Source: an uncultured virus (IMG/VR IMGVR_UViG_3300047312_000104)
Taxonomy: Duplodnaviria > Heunggongvirae > Uroviricota > Caudoviricetes
DNA length: 64,000 bases
Direction: 5' to 3' (one strand)
IMG/VR virus record: IMGVR_UViG_3300047312_000104
In this document: in pieces, positions 1-64,000 of the stretch
Layout: each line of letters opens with the position of its first letter
How positions within the stretch are numbered: the first letter of the stretch is position 1
Notes under the pieces: model-generated
The model's input: only the letters and a program-made list of their open reading frames with translations
The model's database searches: none
Told to the model about the DNA's origin: nothing
Program-made: the position numbers and the translations under genes

Positions 1-57
1 AGCTTCGACTGTTGGATCATCCGGATGTGCTGGATTGGGTCAAACCCGAGAGGATCC

Positions 58-666
58 TTAGACATCCCGGGGGTCTTTGTGGTTGGCGGCGTAGCGGATG
101 ACATCTTTCTCTGATGTCAGGATATGTGATACATCGACTTGACCGTTTGGAGCCTGGGCCGGAGTCGTGATGGACTCGTCGTTACGTACCATGGTTATAT
201 CACCATTCGCCCCAACCCGAAGCTTCTGGACCGGTATCGTGACGCCTACGCTCGCGTTAATCGAGTCGGCCAACGGGACAGGATACATGATGCAAGGCGA
301 CACGTTACGGTCGTGCAGGTTAACGGTGTCGCCCGGGTAACCGATGATCTCGGTAGGGATTCGACGGGCTTTGGACTTGGATCCAGAATCGTTGAAGTGA
401 CTCGGGGTTCCGCCGGTTTCTAGGGCCTTGGCCCGCATAACCTTGTGGTAGTCATAGCCTGGACGCCAGGCCGAGAAGGCCTCTTGGAACTCTCTCTTGG
501 CATCGAAAGCTTTCTGAGCGTCGTCGACCGCCGTTTTAGCTTTAGCCGCGGCCTTCTCGTCTGCCGCCTGTTTTAAGTAAATGACGATAATCGGCCAGCC
601 GAGGATCGCGGCCGAGAAGACTATGGTGGGGACGACGACCCACATGAACCAAGAGAGGGTAAACAT
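58..666 (-). CDS. hypothetical protein with N-terminal transmembrane helix
   Basis: 202-aa ORF, hydrophobic N-terminus, 1 nt from upstream ORF. Confidence 0.7.
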   Translation of the reverse strand: MFTLSWFMWVVVPTIVFSAAILGWPIIVIYLKQAADEKAAAKAKTAVDDAQKAFDAKREFQEAFSAWRPGYDYHKVMRAKALETGGTPSHFNDSGSKSKARRIPTEIIGYPGDTVNLHDRNVSPCIMYPVPLADSINASVGVTIPVQKLRVGANGDITMVRNDESITTPAQAPNGQVDVSHILTSEKDVIRYAANHKDPRDV

Positions 667-667
667 A

Positions 668-919
668 TTAGGCCTTCACTGTGAGGAGTTCTTTGAAGAT
701 ACGCTTGAGCCGGCCAGGCCCATCATACGGGCCATGGTACGAAACTGTCCAGGAGGCAACGTCGTCACGACCAGCAACGGTTGACCGGTACTGGGACCCA
801 AGGGGAGTCGGGTGAGCGCGAAACAGGGCGCCGCAGATGTGGCGTGTAAGCCACCAGAGGACCTGACCGAGCAGGAGCCCTAGACCCAAGTTAAGGATAA
901 AGGTTAGGTGGAAGTCCAA
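668..919 (-). CDS. small membrane protein
   Basis: hydrophobic N-terminus; AAGGGGACCC just before TTG start. Confidence 0.6.
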   Translation of the reverse strand: MDFHLTFILNLGLGLLLGQVLWWLTRHICGALFRAHPTPLGSQYRSTVAGRDDVASWTVSYHGPYDGPGRLKRIFKELLTVKA

Positions 920-939
920 GGGGTCCCCTTATGGGCTAC

Positions 940-966
940 AGGATAAGGGGATTAACTGTGAGTCAA
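940..966 (-). promoter_or_regulatory. putative promoter TTGACT-N15-TATCCT
   Basis: recurrent motif with fixed 15-nt spacer, just after the last tRNA. Confidence 0.55.
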
Positions 967-970
967 GAGA

Positions 971-1045
971 TGGTTCACGAGCAGGGATTCAAACCCCGGT
1001 TCATCGCTTCAAAGGCGACAGTCTTATCAATTAGACGACTCGTGA
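971..1045 (-). tRNA. tRNA-Gln(TTG)
   Basis: cloverleaf, anticodon arm GTCGC-CTTTGAA-GCGAT, CCA encoded. Confidence 0.9.
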
Positions 1046-1049
1046 GTGA

Positions 1050-1126
1050 TGGTTGCCCCAGGAGGTCTCGAACCTCCATCACCGGCTTCAGAGACCGGGG
1101 TTATTACCTGGTTAAACTACAGGGCA
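1050..1126 (-). tRNA. tRNA-Gln(CTG)
   Basis: CCGGT-CTCTGAA-GCCGG, TTCGAGA T-loop, CCA. Confidence 0.92.
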
Positions 1127-1131
1127 TCGAA

Positions 1132-1208
1132 TGGTGGGGGCGGTGGGATTTGCACCCACAGGGAAGATGCGTTTAAGGCATCCACGTCTGCTGTTCCGTC
1201 ACACCCCT
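1132..1208 (-). tRNA. tRNA-Leu(TAA), short variable loop
   Basis: GATGC-CTTAAAC-GCATC, A73, CCA. Confidence 0.88.
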
Positions 1209-1211
1209 AGA

Positions 1212-1287
1212 TGGTCCCCCTCCCCGGATTTGAACCGGGATCAGACTGTTTTTGAAACAGCCGCCTCTGCCGTTGGGCTAGAAGGGG
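1212..1287 (-). tRNA. tRNA-Leu(CAA), short variable loop
   Basis: GCTGT-TTCAAAA-ACAGT, A73, CCA. Confidence 0.9.
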
Positions 1288-1288
1288 A

Positions 1289-1364
1289 TGGTACCGATCC
1301 TGGGGGTTGCACCCAGACTTTGTAGTCTCTCAAACTACTGCCTCTGCTATTGGGCTAGACCGGT
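1289..1364 (-). tRNA. tRNA-Leu(GAG), short variable loop
   Basis: GTAGT-TTGAGAG-ACTAC, A73, CCA. Confidence 0.9.
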
Positions 1365-1367
1365 AAG

Positions 1368-1443
1368 TGGTACCGAGAGAGGGATTTGCACCCACACTGA
1401 ACTGGTTCTAAGCCAGCTGCCTCTGCTGTTGGGCTATCTCGGC
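1368..1443 (-). tRNA. tRNA-Leu(TAG), short variable loop
   Basis: GCTGG-CTTAGAA-CCAGT, A73, CCA. Confidence 0.9.
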
Positions 1444-1478
1444 GTGATTACTGTATTGATGTCAAAGATCTATAAAAC

Positions 1479-1508
1479 ACAAAAACCCGACCTTTCGGCC
1501 GGGTTTTT
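1479..1508 (-). terminator. intrinsic terminator of attenuator A
   Basis: minus strand AAAAACCCGGCC-GAAA-GGTCGGGTTTTT: GC stem, GNRA loop, U-tract, just upstream of the Leu/Gln tRNAs. Confidence 0.85.
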
Positions 1509-1549
1509 GGGTTCACCTTTACGGTGTTTTCGGTCTAGGCGACCATCCC

Positions 1550-1615
1550 TTAACCACGGCCATGAGGCTGAGGTAACTGTTGGAGCAACAGGAGGAGGGA
1601 CAGGGTGGTACGCAT
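1550..1615 (-). CDS. Leu/Gln-rich leader peptide MRTTLSLLLLLQQLPQPHGRG (attenuator A)
   Basis: ATG CGT ACC ACC CTG TCC CTC CTC CTG TTG CTC CAA CAG TTA CCT CAG CCT CAT GGC CGT GGT TAA; not in ORF track (too short); last codons complementary to terminator 5' arm. Confidence 0.85.
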   Translation of the reverse strand: MRTTLSLLLLLQQLPQPHGRG

Positions 1616-1625
1616 GACGACTCTA

Positions 1626-1653
1626 AGGATAAACCATAGGGGATCTGATGCAA
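1626..1653 (-). promoter_or_regulatory. putative promoter of leader A (TTGCAT-N16-TATCCT), overlapped by inverted repeat CATAGGGG...CCCCTATG
   Basis: -10 ends 10 nt before leader ATG. Confidence 0.5.
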
Positions 1654-1663
1654 GCCCCTATGT

Positions 1664-1677
1664 GGTAGATATCTCAA
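1664..1677. repeat. 14-bp inverted repeat, partner at 7647-7660
   Basis: GGTAGATATCTCAA is the exact reverse complement of TTGAGATATCTACC. Confidence 0.85.
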
Positions 1678-1679
1678 GA

Positions 1680-1758
1680 TGGTCCAAGTGGGAGGGCTGT
1701 TCACCTCCTAGCTCCGCGTTAAAAGCACGGCCCCTCGCCTCATTCGGGTTTCACTTGG
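1680..1758 (-). tRNA. tRNA-Lys(TTT), atypical (A8, 8-nt T-loop)
   Basis: acceptor CCAAGTG/CACTTGG, CCGTG-CTTTTAA-CGCGG, CCA. Confidence 0.8.
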
Positions 1759-2147
1759 TTAAGTTTTTTCTTACGTCTTAGATCTCGTTGATATGCATTA
1801 TTAGCCTCGCGGCATACGTCGCAGCGGCAATAGTGTCGGTAACTGGATTTGGTGCCGTGTAGTCCTTTCGTAGGCGACTGCCCGAGATCAACGATGGTTT
1901 TAGCAGTATGACAAGTTTGACAGAGAATTTGACACTTAATGAGCTCAGCCTCAAACCTGGCCTTGGAAACGCTCCACTTATTGCCCAATCCAAAAAGTTT
2001 GGTACTAGGGTCAACGTGGTCCAATTGTAAGTCGCGTGTGCTACTACATTTAATGCACTTACCGCCTAGTCTAATTATGGCGTCAGCCATGCGAGCGCGA
2101 TAACGCTTCAGCATGTACGTACGCATATATTCGGCTGAATTCGACAT
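1740..2147 (-). CDS. HNH endonuclease
   Basis: CxxC...LQLDHVDP...CQILCQTCH motif; AT-richer than flanks; start taken at MSNSAEY because longer ORF overlaps tRNAs. Confidence 0.85.
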   Translation of the reverse strand: MSNSAEYMRTYMLKRYRARMADAIIRLGGKCIKCSSTRDLQLDHVDPSTKLFGLGNKWSVSKARFEAELIKCQILCQTCHTAKTIVDLGQSPTKGLHGTKSSYRHYCRCDVCREANNAYQRDLRRKKKLNQVKPE

Positions 2148-2189
2148 GGATTTGATCATGAAGACATAACAGCTAGTGCAATAGACAAA

Positions 2190-2264
2190 TGGGTTCATAG
2201 ACGGGAATCGCACCCGCGTTACCTGCGCCACAAGCAAGTGTCCTGCTATTGAACGACTATGAAC
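2190..2264 (-). tRNA. tRNA-His(GTG)
   Basis: CTTGC-TTGTGGC-GCAGG, encoded G-1 pairing with C73, CCA. Confidence 0.92.
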
Positions 2265-2271
2265 ATGAAAA

Positions 2272-2343
2272 TGGCCCGGGGCCAGGGGATTGAACCCTGC
2301 AAGCTCGGTTTTGGAGGCCAAGCACCGCCCTAGCGGGCCCCAG
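2272..2343 (-). tRNA. tRNA-Trp(CCA), reduced D-arm
   Basis: loop CTCCAAA, G73, TTCAATC T-loop, CCA. Confidence 0.8.
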
Positions 2344-2349
2344 ATGAAA

Positions 2350-2424
2350 TGGTCCGAACACTAGGGGTTGCACCTAGCTCGCACAGATTTATCAGACCTG
2401 GCGCGACAACTGGTCGATGTTCGG
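2350..2424 (-). tRNA. tRNA-Ile(GAT), reduced D-arm
   Basis: CAGGT-CTGATAA-ATCTG, 1-nt connector, CGAC-CAGTT-GTCG D-arm, CCA. Confidence 0.85.
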
Positions 2425-2712
2425 TTATGTGCGCTTGATGAAGCGCGGGTCCTTCTGAAATTCTTTGTAGGTGATCCGGGTGTTGGGTTTGGCCCCACAG
2501 CCTGTGATCAGCGACGAGCCGCTAGACAGCGACACGAAGTCGATTCCGCGCCGACCGTGCCTGCCGGTGAACTCCTTGTATCGTAACACCGCGCAGCCTG
2601 ACCCATCACAACGAATGCATACGACCGCGTTCCCATCCCCCTCGCACATCCCGCTATAGAGCCCCGTACCCCCGCACTCACCACACTCGGTGTCGATCTG
2701 CTTGGTAGCCAC
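2425..2712 (-). CDS. DnaJ-type CxxCxGxG zinc-finger protein
   Basis: CGECGGTG and CIRCDGSG. Confidence 0.75.
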   Translation of the reverse strand: MATKQIDTECGECGGTGLYSGMCEGDGNAVVCIRCDGSGCAVLRYKEFTGRHGRRGIDFVSLSSGSSLITGCGAKPNTRITYKEFQKDPRFIKRT

Positions 2713-2713
2713 G

Positions 2714-2980
2714 TTAGGGTCCGTTCTTGAGCCAGTTTTGATACTCGGGCCGTGCTTCGATTTCCTTGCACGCTTCCTTGAACCGGAACTGGATGTGGTC
2801 GTAGAGGGAGAAGTGGTGGGCGGAAGCTTCGAGGAGGAGACGGTCCACTGCCAACATGTGGATCAGGGGTCCACATGAGATGCTGAAGACAACCTGCTGA
2901 TCCTGGATGACCGGAGTAGGGTCGTCGTAGTCATCCCGGCAGAGATGTAGTTTGGGGGCCGTGTCGGGAGTTTCGGACAT
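2714..2980 (-). CDS. hypothetical protein
   Basis: ORF abutting next gene; ATG start MSETPD. Confidence 0.6.
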   Translation of the reverse strand: MSETPDTAPKLHLCRDDYDDPTPVIQDQQVVFSISCGPLIHMLAVDRLLLEASAHHFSLYDHIQFRFKEACKEIEARPEYQNWLKNGP

Positions 2981-3014
2981 GCCCACATGCTCTATGGCGG
3001 GAAAGGATGTCAAG

Positions 3015-3088
3015 TGGTGCTCATGCGAGGAATCGCACCTCGATCACACCCATACCAGGGGCGTGTACTTCTGTTGTACTACACGAGC
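3015..3088 (-). tRNA. tRNA-Thr(GGT)
   Basis: CGCCC-CTGGTAT-GGGTG, CCA. Confidence 0.9.
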
Positions 3089-3094
3089 GTAAAA

Positions 3095-3165
3095 TGGTGC
3101 CCCCAGGAGGACTTTACCTCCGTCGCAGCGGTACAAAGGCTGCATCCTAGCTAGACGATAGGGGC
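3095..3165 (-). tRNA. tRNA-Thr(TGT), short D-loop
   Basis: loop TTTGTAC (C-C mismatch at base), T-loop TAAAGTC, CCA. Confidence 0.8.
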
Positions 3166-3172
3166 GTAAGAA

Positions 3173-4015
3173 TCAGATGACTGGAAGAAGGCTACCGCAT
3201 TCGTGACAGAACTTGGCGTCCTTGGCCAGCTTAGTCCCGCACCCATGACAGTACTGGACCTTGGCCGCAACCTTAGGCTCCTCGCCGGTCTTGGGGGCGT
3301 GGACGGTAAACCGGAACTCAGAATACTGATCATCCCCGGCCCAGGTGGTGGTCCCAAAGGTCTGGTTCGAGTTAGCGCCCCCGACCGTGGCCCCCTTGAG
3401 CCCGTCTGAGATCGCTGCCTCAGGGGCCAGACCCCTGGTGGGGCTGCAACTCTCGACACAACAGTCGAGGGTCGTGTGGGACATGTTGCTCATCCCATAT
3501 GTGGTGGGCGGCATCGGGGTGCTGGACCCGAGAGTAATCTGGTGGTCCCACCACGGGTGGGTGGGCCAGGATGGATAGGCTGGATTATAGGGCCAGGACG
3601 ATGGGCGGTACGGAGGGTACTGGTCGCAGATCTTCTTCCACTCGTCGATCTTGGGCGTGTCCTTCTCGGTCCACACTTTGACCACAATATGGCCATTGTC
3701 GGGCGACCCAGGATCCTGGACGGCCCCGTGGTCCTTCTTGACGAACTTGAACCGTTCCGACGACTGGATGAACCGTTCGAGGGTATCCGTTGGACCCGAG
3801 AAGATCAATTCCCCGATCGAGCTCCCATCGATCCAAAATTGGACCCGGCGGCGCTTCCCGTCAGTGGTCTTGATCCGGAAGCTATACTCGGTCCCGAACG
3901 GAATGGGGACCCTTGAGCGGCTTACATCACCCTCACGAGCGTGCTCGTATTCCCGGAAGGTCTTCCCGGTATTGGTGTCTTGAAGCGTAATAACGCAATT
4001 GCTGTAATGCATCAT
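3173..4015 (-). CDS. protein with C-terminal zinc ribbon
   Basis: 280 aa, ends YCHGCG...FCHECG; AAGGGGG RBS. Confidence 0.8.
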   Translation of the reverse strand: MMHYSNCVITLQDTNTGKTFREYEHAREGDVSRSRVPIPFGTEYSFRIKTTDGKRRRVQFWIDGSSIGELIFSGPTDTLERFIQSSERFKFVKKDHGAVQDPGSPDNGHIVVKVWTEKDTPKIDEWKKICDQYPPYRPSSWPYNPAYPSWPTHPWWDHQITLGSSTPMPPTTYGMSNMSHTTLDCCVESCSPTRGLAPEAAISDGLKGATVGGANSNQTFGTTTWAGDDQYSEFRFTVHAPKTGEEPKVAAKVQYCHGCGTKLAKDAKFCHECGSLLPVI

Positions 4016-4110
4016 TGGTTCCCCTTTTTAATCCGACCAGCGGCGGATGGTTTAGCTGGTAAGGAAATGGTGCGCCTTGAGTCTGACAAAAACTAACTAG
4101 GAGTCAATAG

Positions 4111-4185
4111 TGGAGTCGGTAGGGGGAATTGCACCCCCATCATCTGCTTGGAAGGCAGTCATTCTAGCTGTTGAACTATACCGAC
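4111..4185 (-). tRNA. tRNA-Gly(TCC)
   Basis: loop CTTCCAA, U73, CCA. Confidence 0.92.
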
Positions 4186-4192
4186 ATGTTGA

Positions 4193-4268
4193 TGGTGCCG
4201 TCGAGAGGAATTGCACCCCCGGTCTGCTCGATACGAATGAGCTGCTTTGCTGTCTAAGCTACAACGGC
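4193..4268 (-). tRNA. tRNA-Thr(CGT)
   Basis: loop TTCGTAT, CCA. Confidence 0.9.
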
Positions 4269-4273
4269 AGGAA

Positions 4274-4347
4274 TGGTCTGAACCCTAGGAGTTGGACCTA
4301 GCGAGAGCGCTTTATAAGAACGCCATGGCCGACCGGGCCAGATTCAG
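4274..4347 (-). tRNA. tRNA-Ile(TAT), reduced D-arm
   Basis: GCGTT-CTTATAA-AGCGC, GGCC-CGGTC-GGCC D-arm, CCA. Confidence 0.82.
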
Positions 4348-4350
4348 AGA

Positions 4351-4422
4351 TGGTCGCCAGAGGTGGAATTGCGCCACCCAACATGAGCTTATGAAACTCA
4401 GTTACCCCTTGGGTGTCTGGCG
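4351..4422 (-). tRNA. tRNA(CAT), Ile2 or elongator Met, reduced D-arm
   Basis: TGAGT-TTCATAA-GCTCA; same architecture as the two Ile tRNAs. Confidence 0.8.
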
Positions 4423-4423
4423 A

Positions 4424-4498
4424 TGGCCTCGTGGGACGGACTTGCACCGTCGTCGCGGCCTTCGGAGAGCCGTGTCCTATCTGTTAGACGACCACGAG
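4424..4498 (-). tRNA. tRNA-Arg(CCG)
   Basis: CGGCT-CTCCGAA-GGCCG, CCA. Confidence 0.92.
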
Positions 4499-4501
4499 AA
4501 A

Positions 4502-4575
4502 TGGAACGGACAGACGGGGTTGCGCCGTCGTACTCTCGTTGGCAACGAGACGCTCTACTGTTGAGCTATGTCCGC
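4502..4575 (-). tRNA. tRNA-Gly(GCC)
   Basis: TCTCG-TTGCCAA-CGAGA, U73, CCA. Confidence 0.92.
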
Positions 4576-4580
4576 ATGAA

Positions 4581-4657
4581 TGGTCCGCCGTGAAGGACTT
4601 GCGCCTTCATCCTTCGGGTAAGAACCGAATGCCTCTATCTGTTTAGGCCTACGGCGG
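4581..4657 (-). tRNA. tRNA-Lys(CTT)
   Basis: TTCGG-TTCTTAC-CCGAA, A8, CCA. Confidence 0.88.
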
Positions 4658-4663
4658 AGAAGA

Positions 4664-4744
4664 TGGACATGCCCGGGTGAATTTCACACCTGACTGGCCC
4701 GGTTGCAACGGGTCACCCGAATTTCGAGTTTAGGTTCGAGCATG
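4664..4744 (-). tRNA. tRNA-Cys(GCA), atypical 8/4 fold
   Basis: loop TTGCAAC, U73-CCA, 8-bp acceptor, 4-bp T-stem. Confidence 0.7.
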
Positions 4745-4754
4745 TTAAACTGGT

Positions 4755-5102
4755 TCAAAAAAGAAGCCAAAGGGTCGGGCAATCGGCTGGGTCCTCTGAG
4801 ATCTTTTGGGTGAGCTCTTCACGGATCTTGAGCAACTCCTTGGTCCAATCCCATGGGAAGGCGGGGCTGGGGTCCATCTTGTGAGCCAAAGGGATCTCCT
4901 TCAGCTCGTTCATGGTGAGGTGCCAACAGGTGATCAGGTACTGCCTCGTCTGGGCAGCACACTGGACCTTGTTGGTTTCACCCAAGATGTGAGGGGAGCC
5001 GAGGGTCTGCTTGTCCAACCTCTGGGCTGCCGAGAGCTCGCGGAGTTTGGCCCGGCAGTACTGGATATGGAGGCCTGTGATGGGATTACGGGTTGGGAGC
5101 AT
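4755..5102 (-). CDS. hypothetical protein
   Basis: ATG start MLPTRNP overlapping end of Pth2-like gene. Confidence 0.6.
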   Translation of the reverse strand: MLPTRNPITGLHIQYCRAKLRELSAAQRLDKQTLGSPHILGETNKVQCAAQTRQYLITCWHLTMNELKEIPLAHKMDPSPAFPWDWTKELLKIREELTQKISEDPADCPTLWLLF

Positions 5103-5451
5103 TTGGTGTCCACAATCTATGGTGTCTAAAGAGGCGCCTCGCGGCGCCGGTGATGGGAGCGGTCGCGAAGGCAGTCGCCTGATTTCCGATGTCAGGCTCA
5201 CGGAACAATATGTAGGGGATCTGGGCGGCGTCAAGCCGAGCGGCTTCATCGAGTAGCTGCTGTTCAGAAACAACACCACAGACCACTAATGCACTAGGGT
5301 CCGCGGGGGAGCATTGGGGGCCAGGTACCAGGCCTTTAGAAAGATGAATGCCAGCCTCGTGGGTGGCGTGAGCGGCTTGCACCAGCTGTTGTGCGATAGA
5401 CAGATCTTGTCTGACCAGCACGTAGACGTATAGAGTTTCCTAAGCCTTCAT
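5086..5451 (-). CDS. peptidyl-tRNA hydrolase type 2 (Pth2)-like protein with in-frame TAG at codon 4
   Basis: LYVYVLVRQDL...QLVQAAHA...FREPD...TAFATAP resembles PTH2 family; ATG AAG GCT TAG GAA ACT CTA TAC GTC TAC GTG CTG in frame. Confidence 0.8.
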
Positions 5452-6209
5452 GGTTGCATCCTGATCAGGCGGGCAGGCGCCGTCAAGTACTTACTAGTTG
5501 CCGGGCTGTGCCAGTCGCACCCGGCCAAACGCCGACGCTCTAAAGCTATGTCGTTGTCTATGTTGCGGTATGCGGGGCTGCTCAATAATGTTTCGACGAA
5601 GTTAAACAAGCCAGCCTCCCGTAGTACTGACTTATCGTATTCCGAAAACGCAATCCCAGATCCGGCCGTGTTGAAACGAGGCCTCAGGGCATGAATAAGC
5701 GCCGATTCAATCATACTCATTGTGTGTTCTTGAACTTCGAAATAGAAGACAAACTCCGGCGTAAGTCTTTGAGACTTAGTTTTGATAGCTCCACGGTGAC
5801 CTCGTTGGCGATCTCCTATACTGGTCGTTTTACCTATGTAAGTAATCTCGTTACTATTTATATGGAAATATATGCAAGCAAAAGATCTATAAAGAACATG
5901 CTCACGAACTCTGTCAGCTATGGTCTCAAGACAAGCCGGCACTGGTGGCGTGGCACCCAGATTACGAAGACACGGTATAGGCCACACGTGCCCCCAGGCT
6001 TGATATGTCTTACTCCAAATATCTAACTCTTTTTTAACGTATCGGATACGTCTAGTGCCACCCTTCGTTAATTGAATACTTATAGTAGGTAACCAGTTTT
6101 GACGAGAAAATAAAGAAAATCGCTCAATAGGCATATGTAAATAATCAGCAGCCTGCTCCGCGGTAAGAAGTTGGCCGGACTTCATTAATTTACTATACTT
6201 AGGCAACAT
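5448..6209 (-). CDS. HTH + GIY-YIG-like protein, probable homing endonuclease
   Basis: LLTAEQAADYL excisionase-type HTH; CIYF...YIGKT...R...H...E...FN; AT-rich. Confidence 0.75.
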   Translation of the reverse strand: MLPKYSKLMKSGQLLTAEQAADYLHMPIERFSLFSRQNWLPTISIQLTKGGTRRIRYVKKELDIWSKTYQAWGHVWPIPCLRNLGATPPVPACLETIADRVREHVLYRSFACIYFHINSNEITYIGKTTSIGDRQRGHRGAIKTKSQRLTPEFVFYFEVQEHTMSMIESALIHALRPRFNTAGSGIAFSEYDKSVLREAGLFNFVETLLSSPAYRNIDNDIALERRRLAGCDWHSPATSKYLTAPARLIRMQP

Positions 6210-6226
6210 TAAGCAACCCTTTGAAG

Positions 6227-6299
6227 CGTCTCCGACAGGAGTCGAACCTGCCTAGGGGAGTTTAGAATTCCCTGCCTCATGCCGATCAGCCACGGAGAC
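6227..6299 (-). tRNA. amber suppressor tRNA(CTA), CCA not encoded
   Basis: acceptor GTCTCCG/CGGAGAC-G73, GGGAA-TTCTAAA-CTCCC, T-arm GCAGG-TTCGACT-CCTGT. Confidence 0.85.
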
Positions 6300-6309
6300 A
6301 TGGGTGCCA

Positions 6310-6336
6310 ATCGTAGCCGTGAAGCGGGGAAGTCAA
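6310..6336 (-). promoter_or_regulatory. putative promoter TTGACT-N15-TACGAT for suppressor tRNA unit
   Basis: recurrent motif, 10 nt upstream of tRNA(CTA). Confidence 0.55.
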
Positions 6337-6338
6337 GA

Positions 6339-6415
6339 TGGTCTAGGTGAGAGGATTTGCACCTCCGACATCACGGTCCCAAACCGTGCGCTCTGCTAAA
6401 CTGAGCTACACCCAG
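6339..6415 (-). tRNA. tRNA-Pro(TGG)
   Basis: CACGG-TTTGGGA-CCGTG, CCA. Confidence 0.92.
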
Positions 6416-6422
6416 ATGAAAA

Positions 6423-6496
6423 TGGCGCCCCCACCCGGTGATGCTCCGGGCTTTCCTGATCGACAATCAGGCGTTCTGCTGATGAACCATGAAGGC
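6423..6496 (-). tRNA. tRNA-Asp(GTC)
   Basis: CCTGA-TTGTCGA-TCAGG, G73, CCA. Confidence 0.88.
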
Positions 6497-6500
6497 AAAA

Positions 6501-6575
6501 TGGTGGACCCGGGGAGACTTAAACTCCCAACTTCCTCGGTGCAAGCGAGGCATTCTATATTGGAATTACAGGCCC
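6501..6575 (-). tRNA. tRNA-Ala(TGC)
   Basis: loop CTTGCAC, G3-U70, CCA. Confidence 0.92.
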
Positions 6576-6577
6576 AA

Positions 6578-6694
6578 AACCACGCTTTCTACCCAGGCTA
6601 CTAGACTGGCTCTAAGGCCAGCGGGCGCGTGAACCCGATCGCTGCTGCCAAACTCTTCATCCATTGTAAATGAAGTGGCGGACAAGGCAGCGAA
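6578..6694 (-). ncRNA. unassigned structured RNA between tRNA-Met and tRNA-Ala
   Basis: long hairpin TCGCTGC..GCCA-CTTCAT..ATGAAG..TGGC-A-GCAGCGA plus CACGC/GCGTG-closed domain. Confidence 0.35.
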
Positions 6695-6696
6695 GA

Positions 6697-6773
6697 TGGT
6701 TGCGTGAGGCTGGACTTGCACCAGCGTTTTCGAGCTTATGAGACTCGCGAGATGGCTACTTCTCTACTCCGCA
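6697..6773 (-). tRNA. tRNA-Met(CAT), initiator-like
   Basis: CGAGT-CTCATAA-GCTCG, A11-U24, bulged acceptor, CCA. Confidence 0.82.
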
Positions 6774-6780
6774 GTGAAAA

Positions 6781-6870
6781 TGGAGCCCAGAGGTGGATTT
6801 ACGCCACCGACCTCCGCCTGTTAGGGCGGCGCTCTAGACCCCTTTCGGGACCCTGTTGAGCTACCTGGGC
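6781..6870 (-). tRNA. atypical tRNA-like gene: 6-nt anticodon loop CTAACA, hairpin inserted in D-loop
   Basis: acceptor GCCCAGG/TCTGGGC-U-CCA, D-stem GCTC/GAGC, CCGCC/GGCGG stem, GGTGG/CCACC T-stem. Confidence 0.65.
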
Positions 6871-6915
6871 ATGAGACTGAACTGTAACGAGCGGCACGAG
6901 ACCGCAAATCGAAAA

Positions 6916-6990
6916 TGGTAGGCAGTGAGGGAGTCGCACCCCCGACATCTGGAATGTAAAACCAGCGTTCCGCTGTTGAACTAACCGCCC
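6916..6990 (-). tRNA. tRNA-Val(TAC)
   Basis: loop TTTACAT, CCA. Confidence 0.9.
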
Positions 6991-6993
6991 GTG

Positions 6994-7068
6994 TGGCAGG
7001 CCTGGTAGGAATTGAACCTACACCGCGACGTTCGTAGCGTCGCATCATCTCCATTAGAATACAGGCCT
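6994..7068 (-). tRNA. tRNA-Arg(ACG)
   Basis: CGACG-CTACGAA-CGTCG, CCA. Confidence 0.92.
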
Positions 7069-7071
7069 AAA

Positions 7072-7145
7072 TGGTACTCGTAGGCGGTGCTGCCCCGCCT
7101 CTCTTTGGATGAAAGCCAAAGGTCCTACTGTTAGACGATACGAGC
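7072..7145 (-). tRNA. tRNA-Glu(TTC)
   Basis: TTTGG-CTTTCAT-CCAAA, CCA. Confidence 0.88.
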
Positions 7146-7153
7146 AAGAAAGT

Positions 7154-7273
7154 GCCGGCGTTCTACCATTGAACTACACCCTCCGCTTGGCTCTACCGTC
7201 AGTAGTCGGGCCTTGAGTCTAGCGGTCCCTTACGGGCAAGTGGGGCGTCGGGAATCGAACCCGAGTTTCCGGC
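7154..7273 (-). ncRNA. circularly permuted tRNA-like RNA (T-arm first, D-arm last)
   Basis: GCCGG-AAAC-TCGGG-TTCGATT-CCCGA-CGCCC...GGGTG-TA-GTTC-AATGGTA-GAAC-G-CCGGC. Confidence 0.8.
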
Positions 7274-7283
7274 GAGAATTGAA

Positions 7284-7361
7284 TGGTACCCATAGGGGGA
7301 GTCGCACCCCACGTCTTCACCGTGAGAGGGTGACGTCTTATCTAGCTTGGACCATATGGGC
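7284..7361 (-). tRNA. tRNA-Glu(CTC)
   Basis: TCACC-CTCTCAC-GGTGA, CCA. Confidence 0.88.
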
Positions 7362-7368
7362 ATGAAGA

Positions 7369-7437
7369 TGGCTAGGTCGGGCGGACTTTAACCGCCATGT
7401 TCGGTTTTAGGAGAACCAAGACCCATCTGGCGACCTA
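7369..7437 (-). tRNA. tRNA-Arg(CCT), nearly D-armless
   Basis: TTGGTT-CTCCTAA-AACCGA, D region CCAGATGGGTC, G73-CCA. Confidence 0.8.
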
Positions 7438-7443
7438 TCGGGA

Positions 7444-7512
7444 TGGCACGACCGGAAGGACTTTGACCTTCGCGCCTGGGTTTAGAAGACCCTGGACCCA
7501 TCTGGCGATCGT
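7444..7512 (-). tRNA. tRNA-Arg(TCT), nearly D-armless
   Basis: GGGT-CTTCTAA-ACCC, same D region CCAGATGGGTC, G73-CCA. Confidence 0.78.
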
Positions 7513-7521
7513 ATGAAAAAA

Positions 7522-7597
7522 TGGCTGCGGCGGAGGGACTCGAACCCCCTTGCTCCTAGTTAACAGCTAGGTACATGACCAGTTATGTTTCACCGCA
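7522..7597 (-). tRNA. tRNA-Asn(GTT)
   Basis: CCTAG-CTGTTAA-CTAGG, G73, CCA. Confidence 0.92.
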
Positions 7598-7646
7598 ATG
7601 TTGAAGACAAATCAGGGGGCCCCCAGACCATTCCGGAGGTCCCCCG

Positions 7647-7660
7647 TTGAGATATCTACC
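7647..7660. repeat. 14-bp inverted repeat, partner at 1664-1677
   Basis: TTGAGATATCTACC. Confidence 0.85.
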
Positions 7661-7683
7661 GATATAAAGTTGTCAACCGACCT

Positions 7684-7718
7684 AAACGAATGAACCCCGA
7701 GCTTTTGGCCCGGGGTTC
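7684..7718 (-). terminator. intrinsic terminator of attenuator B
   Basis: GAACCCCGGGC-CAAAA-GCTCGGGGTTC-ATTCGTTT (11-bp stem, interrupted U-tract). Confidence 0.75.
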
Positions 7719-7742
7719 CTGGAGTCAGAGTTTTGAGTCCTC

Positions 7743-7871
7743 TTATCCCTTTACCCCGGCCTGATTCTTTTTATTCCCGCGTTCCGCTGTCCTATCGCAC
7801 CCAATAGTGGTACCGTGGACCTTTGCGGGTCTCGGCCACGTGGCGGCTATAGTGGTGACGGTGGGGATCAT
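7743..7871 (-). CDS. 42-aa leader peptide MIPTVTTIAATWPRPAKVHGTTIGCDRTAERGNKKNQAGVKG (attenuator B)
   Basis: between promoter and terminator; amino-acid set matches downstream tRNAs; CCGGGGT near its end pairs with terminator 5' arm. Confidence 0.8.
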   Translation of the reverse strand: MIPTVTTIAATWPRPAKVHGTTIGCDRTAERGNKKNQAGVKG

Positions 7872-7896
7872 TGAAGGTAGCACACTCTGGTTCAGG

Positions 7897-7925
7897 ATGG
7901 TACTAGGAGTCGGATCAAAGGTCAA
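7897..7925 (-). promoter_or_regulatory. sigma70-like promoter TTGACC-N17-TACCAT of leader B
   Basis: -35 at 7920-7925, -10 at 7897-7902. Confidence 0.65.
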
Positions 7926-7928
7926 GCA

Positions 7929-8522
7929 TTAGACGGGAGTGAACGAAGCCTGGAGGACATAGGTACCAGCCGTACGGGCAAAGATCCCACCCGTGTCGGT
8001 CTTGATGTATACGTCCCCGTTAACCCCGACAGCATCATTCGGAGCGGAAGTCCCGAATCTGACGGTGGTCTGAACCGAAGCCGCAATGGCCGCATCTCGG
8101 TTAGTTACTTCGGCCGCTTCGGCTGCCTCGGCCCGCGCCACTTCGGCAATCAGGTCGTTGTTGACGTTCGTGACGCCAACGATTCGGGCGTTCGTTTCAT
8201 CATCTAGCGCATTCGAAAGCGCGGTATCGGCGTTCCCACGGGTAGTGGCTTCGGAGCTAATGGCGTTCGTCAGAACGATGTCAGCAGCAGTCCGGGCAAC
8301 AGTCTCAGCTGTGACGTCGACTCCACCCTCGCCACCAACCTGCACCCACACGGCCGCGCCGTCGATCGACGACGTACAGACGTATTCGTTGGCAGGATTG
8401 GTCAGGGTGTTGATCCACCGAGCCCCTACTTCGAAACCCTGAAGGTGACCATTGGCTGTGGTGGGAACACCAGCGCGCAGCACGTAGAGGTCACGGAGAA
8501 CGGCGAGGGTAAGTCTATGCAT
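7929..8522 (-). CDS. probable virion fibre/decoration protein
   Basis: coiled-coil E..AR..AD repeats; GTSAPNDAVGVNGDVYIKTDTG fibre-type motif. Confidence 0.7.
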   Translation of the reverse strand: MHRLTLAVLRDLYVLRAGVPTTANGHLQGFEVGARWINTLTNPANEYVCTSSIDGAAVWVQVGGEGGVDVTAETVARTAADIVLTNAISSEATTRGNADTALSNALDDETNARIVGVTNVNNDLIAEVARAEAAEAAEVTNRDAAIAASVQTTVRFGTSAPNDAVGVNGDVYIKTDTGGIFARTAGTYVLQASFTPV

Positions 8523-8562
8523 AGGAAGTCCTTAGGGGTAAACCATGGATATGGTAGTAATA

Positions 8563-8590
8563 AAATTATCGAAATATATAGCAGGTACAA
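8563..8590 (-). promoter_or_regulatory. putative structural-gene promoter TTGTAC-N16-TAATTT
   Basis: same motif and spacing at 13103-13130 and 13497-13524. Confidence 0.6.
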
Positions 8591-8626
8591 GAAGCCAGTG
8601 TGGACCCTATCGGGCCCCACTGGCTC
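8589..8626 (-). terminator. hairpin/terminator after long fibre gene
   Basis: GAGCCAGTG...CACTGGCTTC-TT. Confidence 0.5.
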
Positions 8627-11615
8627 AATCCAAGGTGATCCTGAGATCAGGACAAATCTGAGTAGTCGCGATAGCGATTATGGCCCCGGTGAAGGGTCCG
8701 GTGCCGGTCAGAACGCCGGACGACACGGTCGACTGAACCAACCCTTGAGACATATCATAGGCCAAAGCAACAAAAGTTGGCTGGGTGGTATTCTGTGCAG
8801 TCCTAATGCCTGCCCACAAGTGGGTTCCGGCGGTAACACTAGTGGCAAACGCCGATGTATTGCGTTTAACCCCAGTAGAGTTCATGGAATCAACTGTGCC
8901 GGTCGACACGATTTTGGTCATCGATAGACCGGTCTTGTTTGGCCCAGTAGTGGTTGAGAATAAGCCAACCTCCGCCGTCTGGGTACCAGTACCACCGGTC
9001 GAGACGTGGAACTCAACAAATTTAGGAGTGAAGGTTGTGGTGACACGACCAACATAGACGAAATAGGCGGTACCACTTATGGTCAAGAAGCCCGTCGCGT
9101 GGTTGGACAACGTGGATTTGAAAACCCGTTCGTTATCCTCACAGCCGGTTCCCAATCTAGCGTCATTACCGACGCACAGGGTTGTGCTCGATGTACCAGC
9201 CAAGAGGGCCGCGGACTGGGTAACGGTCATCGCCTCTGGGACACCGGTACCGGCGGTGGTTCTGCCGATGAACGTAGCGGTGGCGACGTTAGCCATTTTG
9301 GCCAGCGTGACGGCCGCTGTAGCGATCGTAGTAGCCAACGATCCAGCCGAGTTGGTCACGTCACCCGTAAACGCAGGTACGACACCCGTCGGTATGGTGG
9401 TCAGCGATTCGACGTTACCAGTACCGGCAGTATTACGACCAAGGACAGTAGCTGTCGAAACAGTGGCCATTTTGGCCAGCGTGACGGCATTGGCAGCAAT
9501 TGTAGTCGCGAGTGAACCAGCTGAGTTGGTGACATCACCCGTCAGGGCAGGCATCGTCCCGGTAGGGATAGTGGTCAGAGATTCGACGTTGCCAGTACCA
9601 GCAGTGTTGCGGCCAAGGAGAGTGGCGGTTGAAACAGTCGCCATCTTGGCCAGCGTCACAGCATTGGCGGCTATGGTGGTGGCTAGAGCACCCCCGGCAG
9701 TCGTTACGTCACCGGTAAAGGCTGGCACCGTGCCGGTCGGGATCGTGGACAATACCTCGACAACACCCGTGCTGGCGGTGTTACGACCAAGGATGGACGC
9801 GGTGGCGACGTTAGCCATTTTGGCCAGCGTGACGGCGCTGTTGGCGATGGTCGTCGCGAGGGCACCACCGGCGGTTGTTACGTCACCGGTCAGGGCAGGC
9901 ATGCAGCCTGTGGGGAGCGTCGCTAACGACTCAGGGACACCGGTTCCGGCGGTGTTACGACCGATGATGTGCGCGGTCGCGAGATCGGCCATCTTGGCCA
10001 GCGTGACGGCACTGGTGGCGATCGTGGTAGCGAGGGCACCCCCGGCAGTCGTTACGTCACCGGTAAAAGCAGGGACGCAGCCGGTCGGCAACGTGGCGAG
10101 TGACTCAGGGACACCAGTCCCGGCAGTGTTACGCCCGATGATGTGGGCGGTGGCGAGGTTGGCCATCTTGGCCAACGTAACCGCTGCCGTGGCAATCGTC
10201 GTAGCCAACGATCCAGCTGAATTGGTTACATCACCCGTGAATGCCGGGACAACGCCCGTCGGGATCGTGGTGAGAACCTCGGGGTCCCCCGTCCCGGCTG
10301 TGTTACGCCCAAGAACGCTAGCGGTGGCGATGTCGGCCATCTTGGCCAGCGTCACCGCGTTATTGGCAATTGTCGTAGCCAACGACCCGCCTGTGTTGGT
10401 CACATCGCCGGTCAAGGCGGGCATACAACCAGTCGGAAGTGTTGCTAATGACTCGGGGACACCAGTCCCGGCAGTGTTACGCCCGATGATGTGGGCGGTG
10501 GCAAGGTTAGCCATCTTGGCCAGCGTGACGGCCCCGCTTGTGATGGTGGCGTCGAACCCACTCGCCAAACCAGTGAAATCTACATCGCCAGCACCACCGG
10601 GGAAACTCCCCATGGTTGTGTTCATCAACTTCAGAAATAGATCATTTCCAAAAACGCCATTCGACACACCGACAAACATATACGGTTTAAGGGCATATTT
10701 GGTTCCCTCGTCGGCCACCACGATACGGCCTACCACTTTGGCGTACGTGTCGGCGTCAGGAGCACGCGTCCAGTCACCGGTATGAACTATCCAGATACCA
10801 TCACCATCGCTAACGGGTTGCTCCCCTACTGCAATCCGATCACCGTCGACAAGCGCAACCCCGTCTACCGTTTGTTCACCACTTAGGGTCAAATCGTTCT
10901 CGCCCCAGAGTACCCGAACATAGGCAACACTAGGGATCGTAGTAGCGGAGGTAATGCGACCCTTGACGTCTACCGCGATACTCGGGATATTGATCGCATC
11001 CCCATAAGTGGCAGCCGTCACACCTGAGTTTGCCAGAGTGGTGGCAACAGTTCCGGCCGAGGTCGTCACATCGCCCGTCAGGGCTGGCATCTGGGCTGCG
11101 GCCACCGACCCGGCTAGGTTGCTAACTGTGATCGGATCCGACCCGGCTGATGAATGGGTTGTGGCGTGGGCCGTGGGGGTCCTTGCGTCAGCCAACCGGG
11201 CGTCGTTACCGACACATAGGGTAGTGGCCGAAGTACCAGCCAACTCAGCGGCCAACTGGGTCTCGGTCAGGTCGATCGCGTTAGCGGTGCTACCAGTGTT
11301 GTTGCCCTTGAACGTGTGGGCAGCCATCTGGGCCATCTTGGCATTGGTGATCTGGTTGGCGTTAACATCCGCCGTATCAACCAGCTTAGCAGCGCCGTCC
11401 TGGGTCCCCGACGTGACGTGGACGAATCCAGTCCCGGTAGGGGTCGAGGAGGCGTTGACCTTAATCCACGTTCCCGGTGATCCGGCAGTCTGGCATAGGT
11501 ACAGATCCCCTGCCGAATCGACGATCAGTTCACCTTCATCGTGAGTACCACTCGACGGCGCCCCCGAGGACGCCGTCGGGACTAGTTCGATCCCATTATA
11601 GAACGGGGTAGCCAT
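8625..11615 (-). CDS. long tail/head fibre-like protein with 58-aa tandem repeats
   Basis: 996 aa, T/A/G-rich, AVTLAKMA...TGDVT repeats, VDGVALVDGDRI...W.RA.DAD fibre domain. Confidence 0.85.
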   Translation of the reverse strand: MATPFYNGIELVPTASSGAPSSGTHDEGELIVDSAGDLYLCQTAGSPGTWIKVNASSTPTGTGFVHVTSGTQDGAAKLVDTADVNANQITNAKMAQMAAHTFKGNNTGSTANAIDLTETQLAAELAGTSATTLCVGNDARLADARTPTAHATTHSSAGSDPITVSNLAGSVAAAQMPALTGDVTTSAGTVATTLANSGVTAATYGDAINIPSIAVDVKGRITSATTIPSVAYVRVLWGENDLTLSGEQTVDGVALVDGDRIAVGEQPVSDGDGIWIVHTGDWTRAPDADTYAKVVGRIVVADEGTKYALKPYMFVGVSNGVFGNDLFLKLMNTTMGSFPGGAGDVDFTGLASGFDATITSGAVTLAKMANLATAHIIGRNTAGTGVPESLATLPTGCMPALTGDVTNTGGSLATTIANNAVTLAKMADIATASVLGRNTAGTGDPEVLTTIPTGVVPAFTGDVTNSAGSLATTIATAAVTLAKMANLATAHIIGRNTAGTGVPESLATLPTGCVPAFTGDVTTAGGALATTIATSAVTLAKMADLATAHIIGRNTAGTGVPESLATLPTGCMPALTGDVTTAGGALATTIANSAVTLAKMANVATASILGRNTASTGVVEVLSTIPTGTVPAFTGDVTTAGGALATTIAANAVTLAKMATVSTATLLGRNTAGTGNVESLTTIPTGTMPALTGDVTNSAGSLATTIAANAVTLAKMATVSTATVLGRNTAGTGNVESLTTIPTGVVPAFTGDVTNSAGSLATTIATAAVTLAKMANVATATFIGRTTAGTGVPEAMTVTQSAALLAGTSSTTLCVGNDARLGTGCEDNERVFKSTLSNHATGFLTISGTAYFVYVGRVTTTFTPKFVEFHVSTGGTGTQTAEVGLFSTTTGPNKTGLSMTKIVSTGTVDSMNSTGVKRNTSAFATSVTAGTHLWAGIRTAQNTTQPTFVALAYDMSQGLVQSTVSSGVLTGTGPFTGAIIAIATTQICPDLRITLD
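9215..10535 (-). repeat. 174-nt coding tandem repeat, 7 complete units plus a partial eighth
   Basis: AVTLAKMA codons recur at 174-nt intervals. Confidence 0.9.
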
Positions 11616-12796
11616 TAGGCGTGGATCGTTACGCGGAACTGGTTGGTGGTCGGCGCAATCGAGAATCGGAATCGAGCCGTGTTGGTATCGAGCCGTTCTA
11701 CGTCACAGACGACCGTTTCCCATGGGCTAGAGGCGCGCGCAACCGCGATCACCACATCCCTGGTACCAAAGTTGTGAACAACATCGATTTGGGTCGAGCT
11801 ATTATCGCCAATGGAAGCCGAAAACTTCTGAACTACGATCGAGGTGTCGATCGCCACGTCGTTGGCGTTGGACAGGATACCGGTACCGGCCCCAACGTCG
11901 AGCGTGTTGCCAGTCTTGGTGAGACCATTACCGGCGATGATTGTGGCAGAGCTCGAAAACTGGCTGAAGGCCAGAGAGGTCGTGTTGAGGGTGATGGGAT
12001 CATCGGTCGTCAGAACCCAGCCGATGTCTGCGTTGTTTGTACCTTCGGTCGAGAACGCGTACAAGCCTGCCGTGACCTTTGCCGACGAATCAGCATCGGT
12101 GGTACGGGTCAGGGTGTAGGGAGTACCGCCGGTACCGACCTGGCTGACGTACCAGAGACCATTGTCTGCGCCGGCTGCACCGTCCTTGAGAAGCAGACGG
12201 TCATTCAGGACCAGGGTCACACCATCGACAGCTGCCAAGGCGCCGAAGCTGGTAGCGGTGATGACATTGGCGGTCCTGGTGTAGGCCGGGAGGGCTGCGT
12301 CGGTAGCGACGCGAACGCTAGCTTTGGTGTCCAGGCCTTGCGCGGTGGCGTCCACGTATGCCTTGGTGGCAACGTCTTGGGCGGCTGACGGATCAGCGGC
12401 TTGGAAACGGGCTGAGCCGTCGCGCAGGACGAGAGTCGAGGCCGTGTTGGACGCTGTGGCGTTAGTCAGGGTCGTCTTGTCAGTAGCAGAGAAGAAACCA
12501 TCGACCGAGGTGGTAGCCAGGGCAGGCATGGCGTGACGGTGGTCAGCCCTGGCGGCTTCGATGGCAGTTCCGACCGAGGCGGTGGACCCTACCCCTTCGG
12601 CAGTCGGGGAGGTCGAGCCAAGCCATGGGATGTCGCGCCATGCCGCGTTCGAATACTCTCGGAGGGTCTTGTCTACTGTGTTGTAGTAGATCAAACCTTC
12701 GACCGGGCCGCTTGGATCGCTAGCCAGGTTCTGGATAACGGCGTTCTGGAGCTCGTTCTTAGAAAGATCAATTGCGGTCAGGAAGGGGATAGCCAT
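11615..12796 (-). CDS. phage head/tail fibre-type structural protein
   Basis: ATKAYVD, VRVAT...VDGVTLVLNDRLLLKD...LTRTTDAD, C-terminal HNFGTRDV. Confidence 0.8.
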   Translation of the reverse strand: MAIPFLTAIDLSKNELQNAVIQNLASDPSGPVEGLIYYNTVDKTLREYSNAAWRDIPWLGSTSPTAEGVGSTASVGTAIEAARADHRHAMPALATTSVDGFFSATDKTTLTNATASNTASTLVLRDGSARFQAADPSAAQDVATKAYVDATAQGLDTKASVRVATDAALPAYTRTANVITATSFGALAAVDGVTLVLNDRLLLKDGAAGADNGLWYVSQVGTGGTPYTLTRTTDADSSAKVTAGLYAFSTEGTNNADIGWVLTTDDPITLNTTSLAFSQFSSSATIIAGNGLTKTGNTLDVGAGTGILSNANDVAIDTSIVVQKFSASIGDNSSTQIDVVHNFGTRDVVIAVARASSPWETVVCDVERLDTNTARFRFSIAPTTNQFRVTIHA

Positions 12797-12821
12797 GGGT
12801 CTCTCTTAAGGGTTACGTTAA

Positions 12822-13088
12822 TTAGTTCAGATACGCTTTGCCAGCGAATGCGCCAGAGAACGTGATCGTAAATTGGCTGTCACTGTTGTACTGAATCGAT
12901 CCCATGACCATCGTGCCAGCGCTGTCCACGATCGTCACGCTCGGGAAGCTGCCAAGGTTGTGGGTCACGACCCAGACGCTGCTCGCAATAGCTTGGTGGT
13001 GAATATAGGTCGAGCTAACCACGTCCCCCGTGGGGAGCGCGACAGTTCGACCGTTTATCAACACCAATGGACGTTGGTTAGCAGTCAT
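12822..13088 (-). CDS. small fibre-associated protein
   Basis: W.V.HNLG.FPSVT.VD motif. Confidence 0.75.
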   Translation of the reverse strand: MTANQRPLVLINGRTVALPTGDVVSSTYIHHQAIASSVWVVTHNLGSFPSVTIVDSAGTMVMGSIQYNSDSQFTITFSGAFAGKAYLN

Positions 13089-13102
13089 AGAGAAGTAGGT
13101 AC

Positions 13103-13130
13103 AAATTAGACTTAGGGTACCTATGAACAA
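13103..13130 (-). promoter_or_regulatory. putative promoter TTGTTC-N16-TAATTT
   Basis: motif shared by three structural genes. Confidence 0.6.
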
Positions 13131-13178
13131 GCTTAGTGGGCTGGTAGTACAGCCCACTACTATGACATCGACAGCTGA

Positions 13179-13472
13179 TTAGCGAGGGCGGACCCGCAGA
13201 TACAGGAACGTCGAGGCCAGGTCGATGGTACCACCGGTTTCGTTCTGGAGGCGAACCTTAACCGAGTTAGCACTGTCAACCCAGGCGAACAACAGGATCC
13301 CTTGGGTATCAACCCCCATCGAGACGTCCACGAAGTCGCCAATGGCGGCACCGGTGACCGTGTAGCCACCCAGGGTGGTACCGACTCCGTCGTTCAGTGA
13401 CGCAACGTCAACCGACGCAACCGTGAGGTCTAGGGAGGTTTGAGAGAGGAGTTCACGGCCTAGGCGACGCAT
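13179..13472 (-). CDS. small beta-rich structural protein
   Basis: TVTGAAIGDFV...AWVDSANSVKVR.QN.TGGTIDLAS. Confidence 0.75.
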   Translation of the reverse strand: MRRLGRELLSQTSLDLTVASVDVASLNDGVGTTLGGYTVTGAAIGDFVDVSMGVDTQGILLFAWVDSANSVKVRLQNETGGTIDLASTFLYLRVRPR

Positions 13473-13496
13473 CAGATGACCCCTTTGGGTAATTCA

Positions 13497-13524
13497 AAAT
13501 TAGCTCCTTGGGATCGAGGAACAA
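13497..13524 (-). promoter_or_regulatory. putative promoter TTGTTC-N16-TAATTT
   Basis: motif shared by three structural genes. Confidence 0.6.
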
Positions 13525-13540
13525 GTATCAGAGGATAGCC

Positions 13541-14158
13541 CTAGGGCTGTTTGCCTCTTAGACGGTTCAAAATCCCAAGAATCCCTTGGGCAGGGGTAGC
13601 CGGAGGCTGCCTGGTATAACGACCAAATCCTTCTCCAGGGGCAGGGGCCTCTGTGCCGAGTTGCTCCATCATTGGCTGGGGCGGGGCAATGCGGGGTTCA
13701 GGCAACTCAGGGGTATTGTACTGTCTAGGGAGACCGGCGGCCCGTCTGGCCATCGAGGCATCGTAGGCCTTGATCCGCGCATCCAAGATTCCGATCGGGG
13801 CCCCTCTGGGTTCCAAGGCGGGATTTATGACTTCGTTCTGGGCCGCGGTAAGGTCTCGCTCGGCAGCGCTAAGGTTAGCCTTGGGATCGTACGGGGCTTT
13901 CATCCAGCGATTCTCAGCTTCGCGGTACCGGGCCCCAATGGCCTTCAGGGGTCCCTGGGGGATATCTGCGGGCTGGAGGGATTCGGTCTGGGGGACCTTT
14001 GGGGCTAGTTTGGGTCGGATCGATTGACCGAGCTCGGCCATGTTGGACTTGATCGGCACCTTCGGGACAAGCCCAGGATGGCCCTCAAGGGCGTTCCCGG
14101 CCCCATGCCCAAGATTCTTGACCCCTTGGGCGATTGAGCTGAATACTGACATACCCAA
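13541..14158 (-). CDS. Pro-rich hypothetical protein
   Basis: 205-aa ORF in gene-strand orientation. Confidence 0.65.
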   Translation of the reverse strand: MGMSVFSSIAQGVKNLGHGAGNALEGHPGLVPKVPIKSNMAELGQSIRPKLAPKVPQTESLQPADIPQGPLKAIGARYREAENRWMKAPYDPKANLSAAERDLTAAQNEVINPALEPRGAPIGILDARIKAYDASMARRAAGLPRQYNTPELPEPRIAPPQPMMEQLGTEAPAPGEGFGRYTRQPPATPAQGILGILNRLRGKQP

Positions 14159-14187
14159 TAGTTACTTGTCGGGCTACCCCTTGCCAG

Positions 14188-14562
14188 TTAGTGGCTAGGG
14201 CAGTACCCTTCCCCGTAGTGGATCGATATGTCGAGATCCTGGGCCCCTACTGAGGCCGAAACGTCAAAGGAGAGGACCTGTCCGGCCTTGGCGAAGAAGT
14301 GCGGGGTTGCCTCGAATATGACCATCTGGGAAGACGATGATCCTGCGATATCGCGTAGACCGGGGACTGGGGTGCCGTCGATCGAGACGGACGCGATCAC
14401 TGACCCGACTCTCGTCTTGAGCCCGCATGATCGAATAAAGATGTCGGCAGGGATCCGACCCTCTACGGTGTACCGCATGATCACCGGAGACGGGATTTGC
14501 CCCGAGAACCCCTTGGAGAGGTCCTGGGCTTGGGCAACCCTTCCGGTGTACTTAAGGGCCAC
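14188..14562 (-). CDS. hypothetical beta-sandwich virion protein
   Basis: 124-aa ORF within structural module. Confidence 0.6.
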   Translation of the reverse strand: MALKYTGRVAQAQDLSKGFSGQIPSPVIMRYTVEGRIPADIFIRSCGLKTRVGSVIASVSIDGTPVPGLRDIAGSSSSQMVIFEATPHFFAKAGQVLSFDVSASVGAQDLDISIHYGEGYCPSH

Positions 14563-14603
14563 AACAGTCTCCCAAGCGGGCCATCTAGTCTACCTTTGGC
14601 CTA

Positions 14604-15047
14604 TTACAAGAGAATGGGCTGATCCAGGATTAGATCGACCGCGTTGGGGTCGAGACTGCGGGCGACCATTTGGACGACCGATCCAGGAGCCGAGGGAGGG
14701 GTTAGGGTCAAGATCCCGGGGGTAGAGTCGGACAAGAAGTATATGCCTCTAGGGGCAAGGGTAGGGGCTGCCTCAGCCGTTACCAGTGTCCAATCGGCCA
14801 CCACCACGATCGCATCGACCGAGATCGAACCACTATCCCCCACAGGGATGTCCTGGGTGGCGAGCCCGATCGCGGCAGTATCGACCGAAGTCGCTATCGC
14901 GAGCAGGACGCCTGTTCCGCTTGGGTGCTGGGTGACCGCCATCCCGTTGAGGATCGGACTAACGTCTCGATTCTGGGTGACGAAAGCCGTCGGGACAGGC
15001 CCAGATGGACCGCTACCGGTAGAAATGTTAGGAGCCCACTGAGCCAT
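14604..15047 (-). CDS. capsid cement/fibre-base-like protein
   Basis: AIGLATQDI...G.YFLS...PG.LT.T.P motif. Confidence 0.65.
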   Translation of the reverse strand: MAQWAPNISTGSGPSGPVPTAFVTQNRDVSPILNGMAVTQHPSGTGVLLAIATSVDTAAIGLATQDIPVGDSGSISVDAIVVVADWTLVTAEAAPTLAPRGIYFLSDSTPGILTLTPPSAPGSVVQMVARSLDPNAVDLILDQPILL

Positions 15048-15293
15048 ACGTAGATGGTACCAGGTCGTTTAAGCCGCGAAAGCCGATATCAAGATTACTT
15101 ACCGGCTAGACGCTTGTAAATCCAGTAGCCGAACGTCCATACGATCTCAATCACAGCCACGAGGGCACAACAGACGATCCCAACGATGGCCGTCCTGAGC
15201 AAGAACTGCGGAAAAGTTTCATGGTGGATGCAGGACATCAGAATGGTCGACCCGAGGAGGCCGACCCAGAATGCTGGCCACGAGATTGGGAGC

Positions 15294-15593
15294 TTACGCA
15301 TCGAGAGGTTCCTTATCGAGATTCCAAAAGTGGGTGTTGGTCGGTGATATATCGACACATTGATTCGGTACTGGCGCGCGGCGCTTACTCAACCAGCCAG
15401 GATTGTCGTCATAGCGATGTTCCCCGGAATACCTCTGGAGCACGAGGTATGACTCAAGCCAGCAATACTTCGGAGAATCCCCGTTGTCGTGATTCCACCC
15501 AATCAAGGTCGGGACCCAGGCGAATCGTTCAATGACCCGAAGGTCACCATGGGCCGGCACAGGTTTACCTAACCATCTCATAAAAGTCTCCAT
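15294..15593 (-). CDS. hypothetical protein
   Basis: FAWVPT...WLESY small phage protein. Confidence 0.6.
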   Translation of the reverse strand: METFMRWLGKPVPAHGDLRVIERFAWVPTLIGWNHDNGDSPKYCWLESYLVLQRYSGEHRYDDNPGWLSKRRAPVPNQCVDISPTNTHFWNLDKEPLDA

Positions 15594-15601
15594 GGAGAGA
15601 G

Positions 15602-16261
15602 TTAGCGGTGCTTAGCGGCAACGCGTTGCGCAACGCAATGCTTGAGAGCCAGACGACGGTACTCGTCCGACGGGTTATCGAGCTGCCGGATGGTCAAAAA
15701 CTTGGTTGGCATCATGGCGACGATCTCGGGGACCTCGTACGGGGCCTTGGTGTACCAGGTCCGGTAGTCACGCATGAGACGGTAAAAGGATAGGTAGGCG
15801 TTGGCGGTCTTGATGTATTGCGGGATCTTCATGGGCAAGTTCCAGCGCTTGATCAGAGCAACCGAACGCTTCTCCGCGTCGTATTCCAACATCCTGGCTG
15901 CCTCGAAGAACTTATCAGCCTGCCGGTCGGTCAACTCGGCACGACGGGACGCCCACGGGAAGATGCGCTCGTACCTAGCATTTTTCCAGATCTTCGTGTT
16001 GTCGATCCACTGGGTACAGTGGGCGAACTCATGGGTGAGGACTGGTAAGAGGGCCTCGACTCCATTCCCGGTAGCGCAACAGAGGATCGGTTCAGTGAGG
16101 GCCTCGAAGTACCCGTGACATTTGATTCCATCCCCTGAGTCGACCCGCTTACCTCGTCTCAAGACAAACTTCACCCCGTGCTTCTCGCACGTTTCATCTA
16201 TATGGAGGAGGAAGCGGGCAGCGGGATGGTCGACCCCGCGGAGTAGGTAGATGTCGCTCAT
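15602..16261 (-). CDS. HExxH zinc metallopeptidase-like protein
   Basis: VLTHEFAHCTQW and downstream LEYDAE. Confidence 0.75.
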   Translation of the reverse strand: MSDIYLLRGVDHPAARFLLHIDETCEKHGVKFVLRRGKRVDSGDGIKCHGYFEALTEPILCCATGNGVEALLPVLTHEFAHCTQWIDNTKIWKNARYERIFPWASRRAELTDRQADKFFEAARMLEYDAEKRSVALIKRWNLPMKIPQYIKTANAYLSFYRLMRDYRTWYTKAPYEVPEIVAMMPTKFLTIRQLDNPSDEYRRLALKHCVAQRVAAKHR

Positions 16262-16291
16262 AGGACCCATGATGGTCGACATGGTTAGAAG

Positions 16292-16846
16292 TCAAGCAGG
16301 TTTACCAACTGTCGTTATGCCATGTGCGCGATTAGCGGCTTGCAGGTAAACCAATGTCGCAGCAACTCCGTCTTCTGTATCACCAAGCTGTCCTATCCCT
16401 AAGTTATGCTTATTGCACAGTAGCCCCCGTACTATGCCTGTTTTATGGTCATGATCAACGAGAAGTGGTCTATCATCACTGTGCGTAACCTCGCACCCAT
16501 TAACTGCGCATCTATAGTCCTGCCGGTCTAAAAGCTCGTTGTACTGGGTTACTGTGAGCCCGTATAGATTTTTAAGTAAATGTTCACGATGTTTTTTAAT
16601 ATCAACTAACTTTTGCTGTTTTGATCGGGCGGCCAAACGCATTTTACTGTAGCACGGGTTGCACATTTCTTTTGCATAATGTAACTTTTTCTTATTACAC
16701 GCTATACAAACACTGAATTTTTCCAGACCAGCGCGCCTAGTCGACCTTAGGTAGCGTTTGTAGCACGACGCACACCTTTCTTTAGCATAGTGTTTTCGCC
16801 GCTTACCGCAAACCTTACAAACACACAATTTTTTAATAGATGACAT
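16292..16846 (-). CDS. endonuclease VII-domain homing endonuclease
   Basis: YGLT..QY..LL..Q...CA...VDHDH.TG.VRGLLC..HN.GIG; AT-rich. Confidence 0.88.
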   Translation of the reverse strand: MSSIKKLCVCKVCGKRRKHYAKERCASCYKRYLRSTRRAGLEKFSVCIACNKKKLHYAKEMCNPCYSKMRLAARSKQQKLVDIKKHREHLLKNLYGLTVTQYNELLDRQDYRCAVNGCEVTHSDDRPLLVDHDHKTGIVRGLLCNKHNLGIGQLGDTEDGVAATLVYLQAANRAHGITTVGKPA

Positions 16847-16848
16847 AA

Positions 16849-17508
16849 TCAAGTTGGAGGAGGCATCACCCAGCAATCCCATGTGTTGGTCGCCAGGAGG
16901 GTGTAGTCAGTCGTAAGTCCGGGAACGTTAAACACTACTGTGTCGTCCGTACCACCTGACGCGATCGTGGCCGAAGCAGTCCGGTCCACGTAATCGGCAG
17001 TATCCGGAATACGCTCCAGAACGAACCACGAGTACGGGGTAACGCCCGTGAAGACCTGACCGGTGAGGGTCATCATCCCCAGGTCAGGAGTGACCACGAT
17101 GGTCTTCCGGACAGGGGCCGACCAAGGGCTCGGGTCCCACCCGAGGGTCGTGGTCGCCAAACTCTCATCCCACCGGTACGCCCCGGGTCTCGGGATGATG
17201 TAGCGCTGGTCGTGTAGGTCCTGGTCGGTGAGGTGCAGATGGACGTGGGGGAGATAGTACGTGTAACGAGGAGTGTGGTCAGGAACGACCCAGACGTTCA
17301 ACAGACCTCTGACGTCCCCAACCTTTCCAATAATATGTCCGACCCCATAGAACCCAGCCGCGGGGGTAAAGGTACTACCAGTAACGGTCCCGGCCGCAGC
17401 GTTGGTCACATACCACGTAGGGGACCCTGGGCACGGATGAACGAGCGTACAGGTCGCGGCGAGCGTTGGGGTAACTACGTATCGATCAAGATACTTAGGG
17501 GCCCCCAT
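16849..17508 (-). CDS. hypothetical virion protein
   Basis: T-rich ORF following He_PIG gene. Confidence 0.65.
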   Translation of the reverse strand: MGAPKYLDRYVVTPTLAATCTLVHPCPGSPTWYVTNAAAGTVTGSTFTPAAGFYGVGHIIGKVGDVRGLLNVWVVPDHTPRYTYYLPHVHLHLTDQDLHDQRYIIPRPGAYRWDESLATTTLGWDPSPWSAPVRKTIVVTPDLGMMTLTGQVFTGVTPYSWFVLERIPDTADYVDRTASATIASGGTDDTVVFNVPGLTTDYTLLATNTWDCWVMPPPT

Positions 17509-17529
17509 TAGTGCGCAACCAAGCATCTA

Positions 17530-20500
17530 TTACCAACTCTTTGGTTTCGTATCAACGGCGGTGTAATCGAGGTAGCTGATGCAGTTCGGGTTCTGGCGTC
17601 TAGCGTCCTTGTCGAACCAGATCCTTTGGATCGAATCTGATGCGGCCGGGGTCTGGACTGTCCCGAAGAACATACCGGCGGCTGGCCAATTGTCTAGCCA
17701 GTCCTCGATGGTGGTGAGGTAGTCACCGGTATCGGTGGTGTTCCAATACCCATACCGGTGACCGGGCAGATCGTTGGCCGGACCAAGCTGGGCTTCCAGG
17801 ACCAAGTAGTACTCGCCTAAGAAATCAGGAACCGCCGGGAGGTTGGAGATGTCTTGGGTTGCGTAGGGGACGATGGTCAGCAAGTAGTACTGGGCACCTC
17901 CTCCGCCGGTATTGGACACAACAGTCTGGGGGGTCGACCCGAGCAGGGCCGCGTTCCTGAACGTAACTGTCTGGTCTCCCCCAATGGCCGCCCTAGTCAC
18001 GCACGAACCGGTTGCCCCGAAGGCTAGCGTGGAACCAGAATACACCGCAGGGATTGGGCGGACCACCTGGAGGCCAGAGAGCCAAGGGGACGGGAGGACC
18101 AGCGTGGGGGTGAACGATACAGCGGTGGTACCAGAGATTGCTACTTTGCCCCACCCAGACCCCTGAGTGATGCGGCCATCCAAGGCACTGTAGACCTCGA
18201 TGGTGATCTCTTGAGACCTAACGGTGGCGTCGGGCCCTGTGACGGAGATGGTTGGAGTATAGGTGGCGGGCGATGTCGGGACACCTGAGATGACCCCCGA
18301 GTCAGCGTCGAGGGTTAACCCGGTCGGCATCCCTGAGGCACTCCATTGGATCCGGCCTGGGACCGGCTGTTCGGTCGTGAGCTTCCAAACAATCGATGGA
18401 CCAGGCCCGCCAGTCCCGTCACATCCGGTTCCGTAGAAGACTGGTGAGGAGAGGACTTGGACCAACCTGAGCCGAACTAGGACCGTGTGGGAGAAAGTCC
18501 CTCTCGTTACCTGGACCGACACATCAGCGAAGTCTTCGAGGGTAATGGCCCCTGGGGTCCAAGTGCCGGATATAAGGGGCCCGGAACTACTGAGGCCACT
18601 CGGGAGGCCCGTGATGGTGTAGGTGGTGACCTCCCCGATGGTCTCCACCAGGTACTCGAATGGCTGCCCCGCATATGCGGTCGCGGACGCTGGCGAGGTC
18701 ACGTAGAGCTCATCAGCAAACACCCCAGGGGGCAAGACCGTGATGGTGAGCGTTTGGGTATCGGTCCCGCCCCCGAGCCCAGTCGTGGCTATCCCGAACC
18801 TGTACCCAACCCAGCGGGCCACCAGTTTGACCCCGAAGGCCCCTTGCCTGATCGGGACTCCGCGGATCACGCCGGTCTTGGCATCCAAGAACATCCCAGG
18901 GGGGAGCCCTTCGGCGGCAATCTCATCCGGGGCGCGCTTCCACCCACCAGTGTTGTTGAACCAGTCGATCCTCACAGCTGACTCGCGACCGCACCGGATC
19001 TCGGAATTCTCAAACGAGTATGAGGCCGAGAAGGCCCCCACGAGTGCGATTGGGTAATAGTCCGTCGTGGCCCCCTCGACATGGGTAGCGGTCACCCTGG
19101 GGTATTGGGGCCCGAGACCACTGGGGGTCCCCGTGAGGGCCCCGGTCGAACCTGAGATCGATAGCCCAGTAGGGAGTCCAGTGGCGGCCCACGTGGCCCC
19201 GTTGGCCCATGGGCGGGCGATGGTCCCGGCCCAACTCATCGCTGCCTTGACGTTCGTCTTGGTCCCCACTGGGGCGAAGTAGTTGTAGTTATGGAGGGTA
19301 CGGACGAGCGAGATGGAGAAGAAGAAGGTGTTGCCCTGCCCAACGTGCCCAGCATCGATCGTCGGGCTAACGGGGAAGTTGGTCCGGTCCCACGTGAGGT
19401 TGGTGAGACGAACGTAAACCCCGTACTCGGTCACGAGGCTGAGGAATGATTCGGCCGTAATCCTAGTCGTGAGGGTATCACCAAAGTTCGTCAGCAACAT
19501 CCCATTGGTGGCCGTGGGGTCGAACGCGACCGAATGGCTGAACGTATCAAGGATTGTGACGGTATCGGTCGAGTAGTCGTACAGGATGACTTCTATGTCG
19601 AACGTGATGGTGGTCGAGGTGGACGCGAACGAGGTCGTGTTGGTCCCATCGTAGTTGATGTAGAACCCACCGATGTGGAGCGCACAGTTGACCAATTCCC
19701 TAAACGGTACCTGGGTGACGGTCGGGGCCGTGATAGCGACGTGGTTCCCATCAAAGTTAGTTACGGCAAACGTAGTGGTGTTGTTCAGCCCAGTCCTGAT
19801 GGTACTGGCGCCGGTGTTTTGAATTGACCCATTGACCAGAAAGGCTGCTTCGTCAAACGTGTGGATGGTGTCGAGGACCGGCCCGCCCCCTGGGTCGATA
19901 CAGAACCGCTGGGCCTGCATCTCGGCCAGGACGATCAGGGGGAAGTTGGTACCCTTGAGGTACTGCCATTTGTAATCATTGAACGCCACGCTGTATCCGG
20001 CGGCTGGCGTATAGCTGCTAGGCAGGGGGACCAGGGGGAATGTGAATGAGGTGTAGTTGGATTCCCCGCCGATCGCAGACGAACTGAAAGTCTTGTAGGG
20101 GGCCGCCGGGACAGACCCGTAGGTGGTTGAGCTATTGACCGACACGTTCATGGGCGCATCACGGATCGACAGAGTCGTCTCGTCGCACAGCACTTGCTTG
20201 TCGGAGAACCAATGACGGTCTGGCCACATTCCCCAACTGGGACCCCAGGTGACCACGTGGTTGGTGGAGCATGTCACCACGTCCACTCCCGCGCTAGAGA
20301 GTGGCTGGTTGGTACCCCACCGGAACGGATATGGGCCGTACGATGGCTGAGGGACTGTTGGTTCAGAATAGTCGATGTAGGGGTACTCGATACCCGCTAT
20401 CCTGTTATCGATCATGAATGCCGTGAACCCGTTCGTGAACGAGTACTTCCAATTCCTACCCGGGATCGGGCCATCGAGGGGTTCCCCGTAACCGGTCGGG

Positions 20501-21798
20501 AGACAGAGGGTGAAGATGGGCAAGAGGGTGAACCCGGCCCCACTGACATCTATGGTGTCGTCATCCGGGGTAGAGGTTTGCTGGAATGCACAGCTGGAAT
20601 AGTAGTTGCTCCACACGGCCGTTATGGTGTCGTCGAGCGGGTACTCCCACCGGGCCATCGTCCCGGTCCCGACCTCGGTCGCGACTGGACTGATTGATCC
20701 GCCGGTCGGAATAGAACCCACGACCGACAAGGGGGCCACCTGGAGGGTATCGGTGGCGAACTTGTACATCCGGAGGGTATCGTCGCGGAATATCCAGAAG
20801 TACCCGAAGTCAGCCCCGTACTGACCACCCCTGATATCGTGCCCGGAACGGTTCGTGGGGATAGGGGGGTAGAGGGAGAGGTCGATCTGCTGGTAGGTCA
20901 ACCCGGCCACGTCCTCGAACTTGATCGGGTCCTGGCGGAGGAGCCAGTTGGTGGTCCCTGGTTTGGCTAAGAGGTCTGAACCGAAGAATTGATCAACGTC
21001 ACCAGCGGTCAACGCGGTCGAGGCATCAATCGCGGTCCGCTCCCATAGTTGAAGCTCGCACACGTACCTGAGGAGTCCCACTTGGAGGGGGACGGCGCAG
21101 CAGAGGTAGAGGTGGCCGTCGTCGGTCCACACGAGCGGCATCGCCCCAGGGGAGAGGTCGCGGAGTCGTGGACGGAGGTCAGTATCGAAGGACCCAACGA
21201 GCTTGCAGGTAGGGGTATGGTCGGTCCCGTACTGGGACCCTCCCCCGGAGAGCTCGCAGTACTGCTTGAGCATCTTCCACCGGATCCCGTGGACGATCGT
21301 GTCATCGGTGAACCACCCCACTGGGGTCGTGGGGTCCGTCACCACATCATCGGTTGGACCAGGCGCCGTGGGGGTACCAGCCATGGTGGCGGACCAATCC
21401 ACCAGCATCTCGTGGATCGACCTAGCCTCCGAGTCAGGAGCGGTCCCGGGGGTGAACGTTGAGGCGTTGAGGGCCCTGGAACCTTCCTGGACGTAGTACC
21501 CGGACCCGTCCTTGTAGGACCCCTGGGGCCCTACCCTCGTGGTGACCACTGGGAGGGCCCTGGCGGCCATCGAATCGATGTTGGTATACGTGGTAGCGAA
21601 ACCGGAGAGATCGCTCGCTAGCGTGGTCTGGAACGCCACGAAAGCGTCAGCGGAGACGATTGTGTAGCCACGGTTGGCGTCGTACAGGATCGAGGGCTGG
21701 TCGATCTCAGGGAGGGCAAAGTCGCCCGAGACCACGGTCGAGACAGGCGGGATCGGGCAAACCAGCTCTATTAGCTCAGGGGGGAGTTGGGTCGGCAC
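17530..21798 (-). CDS. large virion protein with putative Ig (He_PIG) repeats
   Basis: 1422 aa; four GLP.GL......G.I.G.P repeats. Confidence 0.85.
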   Translation of the reverse strand: MPTQLPPELIELVCPIPPVSTVVSGDFALPEIDQPSILYDANRGYTIVSADAFVAFQTTLASDLSGFATTYTNIDSMAARALPVVTTRVGPQGSYKDGSGYYVQEGSRALNASTFTPGTAPDSEARSIHEMLVDWSATMAGTPTAPGPTDDVVTDPTTPVGWFTDDTIVHGIRWKMLKQYCELSGGGSQYGTDHTPTCKLVGSFDTDLRPRLRDLSPGAMPLVWTDDGHLYLCCAVPLQVGLLRYVCELQLWERTAIDASTALTAGDVDQFFGSDLLAKPGTTNWLLRQDPIKFEDVAGLTYQQIDLSLYPPIPTNRSGHDIRGGQYGADFGYFWIFRDDTLRMYKFATDTLQVAPLSVVGSIPTGGSISPVATEVGTGTMARWEYPLDDTITAVWSNYYSSCAFQQTSTPDDDTIDVSGAGFTLLPIFTLCLPTGYGEPLDGPIPGRNWKYSFTNGFTAFMIDNRIAGIEYPYIDYSEPTVPQPSYGPYPFRWGTNQPLSSAGVDVVTCSTNHVVTWGPSWGMWPDRHWFSDKQVLCDETTLSIRDAPMNVSVNSSTTYGSVPAAPYKTFSSSAIGGESNYTSFTFPLVPLPSSYTPAAGYSVAFNDYKWQYLKGTNFPLIVLAEMQAQRFCIDPGGGPVLDTIHTFDEAAFLVNGSIQNTGASTIRTGLNNTTTFAVTNFDGNHVAITAPTVTQVPFRELVNCALHIGGFYINYDGTNTTSFASTSTTITFDIEVILYDYSTDTVTILDTFSHSVAFDPTATNGMLLTNFGDTLTTRITAESFLSLVTEYGVYVRLTNLTWDRTNFPVSPTIDAGHVGQGNTFFFSISLVRTLHNYNYFAPVGTKTNVKAAMSWAGTIARPWANGATWAATGLPTGLSISGSTGALTGTPSGLGPQYPRVTATHVEGATTDYYPIALVGAFSASYSFENSEIRCGRESAVRIDWFNNTGGWKRAPDEIAAEGLPPGMFLDAKTGVIRGVPIRQGAFGVKLVARWVGYRFGIATTGLGGGTDTQTLTITVLPPGVFADELYVTSPASATAYAGQPFEYLVETIGEVTTYTITGLPSGLSSSGPLISGTWTPGAITLEDFADVSVQVTRGTFSHTVLVRLRLVQVLSSPVFYGTGCDGTGGPGPSIVWKLTTEQPVPGRIQWSASGMPTGLTLDADSGVISGVPTSPATYTPTISVTGPDATVRSQEITIEVYSALDGRITQGSGWGKVAISGTTAVSFTPTLVLPSPWLSGLQVVRPIPAVYSGSTLAFGATGSCVTRAAIGGDQTVTFRNAALLGSTPQTVVSNTGGGGAQYYLLTIVPYATQDISNLPAVPDFLGEYYLVLEAQLGPANDLPGHRYGYWNTTDTGDYLTTIEDWLDNWPAAGMFFGTVQTPAASDSIQRIWFDKDARRQNPNCISYLDYTAVDTKPKSW

Positions 21799-22893
21799 AG
21801 CCTAATCTTGTCAGGCCCCTAGATGGTTGCCAGCTTCAGCCGCACCACCGAATGGTTTGTTCCGGTCAGGCCGCGGATCGATCCCCTGGGCGACTTGCTC
21901 ACGCATGTAGGCCAGGAGGTTGGCGACGGGGTTCCAGTCCGGGTAGATGACGGGCCGGTCTTCGGCAGGGAGGAGGTCGAACAGGGAGGTCTGGTGAGGT
22001 TCCATCACGACTCCGGGAGGTCTAGGAAGCGGGCCGCGAGGGCGACCAGGTGGGTGGGGGACTCAAGGGTCCCCAGGGGGATCCTAATGATCCGTGAGGT
22101 CGGGATATGGTGGAGGCACAAAACCAGCTGGTCATCAGGGGCGAGATAGAAGGCCACTGCGCCCAACATGTGGCCTACAAGGGTACCGTCCATGGCTTCA
22201 CGGTAGATCTGGCCAACGGATTGGTTGGGGGACCAGTTAGTCAAAATACTTGCCGATTACCCAAATCGAGAAGGCACCACAGATAGTGATAGTGCAAACC
22301 ATCAAAGCCGCCGCAGCCTCTGGGTTCAATGTAATGTTCACTTGGGCTCCTCTGGCTTATTGGGTTTGAGGGCATCAAGGGCCTGGGCGGTTTTCTGCTC
22401 AGGAGTCTTCTGGGTCAGTTTGGGATTAGCCTGCTCAGCCTCGGTGGGTTCCACCACCCCATACTTGGCCATTGGGGGATCCTGGGGGTCACTTGGAAGC
22501 ATCTGGTGCCTTCGGGGGGCTGATCTGGTCGATCTCGTTTTGGAGGATATTAAGGTCCACCTCGACCGCCTGCGCCATCTGGAGGCAACCCCTGGTGACC
22601 CCTTGGAGTTGGGCGTCTATCTTCTCTATCTGGATGTTTAGCTTCTTCTGCGTTTCCAAGACGCCCTTCAACTTGTGGTCGGTCATCCAGACCAACACGC
22701 AGAGGACGAGAACGAGGACAAGGTTTAGGTAATCGAGGGCGCGGGTCATTTGTTTTTCTCGGTGGTTAGGAGGAGGACTTGGATCTCAAGCGCGTCTATG
22801 CGGGCCTGGAGTTTGGCGGTTTCGTCGGTCAACTGAAGGACGTTGTCGGCTAGCTGTCCGACCATACTGGACAGCCAGCTGAGATATTCAGCA

Positions 22894-23307
22894 TCATTCA
22901 TTGGTACACCCTTCGTCGTGGGCATTGGCCCCGAACCCGCACATGTAGAAGTCCATATAGGAGTAGTTCTTATCGTCCGCGGTGGACCATATGGCAGCCA
23001 AGATGTCACCCCAGGCACGGTACGAGAATGTCGCGATGGTCCCATCAGCGAACAAGGGGACCCCGGCGGGCCCATGTTGGTGCCAGTCGGCCCCGTGGCG
23101 GATATTGCACTTTACTACATCGACCCGGAATGACTCGGCGTACTCCCTAGTTCGATTGTTGGCTGGGTCGTTGAGTCCCATCTGGTCCAGATAGTCGGAC
23201 CACCTGAGACCCTCATGGAACCAGCCCCCCATACCCCCAAGGCCGTTCTCCTCGTGAGAGTCAGCCTCGGCGTATGGGATCCACTGGATTACGACCGAGT
23301 CATCCAC
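22894..23307 (-). CDS. hypothetical protein
   Basis: TFSYRAWGDILAAIW...YMDFYM. Confidence 0.65.
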   Translation of the reverse strand: MDDSVVIQWIPYAEADSHEENGLGGMGGWFHEGLRWSDYLDQMGLNDPANNRTREYAESFRVDVVKCNIRHGADWHQHGPAGVPLFADGTIATFSYRAWGDILAAIWSTADDKNYSYMDFYMCGFGANAHDEGCTNE

Positions 23308-24046
23308 GGGTCACCAGCACTCGATCTTGGCTTCACGGAACAGATCGGCGGTGCCGTCGTCTTCGACCCACTCGCCCGCCCACAGGGCGATCGAGTCGCG
23401 GTAGTGTTCGGCCTGCTGGTACGAGACGAACTTCTTGGCGCCCTCAACCGTGGGTGAATCTAGGAGTTGGTCATCCCACATGTCGCTATAGTCGTCGAAC
23501 GAATCATCGGCGGCAAATAGGCCATTGGGGAGATGGATGATGTACATGGTAGCCTTTAGTTAGGGTAGGTCGACGACTGTAGTGTCGCCTGACTTATCGT
23601 CAAGATCATCTTCCGACAAAGGGTCCATATCGACGGTCTCAGCTTCCTCGAAGGCGATCTGTTGGGGCGGCTTGGTCAGATGAAGAGGAGGGGGCCCAAG
23701 GGGTCCTTCGGTGGTTCCTCCGAGGGTCCCGATGTCGAGCCCGAGCGGCAAGAGGAACCGCTGGGCGCGCATTAACAAAATGTCGGTCTGCTCGCCGCAC
23801 ACGGCCTTGGTCCACGGTTCCGTGATGGTGGTCCGGAAGCGCAGCATCAAAGTAGCGGCTTCCTCGACCGTATACTTCCCAGCGTCCACCATGGAGGCCA
23901 GACTGTAGAGGAACCTAGTGGGGATATAGTTGATGACCGGATCCTCGTCCCGCTGCTCAGACAGTGGATACCGGATCTCACGGATCTGAGCGGCTTTCCG
24001 CATCAGGGCCGAATACTCTTTAGGGGTAAAGACTGGGAGTTCGGGT

Positions 24047-24445
24047 TCAGACACGCAAGGCTCCAGTGATGGGCTCAATGGCCATTTTAGAAAAGTGAAC
24101 AAGACTATTGAGGTGGCTGAACGTCCGGGATAAAACCCGCTCGGACTCCTCGATGTCGAAAGCGACGCTAATCCGCGTACTACATGCGCCACGTTCGAAA
24201 TTGAGTTCGATCGCAAGACGAAACTGATGATACTCCTGCTGATTCCCCACACCAGTTTCGTACGTTAGAAAAATATCAGTCTCACCGTGTGTTATTCTGT
24301 ACTGCACGATACGGATGAGGGTATCGGTCATATCGTGATAGGTTTCGGCGTAATCAACCAAATCGCAGTGCTTAATGCCACCTCTGTCCAACACCCCTAC
24401 GACTTTTGGGGGAAGAATAGTGCGCCAACCAGCGACAACCGGCAT
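24047..24445 (-). CDS. hypothetical protein
   Basis: follows CTTGACT promoter-like motif; GTGA overlap with next gene. Confidence 0.6.
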   Translation of the reverse strand: MPVVAGWRTILPPKVVGVLDRGGIKHCDLVDYAETYHDMTDTLIRIVQYRITHGETDIFLTYETGVGNQQEYHQFRLAIELNFERGACSTRISVAFDIEESERVLSRTFSHLNSLVHFSKMAIEPITGALRV

Positions 24446-24497
24446 AAGTGACCCTCGACCAACAGCGTCTGGATCCGCCTGCTAAGTCAAGCGATCG

Positions 24498-25208
24498 TCA
24501 GAGGACGTACCCTAGCCCGGTCGCTTCGGCGGTGGTGAACGGGGCAAACGCGGCAAATGCCGGCCCCCCGCCGTTCACGCCAGGGCCCGGCCTGAGGTGC
24601 CGGTGATCTTGGATACCGGCGCCCTGGATGACCCACGTGTACAGATACCCAGACGGGATCCCGACCACTGCTGAGGCGGGGACACGGGTGAAGCACGCGA
24701 CCATTGTCTCGGCACTGACGAGTGCTGGGGTCCCTACCACGACTGGGAGGTAGCCCAACTGGGGCGATACCGTGTTACCCGCTACGTCGCTGAACAGCAG
24801 CTTGGCGAATTCGCCCTGGAGGACTTCCTTGACGGTATCGGGCCAACGTTCCACCACTGCGGCGAGGATCGGGAGACTGATGACGATCGACTGACAAGTG
24901 GTGGCGGGCCCGGTCGATACCAGGTCACGCCGGACGATCACTCGCGGCTGAACATCAGGGGTCAGGACCGGGACAGTCCCGACGGTGTGCCAGAAGGCAA
25001 GCTTGGCCGCATAGATGGGACATGGGATCGCGTTGGGGAGCATTACCCGTGCGACCCCGAGCTCTACCCCGTCCCCGATCGCTGGCCACGTGTCCTCGCG
25101 GGCATAGGTGACCAGCGCCCCTTTCTCACCCGCAGGGGACGCATCCGAGGTATCCTCGATGATGGTCCCAGTTAGGCGCCCACGGAACAGGGTCTGGTCT
25201 GAGCTCAT
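24498..25208 (-). CDS. hypothetical protein
   Basis: 236-aa ORF. Confidence 0.65.
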   Translation of the reverse strand: MSSDQTLFRGRLTGTIIEDTSDASPAGEKGALVTYAREDTWPAIGDGVELGVARVMLPNAIPCPIYAAKLAFWHTVGTVPVLTPDVQPRVIVRRDLVSTGPATTCQSIVISLPILAAVVERWPDTVKEVLQGEFAKLLFSDVAGNTVSPQLGYLPVVVGTPALVSAETMVACFTRVPASAVVGIPSGYLYTWVIQGAGIQDHRHLRPGPGVNGGGPAFAAFAPFTTAEATGLGYVL

Positions 25209-25549
25209 ATGAGGACCTTACCAGCGAGTGTGGGCAGGATCCAGGATAGGACGGCCCGACCAACTCACGGCCGGGTAGTAGGTGGCGACGAGGTTGCACT
25301 GGCCGTCATAAATCCCCACGGCGTACATCCGCTGGGCACCAATCCCGGCCCTACACTCTACCCAGGCGATGACGGCCAAGGTCTGCCAGACCTCACTCCA
25401 GATGGGCGTGACCTCGTAGAGCTTCACGCAGGCACGGTAGCAACGATAGTAGGAGAAACATTGCCGGAGGGCCCAAGCGGCCTGGTACAGGACAACGAAA
25501 CTCAGGAACCCCAGGATACCCAAAAAGCCCCATTGGGCGAGCGCGGTGA

Positions 25550-26071
25550 TTAGTCCCATAAACTCCCGTGGCACTTAGCCAGCGTGTCGAAGGCCGCCTG
25601 GACCTTCTCAACACAGGTATCTTCGTATTGGTGGTAGTCGGCCCCGCCCAACAGTTCGAATCCTTGGATCATCCGATCCAGGGCGTCCGCCCAAGTCTTC
25701 TCCGCGATGCCCCACCCTTCCTTGTTGGGGTTCCCACAGGGCTTGTAGTACTGGGCCCCATCGGGGAAGCACCAGGACGGAACCCCGTTCTTCTTGAGCT
25801 TAAGCAGCTTGAGCCGAGGAGTCATGAACTGGGCTAGGGTAATGTCGAGGGCCCAAATGTCGGTCTCGTCCCACCCCCAGGTGAGGCGCTGCCAGAACCT
25901 CCGGATGTTCCCGGGGGCATGGGAGAGCCATTGAGCGTTCGAGAAGTAGTTCCAGACCCGGACGGCCCAACGGTCGGTCGTGTCGGTCCCGAAGAACCCG
26001 GTGTACCGATCCGGCTTAGCGGCGTCGGCTACCATCTCGTCAAACGTCTTGCGACGTGGCTTACTTCCCAC
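25550..26071 (-). CDS. hypothetical phage protein
   Basis: W.LD.TLA....PRLK...W...LD.MI.GF...GSLWD. Confidence 0.7.
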   Translation of the reverse strand: MGSKPRRKTFDEMVADAAKPDRYTGFFGTDTTDRWAVRVWNYFSNAQWLSHAPGNIRRFWQRLTWGWDETDIWALDITLAQFMTPRLKLLKLKKNGVPSWCFPDGAQYYKPCGNPNKEGWGIAEKTWADALDRMIQGFELLGGADYHQYEDTCVEKVQAAFDTLAKCHGSLWD

Positions 26072-27400
26072 GTATGTCTACCTTGCTGGCTATCCAGCAT
26101 CCGAAGATGATACCGACGACCGTCCCGACCACGCAATGCAACACCGTCACAGGAGCCCTGCCTTCTTGAGGGCCGCCTTGGCCCCCCTGAGGAAACCATT
26201 CCCTGGCCCGACCACTGTACCGTCTGGGAGCATCGGTTCCAAGTGCCTAACCAGACCGAGGAGGGCCTGGCCCATCTCGGGAGCAGCGCAGAAGAGTTTC
26301 ATTGTGGCGTCCAAGTGCTCTTGGATATCGGGGTTCATCTCGCAGACGGTCACCACATCCTGGTAGTGGGGCTCGACATAGATGGCGGTTCGACGTTCGG
26401 TATCGCGGGGCATCCTGTAGGCGCCAGGAAGGGGCTTCGAGGTGTCGACCGCAAACTTATAGTCAGTCATGCTTCACCAAGTTCCCTTGTTTTTCCCCAT
26501 CATGGAGTTGATCGATCGTTACCTCGATCTTCTCGTTCAAACCGTTGAGCCGGCTATCCCTGATGGTCTCCAGGGCTAACCTGGCCAACCTGGACCCAGC
26601 ATGGAACGGATACTCGGCAAGGGAGTAGTAGACGGCTGCGAGGTCGTGGTCGAGTGAATCGACGAGATCCCGCAGGACCACCAGATGCTGGACGGCAACC
26701 CTAAGTTCACCTTGGAGTCGTTTGATCGCGTCTTCGGTGTCGGTCACAGGTCGTCATCCTTGATATCGTCGTGGGTCTCGTCATCGAAGTCATCGGGAAC
26801 CGTGAGGTCGACACTGACATCTTCCTCTTCGGGCCAGACGTAGTCGTCTTCGACGTCATAGAAGGGGTCCGGGATGAACTCCCCTTTGACGTCCAACCCT
26901 TCATTCTCCCGTTCCCACTCACGCCGCTGGTTAGCGACCGAGTCAGGCTCGTCCTGGTCCCCGTACCAGTATCGGGACATCCACTTGGGATCAGGCTTGG
27001 CACCCAATTCCCAGGTGGGCTTGACCCCGTTGGTGGCCGTCTGGGTCTTAGGTTCGGTCGTGGGTTTGGTCAGCTGGTCGTAGTCCTTACCCAGCATGGC
27101 ATTGTCGCGCTTCAGTTCGTCGATTCCATCCTGGATGGACGCCTCTAGTCCGCCGATGGCCAGCCAGACCACTCGTTGGATAGAAGCGTCTTGGGCGCGT
27201 TCCCCCGAGGCTCTGTTGAGGGCTGTCCGGATGTCGCCCAACTGGCTCTGGATATTTTCCAGGTCCTCGATCCATCCCTTGTTACCGGACATGCAAGTTT
27301 CGATGTGCTCATCGAGCGGAACGGGGTCGCTGTATTGGCTGCTAGTAGGGAGCATCGGGACCTCCTGGGGTCCCCTGAGTGTCCACAAACAGCTAGGAAG

Positions 27401-27958
27401 TCAATCGCCCTTTGGAGGCCCGAACACGAAATCGATACGGGGCACCAGAGGACCCCTGGGAGTACTCCACGGGTCTATCCCGCAGTCAACCGCGGTTGGG
27501 CCACAGTCGTACTCGTCGAGATGGAAAGTCAAACGTGGCTTCTGGTGCTGATGACCATGGAGGAGCCAGTCGGCCTTTTCGCCGTCCTCCATCGCGAAGT
27601 CGGCGGGGTTGTGACGACAAATGAACAACTGCCCTTGGGATTCAAAGTCAAACCAACGGCATACGTGTTCGAACCCTAGGGCCCGGTAGGCAGTCAGGGA
27701 GCGTCGGTCATGGTTACCCATCACGAGAATCATCTGATGGCGGATACGGGCCCGGTAGGCGGCCAGTTGCTCGCGTGACCCAAACCCGAAGTCTCCAAGG
27801 TGGAGGATCACCGACCCATCAGGCTTGCTGTTGATGGCGTCAATGATCACTTGGTCGTGCTGCTCGATCGAATCCGACCAGTCGCAACGGTTGGGGCAGT
27901 ACTCGCGAATCTTGGCGTGGCCCAGATGAGTATCAGAAATCACATGAGTAGGGATCAC
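27401..27958 (-). CDS. calcineurin-like metallophosphoesterase
   Basis: SDTHLGH, HLGD, GNHD, HGHQH motifs. Confidence 0.9.
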   Translation of the reverse strand: MIPTHVISDTHLGHAKIREYCPNRCDWSDSIEQHDQVIIDAINSKPDGSVILHLGDFGFGSREQLAAYRARIRHQMILVMGNHDRRSLTAYRALGFEHVCRWFDFESQGQLFICRHNPADFAMEDGEKADWLLHGHQHQKPRLTFHLDEYDCGPTAVDCGIDPWSTPRGPLVPRIDFVFGPPKGD

Positions 27959-28564
27959 AGCCGATCATCCAACCTTTTGATAGCCCCATTGACCGCAGCC
28001 CTCTCACCCATGTTCATGGTCCCCCACAGCCCTGACATCTTGAGGGTAATGTGATCACGCTGATCAGCACTAGGGGGCAGCTCCAACAACTTACCGAGAA
28101 GCTCGATATATTGGGCCACCTTAGATGGATTCATTCGGCTCCCGCTTTGCGATATACACAACCTCGGCCTGGGTCTGCATGGTGTTGTCAAAAAACTGCA
28201 CCGTCACCCTTCGTGGTTCGACTTTAGTCAGCTGAGTACAGGACGCCCTGATGGCGTCATAGAAATCATGGTGGTTATACAACGTGATTAGACGAGTGCG
28301 TTGACCGCGCGGTTCAACGAGCTTAATCGCTTCCCACAAGACATCACGGAAGTTGGTGAAGTGAGCAGGGGCTGTGTCGGTAGTCACGGGAGCTTCACCG
28401 CCTCAGCCGCCTCAGCTTGCTCGTCTGTGGTCAGGGCTGCCAAGAGGGAAGCGACCCTGAAAGCTATGGGGCTGTTCTGCTGGTCCTCAACAGGGAGAGC
28501 GTGTAGCTCCTTATAGAGACGAACATATAGTGCGACGCGGGCGTTCATGGGAATCCTTTGGGGT

Positions 28565-29335
28565 TCATGGGAGGTCGATCACCTGAGGGATGTAGTGTTT
28601 GCGAGCCTTATGCTCGCCCGGGTACCCGCGGGGGTTGCAGACCCCTCGGGTGGTTCCACCAAGGACTTGGTCGAACGTACTGTGGGTGTGGCCGAATAGG
28701 ACCGCCGGGATATTGGGGCGACAAAGCCAGGATGCCTGGTCGGTCGTGAAGTACGCGTTGAGCTTTGATCCGCGCCACATCTCGTCGATGGCTTCCCGGA
28801 ATGGCACAAAGTGGGTCACGATCACGGTCGGGACCTCGTCCTGGGTCAAGACCTGGAGGTAGGCCCTGTCCTTGAGGTGACGATCGATCATGACCGGCGG
28901 GGAGATGAAGGACCCCCGGAACCCGATGGAGGTAAAGTCGGAGATGCCGAGTTGGGCTGCCGCTGCCGAGATCTCCGGGGTACCGTCGAGGGAGAAGTCG
29001 GTCCAGAGCGAGACCCCGGCGATCCTGTACTTGCCGCACATGATCGAGTCACGGTTGAGGAGGTGGACGTTCGGCCACTCGGCCAAGAACTCCTCCCAAC
29101 GCTTGTACCCGAGGTTCAGGTCCATCCCGTAGAAGTCATGGTTGCCCAGGACGACGCAACAGAGGGCCCCGTTGAGGGAATTGAAGAACTCCTTGGCCCT
29201 GAAGCCGGCCGTGAGGGCGATCGAGTCGATGTCGCCGGCTACGATGACGCAGTCGACATCTTCCATGTACTTGGGCTTCATAGCCCAGCGCTGGAACTCC
29301 AGGTGAAGATCACTGGCTAGCAGCAGGCGGGTCAC
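28565..29335 (-). CDS. calcineurin-like metallophosphoesterase
   Basis: SDLHLE, AGDI, GNHD, THFVP, GHTH, NPRGY motifs. Confidence 0.92.
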   Translation of the reverse strand: MTRLLLASDLHLEFQRWAMKPKYMEDVDCVIVAGDIDSIALTAGFRAKEFFNSLNGALCCVVLGNHDFYGMDLNLGYKRWEEFLAEWPNVHLLNRDSIMCGKYRIAGVSLWTDFSLDGTPEISAAAAQLGISDFTSIGFRGSFISPPVMIDRHLKDRAYLQVLTQDEVPTVIVTHFVPFREAIDEMWRGSKLNAYFTTDQASWLCRPNIPAVLFGHTHSTFDQVLGGTTRGVCNPRGYPGEHKARKHYIPQVIDLP

Positions 29336-29864
29336 GGTGTCGCTCCAGGTATTCTGCGGCTAGGCGTAGCTGCTCGGGGGAGTCATTAAACTGACCTAAG
29401 CCTTTATTACAAGGAGAACATAGAATCCCGCGTACCATGCCAGACACATGACAATGATCTACATTCCAATCCGTACGACCGGAGTCGTCTGTGCCGCATA
29501 TTGCGCATCGACCACCTTGTTTATCTAAAAGCGATTTGTATTGTTCAAGCGTAAGGTCGTAGTCACGCATCAATTGCTCACCGCGACGCGCTTCTTTCCC
29601 TTTTGCTTTGCGCTGTGCGGCACGCCTCGCGTTGATCTCGTCCTTATGTCTTGCGTATCTAATAAGCATCCGCGCTGCGTTTCTCGCCCGCGCACGCTCT
29701 TTCGCTTCCTCGGTTTGAGCTGCTCGCCTGACCCGTGCCTTAGCCGCCGCTTCTTCTTTATGGGCTGCATACCACGCGCGCGATTTAGCTGCTGCTTCGC
29801 CCATGTGAGACTTCCTGTAAGCCGCGTCGGTTACCTTTTTCTTTTCTAAATCCTTGTACGCCAT
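29310..29864 (-). CDS. endonuclease VII-domain homing endonuclease
   Basis: Q.G.CAICG...VDHCH.SG.VRGILC..CN.GLG.F.D. Confidence 0.9.
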   Translation of the reverse strand: MAYKDLEKKKVTDAAYRKSHMGEAAAKSRAWYAAHKEEAAAKARVRRAAQTEEAKERARARNAARMLIRYARHKDEINARRAAQRKAKGKEARRGEQLMRDYDLTLEQYKSLLDKQGGRCAICGTDDSGRTDWNVDHCHVSGMVRGILCSPCNKGLGQFNDSPEQLRLAAEYLERHRDPPAASQ

Positions 29865-29867
29865 AAA

Positions 29868-30242
29868 TCAGAACGGTAACCCGTCGTCCTTGGCCGGGAC
29901 CTCGTGGACATACACGGGTAACCCGGCGGTTCTCGCCTGGTGTATAATGTCCAGCGTCCCGAAAGATTCGCTACCTAAATCTCTGACTGCAATGAGGGCC
30001 TCAGCCTTGGCGACCATCTCCCCGTTCCTGATCGGCCCAGCTGCCTTCCCATACTGTTTCCAATCGGCCGGGTAGACCTCGCAGGGGACCCCTCCGCCTT
30101 TGGCCAGATCCTCGACCATCTTGTCGACCCCCTGGCACCCACCGGTCAGGATGACCGTTATGGGGAACTGGGCTTCGTGTACCGCCTTGAAGACCTCCAT
30201 GGGGTCACTGAGGGTCCTCGATCCAGCTATGATGACCCTCAT
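29868..30242 (-). CDS. SLOG (DUF2493/YspA-like) protein
   Basis: MRVIIAGSR...GG..GVD...ADW..YGKAAGPIRN.EM. Confidence 0.85.
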   Translation of the reverse strand: MRVIIAGSRTLSDPMEVFKAVHEAQFPITVILTGGCQGVDKMVEDLAKGGGVPCEVYPADWKQYGKAAGPIRNGEMVAKAEALIAVRDLGSESFGTLDIIHQARTAGLPVYVHEVPAKDDGLPF

Positions 30243-31766
30243 ACAGCCCTACGCTCCCAATACTCGGCCAGGAGCTGTTCGGTCGGGGCCTGGAACTCGA
30301 TGAACATTCGGCCACGCTCGACATTGGGGACACAGTGGTGCATGATCCGGTAAGCGATCGGGACGTTCCGCATACCGGTCCAGTGTCCTACTTCCTCTAC
30401 CTCAGGGACCGCGCCACAGAACGGACAGGGGATCACCCGCTCTCCGCCATGTCAGCCAGCTCGATCAAGGCCTTGGCGACCTGTCGGGCTGCATATGGGG
30501 GCACACAGATGGTAACCTGTTGGCCTGGCAGCGCGTCGTCATGCGTCTCGATGTACGTGAGGGAAAGGAGCTGGTCGGCACCACGGACAATGACGTGCCA
30601 TCCGTCATGGATGTTCCGGATCGTGCGAGAGGTCGTCACGTCGTAGTGGTCGCATGTATCGTGGTCCACGGTGGGTCCCTATAGTTTGTCGGTGAAGATG
30701 AGATAGCAGGTGCCTATCATCCACGAAATAACTGCAATGGCCGCGATAACTTGGACACGATTACCGGCTCGCCACTGATCGATAAAATCGCCAACCATAC
30801 CGACTAGTCCAGCCACAGCAACGAAGACCACCGGTATACCGACGAACAAGAGAGCTAGTAAATGGCCCATTGGTTACCCTTCCGATTCGTCGTCGTTGAC
30901 CCAGATCCCAACCGCCTTGGAGTTAGTGAGAAGCTTAATCTTGGCGGAGGTGAGCCGGTCGCTGTGCAATCCCCGACACTGGTACTTGTCTACTAACACC
31001 ACATGGACCCCAAGGTTCTCCAGGGCGTCCTTGAGCAAGATAGCCATGGTCGACTTACCCGACTTTCGGAACGGGGACGAGATCGTGATGCTGAACTGCA
31101 TACCACGGAGGGCATCTGGGTACGGGGTCTTGGGCTTGAGTTTAGGTTTCACAGGGAGTCCTTATGGTCTGGAAGGGTAAGGGTAACCGAGCGGCAGTCA
31201 AGGAATCCCGGGTCCTTCATAGCCTGCCTGAGAGCGTCCATGTACTCGGCCCCCTTAGCCGCGATCCTCATCTCCTTTTCAAGTTTAGCCCATTCGTATT
31301 CCCAGCCTTCTGCATAGACCTTCTTGTACTCTGGCGAGTCAGTGTCCACTGGAAGCTCCTTTGGTCGTAGGTTCAGGGAAGCACTTGGGACAGCCGATTA
31401 GAACCGACGCGTAATGGAAACTACCGTCCTCGACTATCCCGTACCCCAGGCAAACCTTACAGTTCTTCTGGGCCCCTGGCCGGATCGGGAGGCCGTCATC
31501 ACCGGTGCTGTAGCGCGGTTCAGAACTCATCTGGGACCCTTCCGAAGAGTTGAGATTCAGGCAAGAGGTGGTTAGGGGCCTTACAGGTATGGAAACAAGG
31601 GACAGTTCCGTTGTTGTGAGCTGCTTCAGCAAGAGCGTAGGCCTGAGGGCACACGTCGCACTTCTGGCCGTCCATTTCCCCGTACCCGCCGCTACACGTG
31701 TTCATGCCACACTTAGGACAAATCACGCAGGGTCCGCACATCTCACAGAGGGACCACCGGAACTCT

Positions 31767-32273
31767 TCAGGATTCAGCATTGGCGGTCCCCCATGGTTCG
31801 GGCTGCTGGGTCTTACGGATGTACAGGGGATGACGGGGGTCCCCAGCCTTAGTTCTGCCAAGGCAGTGTACGCCTTCCAACAGATGCGCAAGTTCCGGCA
31901 CCCTGGCCCTAGCCATCTTGTTAGCCCCCCACCCGACCACGATCACGCCAAGCCGGTGAGCCGCTACCTGTTCAGCGACGTGCCAGTCATTGGCGGGACC
32001 GACTGGGTCCTTGTGCTTAGCCAACTCACTAGGGTCTGTGTCTATCAGGGCGAAGCTGTTCACGATGGTCAGACTGGTGCAGTTCCACAGCTGGGCGAAC
32101 CCCATGCACCGACGGGTCGTAGGATCGTCGATCGAGGCATCAGCGGTGCTGGGGTTAATTAGCCAGAAGAGGCACGGGTTATTCCAGCGGAGCGCACAGG
32201 GGATCGGGCGATGAAGGGTGTACCGGTAGGTCCCACATTCGCTGATGACGGCCGAAGAGGGACCTCCGATCAC
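31767..32273 (-). CDS. DUF1643 family protein
   Basis: YRY.L.R...NPSTAD...DDPT.RRC..FA...N.FA...P.HPLY. Confidence 0.85.
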   Translation of the reverse strand: MIGGPSSAVISECGTYRYTLHRPIPCALRWNNPCLFWLINPSTADASIDDPTTRRCMGFAQLWNCTSLTIVNSFALIDTDPSELAKHKDPVGPANDWHVAEQVAAHRLGVIVVGWGANKMARARVPELAHLLEGVHCLGRTKAGDPRHPLYIRKTQQPEPWGTANAES

Positions 32274-32801
32274 GACTGCCCGAACCCATTCTCAAGCAAG
32301 TCTTCCGTGACCTTCGCGACCGCTTCACCTCTGGTCTCACCCCTGCGCAATACCGCCGAGAGCCCAAGCCGACTGGTGGACCAATAGGCTACGAACCAGG
32401 ACTCACCATCGGGTCGCATCATCTTCTCTGATTCGATGTGGGCGAACCTGGACCCGATCTTGATCTCAAGCACCTCGTAGGTGGACTTGACCGGAACCGC
32501 GTCTGGTTTGCCTGAGAACAACTTCCCAAACTCTCCGTCCAGAGAGTCATCGAACCCAAAGTCCCCTTCATGGCGGTCGCGTGTCATTGGGGTCCTTCGG
32601 AGCGCATCAGAGCCTCGTTGGTGTCAACCAAGGCCCGTCTAGTCTGCTGAAGCTCTTTGGTCTTGATCCGCAGTCGCTCACGCAACTTGTCCCGCTCATG
32701 CTCGGCCTTCACAAGGAGCCCCTGGACTACCCTGAGCTCCTGGACGGTGCGCTCCAGGGCAGTCAGGGGTGTCGCGATGGCCCGGAAATCAGATTCCCTA
32801 T

Positions 32802-33236
32802 TCACGGCTTCCTCGACTCCAGGTTGAGCCGGGATGCTTCGAGGATCGGCAGGTTAGCCTCGGTCGGGACGTAGATGACTTCCTTTGATTTGTCCTGGAG
32901 GGATTGGACCCAGAGGTACCGGAGGTACGACTCATTGTTCCGGAGCGATTCCCCGATGATCTTGTTGGCCTGCGCGACACCCTCGGCACGGGTGATCTCG
33001 GCTTGGGCTAGCGACTTGGCCGCCTCAGCCTTGGCGATGGCCTCCAGGACAGCGATCTTCCGATTACTGTCAGCCTTGGCCAGTTCGGCCTCACCAGCCT
33101 TCTCCTGTTCGTACACGTTGTACTTGGGCCAGGCATAGCACCCGCCTCCAACGACGCAGAAGATGAATAGGAGACCAGCGGCTCCAAGGAAGAAGGTGAT
33201 GGTTGTTTCTGACGCGGCTCTACGGAGATGGTTCAT
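32802..33236 (-). CDS. membrane-anchored SPFH/band-7-like coiled-coil protein
   Basis: TM + RAEGVA.AN.IIG.SL..N..YLRYLW...IYVPTEANLPILEA. Confidence 0.75.
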   Translation of the reverse strand: MNHLRRAASETTITFFLGAAGLLFIFCVVGGGCYAWPKYNVYEQEKAGEAELAKADSNRKIAVLEAIAKAEAAKSLAQAEITRAEGVAQANKIIGESLRNNESYLRYLWVQSLQDKSKEVIYVPTEANLPILEASRLNLESRKP

Positions 33237-34464
33237 TTGGGTCCTATGGGGGTGGTGAATGGGTCATTCATTCTGAATCTTCATCACCACGAAGTGATTG
33301 AAGCTTGTTATCAAGAAGTTCGTTCTGCTCGTTCATGTAGATGGTCTGGGTGTGCCAGAAGGAGGCTTCAAGTTTCGCTGCCGACAGTTGGGCTATCAAC
33401 TCGTCGCGCTCGGCCTTAAGGGTCGAAGCCAAGTCATTCGTCACGTTGTTCTGAGTGTTGGACCAGTCGAGATCGCGCTTAGCTTCTTTCAACTGGGCTT
33501 CCAACGAAGCGATGTATTTCAAAATCGACTCACTGATGGTCAGGCCAGGGACCCACTTGTCATCACCCGAACCATGTCGTGCCCACTCGCGGAGGAGCTC
33601 AAGTTCGTCCGTAGCCGAGCTGTACTTAACCGAACCAGTTAGTGACTGTGTTTGTCCGATGAAAGATTGCAATTTAACATCGTCTATGATCTTTTGCTCA
33701 CCTGGGGTATAGGGGCGATAGGTCGGGGGGTGAGGGGCGTGGCCATCACGATAGGGGTCAGTCATGCCATATCCTTGCGGGGCACTGGGTTGGGGCAGGC
33801 CAAATCTTTACTTCCTTAACGGGATGCGGGTGATGGGGCCCGTGCCCCTCCTCTCTCACATCCTTGCAGGATTCGAAACAGGTCTCGCCACAATGGCAGC
33901 ACTTAAGGTTCGAACGGCCATCGCCGTAACAAAAACCAGTACGGTGCCAGCAGTGGTCCAAGAGGGGGGCGAGCTCGCTCATGGGTTAGCCCCTAAACAG
34001 TGCTAGGCTGCCACCCTTACCCATGTGTCCAATTATCTCTTTGACGGCCTCGCGACCTTCTCGGTCAGTGGCCCCGATAAACTTGTGCAGCATACTTACC
34101 AACGCATCTGGTGCGAGAGATGGCCCAGCGTAGTCAAACATATCTACCAGGCCAGTAGGGCTCGTCACCCACACGGCCGACCCCTTGGCGAACGAAACAG
34201 TGCCTGACCGAATACCGCGCTTGGTAAGGCACGTTTCGCGTTCTCTGACGACGATGTCGATCACGGCTTACCCCAGTTCAACGCTGCCATGATAGCTGCC
34301 TTAACAGATATCTCTTCGTTCCTGTCGTTATGGTAATACTCGATCTTGAAAGCCTCGTACCCTGCCGCCACCCTAGCCTCATCGGCTGGTGAGAGATCGA
34401 TCGGACGTCGTTTAGGAGGATTGGTGTCGGGCATGGGCCCCATTGTGCCACCATAGGCCAGTTG

Positions 34465-34788
34465 TCAAGCGCTACGGTGGGACCACTTCCGGATCTCGTT
34501 CCGCTTCACTTCAGCCAAGCATTGACCCTTACCGGTCCACTCGGAGTCCTGTGGGAGCAGATCACCCTTGGCCGCGTTACACGGGCCACAGCAGAGCCGG
34601 AGGTTGTAGTGACGCCACGACCCGCCCCTTGAGAGGGGTACCAGGTGGTCGATGGTGGAATCGGAGAGCCGCATCGGCTGTTCGCAGTATGCGCAACACC
34701 CGGCTTGGGCCACGTAGTTCTTGAGCCTAAACCGCCGGAGCGTCTTCTTGTGTGGTTTGCGTTTGCGTCTCATCGAATCCCATTTCAC
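34465..34788 (-). CDS. HNH endonuclease
   Basis: CAYC...TIDHLVPLSRGG...NL..CC..CN..KG. Confidence 0.88.
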   Translation of the reverse strand: MKWDSMRRKRKPHKKTLRRFRLKNYVAQAGCCAYCEQPMRLSDSTIDHLVPLSRGGSWRHYNLRLCCGPCNAAKGDLLPQDSEWTGKGQCLAEVKRNEIRKWSHRSA

Positions 34789-35761
34789 GTCTCCAGCCTT
34801 GGAAGGTCTGGTCTAGCATCCTCTGGTTGGCTATAAACATAGCTTCGTCATCAGGATGGCAATTATAAACTTTCAGGTCCACGTGTTTGTTGCAGCAATA
34901 TTGACTGAGGAGGGTAGCGGACCGTTCATCGATATAGATCCGGTCAGGGGTAGTGGGGTCCCCTTGCAGTACCTTGCAGAACCCGAAGTACCTACTGAAC
35001 TGCTCTGGGGATCCCCCGGCCTTCTGGAGGCCAGCACATGAGACCCAGTACCGATCCATCACTTGGCCAGGATCTTGACGGCCTCTAGGGACCGGACCAG
35101 TCGGGTGCAGCACAGGGCCGGGATAGCCTCGCTCGGGTTGGCCCTCATGGCCCCCTTGAGGGCGTGGGCTCGGTGCCAGATCGACTGTTGGTGGACATTG
35201 GTCACATAACCGAACAAGCGCGCGATGGGGTTCACAAGGATCCTCGGGGGTTACATTACCTTACTGGAGCTCTGGGGCGTGACCACGGTCCACTGACAGC
35301 CCCGTGGGCCGCGCTACAGATAAGGCGAGCCAAATCACTCATGAGCCCTTGGGTCCAGCCGATTACCTTATGCTCGTTCTGGAACGCCACTTCGACCATT
35401 GGGGCTACAGGATCGTGGCCCTTGAGCTGAAGATCCCACCCCATACGGGCCATCGCGGGGACCACGTATTTGAAGGTGTGGTTTAGATCACGGGTAACCG
35501 CTAAGTCCGCCTCATACTTCCCATCCCCGGTTAGGTATTCTGCCGGGTACACCCAGACGGGCTGGCTCTCATCCCAGGCCAGGAGATCGTCGTAGTAGGT
35601 GTAGTGGGGGCCAGGGGTCTCTTGGGAAGCCCTGTGGTGTTCTGACGACCCTGGGCCGAAGTTCACTGCCCCGACCCCAAGGACCCATTGGCGTCTCGTT
35701 ATGATCTGGAGGCACAACACCTTCTTGACGATGAATCGGCGCAACGGATCGGGGTCAGGGG

Positions 35762-37954
35762 TCATTCGTCGTCCCATGTGACTGTGACGTCAATGTTCTC
35801 AACCGGGCCGCGGTATTCACCGCGGAGTGTTATCCGGTCGTCGGCTCTAACCGGGGTGGGGGCACCGTTGATGGCCGTGATGGTCCCGTGTTGACCTATC
35901 ATAACTACGTCTCCCGGCCGGAACGTGGTCCCGTCTATAGTGCGATCCTCGGTGGCCACGAACGTCGTGTAATGATTACCAACCATTACGGGCTGAGCCA
36001 TGTCAGCCATCGCCTCTTCCATGTCAGCAACGATTTGTGGTGTAGCATAGGTGGTCCCAACTGATGCCGTGATTATCCCGGTGCCTGCCGTGGTACCTAG
36101 CGTCCCCCAGGTGCCACCAGGGTGCAGTATCTCTATGGCACCCCCAGGTGTAGTCCGAACATCGTGGCGTCTGACCAGAGTGCTCAGGTATGCTCTCTCG
36201 ACTCTCTCGATCTCGCGGTCGGCCGGAGTGGGGTTGGTACGAAGTTGAGCGCGCTCACGTATGAGGTCTTCCCATTCCGCCTGTGGGTCGACCCCATGCC
36301 GTTCCAGGACCGCCGGTTCAAATTGATCTACAAGGTTTCTAAACTGTGCGGCGGTGAAGTGGCCTTCGTCTGCTTGGTCGCGAACCTCCATGGGTTCAAG
36401 GACTGGCGGAAGACCAACCGGGTACCAGACTCCTTCGATGAGCTGGCCTCTAGGGGCCATCCCGTTGTGGGCAGTAATCCATTCCCATACCTCATTGGTC
36501 ATCGGCCTGTTGTAGCTAATAAGCCGGTCCGCGTAGTTAGACAGGAGCCTGATTAGTTCAACCGTGGTTCGGCCATGAATGTTCCTAACCTGACGTCGGA
36601 CCATTTCGATGATGATGACCCCGGTCGTCAGAGCAATTGGGTCTTCTCTGAAGACGTCCGCGGCCTGGAGATCGATAGCGGCGTAATCAGTGTAGGGTCT
36701 CTCGGTACGATGCTGCGCATACATGTATCTCTGCTGAGCCTCTTCCCACTCACGGTCCAGCACCGCTTGGGCTTCACGGCCACGCTCGGTCGCGAGGGTC
36801 TCCTGGGTCAGCTGAAGTCTCGTTACCCCGTTACGGTTGTCGTCGCGCTGTTGACCGATTAACGCGAGCATGTCCATGGTAAGCGTCGCATCACGGCCGG
36901 TCGTCCCAGTAGCGGTCGCATCCGTGATGGGTCCATTGGCGGCCGTGGTGGCTGCGGTATCCATCCATTGTTCATTAGCGTGCAGGAGGCGCGTCGCGTT
37001 CATGGTGTCGCGGTTCGCGAGAGTCATCTCCCCGTACCCACCATTATCCAACTGAGGACCGAGCAGGTGGTCGTCGTCCCGAAGATAACCAACATCCCTT
37101 ACGGTGATCTGAGCTGTCGGGTTTGCCGCGAGGAGCTCTCGATACCGCGCCACCCACCGGATCGTCTCATGGTTGATCTCGGTGCGGGGCGCTGGGGTAA
37201 AGACAGCATCACCGAGGAGACGTGTTGTGGCTCGGAAATATAGACGGGTGATCCCGGGGTCGTTCGTTACCACGATACGGCCAGTCGCAGGATCCCAGTG
37301 GGTCCTGGCCCCCTCGGCCAATGGGCGAAATACGCCAGCGTCATCTAAGAACTCAGCGGCGGCCGGCAGACGAAGCGGCTCGACACCGCCTGGAGTATTG
37401 AAGATGTCGTTGGGCGGGGGCAAGACCGTGTCGTTAATGGTTATCCGGGCAGCCGCTGCTGGATTCACAATCGCGACCCCTTGGGCTTCGTGGGTAACGA
37501 AGTTGAGCGGTCCAGGGCCCCGGGTGTTTAGACGGGCGTTCGTGATGACTGCGCCAGCGAGGTCAGCCTGGGTGAGGTGCCTGAAGGTATTGTGCGGGTA
37601 GTCTGGGGCGATATCGCCTACTAGTGGGTGGTCGAGGTCTTCAAACCGGATACCAGTATCCGCCCGAGGTTCCCGATATCCCGGCATGGACCGGCAGAGG
37701 GACTGGAATGAGTCCCACCTGATGGGGAACTCAACCGTGACCCCTGGCCACGGTTGGGCTGCATTCGCATCGCTATAGCCACTAACTTCCAAAACAGACT
37801 TGTACGAGCCATCGGGCTGAAGGGCGTAGCTTCGCAGGACGAAGTAGAGCCCATAAACTTTCGCTGTTCCGCCAGGGCACTCACCGACCCTATGGTCCTT
37901 GAAGGTCCCGTTGGTAACCGCATCCCAAACACAGTGGGGCTGGCAAATGCTCAT
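35762..37954 (-). CDS. large hypothetical protein
   Basis: 730-aa ORF with own promoter motif and GAGG RBS. Confidence 0.75.
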   Translation of the reverse strand: MSICQPHCVWDAVTNGTFKDHRVGECPGGTAKVYGLYFVLRSYALQPDGSYKSVLEVSGYSDANAAQPWPGVTVEFPIRWDSFQSLCRSMPGYREPRADTGIRFEDLDHPLVGDIAPDYPHNTFRHLTQADLAGAVITNARLNTRGPGPLNFVTHEAQGVAIVNPAAAARITINDTVLPPPNDIFNTPGGVEPLRLPAAAEFLDDAGVFRPLAEGARTHWDPATGRIVVTNDPGITRLYFRATTRLLGDAVFTPAPRTEINHETIRWVARYRELLAANPTAQITVRDVGYLRDDDHLLGPQLDNGGYGEMTLANRDTMNATRLLHANEQWMDTAATTAANGPITDATATGTTGRDATLTMDMLALIGQQRDDNRNGVTRLQLTQETLATERGREAQAVLDREWEEAQQRYMYAQHRTERPYTDYAAIDLQAADVFREDPIALTTGVIIIEMVRRQVRNIHGRTTVELIRLLSNYADRLISYNRPMTNEVWEWITAHNGMAPRGQLIEGVWYPVGLPPVLEPMEVRDQADEGHFTAAQFRNLVDQFEPAVLERHGVDPQAEWEDLIRERAQLRTNPTPADREIERVERAYLSTLVRRHDVRTTPGGAIEILHPGGTWGTLGTTAGTGIITASVGTTYATPQIVADMEEAMADMAQPVMVGNHYTTFVATEDRTIDGTTFRPGDVVMIGQHGTITAINGAPTPVRADDRITLRGEYRGPVENIDVTVTWDDE

Positions 37955-37969
37955 GTGACCTCGGCCAAG

Positions 37970-37996
37970 AGTGTAAGGGGCCCTCTAGAGAGTCAA
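37970..37996 (-). promoter_or_regulatory. putative promoter TTGACT-N15-TACACT
   Basis: recurrent motif. Confidence 0.6.
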
Positions 37997-40644
37997 GCGG
38001 ACTTGCGCGATGACTTACGAGGCTTCCTCTTAGGCGGCTCGTACACAACGGCACAAACCACCAAATCAATCAACCCCTGGAGTGAGACAGGGGTGGAGAG
38101 GGCGAGACTTATAGACCCAAGAACGCCCTCATGAGCTTTTATCTGTATCGTCCTATCGTCTGGGTTGTACATAAGACGAAGTGCCCCCCACGGGACTGAC
38201 TCGTAGCTCTTCAGGTCACCAGATTTGGCTGCCTTGATAAATTGATCTAGTTTCACAGTTACTCCTCTGACAGCTCTTCCCGTTCATTCTCGTCCATTGC
38301 TTCCCATAGAACATCCATCTGGTCCAGAATGAACTGTTCCGAGATAGACTCTTGACCCCCGTGGTAATCCCTTAGGCGGAATAACTGGAGCGCGAGGTCC
38401 CGATACCTCTCCATTGGCGACAAGGGTTCCACGGGCGGCTTAGCGGTTGTACCACTGTTGCCGAGGGCTGGCATTTGGCCCATAACCAAGTCGTTTCTTT
38501 TCCTCGTCGGAGAGACTGTCCCACACTGGTCTTACTTGGTTTATGAGCCACTCTTCTTCAACCGGAAGGCTTTCTTGGTCTAGTTTGTTTCGATAGAGTC
38601 GCCGTTCGAGCTCGCGAAGACGAGCGACCGCTTCGGTAGAATCAGCAATAGGTGGGTAGATTAAATCGACCAGTTGAGCCTTGTCCATCGCACCATGGGG
38701 AGGTGGGACCGGGCGGGATATGTCGATGTCTGAAGGCGGGTTACGGCAGCCCTTACTGGTGTCGTATGTTCCTTCTGCGATTATGACCTGGGCGTCAACG
38801 ACCCTTTCGACGCTGCGCATGATCCCGTCCTTATCCACGAACAGTGCCCGGACCATTTGGGGGTCACTGCACAGTTCATCGGAGTCGCCTGGTTGAGCAT
38901 CGGGGTAACGCATTTGAATCCTTAGCAGAGGTTCTCGTACGAGTCACAAACAATCAAGAAGACAGCCCTGAGCTCTTCAGCGGATAGTTCCTCAAGGCGC
39001 CGTTTGGCCGCCATATCGCCAGAGCGACTGAACCCCTGGGTGAAGAGGAACTCCATGGTCCGGACAATCTCTTGCATCTGGCCCCTGAAGTGCTCACCCT
39101 TGTCATCCCGAACCTTAAGGATCAGGAGGTAGTAGGCGGCCCTCCAGAGCTCCCTATGGATCTCTTCCAGGAGCTTGTCCCGAGACATCGCGCCTGAATG
39201 ATCGCGATGGTATGTCTCGGGGTCTAGGAGGTCACAGGTTCCGTAGAGGCCACCCTGGTACACCGTCTCGGTCCCGTAGGGCCAATGGGCCTCTACGGGG
39301 CACACCTGGTTACATGGCTTGCGCCCAATCGCGTCCAAGAACCCCTCACAGTTCCGGCCGGTCTCCAGGAGCTTAGAGGCAGTCTGGAGGTGGAAACAAA
39401 GGGCCGAGTTCATGTTCTTGAGGGTGCAGATTTGGTCCGTTGGGGCCATCTGGTCCATCTTGTCTTGGAGCTCACCATTGGACCACCATGACAGGTCGAT
39501 CCACGGTTCGATTGGTTTGGGGTCGGTCATGGGGTTACTGGATGTACCGCGAGCATTGCTGGGGTGGCGTGGATCTGGTCCAACAGTCGACGGAACAGTT
39601 CCAGCGTCTCCTGGATCGTCTCGGTATCTCCGGGACTATAAGATTGGGCACACCTGATACGGAAGAGACTGCGCTCAGCCGCGTCGATGTATCCGTAGAG
39701 CTGCGGGGTGGAAACCTTGGGGGTTAGGTCGGGGTCGCTCATCTGGACATCCAGCATGCCCAGTCGGTCACGTAGCAGTTGTGGAGACCAATCAAAAGTA
39801 GAATGGCGGCCGCGGACGTGAACCCGATTGCGGTCCAACGAGCGAACCAATCCTCGCTCAGCGGGGTTGAGCTGTGGTGGGTAGCCCACCTGATGATCAC
39901 AGATGCTTCCCAGACGATGAAGCAACTAAGGATGATGGCAGCGAGTTGAGCATGGTCCATAGGGTCCCTTTGGGTCAGTAGAGGTAATGGAGGCCGATCA
40001 AGAGGAGTGCGGCGGAGTACGCGACAGCGCCCGTAAGGGCCATCCCGGCAACGTCTTTCAGCGTGATTGAATCGTCATCATCGTCGAAAGCGTACATAAG
40101 GTACCCAACGGTCAACCACACGATCAGTACGGTGGTTGCGATGATAAGCATCTGGGGATGGGTCATTGGTTACTCCGGGATGAGATCGACTTCGTAGACG
40201 GTCCTGATATCGCCAGCATCAGTACGGACCAGCCAAGTGTTGCGGCTAAACGCGCCATAGTCAAGAACCAGCACATGCTGGTGGGTGATCCTGGTGATGA
40301 ACCGGTGGCCTATGTACCGGTAAGGCCCACAGTTGTTGGTAAGCCAGACGACCCCCATGATTATCACAATGCTGAGTGCTGGGATGGCCAACCAGCCTGC
40401 CACTTGGCGAGAGTCCATCACTTGCCCCTAGCGGTGAAGACACCGCAGAGGGCACCCAGGAGGAGACTGACGGGCCAAATGAGGCCCAAGATCAAGCACA
40501 CGATGCGGCCCCCAATGGACAGTTTCTGAGAAGCCCCGGTGTCTGGGTGTCTCTGGCCCTCTTCAGTCCACTGGACCAACTTGACGGCCATGACGAGCCC
40601 AAAGGCCAGGTAGAACCAGCCACCGATGCAAGCCAGGATGATGC

Positions 40645-40866
40645 TCATGAGTACACTCCATGTTCGATTCGTGACAGGATGGCGTCGACCTGAAATGAGC
40701 CGACTTCAGTTTTGGCATGATCGATCGGCCAGGCGCCCCCGAGGGCACGACAGGGGGCCCAGAACCAGTGGGAAGCGGCCTCTTCTGAGCCCAACACGTC
40801 TACGGCATGGTGCCATAACTGGATGAACCCGTAGACGCCCGCGATATCGCCGTTGTGCTCGCTCAC
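40645..40866 (-). CDS. Xre/MbcA/ParS antitoxin C-terminal (DUF2384)-like protein
   Basis: AVDVLGSEEAA.HW...P.RALGG..P......E.G...V..IL.RIEHGVYS. Confidence 0.8.
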   Translation of the reverse strand: MSEHNGDIAGVYGFIQLWHHAVDVLGSEEAASHWFWAPCRALGGAWPIDHAKTEVGSFQVDAILSRIEHGVYS

Positions 40867-42945
40867 TTGCTGTCCTCCGGGAGATCTTTGAGGTCGCTGG
40901 TCAGAACCTCCATGGTGGTGCCATCACGACGCAGGACAAGCATTAGTTGCGGCATGGTGTGGCCTATCACGGATAAGACCAACACGTGCTCATTGGTTCG
41001 GGCGTAGATGAATCGGTGGTTGACGTATTGTTTGTGCTGGCATGTGATACCAATCCCGATGGCCAGTACGAACAAAAAGGCAATGGCGAGGCCAGCCAGT
41101 GGAGCGTAGTCGTCTGAACTCATTTGTCCTCCACAGGGGTCAACTCTTCCCGGAAGGCCAGGATGGTGGTGGGGATCCCTTGGGCATTCGGCTCACGCCT
41201 GATCAGATAGACGGTGCTGCCTCCGTTGTCCACTTCGGCCAGCGGTACAACGGTCTCGCCCGTTATGGACCAGACGCAAGGGCGGTCAAGCAGGTTGGTG
41301 GCTTTGGTGCTGAAGTAGATGCAGCACGCTGAAGTGATCGCGTACACGAGAGTTAACCCGAGACCAACGTAATAGATGACCATAAGGCAGAATGGAGACA
41401 TGTCAGTCATGCGAATCCTTTGGGGGCTCATCGGTAGGGGGGAATCCGCCCCACAGGTCATACTCGTTAGTGTCGAGCCACATATCGCCGGCCTGGCTCG
41501 GAGGAGGGTTCTTGAGCTCGCTCAAGACCTCAGCGGCTGTCCTGGTCCAGAACTCTTGAGTCTTCAGCCCTGCCCTATGTTGGTCTGCGATGTCGATCAA
41601 GACGCGCTCAACCTGTTCGATCATCTTCTCATTGGAAAGCCGGTATTGAGCCCCGGCCAAGTGGGTAGCGGCGCACTGGAGGACCACTGGGATCATATGG
41701 AAATCCATGGGGATAATCGGGTCAGCCCCTCGAATTTTGCGCATATGATTGACAACCAAAAGCAATTCGTGCTCACTCCAAATGGCCGCTGGGATCTCTG
41801 AAGCGCCCCCACAATCCTCGTAGTAGACTCCTCCCATCCCACAACCATCGTCATACCAGTAGACGGAGTGTGCGATGTGGAGAGGGTACCCTGGAGGCGC
41901 TGGAGTACCGTCTTCACGAAGGTTGTCGTCGGTCATGGGACACCTGTGAGGGGATTAACGTCTGATTGACGTACTAGACCGGATACGACGGCATCGAGGC
42001 GACAAGCCGCTATACGCATCTCAGGAGTGATATCGGCTAGTTCCCGAAGAGGCACGTCATGCAACGACCCCGCTGGCGACAGGATAGCGTCCAAGAGTTG
42101 GACAGCTCGCTGGATCGGGTAGGGGCCCCAACCGTTATTCATGTGGGCATACTTGTCGTCCCTCACGAGACCACCTCATCCCCTTCGTGGTCCACCAGGT
42201 AATCGAGGAGGTCCAGGAGTTTCACGAGAGTCTCTGGTTGGAGAGCCACGAGGTACTTGGCCAGGGTTTGGTCCACTGATCCGTCTGCTACCACCCAGTT
42301 GACATCATGCTTGACCTGGTCCGCAGTCAGGGGGCCCTTGGGGAGGATAAGCCGACACCAGCAGTTCTCGCCAGCGTTACAGAGGCCAAGCTTCCAGGAT
42401 GAGCCATGACGCTCCTGCACACCCTTCAGGGCAGCCCTGATCCGCTTACGTTCTTTGGTGAGTCGCTGATTACTCATGGGTGGTCGGCTTCCCAGAAGTC
42501 GATCTCACACAGGATCGCGTTAATGACAGAAATATGGGCTGGCATATGTCGCGTCCCCTCTGCACGACTTTTGGTGAAACGCGAAGTTGAGACCTGGAGG
42601 GCATCGACCCCATCAGCCCCGTCCTTATCCAGGTTCTTTATGGTGCCGTAATCCGTCTCGGCATGCCCGCTGACTTCATCAGGGGTAACTTGAATATTAA
42701 AGAACCAGCCTCGGTCTTCAGCGTTACGCTTATCGGTCATGGTGTCTGCGATGATGCTCATGGGTGCTTGTATCCAAAGGTCACGGTCAAGGTGATGGCG
42801 AGTGCGCTCATCCAATAGCAGACGTCCGCCCATGAGCCGTGGACGGCCCACCTGATGGCGTTCAGGACATACAGGGTAGCGATGACGTAATTGAAAATAC
42901 GGGGGTCGGCCGCGATGTTAAAAAGATAATTTATAAGCCCGTTCA

Positions 42946-43551
42946 TCATGACCGCCCCAGGTATTGTATGGCTGCTAACAAGCGCTGTGGTGAGTCATTA
43001 AACTGCCCTAATCCAGCATTGCAACGGTTACAAAGCAGTCCACGGACTTTACCTGTTGTATGGCAATGATCGACATTCCACCGTCCATGCCGGCCAGGTG
43101 GTTTGTCCGTGCCACATATAGCACACAGACCGTTTTGGCTTGCCAACATAGAATCGAAATCAGCGATAGACAGGTTGTATTTACGGCGTAGCCGTGCTAC
43201 ACGTTGTTCCTCCTTGCGATCCCGATCGTATGAATCTAACGCCACCTTATTGGCCTTACGATAGGCAGCAGCGTAAGAGGCTGCCTTTTCTTTGTGAGCC
43301 TCATAGTAGGCCGCTTTGGCTGCGACCATCTCTTTTTTATGCGTCTTATAGTAAGTGGAGCTAGCAGCAACAATAGCCTCCTTATTAGCCTTATAATAAT
43401 CGGCGTTATAGGCTGCCCTCTCCTCCTTATGAGACTCATAATAGACGGCGGCTCTGACGCTCGCCTCGTTCTTATAAGTCTTACCGCCAGCTAATGTTTT
43501 CCCAGTAGTCATACGTATCACGGGATTATGTTGATGGGGTCCTCGGGTCAA
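42946..43551 (-). CDS. endonuclease VII-domain homing endonuclease
   Basis: YY..HKE repeats then CAICG...VDHCHTTGKVRGLLC..CN.GLG. Confidence 0.9.
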   Translation of the reverse strand: MTRGPHQHNPVIRMTTGKTLAGGKTYKNEASVRAAVYYESHKEERAAYNADYYKANKEAIVAASSTYYKTHKKEMVAAKAAYYEAHKEKAASYAAAYRKANKVALDSYDRDRKEEQRVARLRRKYNLSIADFDSMLASQNGLCAICGTDKPPGRHGRWNVDHCHTTGKVRGLLCNRCNAGLGQFNDSPQRLLAAIQYLGRS

Positions 43552-43557
43552 CCCCTA

Positions 43558-45039
43558 CTAGTACCCATCAACCCTCTTACCGTCCAGAGCACCGCGCATA
43601 GCCGCTACGTGCTCCGGGTCTCTAACGTAGCCGCTTGAGTGTCCGCGCTTAAGTTGTTCAACCTCCAGGAACCTCGAAAAACTATCCGAGTTGGGCGGTT
43701 GGGGTCCCCTGTCTACCTCTTTGCGAGCCCAGTATTCTTTCAGGGCCACGGTAGTGCAGCGCTCCTCGAACTGGGCCCCTGTGGTGTCAGGGTGGGCATC
43801 GGCAATCCCCTCGACCATCTCAGGGTAATCGCACAGGATCCTACGGGCAATCTTGACCCGACCATCGCGGGTCAGGGTCGGCATGGTCATGACCCGATCG
43901 ATCCGGCCAGGGCGAGACACGGCCCCGTTCTCGATCTTGGCCAGCGCAGGGTCCACCTTGTCCAAATGGTTGGTGGTGATGACCAGGAAGATCCCGTTGG
44001 GGTTACCGACGCCCTGGATCGTGTTGAGCAAGCAGTCGAACGAGAGCCCCCCACCCTTCTTATCCAGCACGTTTGAGCGACCTTCGAACACCGCATCGAT
44101 GTCCTCAATGAGAACGATACAGGGGGCACAGTTGCAGATCTTGGCCCACGCCAGGTCCATGTCCCGGTTGGTCATCGTGGCGATGTCGAGGACCAGAATG
44201 GGGATCCCGAGATCCTGCCCAAGGGCCCTCACGAGAGAGCTCTTACCGGTCCCAGGGGGCCCAGTGAGGAGCCATCCACGGCGCCACATGATCTTACGTT
44301 CTTGGTACCAGGCCTTGGACTTGAGCCACCTGCGCGCTTCCTCTACCGCTTCATCGACTTCAGGTGAGAGGGCGAGGCGTTCCATCGGGGCCCCAGCCTC
44401 CAATGGTTCCCCGAGATCGTCATGGGTCCACCCGATCGGATGAGAGGACCTGGAGTCTGCACTAGGGACATCAGTGGTGGCGGCCGGTGGATCGTGGGGA
44501 TCGTGGTCGCCTGTCATCCCAAAGGTCCCCTGGTACCGCTGGACGTAGAAGCGGCTCACGTGCCCGAGTTGTTCCAACCGCGAGTTGTACCCTTGGAGAC
44601 AGTCGAGGATGAACTGCTTGGCACAGAAGGTCCCACGGATGAACGTGATGGACATACGCTCGATCGAGGGCGCGTGGCCGTTCGGGGGACCGCCTTTGTG
44701 CTCTTCTCCGTAGCTGACCAGGATCGGCCGCCATCCCTTCCAGAACACCACAGCTTTCTTTCCGATTACCTCTTTGGCCACCACCTGGGACTTGGAGAGG
44801 GGCCGGACCCACACGGGGCACCCACTGATGTTCCAGAACGCACCTCTCGACACCTTGAGGTGCTCCCAGCAGTACGTAGCAATGGCAGGCGGGATCCACG
44901 AGCCCTCGACCGATACCCTGATGACCATGAGGCCCAGGAGACGATTCAGGAGGGATTTGACGTGGGTCCAGCAGGCAGTCACTAGCCCGGTCCCGAGGAC
45001 CCCAAAGGTTACGAGGGTCGTGGGGGAGATGGCGAACAT
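43558..45039 (-). CDS. BCS1-like AAA+ ATPase
   Basis: WY....I.WRRGWLLTGPPGTGKSS, IVLIEDID, TTNH..K.DPAL, RPGRID. Confidence 0.9.
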   Translation of the reverse strand: MFAISPTTLVTFGVLGTGLVTACWTHVKSLLNRLLGLMVIRVSVEGSWIPPAIATYCWEHLKVSRGAFWNISGCPVWVRPLSKSQVVAKEVIGKKAVVFWKGWRPILVSYGEEHKGGPPNGHAPSIERMSITFIRGTFCAKQFILDCLQGYNSRLEQLGHVSRFYVQRYQGTFGMTGDHDPHDPPAATTDVPSADSRSSHPIGWTHDDLGEPLEAGAPMERLALSPEVDEAVEEARRWLKSKAWYQERKIMWRRGWLLTGPPGTGKSSLVRALGQDLGIPILVLDIATMTNRDMDLAWAKICNCAPCIVLIEDIDAVFEGRSNVLDKKGGGLSFDCLLNTIQGVGNPNGIFLVITTNHLDKVDPALAKIENGAVSRPGRIDRVMTMPTLTRDGRVKIARRILCDYPEMVEGIADAHPDTTGAQFEERCTTVALKEYWARKEVDRGPQPPNSDSFSRFLEVEQLKRGHSSGYVRDPEHVAAMRGALDGKRVDGY

Positions 45040-47790
45040 CAGAGCTCCAGTGGGCCCTATTGTGCCTGGCCATCCTCGGAGTCAAGAAACTTAGGATCGA
45101 GGAACTCGGGAACCCCGCCAGTCGGCCCGTGTTCCCTAAAGCGTCCAGGGTTGGCTTCGAACTCTCGCTGGCAGTGAAGCACGAAGGCCCGCGATATGAG
45201 ATGATCGGCGTGCTTGATCTGCTCTGGAGTACAGACACTCTTGAGGGCCTCGACGGCTTCCTTGGCGTGCCGCAACTGGTTAATCATCCATCCAGGTCCA
45301 CAGTCGCACGGGATAGCGCCCCCACACTCGTCACACTGGGTAGGGTTCATCCCCGGAGACCCTTGAGGTGCTCGTCGGCCATCGCGGTACAGTCCTTGTT
45401 GCCGAAGTGACGCAAACACTCGATCTCCTGTTGAAGATCTAGGATCTCATCTACGAGATGACGAGGCCCGCATTGGCACTCAATCGGGAGATTGCACACC
45501 ATGCACTTCTTCCGCACCACCCCAGCAGCCACCTGGTTGGCCTGCTTGATCAGCTCCTCGTTATCGAACTGGACCGTCTTGCCGTTGTCAGCCTCGACGT
45601 ATATCTCGGTGTCGAGCGAGAATGAGTTAGTGACGAACGTAAATCGGGACTTCTTCATTGGGGGTCCCAGGTGAGGACGGCCTCGACGATCCCGCCCACG
45701 TGGTACTCGATTTGGGCCTTCCAAGAAATGCCACTAAAGGTGGTCTTACACCCGAGCAGCGTCCCGGCCTTCATCACATGATCCACCCCGGCCTGAACTT
45801 TAGCCTCAATCTCGACTTCGGTCAGATCGCGGTAAACCCTGGGGTCCTGACACATCGCGTCACAGTCCTCCACACAGGTTGGAACAAAACCTTCCTCTAG
45901 CGCGGGCGGTACTGGTTGGCCTGGAATCAGCTCCCTCATGTCATCCCAGTCTCGACGAAGGTCCTCAAGGGCCTTGCGGGTGACAACCAAGGTAATGGCA
46001 TCCATGGGAACTTGGTTAACCCGGAAGTTCCTGAAGACTGTAGCGAAGTGATTCCAGGCGCCCTCGCGGGAGGGGATATGGTAGTGCTTGAAGCTCATTT
46101 GGGTTCCGGGGTAGGGGTGATGGAGCGGAGGAGGAGTTCGACCCTAAACGGCATCCCGAGGGTCCTCTTAATTTGTATAATGGCTATCTGGAGGTCAGCG
46201 TACTGGCGGAGGAGGTCGACCCCCTCTTCGGTATCGAGCGCATACGGGACCTTCCCGATTGCGTCTACAGTCAGCTGTGCCTGGGCCACAAAGGCTTCGA
46301 TGGCCCCATTGGTGATCGTCTGGTCCTGCATGGCCTGGTCAAGCTTAGCTAGAAGCTCAGCCGACCGGTCACGGTGGAAGATCACGACATTATGCTCGTA
46401 GGTGGCCGCGCCAGCCTTGATGGCGTATAGCTCAACCCTGCACATCCCAATGACGTAGCCGCAGGCAGTTGCCCCAACGGCGATCAGGATTCCAGTGAAA
46501 TTGTTCTTGGCCAACCGGAAGAGGTTCTTGATGTGTTGGATCATTTGGTGTCCTTAGTTATCTAACGATACTGTTCAGCATCTCGGCTATGTCGCGCGCC
46601 TCATCTTCATCGTCACAGCCACCGATAGCTACTCGGTCATAGCTGTCACAAACAAACCATCCATACTCTGCTTCGATCGTCGTGGCCTTGAACGGAGGAG
46701 CCCAATGTTTGGTGAGGAACCAGCCCAATAGCTCGAAGTGGCTACAGTTTCTAAAGTTGGTGAGCTCTTCCATGTTAGGCCTCTACTTTAGACAGCTTCT
46801 CTTTGGAGAATTCCCACAGGAGCTCTTTCTCACCCCCACGGTCAAACCGTATCACCAGCGTGGGGTAACCACCAAAACCGGTACCTTCCTCAACAACGGT
46901 TCCATTGCCGAGCGCGGTATGGTTCACTCGATCACCAGGGCGGTACTTCACTTTGGTGGACCTTTTAGAAGTTTATCTGGCGCGAATCCCCACTGGAGGT
47001 TTTCGCCTGTCCGGTCAAACCGTATCCCAACCTGAGGGGTACCGGCGAAACTCTTAAACACGCGGGTGACGGTCCCGGGCCCGAACCCCAACCGCGACAC
47101 TCTTGACCCGACTTTGAGCCCTTGAGTCACTTGCGCCTCTTCTTGGGCTTCCCAGTGGTCGAGTGCGTACTGGCCCACTTGAGGGCCTCCGCTGGGTCAC
47201 AGTTGACATTCGGGTGGGGGTAATCCCCGCACCCGTCACAGATTCCCTCAATCGCCCTAACTTCGTCTAGAGCATCGTCGTAGGGGGTCCTCTTAGGCTC
47301 CTCAGAGTCTCCCTTGTGGTCCATGATGTAGTTGACGAGGAGCCGCTCGCAGAAGTGGTTGAAGGTGATACCACGCTCATGGGCCCCTTTGGCCAGAATG
47401 CAGAACTCCTCATCGGTAAGCTCGACGTCGATCATCCCCTCAGACTCGTGGCACCTGGGGTCGGGCTTCTTGGACTTGTTGTGCTTGAGTTTCATTTGGC
47501 CTCCGGGGCAATGGAGTCCAGAGGCGATATGGCGACGCTCTTACCGCCCGCCCCGAGTACAATCAGGTATCGCCGGCCAGTGGCCCCGTCGGTCACCGTG
47601 AACGACTGTGCGTTGTAGTAATCAACCCTGGGTCCATCTTGGACCGTTAGTGGACTAGCGGTCTTGGGTGCCTCAACCGCCGTGAACTCACGCCGCTTGT
47701 CTGGTGGCAGGAAGGCCATGATGAGCGGGACGATGTTGATGAGGATCGCCAACCCGACCCCAATCCCAATACCCTTGATAGCGGTGAAAC

Positions 47791-48486
47791 TCATACGACT
47801 TCTCCCTCTTCGTAGGTGCGCCAGCGACAAACGTTCTTGCGCGTCCCAGAGGCACATATGGTTGCCCCAGAATCGTGCCACACCACCGCTGAATTGCGCG
47901 CGATCTTGAACTGGTATCCGCCCAGCGAGATCCCGATCCCGAGGTCCTCCGGCTGGCCCATCAGGAAGTTAGGGTCCCTAGGGGATTCGATCCACCGGTC
48001 GTATTCGTCAACCCGTGCCAAATCAAGGGACGGCTTGCCATAGCCGGTCCCGGCCATGCTGTACATGGCGTTCCAGATCCGGTCCTCTTCGATCTTCATC
48101 ACATCCTCAAGGAGACGCTGAAGACCAGCCCGTTGGCTATCCGCATCAGAGCCGTCCAGACGCCCCCCGGACGCCACTCGATCGATGAAGACGGGTGATT
48201 CGGTCGGGCCGCGCGGTACCCACATGACCGGCTTCCCATAACCATCTTCGGTCAGGGATATCATCGAAACCCCCTTGGTATAGGCCCAAGGGATAGCGGT
48301 AGGGTACACCTTGAACGGTTCTTGGAACCTCGCCCACTGGATGGCACTAAGGAGCGGGTACTTGGCGGCCGTGACCGGCTTAGGGGCCAGGCACCCAACG
48401 GTAGGGCTTTCCGCGATATTGAAGTGAACAACACAGAACCCGGGGGCGTCGATTGCTTCAGGGGCTAGGGTCACTTGCGCTTCCAT
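47791..48486 (-). CDS. hypothetical protein
   Basis: 231-aa ORF overlapping neighbours. Confidence 0.6.
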   Translation of the reverse strand: MEAQVTLAPEAIDAPGFCVVHFNIAESPTVGCLAPKPVTAAKYPLLSAIQWARFQEPFKVYPTAIPWAYTKGVSMISLTEDGYGKPVMWVPRGPTESPVFIDRVASGGRLDGSDADSQRAGLQRLLEDVMKIEEDRIWNAMYSMAGTGYGKPSLDLARVDEYDRWIESPRDPNFLMGQPEDLGIGISLGGYQFKIARNSAVVWHDSGATICASGTRKNVCRWRTYEEGEVV

Positions 48487-50648
48487 TCTTCCCCAGCGTC
48501 ATCGGGGTCATGTGGGGGTTGGTCCTGCGGGAACTTCTGTTCCCACCCTTCGTCAGGGTGAGGGGAATCGATCCCAAGGTTCATGATCTCCTGGACCTCT
48601 TCGAATGAGATCCCAGCCTCAGCAGCGTTCCCGATAGCCAGGAACCTGAGGTCACGAGAGATGCACAGCTGGAGGTCAGGGGACCCCGACCCCTCGTACA
48701 TGATCTTGTACTTGTCGCCCCCAGTTTCTTCATCGATGGCCACGATCCCGATCATGACCGCCTCATGGCGGCCAAGCAGCTCGTTGACCAACTCAGGGGT
48801 GGTGATGCCGATCAGGCGAGGATCGGGAGTGATGGGATCCTGGTCGGGCTTATCAGTCACGGGTGAGCCTCAGGTTGTATGCAGTGAGGTGTTGACGGAG
48901 GGCGAAGATGAACTGTTTGGCCGTTCTGAACTCACCAGGGGTGAAGAGGAACACAGCAGGGCATGATGGCATAGGCTGATCGGCCTTCATGCCCTTCACC
49001 CAACACTGGATGGTCCCGTCTTGAAATGCCAAGGTGACATCCCCAACCTGCTGATCCTTAGGGGCCCTGTTCGCCTTGCAGGCGTTGAAGAAGATGGTGG
49101 CACGGACGCTCATGTGGCGACCTTCCGATTTCCGGCGTTGTCGATGAGGCTGGAAATCCCATATTTTAAGATTCTGGCGGCGAGGGTCGCTAGGCGCTCA
49201 ATCAGAACATCTGGTTCTTGATTCCGATCGTACCTGATAATCCACTCTTTCTTGCGACCAAGTTTTGGGGTATCGGGAACAAGATCGATCACAGCGTCTA
49301 TACCGTCATGGTGTACCTCGTAGAGGGGTTCGATGCCGGGGTTGTGGTAGGTTATGATGATCTCAGGGGTGGCGAATGCGTTCCCGCCGTGGACCCACTT
49401 CTTGTACTCAAACCGATACCCATTCCCGATCTCGACCGGCATTACACCAGAGTTGCCGTGGATAGAATGGACGAAGATAGCTATGGGGGTCATGCGGTTA
49501 TTCCCTGGAGGGCTAGGTCACGCCTAAGCTGATCCACGTGCTTTTGTATCGCCTTCCTGTCGCGTGGCAAGACCCCATATACGAACCCATCGAGGTTCTG
49601 TTCGTCGTCATAGGCGAGCTCAATCCAGATGACATCATGGGGCCCATGGAAGTCAGGGTCGGTCACCACCATGAGGGTCGCGAGCTTCCCACCCTTGGTC
49701 CTGAGCCTTAGCGAGCGGGGGGTACGCCCGCAAGCGATCTCGATCAGGAAGATCTCAAGGGGAGGGTGGAACATCAGGATCAGTACATTGCTTTACGGTT
49801 GTAGGCGCTGCCAAATAGACCGCCAACCCAAAGGTCGAGTTTGCCGAACAAATCTATCCCGAACTCAGACTGGGCATGCCCGTAGAAAAGTGTCGGCTTG
49901 GTGTACAGTACATGCCATGGGCGGCCGACCCAACCCCCCAGCTGGGCTGAATAAGACCCTACTTCGACCCTCAATAGCGCCGTGATGATACACTTGTCAA
50001 ACGCCAGCTCCGGCCGGATGGAAATTGGTAAGAGATTCATCGGGGGTCCTATAAAGGGTAGCTGATTGCGTTATCGATGACTGGGGCGATGTCTGCCAGG
50101 TAGGAGTCAATGTTCGCAAACCCGCATTCAACTGTTTCACCCCACCAACACGCAAACCCTATAAAGCGGCCACGCCGGGTGATGTGAAAGTCATGCAACC
50201 ACCTGGAATGCTCTGGAAAATAGCCATCGATTATGAGTTCATATGGGACAGCCCGTACCCGCTGAGTCACCCCTGTCTTGATGGCGCGACTCATGGCTCC
50301 CCTGATGGATTGTCGGTATGGGGAGAAGTCCATCAGGGGTCCTCATAGGCCTCGTTGAGTATGATGATGATCCATATCACACAAGTGGCAAACACTACTA
50401 AAAGGGCCAGATCGGTGAGGTCGTAGATCCTGTGGTACATAAGATAGTGGATCACTCGATCCCTAGATAGGCCCTGGCGGACGCTGACGTGACCGCTGCT
50501 CTCTTCTGGTGCTTTCCGGCTTGGATCAGATGGGCTGGACAGGTGGCCATCAAGAAGGTCTCACGAGCCACCGCGTACTGCCACTCAGCCTGGTACTGGA
50601 GTTGGGTCACAATGGCTGGGATGTTGATCGGCCAACTGGAGAGGGGCG

Positions 50649-51071
50649 TCATAGTTCCTCGATGTCCTCTGGTGGGATCTCATCCCCCTCAGGGAACATA
50701 TCTGGGAAATGATCAGGGGTACAGAAGTGGTCCCCCAGGCCGGTCGATACCCAGTCGGGGCTGATCCCGGCTTCGAGGCAACAGAATGCTGCGAGTTCAA
50801 CCCCTTGGTCCCTAATGGATGGTGGGGCATCCATCGACCCTGCATCGATGACCCCGCGGAGAAATTCACCCCCGAGGGATCTGACCTTGATAGGACGGAC
50901 CTTCCCGTCCTCTACGAGGGTCGCGAGTGCGTCAAAGAAGCGCCCACATACACCCGACCGGATGGGCCCCAGTCCTGTGATGAGTTGGTCCCTGGCGTAC
51001 CTACAGGTCTGGGCTGCCACCTCGGGTGACATCGAACCCCAAGCCTCCGGGTCGATCTTCCCGAAAAGCAT
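50649..51071 (-). CDS. hypothetical, paralog of 51071-51448
   Basis: shared W.SMSPEVAAQT and CC.EAGISPD. Confidence 0.75.
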   Translation of the reverse strand: MLFGKIDPEAWGSMSPEVAAQTCRYARDQLITGLGPIRSGVCGRFFDALATLVEDGKVRPIKVRSLGGEFLRGVIDAGSMDAPPSIRDQGVELAAFCCLEAGISPDWVSTGLGDHFCTPDHFPDMFPEGDEIPPEDIEEL

Positions 51072-51448
51072 TACTGGTCCCCGAACAGCTCAGGGAAGTG
51101 GCGTGGCTCTATCGTGCGTGGCCCGATCGCCTGGTTGACGTAATCAGGGCTGATCCCTGCCTCGTAACAACACATGCCAGCGATCGTCTGGCACTTCTGG
51201 AGGTCCTCTAGGTCCTTGGGGTCCACCATGAAGCACTCGATGAAACAACACCAAAGCTGGTGGGCCTTGAGGACCTTCACCTTCCCATCGTCCACCTGGG
51301 TGGCGAGGGTTTCAAGGAAGCGTTGGACCATCGGGTAGTCGTTACCGTTCATGGCCTCCTTGAGCCGTCCGGACATTCCACGGATCGTCTGGGCCGCCAC
51401 CTCAGGGGACATTGAGCGCCATGTCTCGGGTGTGATGGGGTCGTGCAT
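51071..51448 (-). CDS. hypothetical, paralog of 50649-51071
   Basis: shared W.SMSPEVAAQT and CC.EAGISPD. Confidence 0.75.
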   Translation of the reverse strand: MHDPITPETWRSMSPEVAAQTIRGMSGRLKEAMNGNDYPMVQRFLETLATQVDDGKVKVLKAHQLWCCFIECFMVDPKDLEDLQKCQTIAGMCCYEAGISPDYVNQAIGPRTIEPRHFPELFGDQ

Positions 51449-52925
51449 GGTCAGTCGTCCCTCCATGGACGCTTCGGTTTAGACTCATCTTTAACCCCAT
51501 CCCCATACCCGTAGGCGGCACCCAGGATGAAGATCAGGGCGGCAAAGAACACGCCGTAGCATATAAGGGCGGCTGTGATGGGGGTCATCTGCTAGTCCTG
51601 TCTCTCATCTTGGCGACCCCACCAGTACCCGAAGGAGTAGAAGAGGAGTGCCTGGGCTACGAACAAAAGTGTCATCCCGCCAGGGCTCATTGGTGCTTAG
51701 CCCGTTCGTCATCCCGGCCCCAGCAGTACCCGAGGGACACCATCAGGACCGAGTTAAAGATGAACCAGAAGAGAGTACTGCTCATGAGATGATCCACTCC
51801 ACTATGGTTCCGATGAGGAGACCAATGAGGACCCCAAGGGTCAAGCCGCTCACGACGAGGGCGAGGAAGCAGATGGGGTTCACTGGATTAGCCATTCGGT
51901 CAAGATCCATGCCAGCAGGAGCATCAGGGGTCCGACCAGAAGCACCGTTAGCAAGCCACTTACGATCATCACAAGAATGCTCATTTGAGGATCCAGTCGA
52001 GGATAGCGAGAACAGTCATGCCGACCATCACGGCCCCTAGGGCTACCATGAGGACGCACATGATGGTGATGAACACGAGCATAGCTATCCCTATTTCCAC
52101 TTCGGTTTGCCGGGCGGCCTAGTGCCGTTACAGATCCCGCCATTGACAATCGATTCGTACGCGAAGATCAGAAGCCCGATACTGAGAATGAACCCAGCTA
52201 TGCACCCGAAGACGATCAGGAGGACCAGGCAAGGAGCCATTACGAGCACACCTTTGTTCTGGCCCCTACGAGCCAATCAGGGCCCCACAGGGGATCACTG
52301 GTGAGTTGATTGACCACAAGGGTCCCCTGTGGGCCCTCTGGACGCAAGATAACCCGGGAGGGCTCACAGGTGACCCTTAGAGCGTTATAGGGCCTCTGGG
52401 GGAGATCCACCATGGCATCCTGGTCAGCCTGAGATGGACTGACCCAGTAGGAGGTCGGCTGAGCTGATCCCCGGATGGAGAACACTTCCCACTCGTCTTC
52501 AAGGGTCCACGCGAGACTCTCTGGCCAGAGAGTCTGGATCCGGTACAGGAGATACCGGGCGGTCTCGACTGGGTCCCCTGAGGGTACCTGGAGGACTACC
52601 TCCACCTTAACCGCCTGCACCCAGGCTGGTGATCTTGGCAGCCTCGTATTCGGCCTTGGGGACCACGAGGTTGTAGTCGGTGGTGTGACCCTGGATCCGC
52701 AACCGGATGGTGGCCAGGGGGGCAGACCCGATCAACTCACCGTCGGACCAGCTCGACACCTTCCGGAGATCGATCGCGGTAACGACCTGGGGGGTCAATC
52801 CGCCGGTGATGGGGTTGATGGTGGATGGGTAGTAGATATGGGAAGAAGTGACAGGAACAGCCATGGGGAGTACTCAGGGGTAGTGGTGATGGGTAGTGAC
52901 AGGAGATGTCACACGAGTGATAGGT

Positions 52926-52963
52926 AAAAGAAAAGAACAGGGGGCCCACTGGGGGACCCCCTG
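52926..52963 (-). terminator. intrinsic terminator
   Basis: CAGGGGG-TCCC..GGG-CCCCCTG-TTCTTTTCTTTT. Confidence 0.75.
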
Positions 52964-52998
52964 ACCATATGTGGCGGGCTAATGAGTCAAGAGGATCC

Positions 52999-53484
52999 CT
53001 AGAGGCTGGTCTCGATCAAATCGGCAATACGCTGGAAGGTTGCCTCGCCGCCGGCATAGGGGACGTACCTTGAGTCATTAACCTCAGCTATCCGGAAGCT
53101 CCCTACGCCCTCGTGGGTAATTACTTTGACCATGGGGTGGACGTTCCAGCAATCAGGAGGGTCCCCTTCTTCCCATTCGTCCCGATCATCGTCCGTATAG
53201 TCGTTACTCTTCAGTCCAGCCCATTCGGCTACTAATGGGTGTACCCCGGCATCCGATACCCCCTTCCCAACCTTAAAGTCGAGCACGTTGCCAGACCTCC
53301 ACGCGGTGCAGCCATCAACCCATTCCCCAGCTCCAGTTTCGGCCCTGTAGAGCTCACATAGGATCCCGAGGGGACAGTACTGTTCGGACCCGTCGTCACT
53401 TATGCGCTTGAGAGCCCCGTGACTCTGCTGGTATTCCCCGCCCCGGAGGGCAGCTAACCATTTTGTTTGTATCTCTGGGCGCAT
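52999..53484 (-). CDS. YCCLGVLC-family phage protein (copy 1)
   Basis: W..ALR.GEY.Q...YCPLGILCELY...IADLIE.SL. Confidence 0.75.
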   Translation of the reverse strand: MRPEIQTKWLAALRGGEYQQSHGALKRISDDGSEQYCPLGILCELYRAETGAGEWVDGCTAWRSGNVLDFKVGKGVSDAGVHPLVAEWAGLKSNDYTDDDRDEWEEGDPPDCWNVHPMVKVITHEGVGSFRIAEVNDSRYVPYAGGEATFQRIADLIETSL

Positions 53485-54671
53485 CGAATCTCCCGTTACA
53501 GTCGTGGACTAAGCTGGGATTGTAGCAGCCGTTGTTGTTGTCGGTCGAACATCGCCTGACTCCAACGCTTCACAAGGGTCTCAGGAGTATCCCCTCGGCG
53601 CAGCTCTACTGCGGTTCCGTTGAACTGAGCCCACACGGGCCAGCGATAATCGGATGATTCAGCAGATTTGATGGCGCGCTTTAGGAACGTTACTATGTAT
53701 TCGCCCGGCTCTGCGTTCACCATCTCCGGGACGGTCCCGCCTTCTTTCATCCGAACCTCTTGAGGAGCACGGGTTTGATGGCCTTAAGGTTTTGCAGAAC
53801 TGCTTCCCGGTAGTCTCGCTCCCGCACCGCGATTCCACTTCGATACCGGTATATGTTGCGGCCACGCTCGCCCCAGATTCGATCGACCAGATCTGGTCTG
53901 AGATCCGGGTAGACGGCACGCCGGGTGCTTGGCTTACCTAGCTCGCCCCGTAACCAAATCAGGTGTGATCTAACCTCGGCCCAATCCACATCCTCTAGGC
54001 CATTCGGGACCGCGCGGTCCTCCCTGGCAGCCAGCTCTATTGCCTTGAGGGTCCCCCTGATGGTCTTGTGGCGCTTCAAGAGCCGCTCTGCCCACCATAT
54101 TCCGGTAGAGCACCCTTGACGTTCTTCTAGGAACTTGAGGAACCGCTCTTCCCCCAAGGCCCTCATCGGAGCCCCAGGGCTTGGCGTTCGTCAGGGGTCA
54201 GCTTCGACAAAGCCCTATTCCGGATCATCTTCTGCTCAAGGTGGACCCGGCGACGATCTTCCCTGACCCTGCGGTCCTGGGCATCTTTCGCCTTATGGGC
54301 TTCCCACCAGTTCCGAAGGTGCGCGCTGACCATGGTGGGGATCCGGCCGGTGGGTTCTATTACGGTCATGGCCTCGCACAGCATGTTGGCCAGATCGTCG
54401 TTTCGACGTTCGAGCCGCTCGATCTCGTCAGGGGTGCCTTCGTCGTGTGAGCTACAGTCGGGTGGATAGTCGCTGCATGGCATGGATTATTCCTTCTTGG
54501 TGGTTGTCTATGAATCGCTTGAGCACTTCAGCGCACATATCAGCGTCATCCCTTAGCTCCTTGGCCAGGTCGGGAAATGCGAGCGCGTTGTGCTTGGCCG
54601 TACATAAGTCGCGTGCCATACGGGCCACCACGGCATTGTACTCTATCTCGTTGAGGATCTCGGAGATCATA

Positions 54672-55352
54672 TCAGCGCCCTATCACGATTCCGTTGAACG
54701 GCCGACGAGAGCTACGGGGGACGCGCGATTCGAGCTTCAGGTCAGCCTTGCAGAAGACCTCATCGACACAGGTTCCATGTTGGGCCAGGAGGGTCACGAA
54801 GAACCGACCATCGGTGAAGCCACGGCTAGAGGCGCACGCCCCTATGCACTTAAATCGATGGCCTTGGCCGATTGAACTATTGAGGTCCAACAGGTAGCAG
54901 TCGCCCGAATACAGCTCATCCGTGGTACGTTCATACCCAGCCGGCTCCAAGATCGCGTCCGCCTCGCCCCCGTCCAACATGTGGACCACGAACTGGTCCT
55001 CTGGCTGGAATGCCACCACGATCCCATCATTCGGGATTGGGGAGGTGAAGAGATCGAGGACTCGCCTGGCATGGGATGCCCTGACGAACAGATGGGTGAC
55101 GTCGCGATCTCCTTGGTCCCCTTGGGTATCGGGGATTATCATCAGGTACTGGGTCTTGTTCATGGGTCCCCTGGTTCTTTCCCGGTATAGCCGGTAGGCG
55201 GCCATGGCCGCTGCGTCGTCCTCGTAGTACTCGCAGGTATCGCATCTCTCGATCGTCTCTTCAGTTGGGGCATTCGGCCGAGGATGCAAAGTGACTTCCA
55301 GCCACCCACGATCATTGCAGGTGTTACAGGTCACCCGAGGACTTCCCGACAA
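54672..55352 (-). CDS. hypothetical; Zn-finger fused to MNKTQYL-family domain
   Basis: internal MNKTQYL matches start of 58961-59455. Confidence 0.6.
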   Translation of the reverse strand: MSGSPRVTCNTCNDRGWLEVTLHPRPNAPTEETIERCDTCEYYEDDAAAMAAYRLYRERTRGPMNKTQYLMIIPDTQGDQGDRDVTHLFVRASHARRVLDLFTSPIPNDGIVVAFQPEDQFVVHMLDGGEADAILEPAGYERTTDELYSGDCYLLDLNSSIGQGHRFKCIGACASSRGFTDGRFFVTLLAQHGTCVDEVFCKADLKLESRVPRSSRRPFNGIVIGR

Positions 55353-56990
55353 TAGGTGGCGAAAGCCTTATCGGCTTGCTGTTCGGAATCATAGGGACCG
55401 TGGGCCTCATAGCCTTCGTCCCAGAAGTACCATCCAGCACAATCGACCCGCCACCGCTCAGCCTCTTCAGCCGTCACATAAGCGACATTTGGGCCACTCA
55501 TCCGAGCTCCTTACAGTATTCGTTGAAGGCCGCCAAGGCACCTTCGCCGGTCTGGTAGGGGCCGTGGCACTGCTCAGACTCGTCGATGAAATACCACCCC
55601 GGTTGATCAGGGTAGGAGAGTTCATCTGGGCGATTAAAAGCTTCCGTGTGGGTGATGTACCGGATCTGCTGGTGGGCTGCCTGGAAGTCTGCCCGCTCAC
55701 GAGCCTGCTTCTCGAACATCCCACAGACGATCGCCCAATAGATCTCCCAATACCGCTGCCGCTCACGGCTGTGAACCTTCCGGACATGCTGCCATGCGCG
55801 GCGCCAAATTGCGCGATGACGAAGTTGACCGAACATCAGTCATCGTCCTCATCACACGCATCGTCGATCGCATCTGCAATCTCGTCCAGCTTGATGGGGT
55901 CGCGCTCCCTCAGGGGCCGCCTGACCGGGTCTGTGATGTCGTCCAGGACCTTCAACGGTACATTGACGAGTCGCACGGGAGTACTGATGATCTTGCCTAG
56001 GATGCGGCCAAACATTTGGTGCCTTTCGGGGCCCTTCCGGGCTTTTGGCGGTATTTGGAGAAGAAGCGATTCTCATACGTGGGGAGCTTGAGGAAGTTGA
56101 TCTTCAGCTGTCGGAGGGCTTTCTCCTCAGTGGAGAGGGACCATGGCTCTGTGGCCAGCGGTCCACTAACTGACCAGCCTGGCCCATCAGGATTACAGCG
56201 GTAGCGACAAGTCAGATTGGCCGTGTACCCGTCAGGGGACTTCCAGATCCCAACATAGGTAACCACGAGATCCTTCCGCCTGAACCTACTTATGAGCGCC
56301 ATAATGATCCGGCTTGAGGTTGATCACACCGATTTCCAGACCGTCACGGAACGCAGCGTTGACGAGCTTCTTGGCTGTCTGGAGTTCGTCCCACTGGGCC
56401 ACTGCTGTGGTCGGTGAACGACACCAGGTGCTGCAAACCCCGCAGAGGCATTCGATCCTCCAGTGAGGTAGGTCCCCTTCCCACGGGTGTTTGCCGGGGA
56501 CCAGGTTTATGTGATCACGCGAAAGGCTCCCACATGACCGGCACAGCTGGATATTCTTCGTATAATAAGCACTTTCTCTGGTCTTTATCACTTCATGTCC
56601 TCTTCGTCCCATTGGAGGTCGTCGTAGTCACGTTCGACATGATTGTCGATATCGCTTACGATCTTCTCAAGGTACAGCCAGGCCTTATCCATCAGATGTT
56701 GATCAGTTACGTTGCCACCTTGCAACATCCTGTCTCTGGCTTCCAAAAGCCTCTGGGCAGCTCGCAGGAGTGTCACTTGGGTCCCTTGAGGGCTTCGATT
56801 TGCTTTTCAAGGTCCACCATCGTATCCACGAACCTATTGGTAATAGAGTCGTGTCGGATGGTGTCCAACCCCGCCGCATGGATCTGCTTAAGTAGTCCGA
56901 CGATGTCCACTGCCGGGACTACCAGGCTCAAGCCTTCGAGGGCCTCATCGTCATAGTGAGGGTCTAAATCCAGGTCGATCAGGAACTTCC

Positions 56991-57413
56991 TCACAGGCTG
57001 GACTCGATCCGGTCTGCGATCTCAGCGAACGAATATCTTTTGTTACCCAGCGCCCAAGTATCACCATCGTTCAGGTTAGATAAACTCGTAGAGGTACAGC
57101 CGTGAAGACACGAGTCTATGCCAACATTAGGATTCAAATCTAGCAAACCAGCCCAATTGGCCACTTCCGTAGGTAATACGGAATCTTCGATATGTTTGCC
57201 GACCTTAAACGCCCAATACTTCTTCGAGGTTACCAGTACCCATTTACCCCTACCAGTCGCGCGTCGGTATAGGTCGCACAGGACCCCCAGGCAGCAATAT
57301 CTGCTCTTACCAGCCTTGTTTTTTATCCTCAGGGCATTACGGCCCTGCTTGTACCGCTTGCCCTTCAGGGCCCCGCACCATAGCTTCTGAACCTTCGGTT
57401 TCATCTTCTTCAT
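56991..57413 (-). CDS. YCCLGVLC-family phage protein (copy 2)
   Basis: same motifs. Confidence 0.75.
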   Translation of the reverse strand: MKKMKPKVQKLWCGALKGKRYKQGRNALRIKNKAGKSRYCCLGVLCDLYRRATGRGKWVLVTSKKYWAFKVGKHIEDSVLPTEVANWAGLLDLNPNVGIDSCLHGCTSTSLSNLNDGDTWALGNKRYSFAEIADRIESSL

Positions 57414-57763
57414 AGGGATCTCTCTATGGCATCTGCCATTTGTTCGAATGTAGTATCGTATCGATCGTTTAGTTTCATCAACCTAACCCGTTGACCATAC
57501 ACATCCTGAACCACGTCATGATAGCTGAGCCCTGCCCATTCTTGAACCTGAGTAGGCAACATGGCGTGGAGGCCATATAAAGAATAGGTATCGCGCGACC
57601 CGGTATCCTTTACCCATTCGACCCTCTTGTGCTTCTTCCGGTACAGGTCGCACAGGACCCCCAGGGTACAGTAGCAGTCACCCTTCCGGAGGGCCCCTAC
57701 GGTCTTGCGATATTCGCCTGACCGGAGGGCCTTACACAGGTCCGTCTTAACCTCCTGGTTCAC
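57410..57763 (-). CDS. YCCLGVLC-family phage protein (copy 3)
   Basis: same motifs; GTGA overlap start. Confidence 0.75.
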   Translation of the reverse strand: MNQEVKTDLCKALRSGEYRKTVGALRKGDCYCTLGVLCDLYRKKHKRVEWVKDTGSRDTYSLYGLHAMLPTQVQEWAGLSYHDVVQDVYGQRVRLMKLNDRYDTTFEQMADAIERSL

Positions 57764-58128
57764 AGGGAACGCTCGATCGCCTGAGCGATCGTACTGAAGT
57801 TGCATTCGAGCTCATCATTAACATGACTCAACACCGCTGCGCCGCCCTCGCGGAGCGTGACATTGGGATCACACGACTCTAGCCCGGCCCATTCCATGAC
57901 TTCGCGAGGTAGAACACAGTCTTCACCTAAGAACGTGAAGCGCTCCGGGTGCTCCGAGTCCTCCTCGCTCCTGATCCATTCCCCTTTACCGGTTTCCTTG
58001 CGGTAGCGCTCACATAGGACACCCAGGCAGCAGAATTCTCCGTCTTCATTGTGGAGACAGTGGACACCCTGGTTGAACTTCCCTGACCTCAGATCAGCTT
58101 GCCATCCGAATTTGACATCACTCTTCAT
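57760..58128 (-). CDS. YCCLGVLC-family phage protein (copy 4)
   Basis: same motifs. Confidence 0.75.
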   Translation of the reverse strand: MKSDVKFGWQADLRSGKFNQGVHCLHNEDGEFCCLGVLCERYRKETGKGEWIRSEEDSEHPERFTFLGEDCVLPREVMEWAGLESCDPNVTLREGGAAVLSHVNDELECNFSTIAQAIERSL

Positions 58129-58960
58129 CCCCGTCTCCTTGTTTCTGTTTTAGTAGTCATCCCTACGGCCGAACATAAACCAACTAACCACGCATGACAC
58201 GATGGCTACCAAGAGCCATACCCCCACGGTCCCTAGTTCCTGCATGATGTCTGGATTCATTTGCGGTTATTCCATAGTCCGAAGAGCCATTCGAGGAGCA
58301 CCCATGCCCAGAACCCGGCGATGACCCAGCACGCCACATGCGATAACACCATCAGCTCCCCATAAAGATCACTCACCTGATCTCTTTGAGATCACGGATG
58401 GCCCCCCCCCAGCCTGATCCGTGATCCGTCTAATGGTTCCGAGGCGACCTCAGCATCGGAATGGGGTCCCCACATGAGCCTGTGGAGCTTCTCCAGGAGG
58501 GCCAGGACCTCGTCGGCCCGACACCACTTATCATCTCCAGCGAAGACGCCGTCTTCTCCCTTCGTTTCCGCACAGATCTGTTCGTAACGGTCGACGTATA
58601 GGGTATAGCGCTTCACGCCCGCTCCAGCCCCAACAGGGAATGCCGGATGAGCCCGATCCTCCACAGGAGGTCGGCCCGTTGGGTTTCGAGAGTCCTCTTG
58701 AGGGCCCCCCTGGCCGCATCGTGGTCAGCCACGTGGCCCAGGCCCACGAGCTTCTCATTAACCCCATAGAGGTCCCGGGTCAGTTCCGCGTGGGTCTTCT
58801 GCTTACTGTTCATCCTGCTGTTCCTTCACTTTAGATTGTTGCCGTTCAGTCCTGGTGGTCTTACGCTTGGTCACCTTACCGGGGATCCCGCCGTGCTTGT
58901 TATGCGGCCTCCGCCCCCAGTACTCGTACCCTGGGGCTTTCTTGGCCTTATCTGATCGGC

Positions 58961-59455
58961 TCATTCGACATTTTCCTCTTCGTTCATAGAACTCGTCGGG
59001 ATCACCGATTCCCCCTCCAAGTCTAATTCGATGAAGGTGGGGTCACCCGTGATGGGTTCTCCCCACTTACATATAAGCCGTATGCGGCTACTGGAGCCAC
59101 CGTAGTTAGCCACCACTGCGCCCAAGATGGCAACGGTTTCATCGGTAACGGCCGCAACATCGTTGGTGGACAAGTCCAACAGGTAGTTGGACCCCACTTC
59201 TAGCTCATCAGCGAGCAGATCGTACCCAGCCGTACTGATGCAACGCTGTACTTCCGAGCGTCTCAAACGGACGACATTAAATCGGTCCTCTTTGGCGAGC
59301 GGTACGATAACCCCCTCCACGTCGATCCCAGGTGGGAATCCTCTGACGAACTCCCTGAGGTAATTGGCACGGACCAACAGGCACCACAAGTGCCCCTCGT
59401 CGTCCCATTCCTCGTCAGGTGAAGGAGACATCAGCAGGTATTGGGTCTTGTTCAT
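58961..59455 (-). CDS. hypothetical, MNKTQYL family
   Basis: paralogous to C-terminal part of 54672-55352. Confidence 0.65.
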   Translation of the reverse strand: MNKTQYLLMSPSPDEEWDDEGHLWCLLVRANYLREFVRGFPPGIDVEGVIVPLAKEDRFNVVRLRRSEVQRCISTAGYDLLADELEVGSNYLLDLSTNDVAAVTDETVAILGAVVANYGGSSSRIRLICKWGEPITGDPTFIELDLEGESVIPTSSMNEEENVE

Positions 59456-60301
59456 CAGTACCTCGGGATGTTGAGCCGCACGACGGTGCGGTTGCAGGCG
59501 TGGCGGACTGGTAGCGATTCGTGGAGGGTCCCGACGGTTCCAACATGGCAGTACCCGGCGTCGAGCTCCACGGCCCGCATACCCTGTATGTTCACATCAG
59601 CACAGTCTCCGCCACGGTGGATCCCGCCAGGGCAATGACCGACAAATGCCCGGCAGGCCGCGATATCGCTGGCCAACAACAGCATCTCGGGAGCTTCGAA
59701 CGTAGCGGTCTCCCAGGGGTCCCCTAGACAGTTGAGGGTGCTAGGAGTCGACTTATGGGACGGTGGCCAAGCATCTGGCAGCGTTGAGGGATGATGGGTC
59801 CCTGGGGAACTCTTGTGGGATGGGGGCCAAGTCCCGGGCGCTGGGGTCGGATCCACGGGGTGGTGGGTCCCTGGAGATCCGGTGTGGCTCCCATCGGTCA
59901 ACTTCCGGCGAGGCGGCCACCAGGGCAGAACCTTGTCGGGGTCGAGAAGGGGGCCATCGGGACGGCTTGGGATTCCACGGAATGGCTTCTCCTCTGGCTC
60001 ATCGACCCGGCGCGACCGCCAATCCCCATTACCACCATGCGCCCTTATGGTCTGCCCCCCAATACCCATCCACGTGGATACCAGGACGACGGTGGAACTG
60101 GCCGCCCACGAGAGCCTGCTGGTCCACCATCAGGTACATGACCCGAGGGACCAGCCCCGCCAACATACAATCGACCGTGATGGCCCAACGGGCCAACCGG
60201 GCGGGCAGCTTGGCGTTATAGATGGGTTCCATGTAGACGCGTTCGCCAGTGAAGGCCGGGAAGGCAACCTGACGGCGCCTCTCGATGGTACTTAGGTGCA
60301 T
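59455..60301 (-). pseudogene. frameshifted 2OG-Fe(II) oxygenase-like gene
   Basis: HRRPGIHVDG (HxD) in one frame, LHESLPV...RTVVRL in the +1 frame; switch at G6 run 60055-60060. Confidence 0.6.
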
Positions 60302-61552
60302 GGAATCCCTTGGGTTGGTTAGAAGATATCGTCCGTATCGTCGTCTACGTCTTCCTGGATCTCGCAGTCGGCCTCTACGGGGTCGAAGGGTCGTTCAGCT
60401 GGAGCCTCATCGACATGCCCAGACCCGCGACAAGAAGGACAGGTCTCATCCCTGGCCCCCCAGTACCCGTACCCGCCGCACATCTGGCAATTGCGGGTAT
60501 TAGAACGCGGCAGCAGCCACTCTCCGGCCTTAGTTTCGGCCAACTCTGGCTTCTTACTCATGCCCCATCTCCTGGCCGTGGTTCGTCTTCTTCCATGGCT
60601 GACCCTCTCGCGACCCAGCCCTGTTGGTAGGCATTGGCGAATGACTGGTTGGTGGCCCGATTGGTGAAGTGCTCACCAATCTCTTTGGTGTTCAGCTCGA
60701 AACACTTTCTGGAACACCAGCTACGCCGGTCAAGGGTCCCCCATGACCGTTCTTCGATCTTGCACCCACATTCCTCACATCGTTCGCTCATCCTATCCCC
60801 CTACTTGTAAGTCCGTGTTGAAGGCATCCCGCATCCCTTGTCTGTACTGGGCTTCAGCCAAATCTTTAGCTGATTGGAGCTCATCCCACGCATCCATTGC
60901 TTCATCGACCGCCCCTATCGCCGGGCCACAGATCGGTCCGCTTACCCCGCATTCACACTTAACTTGCCAACTTCCGTCAGCCCTTTCGAAAATCCTCAAG
61001 GTACCACCGGCGGTATTGCGGCAAACTCTGCATTTGATGAGTCGCTTCATGTCTTGTCCTTCTCGTGAAGCTCTCGATAGGCCTCACTGGTGCGCCATGC
61101 ATCGTCGGCGCTCGGCATTCTGTAATTGCGAACCGTCACACTCGCTCGACCGGCATCGAATCCGGCCTTAAAGGAGCGCTCGATCTTCTGAGCTACCAAG
61201 CCCTTGGCGAGGTTTCTGGTTAGCCACTCACCAGCCGACTCTCCAGCGGGCATGGCCTCTTCGACCACGCCCAAGCAATCGTCACACACAGTCGTATCTA
61301 GATGCGGGTGTTTGGCTCGACATATGACACAAAGCCCATCGAAAGTCATGCGACTACGGCCGGTTCGTGTCTGAGTTGCCGTTCATAGCGAAGCTCAGCA
61401 CAAAGAGCCAGAAGACGCACCTCTAACTCAGCATAGTCGAACTTCATCAGCCACTTCATGTGGCACATATCGCACCCACACTTGGGCGGCTTCAGAGCCT
61501 TATACTGCCGAGCATGCCGGCAGGCTGTCATGGATCTCATCAGAGCCTTTCT

Positions 61553-61864
61553 TCACAGATCATTAAATCTGAAAACCATCCTACAAAACTTGTGATCAAC
61601 TTTCGCTATTACACCCTTGACACCATTTTCTAACAGATTGCACAAACTTCCGCCAAGATGCAGTCCTGGATTTTCGAAAATCCAATCGCTGCCGGTTGAC
61701 AACACTCCCCAAAATTTAATGGAAAAAGTTAGTGTCAACCGCATCTGCGTAGTATCTATGTTGCACAAGGTAAGATCGCGCTCGCTGTATCCATACATTT
61801 CTAACCAATCAGTAACCAGCCGGACTGCCTGCTCCATCCTGGCCTTCACCGTCATTTCTGTCAC
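61553..61864 (-). CDS. hypothetical, paralog of 61892-62200
   Basis: RME.AV..V..WLEM.G.S..DL...LTLTFS..FW. Confidence 0.7.
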   Translation of the reverse strand: MTEMTVKARMEQAVRLVTDWLEMYGYSERDLTLCNIDTTQMRLTLTFSIKFWGVLSTGSDWIFENPGLHLGGSLCNLLENGVKGVIAKVDHKFCRMVFRFNDL

Positions 61865-61891
61865 GTGTGTACCTTTGTGGCCTTATTGTGT

Positions 61892-62200
61892 CTAATAAAC
61901 ACGAAAAACAAAACCCAGTTTGCGTTCAGGGTGATTGGCGCGAGTGAAAGAGCAATCTGATGTAAGGACTAGGTCTATTAAACGCTGTGCGGTTCGAGGT
62001 CTGCCATTCTCAAAACGCCAACCGTCCCCATCAGAAAACTCTGCCCAGAAGTTTTTTGAAAAGGTCAATGTGAGTATTGTCTTTTCACTACTTACTGCAA
62101 ATCCTTCAAGATCGCATCCACTAAACCCGTGCATCTCTAACCAGTTCCTAACGTCCAAGACTGCTTTTTCCATCCTGGTCGTGATGGTAGGGTCGATCAT
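61892..62200 (-). CDS. hypothetical, paralog of 61553-61864
   Basis: same motif. Confidence 0.7.
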   Translation of the reverse strand: MIDPTITTRMEKAVLDVRNWLEMHGFSGCDLEGFAVSSEKTILTLTFSKNFWAEFSDGDGWRFENGRPRTAQRLIDLVLTSDCSFTRANHPERKLGFVFRVY

Positions 62201-64000
62201 CCATCCACCCCATGTTCATCCGCCCACCCCAGTTCACATGGGGTGACAACGGGTTGACAGTCAGTTGCGTCGAGACGACTATCCCAATAACGATCCATCA
62301 AGATGCGCCTGATATCATCCGTAGGGAGAAGCCGCAGCCACCCCAACCTATGGGTATCGCCAGTATCGGGATCGCGCCAGTCCAAGCAGTAGTCCAGGTA
62401 TCCCATCTCGCGGGTCGGCACCAACGCAGCCTCGCTGCAATAGACCAGTTCCTTCTGGTCGTCTGTCAGGTGTTCCCATATCTCTTCCAGGAGATCCTTT
62501 AGGGTATCCACTTCCTGTTCAGGCTCGTTGTCTTCCCCATAGATCCTGGCACCAGTCATCAGTGCCTCGATTGACCTGATGGGGACGGTCATCCGGACGC
62601 TAGCTGGTTGATCAGTTCACTAGTCAACAGCACAGACTTATTTTCCAATAAAGTCATATCCTTCGAACTACCCGTCCCATTACCGACACGTCCCTTTAGT
62701 TTATTCTGGGCCGCGTCATTCAATCCCACTTTGGTACAGATGAGACGATACCCGAGTACACAGCAGTTATACCTCAGTTTATCTGTGGCCTCATGGGCTA
62801 TGAACGCAGCTAGCGAACGAGAACCAAATGATCCCAACATGGGATAATTAGGCATCCACAGACAAAGTTGTAGCGGCTCGCCCACCAGCGTAATGAAGGA
62901 TTCCTTAAACTTATCCTCTATCCCGTACATCAGCGCGTATCCCATCATCCGCTTGAGCCAGTCTTGTACTTCACAATCTAGTAGTTGCATTGTTGCTCCA
63001 ATCACTCGTCTGCCAGGGTAGCTTTGTAGGCTTTCAACTCAACCTTGTTCGCCTTAACGGTCAGAACGAGGCTCACGGTAGACCTATAGGGGCGCCTATA
63101 TTGTTTGAACTCAGGCATCATTTCTCGTAATCGAGACAAATTATCCTCTAATCTGTGAATCCCGCCCGAGGCATACCTATCTGGCAATCCCTTGATTTGG
63201 ATCGTTACGTGGTTTACCGGGTACCTTCCTGCGTCATCGTCCCAGCAGCGCCACTCTTGAGCGAATTCACACTTGGCGATTTTCATCTTGTAACCGTGCA
63301 TATCAGCCCAATCTCGGCAAAACCCCACTACCTTACTGTATGAAGCCTCCGGGGCCGGCTTCTCTGCTACTTTGGCCTTTTTACCCATCTGATACCTTGA
63401 TTGGATCGTTAGCGGTTTGTTGCACAGGGTAATCGAGCTCTTCTGAGAAGTCTAGTTCGGTCAGCACTACACCTTTGGAGCCGCCAACCGGCGCATCCAA
63501 CGAATTATCGTATTGCTGCAACTGGGCCCCGAATGATCTCGCGTAGGCCTCGTTCCACCGCCTACGAATCTCTGGGGCCATCTTGGGGACATTCTGGGCC
63601 CTCGTGGCATAGATGTACCCGATCGCCCCATACTCGGACCCAACCATTATCGCCAATGCGGTCCTGGCGAGATCCACCACCACTCCAGTCCTGGCCGCTA
63701 TCTTACGTGCTTTCTTGGCTCTGCTCATCCGTTGATCCTTCTGAACCATGTTGGTTATTCTTGAGATTCTTTTCTATCCATGCGAGTTTACGCGCCACAT
63801 CTTCATCCGTCTCTGGCTGGTCGAACAAATGGGCCAGATCGCCGTACCCGATCCAATCACAGAACTCGTCGTCCTGCCTGGCCCTAATCGCCTTGACGAT
63901 GTCACGAAGCTCATGAAACGCTTCATGGCGAGCCCTAGAGCCTTCAACTGGAACGAACTCACAGTACTTTTGGGCTGCTAACAGTAGCGGAACGAACGCC

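What the first reader, a model, noticed from the sequence alone, without database searches (positions are those of the whole stretch)
971..7925. Phage tRNA supply gated by codon-matched leader-peptide attenuators (two-cassette system)
Seen: both tRNA cassettes have the layout promoter, short ORF, intrinsic terminator, tRNAs. In both, the last codons of the ORF are complementary to the terminator 5' arm. The two leaders split the amino acids the way the cassettes do: Leu/Gln in A, 15 others in B. Ser, Tyr and Phe tRNAs are absent from the window, and leader B has no S, Y, F or L. Established: this geometry is ribosome-mediated attenuation (trp/his/leu/ilv type), normally controlling biosynthesis or synthetase genes. 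Phage tRNAs are known to offset host anticodon nucleases (PrrC, VapC, PARIS AriB). Inference: the phage senses loss of specific host aminoacyl-tRNAs and then transcribes replacements, an inducible anti-defence or starvation circuit. I know of no description of this for phage tRNA arrays, but could not search.
Basis: partly seen in the sequence, partly recalled or inferred. Interest (0 to 1): 0.97.

Follow-up and report, generated by a model that had tools for sequence, protein, structure and literature searches.

The report
Leader-peptide attenuators gating phage tRNAs
Each of two tRNA gene blocks in a soil phage sits behind a tiny reading frame, spelled in the amino acids those tRNAs carry, and a switchable transcription stop, so the phage probably makes more tRNA when ribosomes read those codons slowly.

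Summary
On the minus strand, two similar modules (7925..7663 and about 1653..1452) each hold a short ORF, a 17-nt box (GGCCGNGGTNAAGGGAT, found exactly only at these two sites) that carries the ORF's stop codon and pairs with the terminator's 5' arm, a strong intrinsic terminator, and then tRNAs.

Leader A (21 codons, 10 Leu/Gln) has a codon for each of the 6 Leu/Gln tRNAs downstream. Only 12 of 66,623 six-frame windows match as well. Leader B (42 codons) uses all 14 amino acids of its 22-tRNA block in 40 of 42 codons. Only 1 of 39,230 windows does this, and that one is leader B itself. Each leader avoids the other block's amino acids.

No relative of this phage could be fetched, so the ORFs' conservation here is untested. 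RBS evidence is weak, and only module B has a clear promoter. The same design occurs in five cultured Microbacterium phages. There the leader is conserved as a peptide and its amino acids equal the tRNA set.

Eight literature searches found no description of this control. Best reading: ribosome-mediated attenuation feeding back on tRNA supply (confidence 0.62). The anti-defence purpose is untested.

The parts
7897..7925 (-). Promoter of module B: -35 TTGACC (7925..7920), 17-nt spacer, -10 TACCAT (7902..7897)
   Evidence: Consensus scan gives 9 of 12 matches. The same TTGACA-17-TACCAT consensus heads the leader ORFs of Microbacterium phages Big4, Zooman and Cece. Function was not tested.
7874..7885 (-). 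GTGTGCTACCTT motif, resembling an extended -10, 2 nt before the ATG of leader B
   Evidence: This is the only match in the window. In Pumpernickel the same motif occurs only at the two tRNA leaders, where 6 nt separate it from the ATG. Its role here is unclear, because the spacing does not fit a leaderless start.
7743..7871 (-). Leader ORF B: 42 codons plus TAA, MIPTVTTIAATWPRPAKVHGTTIGCDRTAERGNKKNQAGVKG
   Evidence: 40 of 42 residues fall in the 14-amino-acid set of block B and all 14 types are present; 1 of 39,230 windows does as well. It holds codons for 19 of the 22 anticodons, and 31 of 42 codons are decodable; 26 of 39,230 windows match both. There is no SD.
7745..7761 (-). Antiterminator box B, GGCCGGGGTAAAGGGAT, overlapping the last codons and stop of leader B
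   Evidence: The exact 17-mer occurs only here and at 1561..1545. It pairs with ACCCCGG(GCC) of the terminator's 5' arm when the 3' arm is absent. Stabilisation is -16.9 kcal/mol, reached by 0 of 1000 shuffles.
7682..7718 (-). Intrinsic terminator B: GAACCCCGGGC-CAAAA-GCTCGGGGTTC followed by a T-rich tail
7663..7676 (-). TTGACAACTTTATA box after terminator B; function unknown
   Evidence: TTGACANCNNTANA matches only here and at 1465..1452. No -10 follows at 16-19 nt.
2190..7597 (-). tRNA block B: 22 tRNAs (Asn, Arg x4, Glu, Val, Met, Ala, Asp, Pro, CTA-anticodon, Lys, Gly x2, Ile x2, Thr x3, Trp, His) interspersed with ORFs (GIY-YIG 6209..5448, 280-aa zinc-ribbon protein 4015..3173, and others)
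1616..1653 (-). Weak promoter candidates for module A: TTGCAT-16-TATCCT and ATCAGA-18-TAGAGT
   Evidence: A relaxed scan scores only 3 of 6 and 4 of 6. This is not convincing.
1550..1615 (-). Leader ORF A: 21 codons plus TAA, MRTTLSLLLLLQQLPQPHGRG. Its Leu and Gln codons (CTG, CTC, TTG, TTA, CAA, CAG) give one for each of the six tRNAs
   Evidence: Coverage is 6 of 6 anticodons with 10 of 21 codons; 12 of 66,623 windows match. A weak SD-like TAGAG lies 5 nt upstream.
1545..1561 (-). Antiterminator box A, GGCCGTGGTTAAGGGAT, containing the stop codon of leader A
   Evidence: It pairs with the 5' arm of the terminator (CCC..AACCCGGCC) at -27.4 kcal/mol when the 3' arm is absent. Stabilisation is -13.4 kcal/mol, reached by 0 of 1000 shuffles. 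In the untranslated leader it is sequestered by ORF codons 2-5 and CCUCAGCC.
1471..1509 (-). Intrinsic terminator A: CAAAAACCCGGCC-GAAA-GGTCGGGTTTTTG followed by TGTTTTAT
1452..1465 (-). TTGACATCAATACA box after terminator A; function unknown
   Evidence: The first tRNA starts 8 nt after the box (17 nt after its TTGACA hexamer), so it cannot serve as a -35 for that tRNA.
971..1443 (-). tRNA cassette A: Leu-TAG, Leu-GAG, Leu-CAA, Leu-TAA, Gln-CTG, Gln-TTG

Best explanation
These are two paralogous ribosome-mediated (leader-peptide) transcription attenuators placed in series. Each gates one block of phage tRNA genes.

Proposed mechanism:
- Transcription enters a short ORF whose codons are the ones read by the tRNAs downstream. 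Leader A uses Leu and Gln codons. Leader B samples the 14 amino acids of block B and avoids Leu, Ser, Phe and Tyr.
- If the ribosome runs quickly to the stop codon, it sits on the 17-nt box that would otherwise pair with the terminator's 5' arm. The terminator then forms and little tRNA is made.
- If the ribosome is slowed anywhere in the leader because charged tRNA for those codons is scarce, the box is free and forms the antiterminator. RNA polymerase then reads on into the tRNA genes.
- New tRNA restores decoding speed and shuts the gate again. This is a negative feedback on tRNA supply.

Shown from sequence: the ORFs, the codon match, the terminators, the alternative pairing and the homology between the two modules. 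Inferred: that the ORFs are translated, that read-through responds to decoding speed, and what physiological trigger applies (host tRNA decay, nuclease attack or starvation).
For: 1. Cassette-specific codon match.
- Leader A: 6 of 6 anticodons covered with 10 of 21 codons; 12 of 66,623 six-frame windows do as well.
- Leader B: 19 of 22 anticodons, and 26 of 39,230 windows do as well. At the amino-acid level, 40 of 42 residues and 14 of 14 types; 1 of 39,230 windows.
- Cross-pairings fall in the opposite tail, at 0.96 and 0.99.

2. Antiterminator. The box pairs with the terminator's 5' arm far better than shuffled sequence does; 0 of 1000 shuffles reached the observed value in either module (folds). 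For A, an anti-antiterminator pairing is also predicted.

3. Homologous modules. The exact 17-mer occurs only at the two sites. The terminators and the TTGACA box are similar. The stop codons lie in the box in different frames. The stretch between promoter and box is unrelated in sequence, and that is the part that carries the matched codons.

4. Specificity of the screen. The same unbiased screen on other phage tRNA loci gave p<0.002 in 1 of 177 ORF/start tests. That one was Pumpernickel.

5. An independent replicate in cultured phages (Pumpernickel, Cece, A3Wally, Big4, Zooman).
- Each has a promoter, 6-7 nt, then an ATG and a 13-17-codon ORF.
- The core Y-E-[L/F]-D-[F/L]-H-L-E-P is conserved, with synonymous changes (CTC/CTA, GAC/GAT, TTT/TTC, CTA/CTG, CCT/CCC).
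- The core's amino acids plus Met equal the downstream tRNA set (Pro, His, Met, Asp, Glu, Tyr, Phe, Leu).
- The stop codon lies inside a partial copy of the terminator's 3' arm.
- The five leaders score 2/8,712 to 66/38,333 against the null.
- Pumpernickel's second leader matches its second block (14 of 27,969) and not the first.

6. No known RNA family covers the leaders.
Against: - No relative of this phage could be fetched, so neither leader ORF has been shown to be conserved in its own lineage.
- Leader B has no Shine-Dalgarno sequence. Leader A has only TAGAG, while about half of the 29 real genes I inspected show AAGGA- or GGAG-like sites, by my own reading of the printed sequences.
- The GTGTGCTACCTT motif lies 2 nt from the ATG of leader B, which does not fit the leaderless geometry seen in the Microbacterium phages.
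- No convincing promoter precedes leader A. The stretch aligned to B's promoter (TTTATC-17-TACCAC) overlaps the ATG of leader A.
- CTGTTG-CTC-CAACAG in leader A is a perfect hairpin, because Leu and Gln codons are reverse complements of each other. This accounts for 5 of the 10 L/Q codons without any selection on codons.
- For B no anti-antiterminator is predicted, so an untranslated leader would read through by default.
- Leader B carries mostly single codons of each kind, unlike the runs of regulatory codons in classical attenuators.
- It also holds Cys (TGC), GAA and AAA codons, which no tRNA in the window reads under the conservative wobble rules used.
- In three of the five Microbacterium phages the antiterminator shuffle test is weak: 60, 62 and 74 of 500 shuffles reached the observed value.
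- The design is absent from most other phage arrays screened.
Confidence: 0.62

Rival explanations
1. The terminator/antiterminator switch is real, but something other than a translating ribosome sets it, such as a phage or host RNA-binding protein, a small RNA or a tRNA. The short ORFs would then be incidental.
For: - The 17-nt box is conserved at the nucleotide level and is read in different frames in A and B.
- RBS evidence for the leaders is weak or absent.
- A conserved TTGACA box of unknown role accompanies the terminators here and in the Microbacterium phages.
- Leader A contains a perfect hairpin.
Against: - It does not explain why the variable part of each module is an open frame whose codons match its own cassette and avoid the other's.
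- It does not explain why the Microbacterium leader is conserved as a peptide with synonymous changes.
- No T-box or other Rfam family matches.
Confidence: 0.13
2. These are ordinary terminators. Hairpin B ends the tail-fibre operon and hairpin A ends the HNH/tRNA unit. The tRNAs would be made by leaky read-through or from promoters not recognised here, and the ORF composition and the complementarity would be coincidence.
For: - Terminator B lies 211 nt after the stop of gene 8522..7929, and terminator A lies 231 nt after the HNH gene.
- Terminator-like sites as a class are not above chance in 1..10000: 10 found against 8.5+-3.1 in shuffles.
Against: - The per-site probabilities are about 2e-4 and 7e-4 to 3e-5.
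- 0 of 1000 shuffles reached the observed antiterminator stabilisation, in both modules.
- The exact 15-specified-base box occurs only at the two sites.
- Only 36 nt separate the stem of terminator A from the first tRNA, which leaves no room for a promoter.
- 177 control tests in other phage loci gave one comparable hit.
Confidence: 0.1
3. The leaders are translated, but they act as a general sensor of ribosome speed or of ribosome-polymerase coupling, for example overall translation capacity after host shut-off. They would not be codon-specific sensors.
For: - Leader B samples 16 amino-acid types, mostly once or a few times each.
- It has no predicted anti-antiterminator, so any delay or a lack of ribosomes gives read-through.
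Against: - Leader A is dominated by Leu and Gln codons.
- Leader B excludes Leu, Ser, Phe and Tyr, which a general sensor has no need to do.
- The same split is seen between the two Pumpernickel leaders.
Confidence: 0.1
4. The short ORFs encode small functional peptides, such as a Leu-rich membrane peptide, or another overlapping frame is the real gene (the 61-codon frame 1704..1519). In either case the ORFs would be unrelated to tRNA control.
For: - MRTTLSLLLLL looks like a signal or membrane segment.
- A 61-codon GTG ORF overlaps leader A in another frame.
Against: - The 61-codon frame is not matched to the cassette (p=0.17).
- The 60-aa frame of B has no homologue on record.
- This reading does not explain the stop codon sitting inside the antiterminator in both modules.
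Confidence: 0.05

Closest known systems
Leader-peptide transcription attenuators of amino-acid operons (leu leader with a Leu run; multivalent thr and ilvGMEDA leaders); named from my own knowledge, with the general principle as stated in the abstract of PMC1183508 (search listing)
   Same: A short ORF rich in regulatory codons, a stop codon next to an RNA segment that can pair with either an upstream segment or the terminator's 5' arm, and an intrinsic terminator before the regulated genes.
   Different: - The regulated products are tRNAs, not biosynthetic enzymes.
- The element is in a phage.
- Leader B samples 14 amino acids, mostly without runs.
- There is no sequence similarity to the Rfam leader families.
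Attenuators of aminoacyl-tRNA synthetase genes: the pheST leader peptide (recalled) and T-box riboswitches
   Same: They adjust the decoding machinery in response to the charged or uncharged tRNA level through a terminator/antiterminator choice.
   Different: - T-box elements bind uncharged tRNA directly and need no ORF. No T-box match was found here.
- With T-box logic, more tRNA would give more read-through, which is the wrong sign for control of a tRNA gene.
Leaderless polycysteine short ORFs acting as Cys-responsive attenuators in mycobacteria (bioRxiv 10.1101/834739; I saw only the search listing and the start of the abstract)
   Same: Very short ORFs without an SD sense the supply of one amino acid and control downstream genes. 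The Microbacterium phage leaders have exactly the leaderless geometry: a -10, 6-7 nt, then ATG.
   Different: Those control operonic protein genes of the cell. In the window itself the leaderless geometry is not met (2-4 nt spacing).
Leader ORFs before the tRNA blocks of Microbacterium phages Pumpernickel, Cece, A3Wally, Big4 and Zooman (found here; not annotated in those records)
   Same: - A TTGAC[A/C]-17-TACCAT promoter.
- A short ORF spelled in the block's amino acids.
- A stop codon inside a partial copy of the terminator's 3' arm.
- TTGACA next to the terminator.
- Two leaders that split the amino acids the way the blocks do.
- Leader A here and four of the five leaders there begin ATGCGTA.
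   Different: - No protein or long DNA similarity to the window was found.
- There TTGACA sits in the terminator loop rather than after the tail.
- The leaders are 13-23 codons long.
Phage tRNAs as replacements for host tRNAs lost to decay or to anticodon nucleases (PMC11555353 and PMC11464382; search listings and starts of abstracts only)
   Same: They give a reason why a phage would want tRNA supply to follow need.
   Different: In what I saw of those papers (search listings and starts of abstracts only), no leader ORF or terminator switch upstream of the tRNA genes is mentioned. Nothing in the window links it to a particular nuclease.

Membership tests
Ribosome-mediated (leader-peptide) transcription attenuation | A short ORF with a start codon and ribosome-binding site between the promoter and the terminator | tested here: inconclusive
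   ATG ORFs of 21 and 42 codons exist. Only B has a clear promoter. The SD is weak for A (TAGAG) and absent for B.
Ribosome-mediated (leader-peptide) transcription attenuation | Leader enriched in codons that report on the regulated product | tested here: met
   A: 12 of 66,623 windows match. B: 26 of 39,230 at codon level and 1 of 39,230 at amino-acid level. Cross-pairings give 0.96 and 0.99.
Ribosome-mediated (leader-peptide) transcription attenuation | An intrinsic terminator between the leader and the regulated genes | tested here: met
   A 13-bp and an 11-bp G+C-rich hairpin, each with a T-rich tail, lie 36 nt and 94 nt (stem end to tRNA start) before the first tRNA.
Ribosome-mediated (leader-peptide) transcription attenuation | An antiterminator that uses the terminator's 5' arm and is mutually exclusive with the terminator | tested here: met
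   Folds. Stabilisation is -13.4 and -16.9 kcal/mol, with 0 of 1000 shuffles reaching either value. This is in silico only.
Ribosome-mediated (leader-peptide) transcription attenuation | Stop codon placed so that a terminating ribosome masks the antiterminator strand | tested here: met
   The stop codons lie inside (A) or at the end of (B) the 17-nt box.
Ribosome-mediated (leader-peptide) transcription attenuation | An anti-antiterminator (1:2) pairing that gives termination when the leader is not translated | tested here: inconclusive
   Predicted for A: ACCACCC and CCUCAGCC pair with the box. Not predicted for B.
Ribosome-mediated (leader-peptide) transcription attenuation | Leader ORF conserved in relatives | not testable with these tools
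   No relative's DNA was reachable. The feature is met in the analogous Microbacterium phage leaders.
Ribosome-mediated (leader-peptide) transcription attenuation | Read-through rises when the cognate charged tRNA is scarce | not testable with these tools
   This needs experiments. No RNA run is listed for this sequence.
Rfam leader families (Leu, His, Thr, Trp leaders and others) and T-box | A match to the covariance model | tested here: not met
   No family other than tRNA matched at E<=0.1 in window 1..12000, or over the Pumpernickel leader 1 region. The only other hits in L147 are a sub-threshold tmRNA match at 14194..14274 (23.3 bits against 47, at an annotated tRNA-Glu) and a sub-threshold mir-4878 match (25 bits against a gathering score of 100) at 18747..18808, over the terminator of leader 2. 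I read both as chance or as tRNA-derived.
Phage counter-defence against anticodon nucleases | The tRNAs replace species cleaved by a host nuclease, and expression is induced by the attack | not testable with these tools
   The host is unknown and no whole genome is held.

The most novel reading that the evidence does not exclude
Some large phages run a demand-driven tRNA supply. Each tRNA block is gated by a leader ORF that acts as a codon mirror of the block's anticodons, so the phage measures how well the cell decodes exactly those codons and tops up only the set that is short.

The device arose or spread in at least two unrelated phage groups: this soil phage and the Microbacterium phages of the Pumpernickel group. 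A conserved 37-codon ORF before a KVP40 tRNA block may be a third case.

It could act as an inducible answer to host tRNA decay or to anticodon-nuclease defence.
Probability: 0.5. Interest if true: 0.92.

Novelty: new variant of a known kind. Interest (0 to 1): 0.86.

Why it matters
Leader-peptide attenuation is a textbook mechanism, but eight full-text searches found no report of it controlling tRNA genes, in phages or in cells. Phage tRNA arrays are usually discussed as constitutive codon-usage aids or as counter-defence.

A built-in sensor would mean that phages regulate tRNA supply by measuring decoding directly. It would also give a readable rule: the leader's codon set predicts which tRNAs it controls.

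The idea can be tested at once in a cultured, harmless system. Microbacterium foliorum with phages Big4, Zooman, A3Wally or Pumpernickel carries the same design.

It also offers compact parts for synthetic biology that respond to the supply of chosen tRNAs.

Tried and rejected
Relatives of this phage. None of these searches gave usable DNA:
- Megablast of 900..8000 against phages found nothing.
- Distant blastn of 960..1720 found only single tRNA-Leu hits.
- The search for related loci with the neighbouring proteins 7929..8522, 11615..12796, 58..666 and 3173..4015 in viral contigs gave no close relative. Only L044 carried a tRNA array, and it is unrelated.
- The 280-aa protein has two relatives in the protein collection, P0002 (64%, NCBI) and P0003 (55%, Logan), but their DNA could not be reached.
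- The genome contigs and metagenome-contig scans picked generic zinc-ribbon patterns and returned nothing useful.
- Plasmids gave no match.
- Exact-pattern scans of viral contigs for the leader A core and for the 17-mer plus terminator gave 0 hits.
- The 60-aa frame of leader B has no homologue on record.
- Five IMG/VR contigs sharing the 393-aa structural protein have no comparable tRNA arrays.

Sequencing runs. No RNA holder is listed. Contigs from four soil or rhizosphere runs are identical over the parts they cover and show no variant in 1440..1740 or 7590..7930, so they give no comparative information.

Host. tblastn of two conserved proteins gave mixed hosts, and the 280-aa protein hits Xanthomonas and Stenotrophomonas jumbo phages at only 23-26%. 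The host remains unknown. The promoter consensus shared with the Microbacterium phages is only a hint of an actinobacterial host.

Stop-codon recoding as a reason for the CTA tRNA: rejected. Reading TAG as sense raises minus-strand ORF cover (ORFs of 100 aa or more) less than reading TGA or TAA as sense does (50,593 nt against 58,900 and 52,642; code 11 gives 45,646) and leaves the longest ORF unchanged.

Covariation counting on the five-phage alignment was dropped, because the arms are not aligned column for column. Per-sequence folds and shuffles were used instead.

Other phages screened without a convincing case:
- T5, whose tRNA groups have their own annotated promoters.
- S-CRM01, Bxz1, phiCbK and XacN1.
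- 80 IMG/VR loci around tRNA-Leu genes: 61 tests, best p=0.003.
- Five uncultured jumbo phages: 33 tests, none below 0.05.
- KVP40: a 37-codon ORF is conserved across VH7D, VS2, nt-1 and D480, with indels of 3 nt that keep the frame (counted by eye on the alignment), before an almost invariant terminator (its stem is identical in all five; 2-3 loop positions vary). Its codon match is only p=0.005-0.02, and I did not look for an antiterminator. I leave it as a lead.

Full report
WHAT IS THERE

The window is 57% G+C and phage-like. It encodes a tail fibre with DUF5907 repeats, several endonuclease VII and HNH genes, and an AAA ATPase, and almost all genes lie on the minus strand. Its contig comes from a JGI/IMG soil sample and is 159,059 bp long. 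No whole genome is held.

Positions 971..7597 carry 28 minus-strand tRNA genes.
- ARAGORN at default settings finds 19 and at a relaxed threshold 27.
- Rfam finds 23, including one at 6575..6504 whose anticodon loop I read as Ala-TGC.
- Cassette A (1443..971) is Leu-TAG, Leu-GAG, Leu-CAA, Leu-TAA, Gln-CTG and Gln-TTG.
- Block B (7597..2190) has 22 tRNAs for 14 amino acids plus a tRNA with a CTA anticodon. ORFs are interspersed: a GIY-YIG gene, an HNH gene and a 280-aa zinc-ribbon protein.
- No Ser, Tyr, Phe or Cys tRNA is in the window.
- Three of the tRNAs (Trp-CCA, Arg-CCT, Arg-TCT) rest on relaxed ARAGORN alone.

THE TWO MODULES

My hairpin scan lists many minus-strand stems of 9 bp or more. 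By my reading only three are perfect G+C-rich stems followed by a T-rich tail: 52963, 7718 and 1509. The last two stand directly before block B and cassette A.

Upstream of each is a short ATG ORF.
- Leader A, 1615..1550: MRTTLSLLLLLQQLPQPHGRG.
- Leader B, 7871..7743: 42 codons.

The two modules are homologous.
- The box GGCCGNGGTNAAGGGAT occurs exactly only at 1561..1545 and 7761..7745.
- The terminators are alike (AACCCGGCC-GAAA-GGTCGGG and AACCCCGGGCC-AAAA-GCTCGGGG).
- A TTGACAnCnnTAnA box follows both T-rich tails.
- The stop codons lie in the box but in different frames (GGT-TAA in A, GGGA-TAA in B). The box is therefore conserved as nucleic acid, not as peptide.
- The stretch between the promoter region and the box is unrelated in the two modules. 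That stretch carries the codons.

THE SWITCH

If the terminator's 3' arm is left out, as it is during transcription, the box pairs with the terminator's 5' arm, at -27.4 kcal/mol for A and -24.4 for B.

Adding the 5' arm to the 50 nt upstream stabilises the fold by -13.4 kcal/mol (A) and -16.9 (B). Dinucleotide shuffles of the upstream part give -4.3+-2.5 and -6.0+-2.7, and 0 of 1000 reached the observed value in either case.

In the full untranslated leader A, the box is instead held by ORF codons 2-5 (ACCACCC) and by CCUCAGCC, and the terminator forms. This is the 1:2 / 2:3 / 3:4 logic of the trp type. For B no such 1:2 pairing is predicted.

A ribosome at the stop codon would cover the box. 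A ribosome held at the Leu/Gln codons (1603..1574) would leave it free.

THE CODON MATCH

Leader A holds CTG, CTC, TTG, TTA, CAA and CAG, which gives a cognate codon for each of the six tRNAs of cassette A.

Against all stop-free six-frame windows of the same length in the 64 kb:
- Leader A: 12 of 66,623 windows reach 10 or more decodable codons together with 6 of 6 anticodons.
- Leader B: it covers 19 of 22 anticodons with 31 of 42 decodable codons, matched by 26 of 39,230 windows.
- At the amino-acid level, 40 of 42 residues of leader B lie in the 14-type set of block B and all 14 types are present. Only 1 of 39,230 windows does this, which is leader B itself.
- The cross-pairings fall in the opposite tail: leader A against set B 0.96, leader B against set A 0.99.

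Simpler counts agree.
- Leader A is the only one of 350 short ATG ORFs with L+Q at 10/21 or more.
- It is the only cluster of 10-codon windows with 9 or more L/Q among 91,980 windows.
- Leader B is the longest L/S/F/Y-free run of 24,224, although runs of 41, 41 and 36 exist elsewhere.

It takes every terminator-like hairpin within 130 nt before a tRNA and every ORF/start of 10-80 codons ending within 90 nt upstream. In the window it finds exactly these two hairpins. It makes 12 tests, and leaders A (1.8e-4) and B (1.4e-3; Ala was missed by ARAGORN) come out best.

WHAT WEAKENS IT

- The promoter is clear only for B: TTGACC-17-TACCAT at 7925..7897. A has only weak candidates. The stretch of A that aligns with B's promoter overlaps the ATG of leader A.
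- About half of the 29 real genes I inspected show AAGGA- or GGAG-like sites, by my own reading. Leader A has only TAGAG and leader B nothing.
- CTGTTG-CTC-CAACAG in leader A is a perfect hairpin, because Leu and Gln codons are reverse complements. This accounts for five of the ten L/Q codons.
- Leader B holds one Cys codon, one GAA and one AAA that no tRNA in the window reads under conservative wobble rules, and one Gln codon that belongs to cassette A.
- The longer GTG and TTG starts of its frame add S, L and F and weaken the match, to p=0.004 and p=0.02.
- Above all, no relative of this phage could be fetched (see Tried and rejected), so conservation of the frames in this lineage is untested.
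- Four soil runs hold identical sequence only.

THE SAME DESIGN ELSEWHERE

I ran the screen on tRNA regions of other phages.
- Nine loci (Pumpernickel, T5, KVP40, S-CRM01 in two pieces, Bxz1, phiCbK, XacN1 and one IMG/VR contig) gave 83 tests, 5 of them with p<0.01.
- 80 IMG/VR loci around tRNA-Leu genes gave 61 tests, 1 with p<0.01.
- Five uncultured jumbo phages gave 33 tests, none below 0.05.
- In all, 1 of 177 tests fell below 0.002. The screen therefore does not hand out low values freely, and the design is not universal.

That one case, Microbacterium phage Pumpernickel, turned out to be a close functional twin of the window. The head of its first tRNA block (Pro x3, His, Met, Asp, Glu x2, Phe, Leu x4) runs in this order:
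- GTGTGCTACCAT, then 6 nt, then ATG;
- the ORF MRTYELDFHLEPR;
- a stop codon inside GGTAGGGGTC, a partial copy of the terminator's 3' arm;
- a 13-bp terminator.

Four relatives at 71-76% DNA identity (Cece, A3Wally, Big4, Zooman) keep the following:
- the promoter (TTGACA-17-TACCAT in three of them);
- the 6-7 nt spacing to the ATG, which is the geometry of leaderless mRNAs;
- the peptide core Y-E-[L/F]-D-[F/L]-H-L-E-P, with synonymous changes (CTC/CTA, GAC/GAT, TTT/TTC, CTA/CTG, CCT/CCC);
- a box that changes together with the terminator arm (GGGGTC with GACCCT in two phages; GGGAGTCT with AGGCTCC[C/T] in three).

The amino acids of the core plus Met are exactly the set served by the block: Pro, His, Met, Asp, Glu, Tyr, Phe and Leu. 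The five leaders score 2/8,712 to 66/38,333 against their own loci. These scores are not independent, because the leaders are homologous.

Pumpernickel's second leader, MFSSKRNQWTRTVSSVNGISGLR, stands before the Ser/Lys/Gly/Thr/Val/Asn/Arg/Trp/Gln block and has the same geometry.
- 20 of 23 residues and 10 of 11 types match that block; 14 of 27,969 windows do as well.
- Each Pumpernickel leader avoids the other block's amino acids (0.995 and 0.92).

The antiterminator shuffle test there is mixed: 3, 27, 60, 62 and 74 of 500 shuffles for the five phages, and 15 of 500 for the second leader.

Links to the window:
- the same promoter consensus;
- GTGTGCTACC directly before leader B, the only match in the window, while in Pumpernickel's 30 kb it occurs only at the two leaders;
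- ATGCGTA at the start of leader A and of four of the five Microbacterium leaders;
- TTGACA beside the terminator.

I found no protein or long DNA similarity between the phages.

HOW IT MOST LIKELY WORKS

The best-supported reading is ribosome-mediated attenuation used as feedback on tRNA supply.
- Quick decoding of the leader puts the ribosome on the box, the terminator forms, and few tRNAs are made.
- Slow decoding of codons served by the block leaves the box free, the antiterminator forms, and polymerase reads into the tRNA genes until decoding recovers.
- A and B lie in series on one strand. Cassette A therefore needs either its own weak promoter or read-through from B.

Shown: the ORFs, the codon match, the terminators, the alternative pairing and the homology. 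Inferred: translation of the leaders, the response to decoding speed and the trigger.

Host tRNA decay, or rising demand from phage codon usage, would serve equally well.

COMPARISON WITH WHAT IS KNOWN

The mechanism is that of the leu, thr and ilv leader attenuators. The regulated product and the setting are new. No Rfam family other than tRNA matches the leaders in the window. Over the Pumpernickel leaders there is only a sub-threshold miRNA-family match at the second terminator, which I read as chance.

Eight full-text searches found no paper that describes leader-peptide attenuation of tRNA genes. I saw only listings and the starts of abstracts. Subscription journals are not covered, and older work on the T5 or T4 tRNA regions may be missing.

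Seven earlier notes of this scan propose the same kind of element in other genomes. They are leads from agents like me, not independent evidence, and I did not test them.

VERDICT

The attenuator reading is supported as far as sequence analysis can go. The anti-defence purpose stays open.

Confidence in the mechanism is 0.62. I rate it a new variant of a known kind, with high interest, because it can be tested directly in cultured Microbacterium phages.

Noticed in passing
window 971..1443 (-): All four tRNA-Leu genes are 76-77 nt long, so they lack the long variable arm of bacterial tRNA-Leu. Similar short tRNA-Leu genes are annotated in Bacillus, Microbacterium, Mycobacterium and Pseudomonas phages.
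   Followed up: partly
window 6226..6299 (-): A tRNA with a CTA anticodon, an amber-suppressor type that ARAGORN labels 'Pyl'. The window nevertheless reads well in the standard code, and TAG is the rarest stop: 3 of 35 ORFs of 150 aa or more.
   Followed up: partly
window 1452..1465 and 7663..7676 (-); L147, L159-L162: A TTGACA box accompanies the leader terminators in both phage groups. It lies after the T-rich tail here and in the terminator loop in the five Microbacterium phages. No -10 follows it in the window. Its function is unknown.
   Followed up: partly
window 1740..2321, 5448..6209, 16292..16882, 29310..29864, 42946..43551 (-): Many homing-type nucleases: an HNH (phrog_4234) and a GIY-YIG gene inside the tRNA region, and three endonuclease VII paralogues elsewhere. 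Two of the endonuclease VII genes share a 97-nt repeat (family D7).
   Followed up: no
window 3173..4015 (-): A 280-aa protein with a C-terminal zinc ribbon sits in the middle of tRNA block B. It has two relatives, at 64% and 55% identity, on large contigs. It also has distant homologues (23-26%) in the Xanthomonas and Stenotrophomonas jumbo phages XacN1, CM1 and RAS14. Its function is unknown.
   Followed up: partly
window 8625..11615 (-): A 996-aa tail-fibre-like protein built of seven 174-nt (58-aa) tandem repeats with DUF5907 matches.
   Followed up: no
L148 (phage T5) 10618..10893 (-): ORF T5.072 holds WEGWEGEIEWLYFY. This is the only site in the 23-kb T5 tRNA region where an 18-codon window has 11 or more W/E/Y/F (2 overlapping windows of 17,243). 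It lies just before the tRNA-Tyr/Glu/Trp/Phe group, but the annotated promoter P14a sits between them. T5.070, with 6 Cys in 42 residues, directly precedes tRNA-Cys.
   Followed up: partly
L153 (phage KVP40) minus strand, about 3584..3750; L163-L166: A 37-codon ORF with an SD-like GAGAG is conserved in VH7D, VS2, nt-1 and D480, with indels of 3 nt that keep the frame (counted by eye on the alignment). It is followed by an almost invariant terminator (stem identical in all five phages, 2-3 loop positions vary) before a block of 11 tRNAs. Its codon match is modest, at p=0.005-0.02.
   Followed up: partly

Follow-up and report, generated by a model that had tools for sequence, protein, structure and literature searches.

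A candidate leader-peptide attenuator ahead of the Leu/Gln tRNA genes of an uncultured soil phage, and a paralogous module ahead of its other tRNA genes

How are the tRNA genes of a phage transcribed when a strong intrinsic terminator stands directly in front of them? This question is raised by a stretch of 64,000 nucleotides (called the window hereafter), which is part of a 159-kb contig of an uncultured soil phage with its genes on the minus strand. The analysis has revealed 28 tRNA genes within positions 7597-971, six of which, specific for Leu and Gln, form the only Leu/Gln tRNA cluster and are preceded by the following elements:

1443-971, minus strand: tRNA genes Leu(tag), Leu(gag), Leu(caa), Leu(taa), Gln(ctg) and Gln(ttg), called by ARAGORN.
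1509-1480, minus strand: intrinsic terminator A, with 13 bp, a GAAA loop and -20.9 kcal/mol; its 5' arm (1505-1497) is also used by the antiterminator described below.
1471-1479, minus strand: T-run TGTTTTATA, 3' of the terminator A hairpin.
1465-1460 and 7676-7671, minus strand: TTGACA, conserved 3' of terminator A and of its counterpart in a second module (B), respectively.

The number of tRNA genes depends on the tool, with 19 calls by ARAGORN at default settings, 25 at relaxed settings and 23 by Rfam. At a lower threshold ARAGORN also called Thr(tgt) near 3165-3095 and Arg(tct) near 7512-7444, and an Rfam tRNA at 6575-6504 (50.3 bits) was identified by eye as Ala(UGC), carrying a G3:U70 pair. 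At 1758-1684 a degenerate fold resembling tRNA-Lys was discarded as a candidate, since neither ARAGORN nor Rfam called a tRNA there. Other genes of the phage encode tail proteins, head-decoration proteins, phosphoesterases and several proteins of the HNH and endonuclease VII types. An HNH homing-endonuclease gene (2159-1740) ends 230 nt ahead of terminator A, and another strong terminator of similar kind (8624-8594) is found 3' of a tail-fibre gene.

Terminator A lies only 36 nt ahead of the first tRNA gene (1443), a distance into which a promoter would not fit. The conserved TTGACA was considered as a promoter -35 element and rejected, since no consistent -10 element was found 3' of it among the nine minus-strand sites inspected; in module A, in addition, the distance to the tRNA is only 16 nt, which excludes it as the -35 of a normal promoter there. 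In module B it could be part of a promoter that bypasses the terminator.

One explanation, considered unlikely but worth following through the evidence, is that 1509-1480 is a plain terminator of the HNH gene or an insulator between sub-clusters, that any ORF upstream of it is a chance ORF in a pyrimidine-rich spacer, and that the tRNAs arise from leaky read-through or from an unrecognised promoter. The position of the HNH stop codon, the similar terminators that follow ordinary genes (such as 8624-8594) and the presence of TTGACA 3' of both terminators agree with it. If TTGACA were the promoter, however, the 16 nt left before the tRNA would be too little for a -10 element and a start site.

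A short ORF and a run of particular codons are located immediately upstream of the terminator:

1615-1550, minus strand: leader ORF A, with 21 codons plus TAA and an ATG start, MRTTLSLLLLLQQLPQPHGRG (translation read from the sequence).
1568-1603, minus strand: regulatory tract, codons 5-16 of leader A, with seven Leu and three Gln among 12 codons.

The seven Leu codons (CTG twice, CTC three times, TTG and TTA) and the three Gln codons (CAA once and CAG twice) agree exactly, in sequence and in translation, with what an earlier note had described from the letters of the sequence, and the six tRNAs that it had named downstream are those called by ARAGORN on the same strand. Codons 5-14 consist of nine Leu/Gln codons and one Ser codon. 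In long genes of the phage these amino acids are much less frequent, with 7.8% Leu and 3.1% Gln, together 10.9% (9,326 codons from 31 long ORFs). When all small ORFs of 12-45 codons were collected from the six frames of the window (n=889), the Leu plus Gln fraction of leader A (10/21) was the highest, followed by 6/13. At least 10 Leu/Gln codons were found in seven of these 889 ORFs, the six besides leader A being 36-45 codons long. Among 127,942 ten-codon windows in six frames, nine Leu/Gln codons out of ten were reached at the leader A locus only, and eight out of ten at one further locus (53540); with so many windows scanned, rare coincidences are expected somewhere. This one is placed 107 nt upstream of the sole Leu/Gln tRNA cluster, on the same strand. 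A plain terminator would thus require, among several independent coincidences, that the densest Leu/Gln run of the six frames should occur exactly here.

A perfect hairpin, CTGTTG-CTC-CAACAG (1591-1577), is present inside the regulatory tract in the minimum free energy (MFE) fold and supplies five of the ten Leu/Gln codons. As the Leu codons CTG and TTG become the Gln codons CAG and CAA when reverse-complemented, a constraint on RNA structure could create part of the leader A pattern, and the fact that a palindrome accounts for half of the Leu/Gln codons counts in favor of the plain terminator. The earlier note had also claimed a cognate codon for each of the six tRNAs. This can be maintained if the Leu(tag) tRNA wobbles on CTG; leader A contains no CTA codon, so this tRNA is served solely via U:G wobble. 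The chance that seven Leu and three Gln codons drawn at phage usage provide codons for all six tRNAs is about 0.12 by strict and about 0.45 by loose rules. The signal in leader A is therefore the Leu/Gln enrichment and its position, rather than a one-to-one match with the tRNAs.

It was also considered whether the translation itself is the product, that is, a functional small hydrophobic peptide of 21 amino acids with a Leu-rich core, whose gene is simply ended by the terminator. The LSLLLLL core is hydrophobic indeed, but 21 residues are too short for a membrane span with flanks, and the Gln/Pro-rich tail is atypical. Overlapping ORFs of 61 amino acids (1519-1704, minus strand) and 58 amino acids (1605-1781, plus strand) are absent from the protein collection, where the spurious ORFs over leader A and over ORF B have no entries; the gene caller on which that collection is based had predicted no protein at this place. 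A functional peptide accounts neither for the switch nor for module B described below, and this explanation is regarded as very improbable.

Signals that might allow transcription and translation of leader A are the following:

1635-1662, minus strand: upstream hairpin, CATAGGGG(12 nt)CCCCTATG, present in the MFE fold, whose loop carries a weak -35-like TTGCAT.
1653-1626, minus strand: promoter-like pair A, found by eye, with TTGCAT (1653-1648), a 16-nt spacer and TATCCT (1631-1626).

This promoter-like pair could start an RNA 2-4 nt ahead of the ATG of leader A. It matches the consensus at 8 of 12 positions, which is weak and under the threshold of the promoter scan. The 10-mer TTTATCCTTA (1633-1624), which includes the second element, is repeated at 901-892, ahead of the next ORF. 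The start region of leader A (CCTTAGAG / TATCCTTAGAG, 7 nt, ATG) resembles those of real phage genes at 12796 (CCTTAAGAGAG), 8522 (CCCCTAAGGA) and about 52870. Its Shine-Dalgarno sequence is weak (TAGAG), and weak matches are the rule throughout the phage. Both this weakness and the putative nature of the promoter are points for the plain terminator. We infer that leader A is both transcribed and translated, in a coupled fashion, and that module A answers to the tRNA supply.

The RNA between the start of leader A and the terminator contains complementary segments that exclude one another:

1561-1545, minus strand: 17-mer A, GGCCGTGGTTAAGGGAT, which contains the TAA stop codon of leader A (1552-1550).
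1561-1552, minus strand: upstream arm of the antiterminator, GGCCGUGGUU, complementary to AACCCGGCC (1505-1497).
1609-1602, minus strand: 5' strand of the protector, ACCACCCU, in codons 3-5 of leader A, paired in the MFE structure of the untranslated leader.
1550-1542, minus strand: 3' strand of the protector, AGGGAUGGU, which begins at the final base of the stop codon.

The antiterminator proposed in the earlier note, a pairing of 1561-1552 with 1505-1497 over 9 bp with one bulged U, was found in this form, and the duplex GGCCGUGGUU/AACCCGGCC has a calculated energy of -13.7 kcal/mol. The protector helix ACCACCCU/AGGGAUGGU is an element missing from that note, and it is predicted to make the untranslated leader A terminate, as classical attenuators do.

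These elements are best explained, on computational evidence and at a moderate level of confidence, by a transcription attenuator of the ribosome-mediated, leader-peptide type, which would control entry into the four Leu and two Gln tRNA genes. RNA coming from upstream would bring in the 21-codon leader ORF. If the leader were left untranslated, ACCACCCU would pair with AGGGAUGGU, the 5' arm of the terminator would stay free, the 1509-1480 hairpin would form and transcription would end. A ribosome passing quickly through the leader to the last codons or the stop would cover GGCCGUGGUU, again leaving the terminator to form. A ribosome waiting in the tract for charged Leu or Gln tRNA would melt the protector and leave GGCCGUGGUU free; this strand would then capture AACCCGGCC, no terminator would be made and RNA polymerase would enter the tRNA genes. 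The supply of the tRNAs decoding the Leu/Gln tract would in this way be subject to negative feedback, and the phage would probably make more Leu and Gln tRNAs when ribosomes read those codons slowly.

The dependence on ribosome position was examined in silico with the transcript 1640-1494 (to the terminator loop), which was folded while a ribosome footprint of 28 nt was masked, one A-site codon at a time; such fixed-mask equilibrium folding is a crude stand-in for co-transcriptional kinetics. The readout was the probability that the 5' arm of terminator A (1506-1497) pairs upstream. This probability was 0.26 with no ribosome, when the protector helix wins, and 0.66 with the A site at codon 1 (ATG). 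It rose to 0.86-0.88 for codons 2-14, where the antiterminator forms, and fell to 0.68 at codon 15 and to 0.17-0.40 at codons 16-22, codon 22 being the stop. The predicted change with ribosome position thus appears in the folding, including the earlier claim that a ribosome at the stop leads to termination. The companion claim, that a stall in the Leu/Gln tract gives read-through, is borne out in silico for most of the tract: as codons 2-14 free the antiterminator, read-through would be favored when the ribosome stalls at any of the seven Leu codons or at Gln codon 12 or 13, whereas a stall at Gln codon 16 is predicted to leave termination unrelieved. As far as they could be computed, all predictions made from the sequence by the earlier note have held.

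The contrast of switch A (0.62) was compared with controls in which the upstream 131 nt were shuffled or replaced by natural 131-nt segments of the window. It was matched by none of 300 dinucleotide shuffles and by one of 300 natural segments, a rarity (0-1 in 300) that argues against a plain terminator. The contrast was kept at 25 and 30 C and, when both transcript ends and the footprint were varied in 18 combinations, in most of these. It was weakened with a 12/10 footprint at codon 11 (0.17-0.44) and with the 5' end at 1700 and the 3' end at 1497 at codons 5-9 (0.48-0.69).

A paralogous module is located ahead of the other 22 tRNA genes:

7871-7671, minus strand: module B, paralog of module A.
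7897-7925, minus strand: promoter-like site B, with TTGACC, a 17-nt spacer and TACCAT (9 of 12 positions), directly 3' of a gene for a 197-aa protein.
7871-7743, minus strand: leader ORF B, with 42 codons plus TAA (7745-7743) and an ATG at 7871, MIPTVTTIAATWPRPAKVHGTTIGCDRTAERGNKKNQAGVKG.
7761-7745, minus strand: 17-mer B, GGCCGGGGTAAAGGGAT, whose upstream arm (7761-7753) forms a duplex of -16.3 kcal/mol.
7718-7692, minus strand: terminator B, with 11 bp, homologous to terminator A and followed by TTGACA (7676-7671).

The degenerate 17-mer GGCCGNGGTNAAGGGAT occurs exactly only twice, at 1561-1545 and 7761-7745, and three other matches have three mismatches each. From the 17-mer through the terminator to TTGACA, 61 of 111 columns are invariant between modules A and B. 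Upstream of the 17-mer both modules are unrelated, and therefore the homology begins exactly at the upstream arm of the antiterminator. The three arms of module A are GGCCG(U)GGUU upstream, AACCCGGCC on the 5' side of the terminator and GGUCGGGUU on the 3' side, and those of module B are GGCCGGGGU, ACCCC(G)GGCC and GCUCGGGGU. Where A has its bulged U, B has a paired G, and both terminator arms of B are extended to match, by a C on the 5' side and by a G on the 3' side; the terminator pair next to the loop is C-G in A and G-C in B. These changes are consistent with the three-arm model, and coming from a single A/B comparison such covariation is no more than suggestive.

The same masking was applied to module B. 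Upstream pairing of its 5' arm was 0.87 with no ribosome, 0.69-0.89 with the ribosome at codons 1-34 and 0.04 at codons 35-43, a contrast of 0.83; no shuffle (n=150) and no natural segment (n=150) had a contrast of 0.6 or more. Leader B crosses the 17-mer in a frame other than that of leader A and ends two codons past the upstream arm. As module B has no protector, read-through is predicted unless leader B is translated to its end.

The composition of leader B was compared with that of the 22 tRNAs behind it, located between modules B and A, which represent 14 amino acid types (N, R, E, V, M, A, D, P, K, G, I, T, W and H). Forty of its 42 residues belong to these types, and all 14 are present. 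Leu, Ser, Phe and Tyr are absent from leader B, and tRNAs for these amino acids are absent from the B block. Among 39,230 stop-free windows of 42 codons, 37 (at seven loci) reached 40/42, and of these leader B alone also contained all 14 types. At the codon level the match was modest: with strict wobble rules, 31 of 42 codons were read by the tRNAs, a value reached by 1,145 of the 39,230 windows (2.9%, p = 0.029), and with permissive rules 38 of 42, reached by 235 (0.6%, p = 0.006). The statistics for leader B were defined post hoc, after the ORF had been seen, and they lean on the by-eye reading of the Ala tRNA. The existence of a diverged paralog that repeats both architecture and switch, with an ORF that matches its own tRNA set, is a further argument against a plain terminator.

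The behavior of module B also bears on another explanation, in which the switch is real and its input is general transcription-translation coupling, an RNA-binding factor of phage or host, or temperature, or in which it serves the processing or stability of the tRNA precursor, with the codons being secondary. Module B is predicted to read through unless a ribosome reaches the last nine codons, whatever the codon, which looks like a general sensor of translation, and the 17-mer is conserved although the two ORFs cross it in different frames. Such an input, on the other hand, leaves unexplained why a leader that is half Leu/Gln precedes the Leu/Gln tRNAs, as well as the lack of Leu, Ser, Phe and Tyr in leader B, and it is judged improbable.

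If module A is taken as a leader-peptide attenuator, module B would gate the other 22 tRNA genes likewise, its leader sampling their 14 amino acid types. A more speculative extension, which we hold as a doubtful possibility, is a two-tier audit in which leader B opens the entire array when any one of the 14 amino acid types is decoded slowly and module A, as a classical three-state switch, meters Leu and Gln, so that a loss of host tRNAs, by shut-off or by tRNA-cutting defence nucleases, would be answered with exactly the replacements needed. On this view the phage would belong to a widespread and as yet unpublished class of sensors of tRNA supply in large phages.

Relatives of the locus were searched for in several collections. 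The 280-aa protein encoded nearby has two relatives, P0002 (64% identity, on a contig of 207,841 bp) and P0003 (55%, on a contig of 134,497 bp). Megablast and blastn searches of the phage collection gave a tRNA-Leu of Bacillus phages (77.6%) as the sole match. In the same collection, tblastn with P0002 and with a 730-aa protein matched nothing, and with a phosphoesterase it produced only matches of about 30% in giant phages of proteobacteria. Viral contigs compared with the 202-aa, 280-aa and 393-aa proteins, and with the aligned relatives of the 280-aa protein, gave distant relatives or none, searches of genome and metagenome contigs for orthologs were swamped by zinc-ribbon matches, and a pattern search combining the 17-mer and the terminator returned 0 matches. 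As no ortholog DNA was found in the collections searched, conservation rests on one paralog, module B. Eight unrelated phage loci from IMG/VR, chosen for their short Leu tRNAs in tandem, were inspected and showed no Leu-rich leader, and a Pfam search of four small neighboring ORFs gave no match. An Rfam search of 1440-1800 with E values up to 10 gave only sub-threshold matches driven by the terminator, the best with 24.3 bits against a cut-off of 55. A T-box riboswitch or another curated RNA leader family was rejected for this locus, as no cis-regulatory Rfam family matched at threshold.

Leader-peptide attenuation is a textbook mechanism for amino acid operons. The layout of the trp leader, with its protector, antiterminator and terminator, resembles that of module A, where the stop codon lies about 75 nt ahead of the release site. 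In Escherichia coli the pheST attenuator, with its pheM leader, exerts leader-peptide control over a part of the translation machinery that handles the same amino acid; its target is a synthetase, a host gene, whereas that of module A would be tRNA genes of a phage. T-box elements share with module A a terminator/antiterminator control that answers to tRNA charging, as proposed here, but they bind uncharged tRNA directly and without translation, whereas the model for module A needs a ribosome.

In enterobacteria, leader-peptide attenuators are established for the leu (leuL), his, trp and pheA operons and, as multivalent leaders, for thr (Thr/Ile) and ilvGMEDA (Leu/Val/Ile) (compare PMC1183508). 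Like these, module A has a short leader ORF that carries its regulatory codons in a run, a terminator about 40 nt past the stop codon and mutually exclusive protector, antiterminator and terminator pairings, selected in silico by ribosome position; like the thr and ilv leaders, leader A would sense two amino acids. Unlike them, module A is found in a phage and would gate the tRNAs that decode the regulatory codons instead of biosynthetic enzymes. It has neither sequence similarity to the enterobacterial leaders nor a match to an Rfam leader family, and module B differs further in having no protector and in sampling 14 amino acid types. Full-text literature searches returned, among the entries and abstracts that they covered, no published leader-peptide attenuation of tRNA genes. 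What is new here would most likely be the use of a known mechanism, in a phage, on targets of a new kind, tRNA genes. If this is true, phages would tune tRNA genes by direct feedback from decoding speed, which would account for the fit between large tRNA arrays and the need for them and would provide a testable link between phage tRNAs and the depletion of host tRNAs or tRNA-targeting defences, as well as compact codon-specific sensors for synthetic biology.

The sequencing runs listed as containing pieces of this DNA were DNA runs throughout, with no RNA run among them. Pieces identical to this DNA, outside 1526-1715, were detected in DNA runs from soil and rhizosphere belonging to three studies (X1-X3), and a fourth DNA run contained a short tRNA-like piece only, with 8 differences.

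The four tRNA-Leu genes of the array, located at 1132-1443 (-), are all short (76-77 nt each), and the long variable arm typical of bacterial tRNA-Leu is absent from every one. A D-arm motif, TAGCCCAAYRGCAGAGGC, is common to three of the four and is found in tandem copies in eight IMG/VR phage contigs, and the tRNA-Leu of Bacillus phage Deep Blue displays 77.6% identity to one of the four Leu tRNAs.

Some tRNAs of the array are overlooked at default settings. Two have been missed by ARAGORN run with default parameters and were both found with Rfam, and the first member of a tandem Arg pair, Arg(tct), escapes the default thresholds. These tRNAs are the following:
3095-3165 (-), tRNA Thr(UGU), Rfam match, anticodon stem closed by a C:C mismatch
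6504-6575 (-), tRNA Ala(UGC), Rfam match with identity read by eye, with a G3:U70 pair
7369-7512 (-), tandem tRNAs Arg(tct) and Arg(cct), 69 nt each, repeat family D8 of the comparison within the window

Both Arg tRNAs have reduced D-arms, and their mutual identity is about 72%. Also inside the array, at 6226-6299 (-), lies a tRNA whose anticodon is CTA and that is labeled Pyl by ARAGORN. This tRNA is of the amber-suppressor type, and TAG read-through or recoding may be hinted at in this phage.

Homing-endonuclease-type genes are numerous: a single HNH gene, a GIY-YIG-like gene and three genes resembling endonuclease VII, and two of the five are housed in the tRNA array. Their positions, together with that of a degenerate tRNA-like fold, are indicated below:
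1740-2159, 5448-6209, 16292-16882, 29310-29864 and 42946-43551 (all -), homing-endonuclease-type genes
1684-1758 (-), degenerate cloverleaf whose anticodon loop, CUUUUAA, is Lys-UUU-like

The HNH gene overlaps this cloverleaf with its 3' end. The fold was called by neither ARAGORN nor Rfam and carries a tRNA-Pro-like 3' end and trailer (repeat family D11); the homing endonuclease may have disrupted a tRNA gene here.

Two short repeats are located near the attenuator-like modules, A (leader and terminator ahead of the Leu/Gln tRNAs) and B (its paralog):
1665-1675 (-) and 7649-7659 (+), 11-mer GAGATATCTAC, one copy close to each module, the two in opposite orientations
892-908 and 1624-1640 (both -), 17-nt repeat CCTAnnnTTTATCCTTA, flanking leader A and the Leu/Gln-tRNA segment

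The 11-mer contains the palindrome AGATATCT, and its occurrence near both modules may be due to chance, because at least two such matches were obtained in 18 of 100 shuffles. One copy of CCTAnnnTTTATCCTTA precedes leader A and the other precedes the next ORF (83 aa, 919-668). The repeat would be a promoter-like element or else a remnant of the segment's insertion.

Follow-up and report, generated by a model that had tools for sequence, protein, structure and literature searches.

Organization of the locus

The window, i.e. the whole 64,000-nucleotide stretch of DNA that was analysed, carries three neighboring features on its minus strand: an amber-suppressor tRNA gene (6226–6299), an ORF of 253 aa (5448–6209) and a gene for a Pth2-like protein (5086–5451; 121 residues as read here). 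The last begins with a leader of ATG (5451–5449), AAG and GCT and an in-frame TAG (5442–5440). This leader (5440–5451, minus strand), the proposed gate, is followed by the body of the Pth2-like ORF (5086–5439, minus strand), which comprises 117 codons and a TAA (5088–5086). The minus-strand reading is MKA*ETLYVYVLVRQDL, with GAA ACT CTA TAC GTC TAC GTG (the GTG at 5421–5419) after the TAG. The preliminary description had an in-frame TAG as the fourth codon from ATG 5451, which was exact on the minus strand. It also had this ATG overlapping the TGA of the upstream ORF (ATGA), in agreement with the ORF list.

A Shine-Dalgarno-like AGGA (5459–5462, minus strand) lies 7 nt 5' of the leader ATG. 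It is part of a TTGACG (5486–5481)-17 nt-CAGGAT (5463–5458) motif that had been noted as a possible promoter, and the tRNA gene had likewise been credited with a promoter of its own. The motif at the leader was present, but a promoter consensus scan of positions 4600–7000 (three sites versus 1.6 expected) called neither this motif nor any site for the tRNA gene. A ribosome-binding site, the AGGA that it contains, is a better reading of CAGGAT than a -10 box.

The sole canonical alternative start is the in-frame GTG (5419–5421, minus strand), seven codons past the TAG, which would give a 111-aa ORF according to the ORF list. It was said to cut into the first strand of the fold and to lack a well-spaced ribosome-binding site. 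This was borne out: strand 1 of the structure model covers residues 8–14, the GTG encodes residue 11, and no purine-rich motif precedes it.

The possibility that the TAG at 5440–5442 was a sequencing error was dispelled. Two DNA runs, each from a different study, yielded contigs (X1, 5421–5624; X2, 5309–5459) that covered the ATG and the TAG with zero differences, and the same design recurred in relatives. One of these runs may be the source sample, and none of the runs listed for this sequence was of RNA. The fold of the RNA at 5390–5500 was no better than that of shuffled sequences (z -0.05), which spoke against an attenuator-type structure near the leader. A frameshift or hop past the TAG was superfluous, the frame being the same throughout, and the stop was not flanked by matching codons.

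The tRNA with the anticodon CUA (6226–6299, minus strand) was called by both ARAGORN and Rfam (RF00005, 38.4 bits versus a cut-off of 29), and its position upstream, with the GIY-YIG-like ORF in between, was as described. It has a G1-C72 acceptor pair, G at base 73 and one A.C mismatch at the bottom of the anticodon stem. Of the three tRNAs that Rfam scored in positions 6150–6520 it ranked lowest, and it alone among the 19 tRNAs of the window lacks an encoded CCA. It was not recently copied from any of the 18 other tRNAs in the window, with each of which it shares at most 47 of 74 positions. Initiator tRNAs are recognized by the pairing state of acceptor bases 1 and 72 and by three G-C pairs beside the anticodon loop. 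With bases 1 and 72 paired and the three G-C pairs missing, an initiator-type tRNA starting at the UAG was rejected.

The 253-aa ORF, whose TGA overlaps the leader ATG, gave a weak match to the GIY-YIG nucleases of Pfam (E 5.9e-4; 20.5 bits, under the cut-off of 22.6) and matches to endonuclease families of PHROGs (E 0.006–0.008). It probably encodes a homing endonuclease that sits between the tRNA gene and the Pth2-like gene. Relatives have no GIY-YIG-like ORF at this place, and 90–800 nt separate their suppressor tRNA from the Pth2-like gene.

The Pth2-like protein

The assignment of the product to the Pth2-like proteins was confirmed by profile and structure, Pfam alone being below threshold. 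The match to PF01981 (PTH2) reached 18.6 bits (E 0.0022; residues 9–99 on profile positions 3–99 of 115) against a gathering cut-off of 23. On the other hand, a profile built from 72 family members matched the solved Pth2 chains 24bt_A (E 1.5e-7), 2zv3_A (4e-7), 1rzw_A, 1q7s_A, 1rlk_A and 1wn2_A. The structure model (pLDDT 91.8, pTM 0.85) had the alpha/beta fold of Pth2. In the Foldseek search of the PDB, all the listed matches with E of 0.001 or less were Pth2-family chains (TM 0.6–0.76), and the model matched 2zv3, 1wn2, 3erj, 1xty and 1q7s at TM of about 0.7.

The canonical catalytic residues of Pth2 are a Lys before the QxxHA motif and an Asp and a Thr in the DAG.T loop. The nearly invariant residues of the phage family are R14, D16, Q22, Q25, H28, E85, P86, D87 and T93. 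In the HMM alignment, the GK before VQxxHA of Pth2 pairs with Q-Q, and the D pairs with E85 of an E-P-D; in the profile alignment, the loop matching DAG.T is four residues shorter in the phage family. Judged from the sequence, hydrolase chemistry is not assured, since the Pfam match is below threshold, the GK is replaced by Q-Q and the loop is shorter.

Conservation of the amber leader

For our set of relatives, 80 IMG/VR loci were fetched and seven duplicates were dropped, leaving 73 distinct loci. At 39 of them, the first stop met on reading upstream in frame from the conserved strand was a TAG, itself preceded by an ATG and zero to six sense codons. The chance rate of a TAG with an ATG no more than seven codons upstream is about 2.5%, which gives a binomial probability of 5e-43 if the loci are assumed to be independent, which they are not. 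The remaining loci included 26 with a different first upstream stop and eight with a TAG but no in-frame ATG leader. The amber leader was also found in 9 of 14 informative additional metagenome loci and in 9 of the 10 cultured phages examined out of 38 tblastn records, namely XacN1, Xoo-sp13, RsoM2USA, ME3, RAS14, Arash, CBB, fHe-Yen9-04 and pEa_SNUABM_19. The conserved early stop that the preliminary description had proposed to look for in Pth2-like relatives was therefore present, both in the IMG/VR loci and in cultured phages. At the DNA level, a search of 50,697 phage records with positions 4700–6500 matched a tRNA-Pro only, and the tail gene gave no match.

The 39 amber-leader proteins differ by 40–70%, and their stops lie at codons 2–8. 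In the family tree (midpoint root), the amber leader occurred on both sides and in several supported clades. A Shine-Dalgarno-like motif preceded the leader ATG at 27 of the 39 loci. The TAG was followed by A at 27 of these loci, by G at 9 and by C at 3, but never by T (P 6e-7 versus composition).

Some relatives are fused forms with an extra N-terminal domain, in which the stop lies 5' of this domain. The position of the stop thus follows the start codon and not the fold. The residues just past the TAG in these forms are conserved as protein (T-I/L-N/K..K.T.Q), also where there is no internal Met (RAS14 and the locus L050). The extra domain had no homologue in the window (tblastn best E 0.26) and no match in a Pfam search, and Foldseek gave only weak matches, the best (E 4.5e-3) being to the 'tRNA processing enzyme' chains 3wfr/3wfo. 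Overall, the pattern by which programmed read-through of a single gene is recognized was found: divergent homologues share the position of an in-frame stop, and the frame beyond it is open and conserved.

Alternatively, the TAG may be a true stop, in which case ATG-AAG-GCT-TAG would be a tiny upstream ORF that is either incidental or has a regulatory role (it might, for instance, load ribosomes through coupling to the GIY-YIG gene), and the Pth2-like protein would re-initiate at GTG 5421. That start and its 111-aa ORF exist, the pattern in the window alone is within chance, and GenBank annotators picked downstream starts in ME3, XacN1 and Xoo-sp13. A canonical start was found within 15 codons past the TAG at 13 of the 39 amber-leader loci. 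At the other 26, however, there was no ATG, GTG or TTG within this distance: in 22 the first one lay beyond 15 codons, and in 4 there was none in the entire ORF. The codons just past the stop varied widely (ATT, AAC, ATC, CTA, GAA, ACT, GTT and others), which argued against a common re-initiation codon. Starting at GTG 5421 would also cost three residues of strand 1, with no Shine-Dalgarno sequence ahead of it. A true stop would leave unexplained the near-constant TAG, the adjoining tRNA and the covariation of stop and anticodon described below. We consider this alternative improbable.

Linkage to suppressor tRNA genes and matching of stop and anticodon

A tRNA(CUA) was found on the same strand within 6 kb of the gene at 46 of the 73 loci, and all 47 copies were on the strand of the gene. 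They made up 47 of the 276 tRNAs at these loci, compared with 1 of 26–29 genome-wide in four cultured phages. Where the locus had a single tRNA, it was the suppressor in 19 of 24 cases. RaK2, which is leaderless, had no tRNA(CUA) among its eight tRNAs. Whole records and papers placed a tRNA(CUA) in eight of the nine cultured amber-leader phages, eight being the number examined. The suggested co-occurrence of the Pth2-like gene and a suppressor tRNA was supported by these phages together with the 46 loci.

Among the amber-leader loci, a tRNA(CUA) lay within 6 kb in just 23 of 39; of five amber-leader IMG/VR records without one nearby, four encoded one elsewhere. The record of the closest relative (74% complete) had no tRNA(CUA) among its 20 tRNAs. 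A tRNA(CUA) was also located beside 16 of the 26 loci whose first upstream stop differs from TAG. This showed that the link between the tRNA and the gene can exist without the gate, and suggested that the tRNA may serve elsewhere.

Three loci had other stops with the corresponding anticodons. L063 has the leader MVFT-TGA, and a tRNA(UCA), called by ARAGORN alone and unlisted by Rfam at the gathering score, ends about 13 nt 5' of its ATG. L033 has a nine-codon leader with a TGA stop and a tRNA(UCA) at the locus, and L051 has the leader MKRPDT-TAA and a tRNA(UUA). At no locus was a UCA or UUA tRNA paired with a non-matching first stop.

The 51 distinct tRNA(CUA) sequences varied in base 73, in arm lengths and in CCA. 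The labels 'Pyl' and 'SeC' given by ARAGORN are names for the anticodons. The diversity of the tRNA(CUA) and a stop position set by the start codon rather than by the fold do not fit insertion of the pyrrolysine or selenocysteine type.

The leader might instead act mainly as a minigene like bar, in which termination or peptidyl-tRNA drop-off would sense release-factor or Pth activity, read-through being a by-product. An ATG with one sense codon and a stop is the form of minigene most prone to drop-off. Such were the leaders at 25 of the 39 loci, and the downstream gene is Pth-like. On the other hand, the stop was always in frame with the conserved ORF and directly joined to it, neither of which a free-standing minigene needs. 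The last sense codon was not conserved (22 different codons among the 39 loci), and the covariation of the stop with the suppressor anticodon pointed to decoding. As the main function, this is very improbable. Such drop-off can coexist with the suppressor gate as its 'off' state.

Genetic code of the window

Among minus-strand frames that stay open for 80 codons or more, an ATG no more than six codons upstream of the preceding stop was found for 1 of 33 TAG, 6 of 84 TGA and 1 of 40 TAA. The early-TAG pattern is no more than chance inside the window, and its significance comes from the relatives. In the 64-kb window, the Pth2-like gene was the only coding-strand case of an early TAG led by an ATG. 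Three other minus-strand early-TAG frames (upstream starts 30260, 37996 and 39653) were taken as incidental, their upstream starts being TTG or GTG; two of them have an ATG soon past the TAG, one with a ribosome-binding motif.

General reassignment of TAG, with the Pth2-like gene as one of many recoded genes as in code 15, would agree with the tRNA(CUA) and with the rarity of TAG, which ended only 4 of 61 minus-strand ORFs of at least 100 aa. A suppressor tRNA was the one feature of this type that was found; stops in many genes and a poor density of standard-code genes were not. Under code 11, ORFs of 100 aa or longer take up 75% of the window, one ORF terminates in TAG TAG, and the ATG-led early TAG is single. 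Annotation of the cultured relatives uses the standard code, and XacN1 has 18 amber stops. We give this explanation almost no weight. A decaying pseudogene, its nonsense mutation tolerated thanks to a chance suppressor, would account for the single in-frame stop and for the missing annotation in several GenBank records, but is hardly credible with the stop kept at codons 2–8 in 39 loci despite the divergence of the proteins, and with an open body, conserved motifs and a confidently modeled fold.

Proposed mechanism

From these comparisons, the Pth2-like gene is very probably translated from ATG 5451, with the UAG decoded by the phage's own tRNA(CUA), i.e. a conserved suppressor gate. We infer that read-through occurs, and that it ties the amount of the hydrolase-like protein either to how active the suppressor is or to how suppression and termination are balanced. 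Translation would initiate at ATG 5451, and the UAG, as the fourth codon, would be read by the tRNA encoded at 6226–6299. The full-length protein would require this tRNA to be transcribed, processed, CCA-tailed and charged, and to outcompete release factor 1 at the UAG. If unsuppressed, the ribosome would yield a tripeptide only. The gene and the suppressor tRNA would form a conserved cassette of tRNA-rich phages, most of them jumbo phages, whose code is otherwise standard.

The earlier proposal that the hydrolase-like protein is made only with amber suppression is supported by the conservation of the leader, the missing starts, the Shine-Dalgarno motifs, the co-occurrence of the tRNA and the covariation of stop and anticodon. 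Part of the protein could nevertheless come from a downstream start, such as the GTG in the window or the near canonical starts at 13 of the 39 loci. The identity of the residue inserted at the stop seems unimportant, as the N-terminal tail that contains the site is variable and the suppressor tRNAs are diverse. Drop-off from the unsuppressed leader, as at bar, is plausible by analogy only.

It is possible, but rather doubtful, that the suppressor tRNA, the leader and the Pth2-like protein make up a self-contained homeostat. The leader would then report the balance between suppression and termination, and the output would be an enzyme whose target is the ester bond at the tRNA 3' end. This enzyme might clear peptidyl-tRNAs from misread or slow stops, or might discharge the suppressor as negative feedback. 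The 'orphan' suppressors of standard-code jumbo phages would exist mainly as the key to the leader lock, and the key might be re-cut (UAG/CUA, UGA/UCA, UAA/UUA) with the device unchanged.

If the gate operates as proposed, a stop at the beginning of a gene would be a natural target for the suppressor tRNAs of standard-code phages. The authors of the XacN1 study did not find the targets of its own suppressor; they looked past gene ends. The tRNA and the start-proximal stop would constitute a compact natural AND-gate, like hand-built synthetic circuits, and the three kinds of leader would represent a natural swap among all three stop codons. The leader would also explain a systematic annotation error. 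GenBank has no annotation of the gene in RsoM2USA, pEa_SNUABM_19 and fHe-Yen9-04, a shortened one in ME3, CBB, RAS14 and Arash, and one that begins at an internal ATG in XacN1 and Xoo-sp13. The tight linkage of the Pth2-like gene to the suppressor, gated or not, suggests that nonsense suppression and hydrolysis of the tRNA 3'-end ester are functionally connected during phage infection in a way that has gone unrecognised. A literature search found no report of a suppressor-gated Pth2-like gene.

Comparison with known systems

The protein shares with archaeal and eukaryotic Pth2 the fold and the VQxxHA and TA..P motifs. It differs from them as a divergent subfamily, with the sub-threshold Pfam match, the four-residue-shorter loop after the acidic residue and Q in place of GK. 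Iyer et al. (PMC7824862) drew attention to PTH2 genes of jumbo phages; the accessible part of that paper mentions neither a stop-codon leader nor a link to a suppressor.

Recoded phages read TAG as Gln ('code 15'; Borges et al., 10.1101/2021.08.26.457843), and stop-codon recoding has been described in phages with suppressor tRNAs (Peters et al., PMC9523058). Recoded phages resemble the present case in that a phage tRNA(CUA) reads in-frame TAG in a standard-code host, with a proposed control of translation timing. In code 15 phages, many genes are affected, mostly late and lysis genes, with TAGs scattered along their length and a low code-11 density. Here, in contrast, one small gene has one stop at codon 2–8, and the rest follows the standard code. 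The stop may be TAG, TGA or TAA with a matching tRNA, which is physically linked to the gene.

Release factor 2 (prfB) is autoregulated through an early in-frame UGA and a +1 frameshift, and its product reads that stop. Both are translation-related genes with an early in-frame stop, a sensor inside the coding sequence and an output set by termination efficiency. Unlike in prfB, the frame here is unchanged, a tRNA would do the decoding, and the product is Pth2-like.

Lambda bar and similar minigenes are free-standing, provoke peptidyl-tRNA drop-off, act by sequestering a tRNA and are toxic if Pth becomes limiting. The present leader (AGGA-7 nt-ATG AAG GCT TAG) has their layout of a Shine-Dalgarno sequence, AUG, one or two sense codons and a stop, and shares the connection to peptidyl-tRNA hydrolase. 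It differs in that a conserved ORF is joined in frame past the stop, and that the last sense codon varies.

In an engineered suppressor tRNA-mediated feedforward loop, amber codons and a co-expressed suppressor give low-leak AND-type control (PMC7969014). The present locus would be the counterpart of this circuit in nature, its tRNA and gated gene sharing one cassette.

Layout of the cassette in the window

Tail and head-decoration proteins and an endonuclease VII were encoded in the window, which was part of a phage. Its GC content was 51–62%, all 19 of its tRNA genes lay on the minus strand, and no close DNA relatives were found among 50,697 phage records.

On the minus strand, a Shine-Dalgarno-like AGGA (5462–5459) stood 7 nt before the leader ATG (5451–5449). 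The next codons were AAG GCT, the in-frame TAG (5442–5440) and GAA ACT CTA TAC GTC TAC GTG, and the open frame of the Pth2-like gene ended at a TAA (5088–5086). The leader ATG overlapped the end of a 253-aa ORF (5448–6209, minus strand; stop codon TGA) that matched GIY-YIG weakly. The candidate suppressor, tRNA(CUA) (6226–6299, minus strand; Rfam 38.4 bits), lay 17 bases upstream of this ORF, which thus separated it from the Pth2-like gene.

The reading ATG-AAG-GCT-TAG plus open frame in the preliminary description was exact to the base. That the TAG was a sequencing error was contradicted by contigs from two DNA runs in two studies (one run possibly being the source sample), which covered the ATG and the TAG with zero differences. 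A start at the in-frame GTG (5421–5419), to which the preliminary description had objected, was likewise disfavored. This codon is residue 11 of the product, inside strand 1 of the model (residues 8–14), and no ribosome-binding motif was present in the sequence before it.

The cassette contained or adjoined homing-endonuclease-like genes in the window (5448–6209) and in three related loci, L094 (5218–5985), L095 (1715) and L097 (4201). In L094, an amber-leader Pth2-like N-terminus ran on into an HNH + NUMOD3 protein (by Pfam, in this locus alone), and L095 and L097 had similar frames. A second, intact amber-leader Pth2-like gene adjoined the fusion of this type.

Elsewhere in the window, a 493-aa ATPase-like ORF (43558–45039, minus strand) ended in tandem TAG TAG (site 43552–43560), and the endonuclease VII ORF (42946–43551) began three bases beyond it, without a change of frame. 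In a suppressor-bearing background, the double amber stop could guard against a fused product, or possibly arose by chance, since it was a single case.

Conservation of the amber leader

Judged on the window alone, an ATG standing a few codons ahead of a TAG in frame was at the chance level (one of 33 TAG-preceded open frames). A family-profile search of IMG/VR gave 80 related loci, 73 of them distinct, and the early stop recurred there. Reading upstream from the conserved strand, the first stop in frame was TAG in 47 of the 73, and 39 had an amber leader, with an in-frame ATG 1–7 codons ahead of the TAG. Between ATG and TAG, 25 leaders had one sense codon, seven had three, three had two and two had none; the remaining two had four and six. 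The background of TAG plus an ATG leader before open frames of the same loci was about 2.5%. The nominal binomial P of 5e-43 for 39 amber leaders overstates the case, because the loci are related.

On the protein-core tree, several supported clades showed the trait, and they lay to either side of the midpoint root. By parsimony, 11 changes were required, of which at least four were forced by supported branches. Further metagenome loci had the leader in 9 of 14 informative cases, after exclusion of five on contigs already counted, one partial match and one off the contig end. The gate was not universal: another stop came first upstream in 26 of the 73 relatives.

In L025 (= L005; 5983–6000), TAG was the first upstream stop and tRNA(CUA) lay 299 nt upstream, the nearby ATG was out of frame, and no canonical start followed. 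A frameshift introduced in sequencing could account for this arrangement, as could a variation on the leader design.

Searching by tblastn gave 38 records of cultured phages, of which 10 were examined. Nine had an amber leader: MK* in XacN1 and RAS14, MKK* in Xoo-sp13, ML* in RsoM2USA and Arash, MT* in ME3, MTH* in pEa_SNUABM_19, MSH* in fHe-Yen9-04 and MAQ* in CBB. RaK2 had an ordinary ATG start without a leader.

GenBank annotation was checked in the records behind L009–L017. The Pth2-like gene was unannotated in RsoM2USA, pEa_SNUABM_19 and fHe-Yen9-04, was annotated short in ME3 (GTG start), CBB, RAS14 and Arash (a 51-aa piece named peptidyl-tRNA hydrolase), and began at an internal ATG in XacN1 and Xoo-sp13. 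The tRNA(CUA) was labelled tRNA-Phe in Arash and tRNA-OTHER in ME3.

Evidence for reading through the stop

Four of the 39 amber-leader loci had no ATG, GTG or TTG anywhere in the ORF. The first such codon lay more than 15 codons in at 22 loci and within 15 codons at 13. A Shine-Dalgarno-like motif preceded the leader ATG in 27 of the 39.

The base 3' of the TAG was A in 27 loci, G in nine, C in three and T in none (P 6e-7 against composition). In E. coli, a purine after the stop favors suppression. Folding revealed no unusual RNA structure in the leader. Overall, translation of the Pth2-like gene very probably depends on suppression.

Linkage to the suppressor tRNA

The early stop and the suppressor tRNA also occurred together, as the preliminary description had implied. 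tRNA(CUA) was present in 46 of the 73 loci, and all 47 copies were on the strand of the gene, mostly within 1.3 kb. It made up 47 of the 276 tRNAs in related loci, and genome-wide only one of the 26–29 tRNAs in CBB, fHe-Yen9-04, Xoo-sp13 and RAS14. In the 24 loci with a single tRNA, this was CUA in 17 and UCA in two. It was present in all eight cultured amber-leader phages that were checked for it (every one but pEa_SNUABM_19), those of XacN1 and RsoM2USA being reported in the papers on these phages. None of the eight tRNAs of leaderless RaK2 was tRNA(CUA). Five amber-leader IMG/VR records had no tRNA(CUA) within 6 kb, and four of them had a copy elsewhere. None was found in the closest record to the window (74% complete).

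In some relatives both stop and anticodon were exchanged. In L063 the leader, which shares the frame of the conserved strand, read AGGAGG-5 nt-ATG GTC TTC ACG TGA. A tRNA(UCA), called by ARAGORN but absent at the Rfam gathering score, ended about 13 nt before the ATG. In L033, TGA closed a nine-codon leader and a tRNA(UCA) was present (Rfam 63.7 bits). L051 had the leader MKRPDT-TAA and a tRNA(UUA) (52.2 bits). L036 had a tRNA(UUA) and TAA as the first upstream stop, yet an ordinary start after the TAA. No locus paired a UCA or UUA tRNA with a non-matching first stop. This natural swap is the strongest single result.

tRNA(CUA) still adjoined the gene in 16 of the 26 relatives with a first stop other than TAG. 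An alternative order, mostly confined to one supported clade, consisted of an ordinary-ATG Pth2-like gene with tRNA(CUA) immediately downstream on the same strand. Linkage between the protein and the suppressor therefore did not require the gate. This suggests that the role of the protein has to do with the suppressor or with what follows from it.

The alternative-order loci were L047, L055, L065, L068, L071, L075–L078, L080 and L088; most of them had the ordinary ATG start, three had TAG as the first upstream stop, and their tRNA(CUA) lay 300–800 nt after the gene start. In two loci the neighborhood of the Pth2-like gene (within a few kb) also included a gene for tmRNA, a further ribosome-rescue element: L051 (3076–3493; Rfam 132.7 bits) and L037 (2475–2850; ARAGORN).

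The 51 distinct tRNA(CUA) sequences were of many kinds, with A, G, U or C at base 73. The residue inserted at the stop probably does not matter. CCA was encoded in 31 copies and absent in 24 (24/55, versus 80/277 for other tRNAs across related loci). None of the 18 other tRNAs in the window was the source of its tRNA(CUA), which alone among the 19 had no 3' CCA encoded. This tRNA would need a CCA-adding enzyme for maturation, which would put an extra layer on the gate.

A tandem array of four tRNAs at 1132–1443 had Leu anticodons (TAA, CAA, GAG, TAG). At 76–77 nt they lacked the long variable arm normal in bacterial tRNA-Leu.

The Pth2-like protein

With the TAG read through, the 121-residue product scored 18.6 bits against Pfam PTH2, below the cut-off of 23. 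A profile from 72 relatives matched Pth2 proteins of solved structure (E 1.5e-7 and 4e-7). The AlphaFold model had a pLDDT of 91.8, and among the Foldseek matches listed at E <= 0.001 there were Pth2 structures only (TM about 0.7). Taken together, these results identify the predicted product as a divergent Pth2-fold protein. In the profile alignment, Q-Q stood at the Pth2 'GK', and the loop after the acidic residue was four residues shorter. Hydrolase activity is likely, though not assured. PTH2 in jumbo phages has been noted by Iyer et al. (PMC7824862).

Possible further gated genes

A helical domain of about 180 residues was fused ahead of the Pth2 domain in XacN1, Xoo-sp13, RAS14, L027 and L048 (by locus handle, L009, L010, L013, L027 and L048). 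The stop sat at the start of the fused protein, and the residues directly after it were kept as protein even in members without a nearby Met. As a separate gene, in L050 (4495) and L138 (2983), the domain had its own amber leader. The leader was thus on the helical domain in every case seen, fused or separate.

The domain had no Pfam match, and no gene for it was present in the window. Its model, from four sequences, had a pLDDT of 79.8 and gave weak Foldseek matches, the best being 3wfr and 3wfo ('tRNA processing enzyme' chains; E 4.5e-3, TMq 0.6); HD-domain phosphohydrolases came next.

In L073, an ORF at 7236–7640 (134 codons, MS*NPFSKWRW...; no Pfam match) had an SD-like motif and an ATG-one codon-TAG leader. 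This ORF, which may be gated as well, adjoined tRNA(CUA) and lay at a distance of 1.2 kb from the gated Pth2-like gene.

Proposed mechanism and comparison with known systems

Alongside the observed architecture, conservation, tRNA co-occurrence, stop/anticodon covariation and Pth2 fold, we propose the following steps. Ribosomes would initiate at ATG 5451, and at codon 4 charged tRNA(CUA) would compete with release factor 1. Suppression would yield the full protein, and termination a tripeptide at near-zero cost. A stop close to the start would keep failure cheap and may slow termination, favoring the tRNA; work on minigenes is the basis for such slowing.

The purpose is less certain than the mechanism: the level of the hydrolase-like protein may be tied to suppressor activity or to poor termination. 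That the leader gauges the balance of suppression and termination, with an output enzyme acting on the tRNA 3'-end ester bond, is a tentative and rather doubtful extension.

A full-text literature search did not turn up any description of a stop-codon leader in PTH2 genes of phages, and none was mentioned in the text consulted from the papers on XacN1, RsoM2USA, recoding and the survey of jumbo phages. The authors of the XacN1 paper stated that the targets of its suppressor tRNAs could not be identified. Programmed read-through and phage suppressor tRNAs are already known; what is new is a proposed gate near the start of a single gene, whose suppressor is linked to it and co-varies with its stop.

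Follow-up and report, generated by a model that had tools for sequence, protein, structure and literature searches.

A candidate leader-peptide attenuator whose codon repertoire mirrors the tRNA cassette that it precedes in a soil phage

Introduction

What decides when a phage transcribes a large array of tRNA genes? The timing and manner of phage tRNA gene expression are poorly understood, and it is reportedly debated, in eLife in 2023 (PMC10264068) and in related papers, whether phage tRNAs make up for differences in codon usage or stand in for tRNAs that host defences have destroyed. The locus described here raises this question in a concrete form: in a soil phage, a 42-codon ORF that the initial annotation had read as the leader of a transcription attenuator stands ahead of a large tRNA cassette and was said to mirror the amino acids served by this cassette. 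Leader-peptide attenuators are classical regulators of amino-acid operons, represented by trpL, hisL, leuL, thrL and the multivalent leader of ilvGMEDA, whereas T-boxes bind uncharged tRNA directly, need no ORF and regulate synthetase and amino-acid genes. A search of the full-text literature, within a collection short of most subscription journals, returned no publication in which phage tRNA genes are placed under the control of an attenuator or a leader peptide.

Results

Two tRNA cassettes follow the structural genes

The window, by which we mean the whole 64,000-nt (64-kb) stretch of DNA analyzed, is a phage-like contig whose long ORFs almost all lie on the minus strand; its genes encode a tail-protein-like product of 1422 aa, minor tail and fibre proteins, two metallophosphoesterases and several homing endonucleases. 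A 6.6-kb tRNA region follows the last tail gene (7929-8522); it extends from 7597 to 971 on the minus strand and contains two cassettes. Cassette B (7597-1680, minus strand), the presumed cargo of the element preceding it, comprises ~27 tRNA or tRNA-like genes of 24 sense anticodon classes and serves N, R, E, V, M, A, D, P, K, G, I, T and H, together with candidate tRNAs for C and W. The total of 15 amino acids agrees with the initial annotation, except that the last two assignments are uncertain: the Cys tRNA has no Rfam match, the Trp tRNA scores 19 bits, against the tRNA-Sec model, and both are non-canonical, with a cloverleaf obtained by minimum free energy only. Leu, Ser, Phe, Tyr and Gln tRNAs are absent from cassette B, which also holds a CTA suppressor tRNA and interspersed homing-endonuclease and other ORFs. 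TAG recoding, a possibility prompted by this suppressor, was rejected, with zero in-frame TAGs flanked by two open stretches of at least 70 codons. Farther downstream, cassette A (1443-971, minus strand) consists of Leu-TAG, Leu-GAG, Leu-CAA, Leu-TAA, Gln-CTG and Gln-TTG tRNAs.

Default ARAGORN detected 19 tRNAs and Rfam 23 at or above the gathering score (positions 1-9000). Arg-TCT, Arg-CCT and Trp-CCA were added by relaxed ARAGORN, and inspection by hand combined with cloverleaf minimum-free-energy folds yielded Glu-TTC, a second CAT tRNA, the candidate Cys-GCA, one odd tRNA and Lys-TTT (about 1758-1680, minus strand), the latter overlapping the end of an HNH gene.

Leader B excludes Leu, Ser, Phe and Tyr codons

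The ORF ahead of cassette B (leader B, 7871-7743, minus strand) comprises 42 sense codons and a TAA stop and reads MIPTVTTIAATWPRPAKVHGTTIGCDRTAERGNKKNQAGVKG. Its coordinates and every codon named in the initial annotation were reproduced: the Ile codons ATC, ATA and ATT, the Thr codons ACC, ACT, ACG and ACA, Arg AGA, AGG and CGC, both Lys codons (AAA and AAG), single TGG, TGC, CAC, GAT and GAA codons, and one Gln codon (CAG, codon 37) close to the antiterminator. The same holds for its caveat that CGG and GAG are missing although the cassette has both tRNAs. Leu, Ser, Phe and Tyr account for zero codons, whereas the rare codons ATA, AGA, AGG, ACA and GCA are present. The encoded peptide contains 16 different residues, lacks the hydrophobic core residues L and F, and has no homologue among 5.8 billion clustered proteins (23-74 residues). 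A 15-nt near-repeat between leader B (7790-7776) and the D arm of a tRNA-Val falls within the range of chance repeats.

Leader B lacks a Shine-Dalgarno sequence, as do most genes of this phage. The 50 nt around its ATG fold at -1.6 kcal/mol, compared with a mean of -8.9 kcal/mol for gene starts (sd 4.3, n=49), and only 2% of these 49 genes have a start region as open; leader A, the counterpart ahead of cassette A described below, reaches -4.1 kcal/mol, and random sites average -11.4 kcal/mol in 50-nt folds. By these predicted energies the start-codon regions of both leaders rank among the least structured, which fits a phage mostly devoid of Shine-Dalgarno sequences. The alternative in-frame starts GTG 7883 and TTG 7925 are more structured (-6.6 and -6.9 kcal/mol), and GTG 7883, if it were the true start, would bring Leu and Ser codons into leader B.

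The composition pattern of leader B was spotted post hoc. L, S, F and Y together make up 20.1% of residues in the 58 long ORFs, and from this rate the probability of encountering none of them in 41 codons, a check put forward with the initial annotation, is 1.0e-4. None of 10,492 gene windows of 41 codons is free of L/S/F/Y. Among stop-free windows in all six frames, 4/40,153 lack them, and two of these four are leader B itself; the other two 41-codon runs sit in non-coding frames of the window, so chance does generate such runs. Shuffling the leader B sequence, which contains 12.7% T, left 15/49,277 mononucleotide (3.0e-4) and 11/5,824 dinucleotide shuffles (1.9e-3) free of L/S/F/Y. Leader B is the longest stop-free run without L/S/F/Y in six frames of the 64-kb window, and its limits coincide with those of the ORF, the run beginning right at the ATG, where the preceding codon is TCA, and stopping two codons past the TAA. 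The in-frame codons immediately upstream are L, S or F in 7 of 18 cases (Fisher P = 9e-5), and L, S and Y do appear in both alternative frames of this stretch.

Coverage of the served set was assessed in parallel. Codons of leader B touch 22 of the 24 anticodon classes of cassette B, a value reached by only 2/10,434 gene windows (mean 15.2). When only the 15 served amino acids are drawn, coverage of 22/24 classes has P = 0.03, and full coverage of all 15, the second probability proposed at the outset, P = 0.13. The strong signal in leader B is therefore the exclusion of L/S/F/Y, with the evenness of sampling a modest extra. Exclusion, class coverage and run boundary together uphold on statistical grounds the claim that leader B mirrors cassette B, an observation that is real and non-random.

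Element B can form alternative antiterminator and terminator folds

A promoter-like sequence, TTGACC-17-TACCAT (7925-7897, minus strand, 9/12 match), lies immediately past the stop codon of the tail gene (7931-7929). Sites of this kind show no enrichment, with 10 in 9 kb vs 5.7 +/- 3.1 in shuffles, and this upstream match is no better than chance; transcription of element B may alternatively be read-through of the structural operon. At the other end of the ORF, a 17-nt motif, GGCCGGGGTAAAGGGAT (7761-7745, minus strand), opens with the 9 nt (7761-7753) of region 2, which form the 5′ strand of the antiterminator, and the TAA of leader B (7745-7743) is placed 8 nt past region 2. Exact copies of the motif occur only twice in the window, in elements A and B. 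Region 3, ACCCCGGGCC (7716-7707, minus strand), takes part in both folds, pairing with region 2 in one and forming the 5′ arm of the terminator in the other, and the complementarity of CCGGGGT (7759-7753) to ACCCCGG (7716-7710) was found as initially described. The intrinsic-terminator-like hairpin (7718-7692, minus strand; 7718-7682 with its tail) comprises 11 bp, 8 of them G-C, at -20.1 kcal/mol, and is followed by a weak T tail, ATTCGTTTAG (5 T in 8). Only three minus-strand hairpins in 64 kb have 10 or more pairs with 7 or more of them G-C, namely those of elements B and A and a gene-end terminator at 52963.

In folding calculations, nascent B RNA that ends before the 3′ arm of the terminator adopts a fold of -25.5 kcal/mol, in which region 2 (GGCCGGGGU) pairs with region 3 (ACCCC-GGCC). 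The antiterminator is a long-range helix in which the GGG of the motif also takes part. The ensemble probability of the 2:3 pairing is 0.93-1.0 in RNA without region 4, and the terminator prevails as soon as the 3′ arm is included, which upholds the proposed attenuator architecture of leader ORF, antiterminator and terminator at the level of predicted structure. Before region 3 exists, GGGAU of the motif pairs, in both A and B, with C-rich sequence close to the ORF start; in leader B, pairing of GGGAT with AUCCC at codons 2-3 hints at a possible region 1:2 helix. The whole 251-nt region is not unusually stable (z = -0.62). A cmscan of positions 1-9000 at E<=1 gave tRNAs and weak chance matches only, and none to Leu_leader, Thr_leader, His_leader, Trp_leader or T-box.

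Between terminator B and the first tRNA, a promoter scan found no sigma-70-like promoter. A TTGACA at 7676-7671 (minus strand), 15 nt past hairpin B, falls outside any such promoter by the rule of the scan. As a promoter, the TTGACA after the terminators was rejected: no acceptable -10 follows, and in element A the start would fall inside a tRNA. Promoter-like sites do occur at 5234 and 4204 within cassette B and could feed distal tRNAs, a caution already voiced in the initial annotation.

A second element of the same architecture precedes the Leu/Gln tRNAs

Leader A (1615-1550, minus strand) reads MRTTLSLLLLLQQLPQPHGRG and ends in TAA. Ten of the 20 codons following its ATG specify Leu or Gln, and with CTG, CTC, TTG, TTA, CAA and CAG in use, every one of the six anticodons downstream is represented by one or more codons; the leader also includes a single Ser codon, and 9 of its codons are of the cassette B type. 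Gene windows of 20 codons never reach 10 L+Q (0/11,710, maximum 8). In all frames, 10 Leu+Gln are found in 11/68,502 windows, 8 of which cover all six classes and are taken as overlapping windows of leader A itself. Within this one genome, leader composition therefore tracks local tRNA content, the Leu/Gln-rich leader A preceding only Leu and Gln tRNAs, and the homologous leader thus passes the refutation test set out in the initial annotation.

The switch of element A spans 1561-1480 on the minus strand, with the motif GGCCGTGGTTAAGGGAT at 1561-1545, inside which the leader A TAA is located, and a terminator of 13 bp and a T run at 1509-1480. Elements A and B have in common the exact motif GGCCGNGGTNAAGGGAT, similar terminators and a TTGACA 14-15 nt past the hairpin (14 nt in A), whereas the sequences of the two leaders are unalignable. 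Folded separately, A and B arrive at the same architecture: in A, region 2 (GGCCG-UGGUU) pairs with region 3 (AACC-CGGCC), the nascent fold before the 3′ arm reaches -28.9 kcal/mol with a 2:3 probability of 0.85-0.87, and the terminator is at -22.9 kcal/mol.

No relatives of the soil phage were recovered from sequence collections

Comparison of A with B is the sole homologous comparison, relatives of this phage having been found in none of the collections searched. No match resulted from blastn of 7400-8700 against phages or from tblastn with the proteins of 1422 and 730 aa, and cassette A as a blastn query against phages retrieved nothing but single tRNAs. In IMG/VR, the 280-aa and 730-aa proteins had no relatives and the 197-aa tail protein matched one weak locus without tRNAs. 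Relatives of the 996-aa tail protein occur at 28 loci, none with a tRNA array and three with 1-3 tRNAs. The exact terminator sequence and the odd tRNA-Arg pattern each returned 0 matches. The 17-nt motif was present at 59 IMG/VR loci, in none of which a hairpin follows the motif by inspection; 58 of them lack tRNAs, and the remaining one (L013) has 5 tRNAs, with the motif in a coding-like context. A motif-plus-terminator pattern retrieved 16 metagenome-contig and 7 genome-contig loci, all without tRNAs and at about the number expected by chance. Fragments of the same phage are carried by 4 soil or rhizosphere DNA runs and are identical to the window over 7600-7991, with no variation; the sequencing runs found to carry the phage include no RNA run.

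Mini-ORFs of Microbacterium phages mirror two tRNA super-cassettes

Two further lineages were examined, Microbacterium phage Pumpernickel, the first large phage in the cassette A blastn list, and Mycobacterium phage Rey. In Pumpernickel, an extended -10 promoter is followed by a leaderless mini-ORF (MRTYELDFHLEPR), a hairpin and then tRNAs for Pro (x3), His, Met, Asp, Glu (x2), Tyr (unannotated), Phe and Leu (x4). This mini-ORF 1 contains all 7 non-Met amino acids of its cassette within 12 codons (simulation P = 6.6e-4; 0/8,369 protein windows). A second extended -10 promoter precedes the leaderless mini-ORF 2 (MFSSKRNQWTRTVSSVNGISGLR), a strong hairpin and tRNAs for Ser, Lys, Gly, Thr, Val, Asn, Arg, Trp and Gln; 19/22 of its codons come from its own cassette set (P = 1.6e-4; 0/7,959 windows). 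The leader/cassette partition is [[9,3],[2,19]], with Fisher P = 2.5e-4.

Both mini-ORFs are kept in four relatives, Cece, A3Wally, Zooman and the more distant Magritte, and are unannotated in five related records from blastn. Where cassette 2 of Magritte gains Ala-TGC and is without Trp, its leader 2 carries two Ala and no Trp. The match is imperfect elsewhere: leader 1 of Magritte retains His though the cassette has no His tRNA, its leader 2 has no Cys though a Cys tRNA is present, and the Zooman leaders retain Tyr and Ser, for which default ARAGORN finds no tRNAs. The tRNAs behind a third conserved mini-ORF of the group are not mirrored in it, the promoter motif has two more matches that lack a leaderless ORF, and minimum-free-energy folds of the Pumpernickel leaders show no clean 2:3 helix. 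By eye, Mycobacterium phage Rey has no such leader, giving a tally of one in two lineages examined.

Judged by their sequences, the mini-ORFs of the Pumpernickel group are a putative independent analogue that mirrors two tRNA super-cassettes. Pumpernickel, Cece, A3Wally, Zooman and Magritte resemble the soil phage in having two leaders per genome, a hairpin after each, and codons for the amino acids of the leader's own cassette. Unlike the soil-phage elements, with which they share no sequence similarity, the Microbacterium leaders lie on leaderless mRNAs, are 13-25 codons long, and have an alternative pairing that folding does not clearly resolve.

Discussion

The sequence features, composition statistics, alternative folds and paralogy described above are direct observations, and we regard it as probable that element B is a ribosome-mediated (leader-peptide) transcription attenuator heading the large tRNA cassette. 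We infer from them that the leader is translated, that the hairpin terminates transcription, that both processes are coupled, and that a physiological trigger sets the switch. Fast translation to the TAA would place a ribosome over region 2, so that 3:4 folds and transcription ends ahead of the tRNAs. Because the stop codons lie within or just after the motif, a terminating ribosome is expected to mask region 2 in A as well as in B. A ribosome delayed anywhere in codons 2-33 would leave region 2 free to pair with region 3, no terminator would form, and RNA polymerase would enter the tRNA genes.

Which stalled codons leave region 2 free is set by the size of the ribosome footprint. Accordingly, stalls would be sensed at codons 2-33, and a ribosome at codons 34-42 (K K N Q A G V K G) would mask region 2. 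The single Gln codon of leader B falls in this masked stretch, and AAA, GTA and GGA occur solely in the last 9 codons; these three of the ‘sampled’ tRNAs are probably not sensed, because a ribosome stalled there would itself mask region 2. Since leader B uses only amino acids served by the cassette, together with rare codons, a delay would report a shortage of just those tRNAs. Read-through would replenish the scarce tRNAs and thereby close a negative-feedback loop of tRNA supply, and element A may act likewise, as a second, nested gate, on the Leu/Gln tRNAs farther downstream. Candidate causes of a shortage are codon-usage mismatch, the demand of late infection and host tRNA nucleases; the trigger might be tRNA cleavage by an anticodon nuclease, as the initial annotation suggested, or any slowing of translation.

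Three other readings have to be weighed against the attenuator. Hairpin B could merely end the structural (tail) operon, A and B being duplicates of a terminator module whose ORF and composition have no function. The hairpin does lie downstream of the last tail gene, where one terminator would be expected given how rare terminators are in this phage; the promoter-like site is not significant, and the two additional L/S/F/Y-free runs show what chance can produce. We nevertheless consider this reading unlikely. Hairpin B is 211 nt past the tail-gene stop, whereas the strong terminator at 52963, at another gene end, follows its stop by about 36 nt. The run without L/S/F/Y is confined to one frame and delimited exactly by ATG and TAA, leader A independently fits its own cassette, and the motif that forms the antiterminator was kept exactly while its flanks diverged.

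It is improbable, in our estimation, that the conserved sequences act independently of translation, as a signal for tRNA-precursor processing or stability, as a protein-binding site (AAGGGAT, TTGACA) or as a small RNA released by termination. Such a role would account for the conservation of both the 17-nt motif and TTGACA between A and B, the latter having no part in the attenuator model, and rnTrpL of Sinorhizobium is reported to be a terminated attenuator RNA that acts in trans (PMC6614838). It leaves unexplained the frame-specific exclusion in B and the Leu/Gln run in A, and neither the Rfam families, T-box included, nor the ordinary stability of the 251-nt region argue for a structured element of this kind. 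That leader B is a functional 42-residue protein, incidentally devoid of L/S/F/Y and unrelated to the terminator, is very improbable: its frame is open, its ATG unstructured and the Microbacterium analogue peptides are conserved at the amino-acid level, but the peptide lacks database homologues and core residues, and the 3′ end of its ORF lies inside an RNA switch common to leader A, whose peptide is unrelated.

The leader-peptide attenuator proposed here would share with trpL-type systems a short ORF that decides between a 2:3 antiterminator and a 3:4 terminator, with a stop codon placed such that the ribosome can mask region 2, and the Leu run of leader A resembles leuL. It differs from them in that the cargo of element B is tRNA genes instead of biosynthetic enzymes, that it is phage-borne and without a match to any Rfam leader, and that leader B, with no codon run, has single or few codons for 15 amino acids while four are excluded. 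As in T-boxes, tRNA status would be sensed and read-through set by the choice between antiterminator and terminator; element B, unlike these, has an ORF.

Among experimentally studied systems, the closest parallel is the whiB7/wblC uORF of Actinobacteria, which is activated by knock-down of tRNAs or tRNA synthetases; the amino acids in the uORF determine the shortages to which it responds, and a single Trp codon is enough (PMC10274678). It resembles leader B as a long uORF with many amino acids and acts as a broad sensor of translation stalling, but it is chromosomal and Ala-enriched and has a transcription factor as cargo (PMC10274678). Unlike whiB7, the soil phage splits composition between two leaders by the tRNA genes that each controls.

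Because two leaders in one genome divide the amino acids by cassette, the idea can be tested directly by codon swaps. The soil phage is known from metagenomes only, and the same design in cultured, freely available Microbacterium phages makes experiments possible. If true, the phage senses tRNA shortage directly and answers with the matching genes, a closed feedback loop through a tRNA-matched leader of which we found no description for tRNA genes. Phage tRNA arrays may then, as we tentatively suggest, be demand-driven modules in which the codon repertoire of the leader equals the anticodon repertoire under its control, so that a deficit, for example after attack by host anticodon nucleases, would be measured codon by codon and only the repairing cassette transcribed, an arrangement that could have arisen independently in the soil phage and in the Pumpernickel group.

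A second leader-terminator element ahead of Leu/Gln tRNAs

Element A, the paralogue of element B (the leader and terminator preceding the large tRNA cassette), lies at 1480-1615 on the minus strand and comprises a leader and a strong terminator, together with the 17-nt motif also present in element B. Directly after it, cassette A (971-1443, minus strand) encodes four Leu and two Gln tRNAs. The 21-codon leader A is rich in Leu and Gln (MRTTLSLLLLLQQLPQPHGRG), and its codons match all six anticodons of the cassette.

Promoter-like sites and the tail-gene stop

Two near-identical promoter-like sites, TTGAC[TA]-N15-CACAAT-[AG]GGGCCC, were found on the minus strand directly upstream of genes (45085-45055 and 34468-34438). 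A weaker relative, CACATAGGGGC, occurs upstream of leader A at ~1664. TTGACA hexamers lie 14-15 nt past the terminators of both elements (7671-7676 and 1460-1465, minus strand), neither with a usable -10 hexamer; TTGAC[AT] is also present after tRNAs, at 3013, 4107 and 966. Ahead of element B, the last tail gene ends in a TAA (7929-7931) that is in frame with the leader ORF; readthrough of this stop, continuing across 7743-7925 (minus strand), would add a predicted 62 residues.

Unusual tRNAs and neighboring genes

The tRNA region contains two of the five homing-endonuclease-like genes of the window (1740-2321, 5448-6209, 16292-16882, 29310-29864 and 42946-43551, all minus strand). Three of the five are of the endonuclease VII type, one is GIY-YIG and one HNH; the end of the HNH gene runs into a candidate Lys-TTT tRNA. 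Also inside this region is a weak PTH2-like (peptidyl-tRNA hydrolase) ORF (5086-5421, minus strand; Pfam E = 0.014, below cut-off), with ATG AAG GCT TAG upstream in the same frame.

Several minus-strand tRNAs are non-canonical. The tandem Arg-TCT and Arg-CCT tRNAs (7369-7512; 69 nt each) have a reduced D arm, and neither has an Rfam match at E<=1. In a non-canonical tRNA-like gene at 6781-6872, the D loop is interrupted by a hairpin and the anticodon loop, CTAACA, is 6 nt long. Loose fragments resembling tRNA halves lie between Glu-CTC and Glu-TTC (7150-7283). An amber-suppressor-type tRNA with anticodon CTA is located at 6226-6299 (minus strand). TAG is the rarest stop in the window (5/58 long ORFs), and no long frame is split by an in-frame TAG; we therefore see no sign of TAG recoding within the window.

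Mini-ORFs ahead of tRNA super-cassettes in Microbacterium phages

Microbacterium phage Pumpernickel (NC_073468.1) harbors two unannotated, leaderless mini-ORFs (17620-17760 and 23653-23815), each preceded by an extended -10 promoter and followed by a hairpin. A Tyr-GTA tRNA at 19344-19416 likewise lacks annotation in this record; in that of A3Wally (MZ150783.1), tRNA labels treat the anticodon as the codon, 'tRNA-Trp(tgg)', for example, being Pro-TGG according to ARAGORN. Each Pumpernickel mini-ORF is made up of amino acids served by the tRNA super-cassette next downstream. Cece, A3Wally, Zooman and Magritte all retain both mini-ORFs; in Magritte the leader shifts along with its cassette, having gained Ala and lost Trp.
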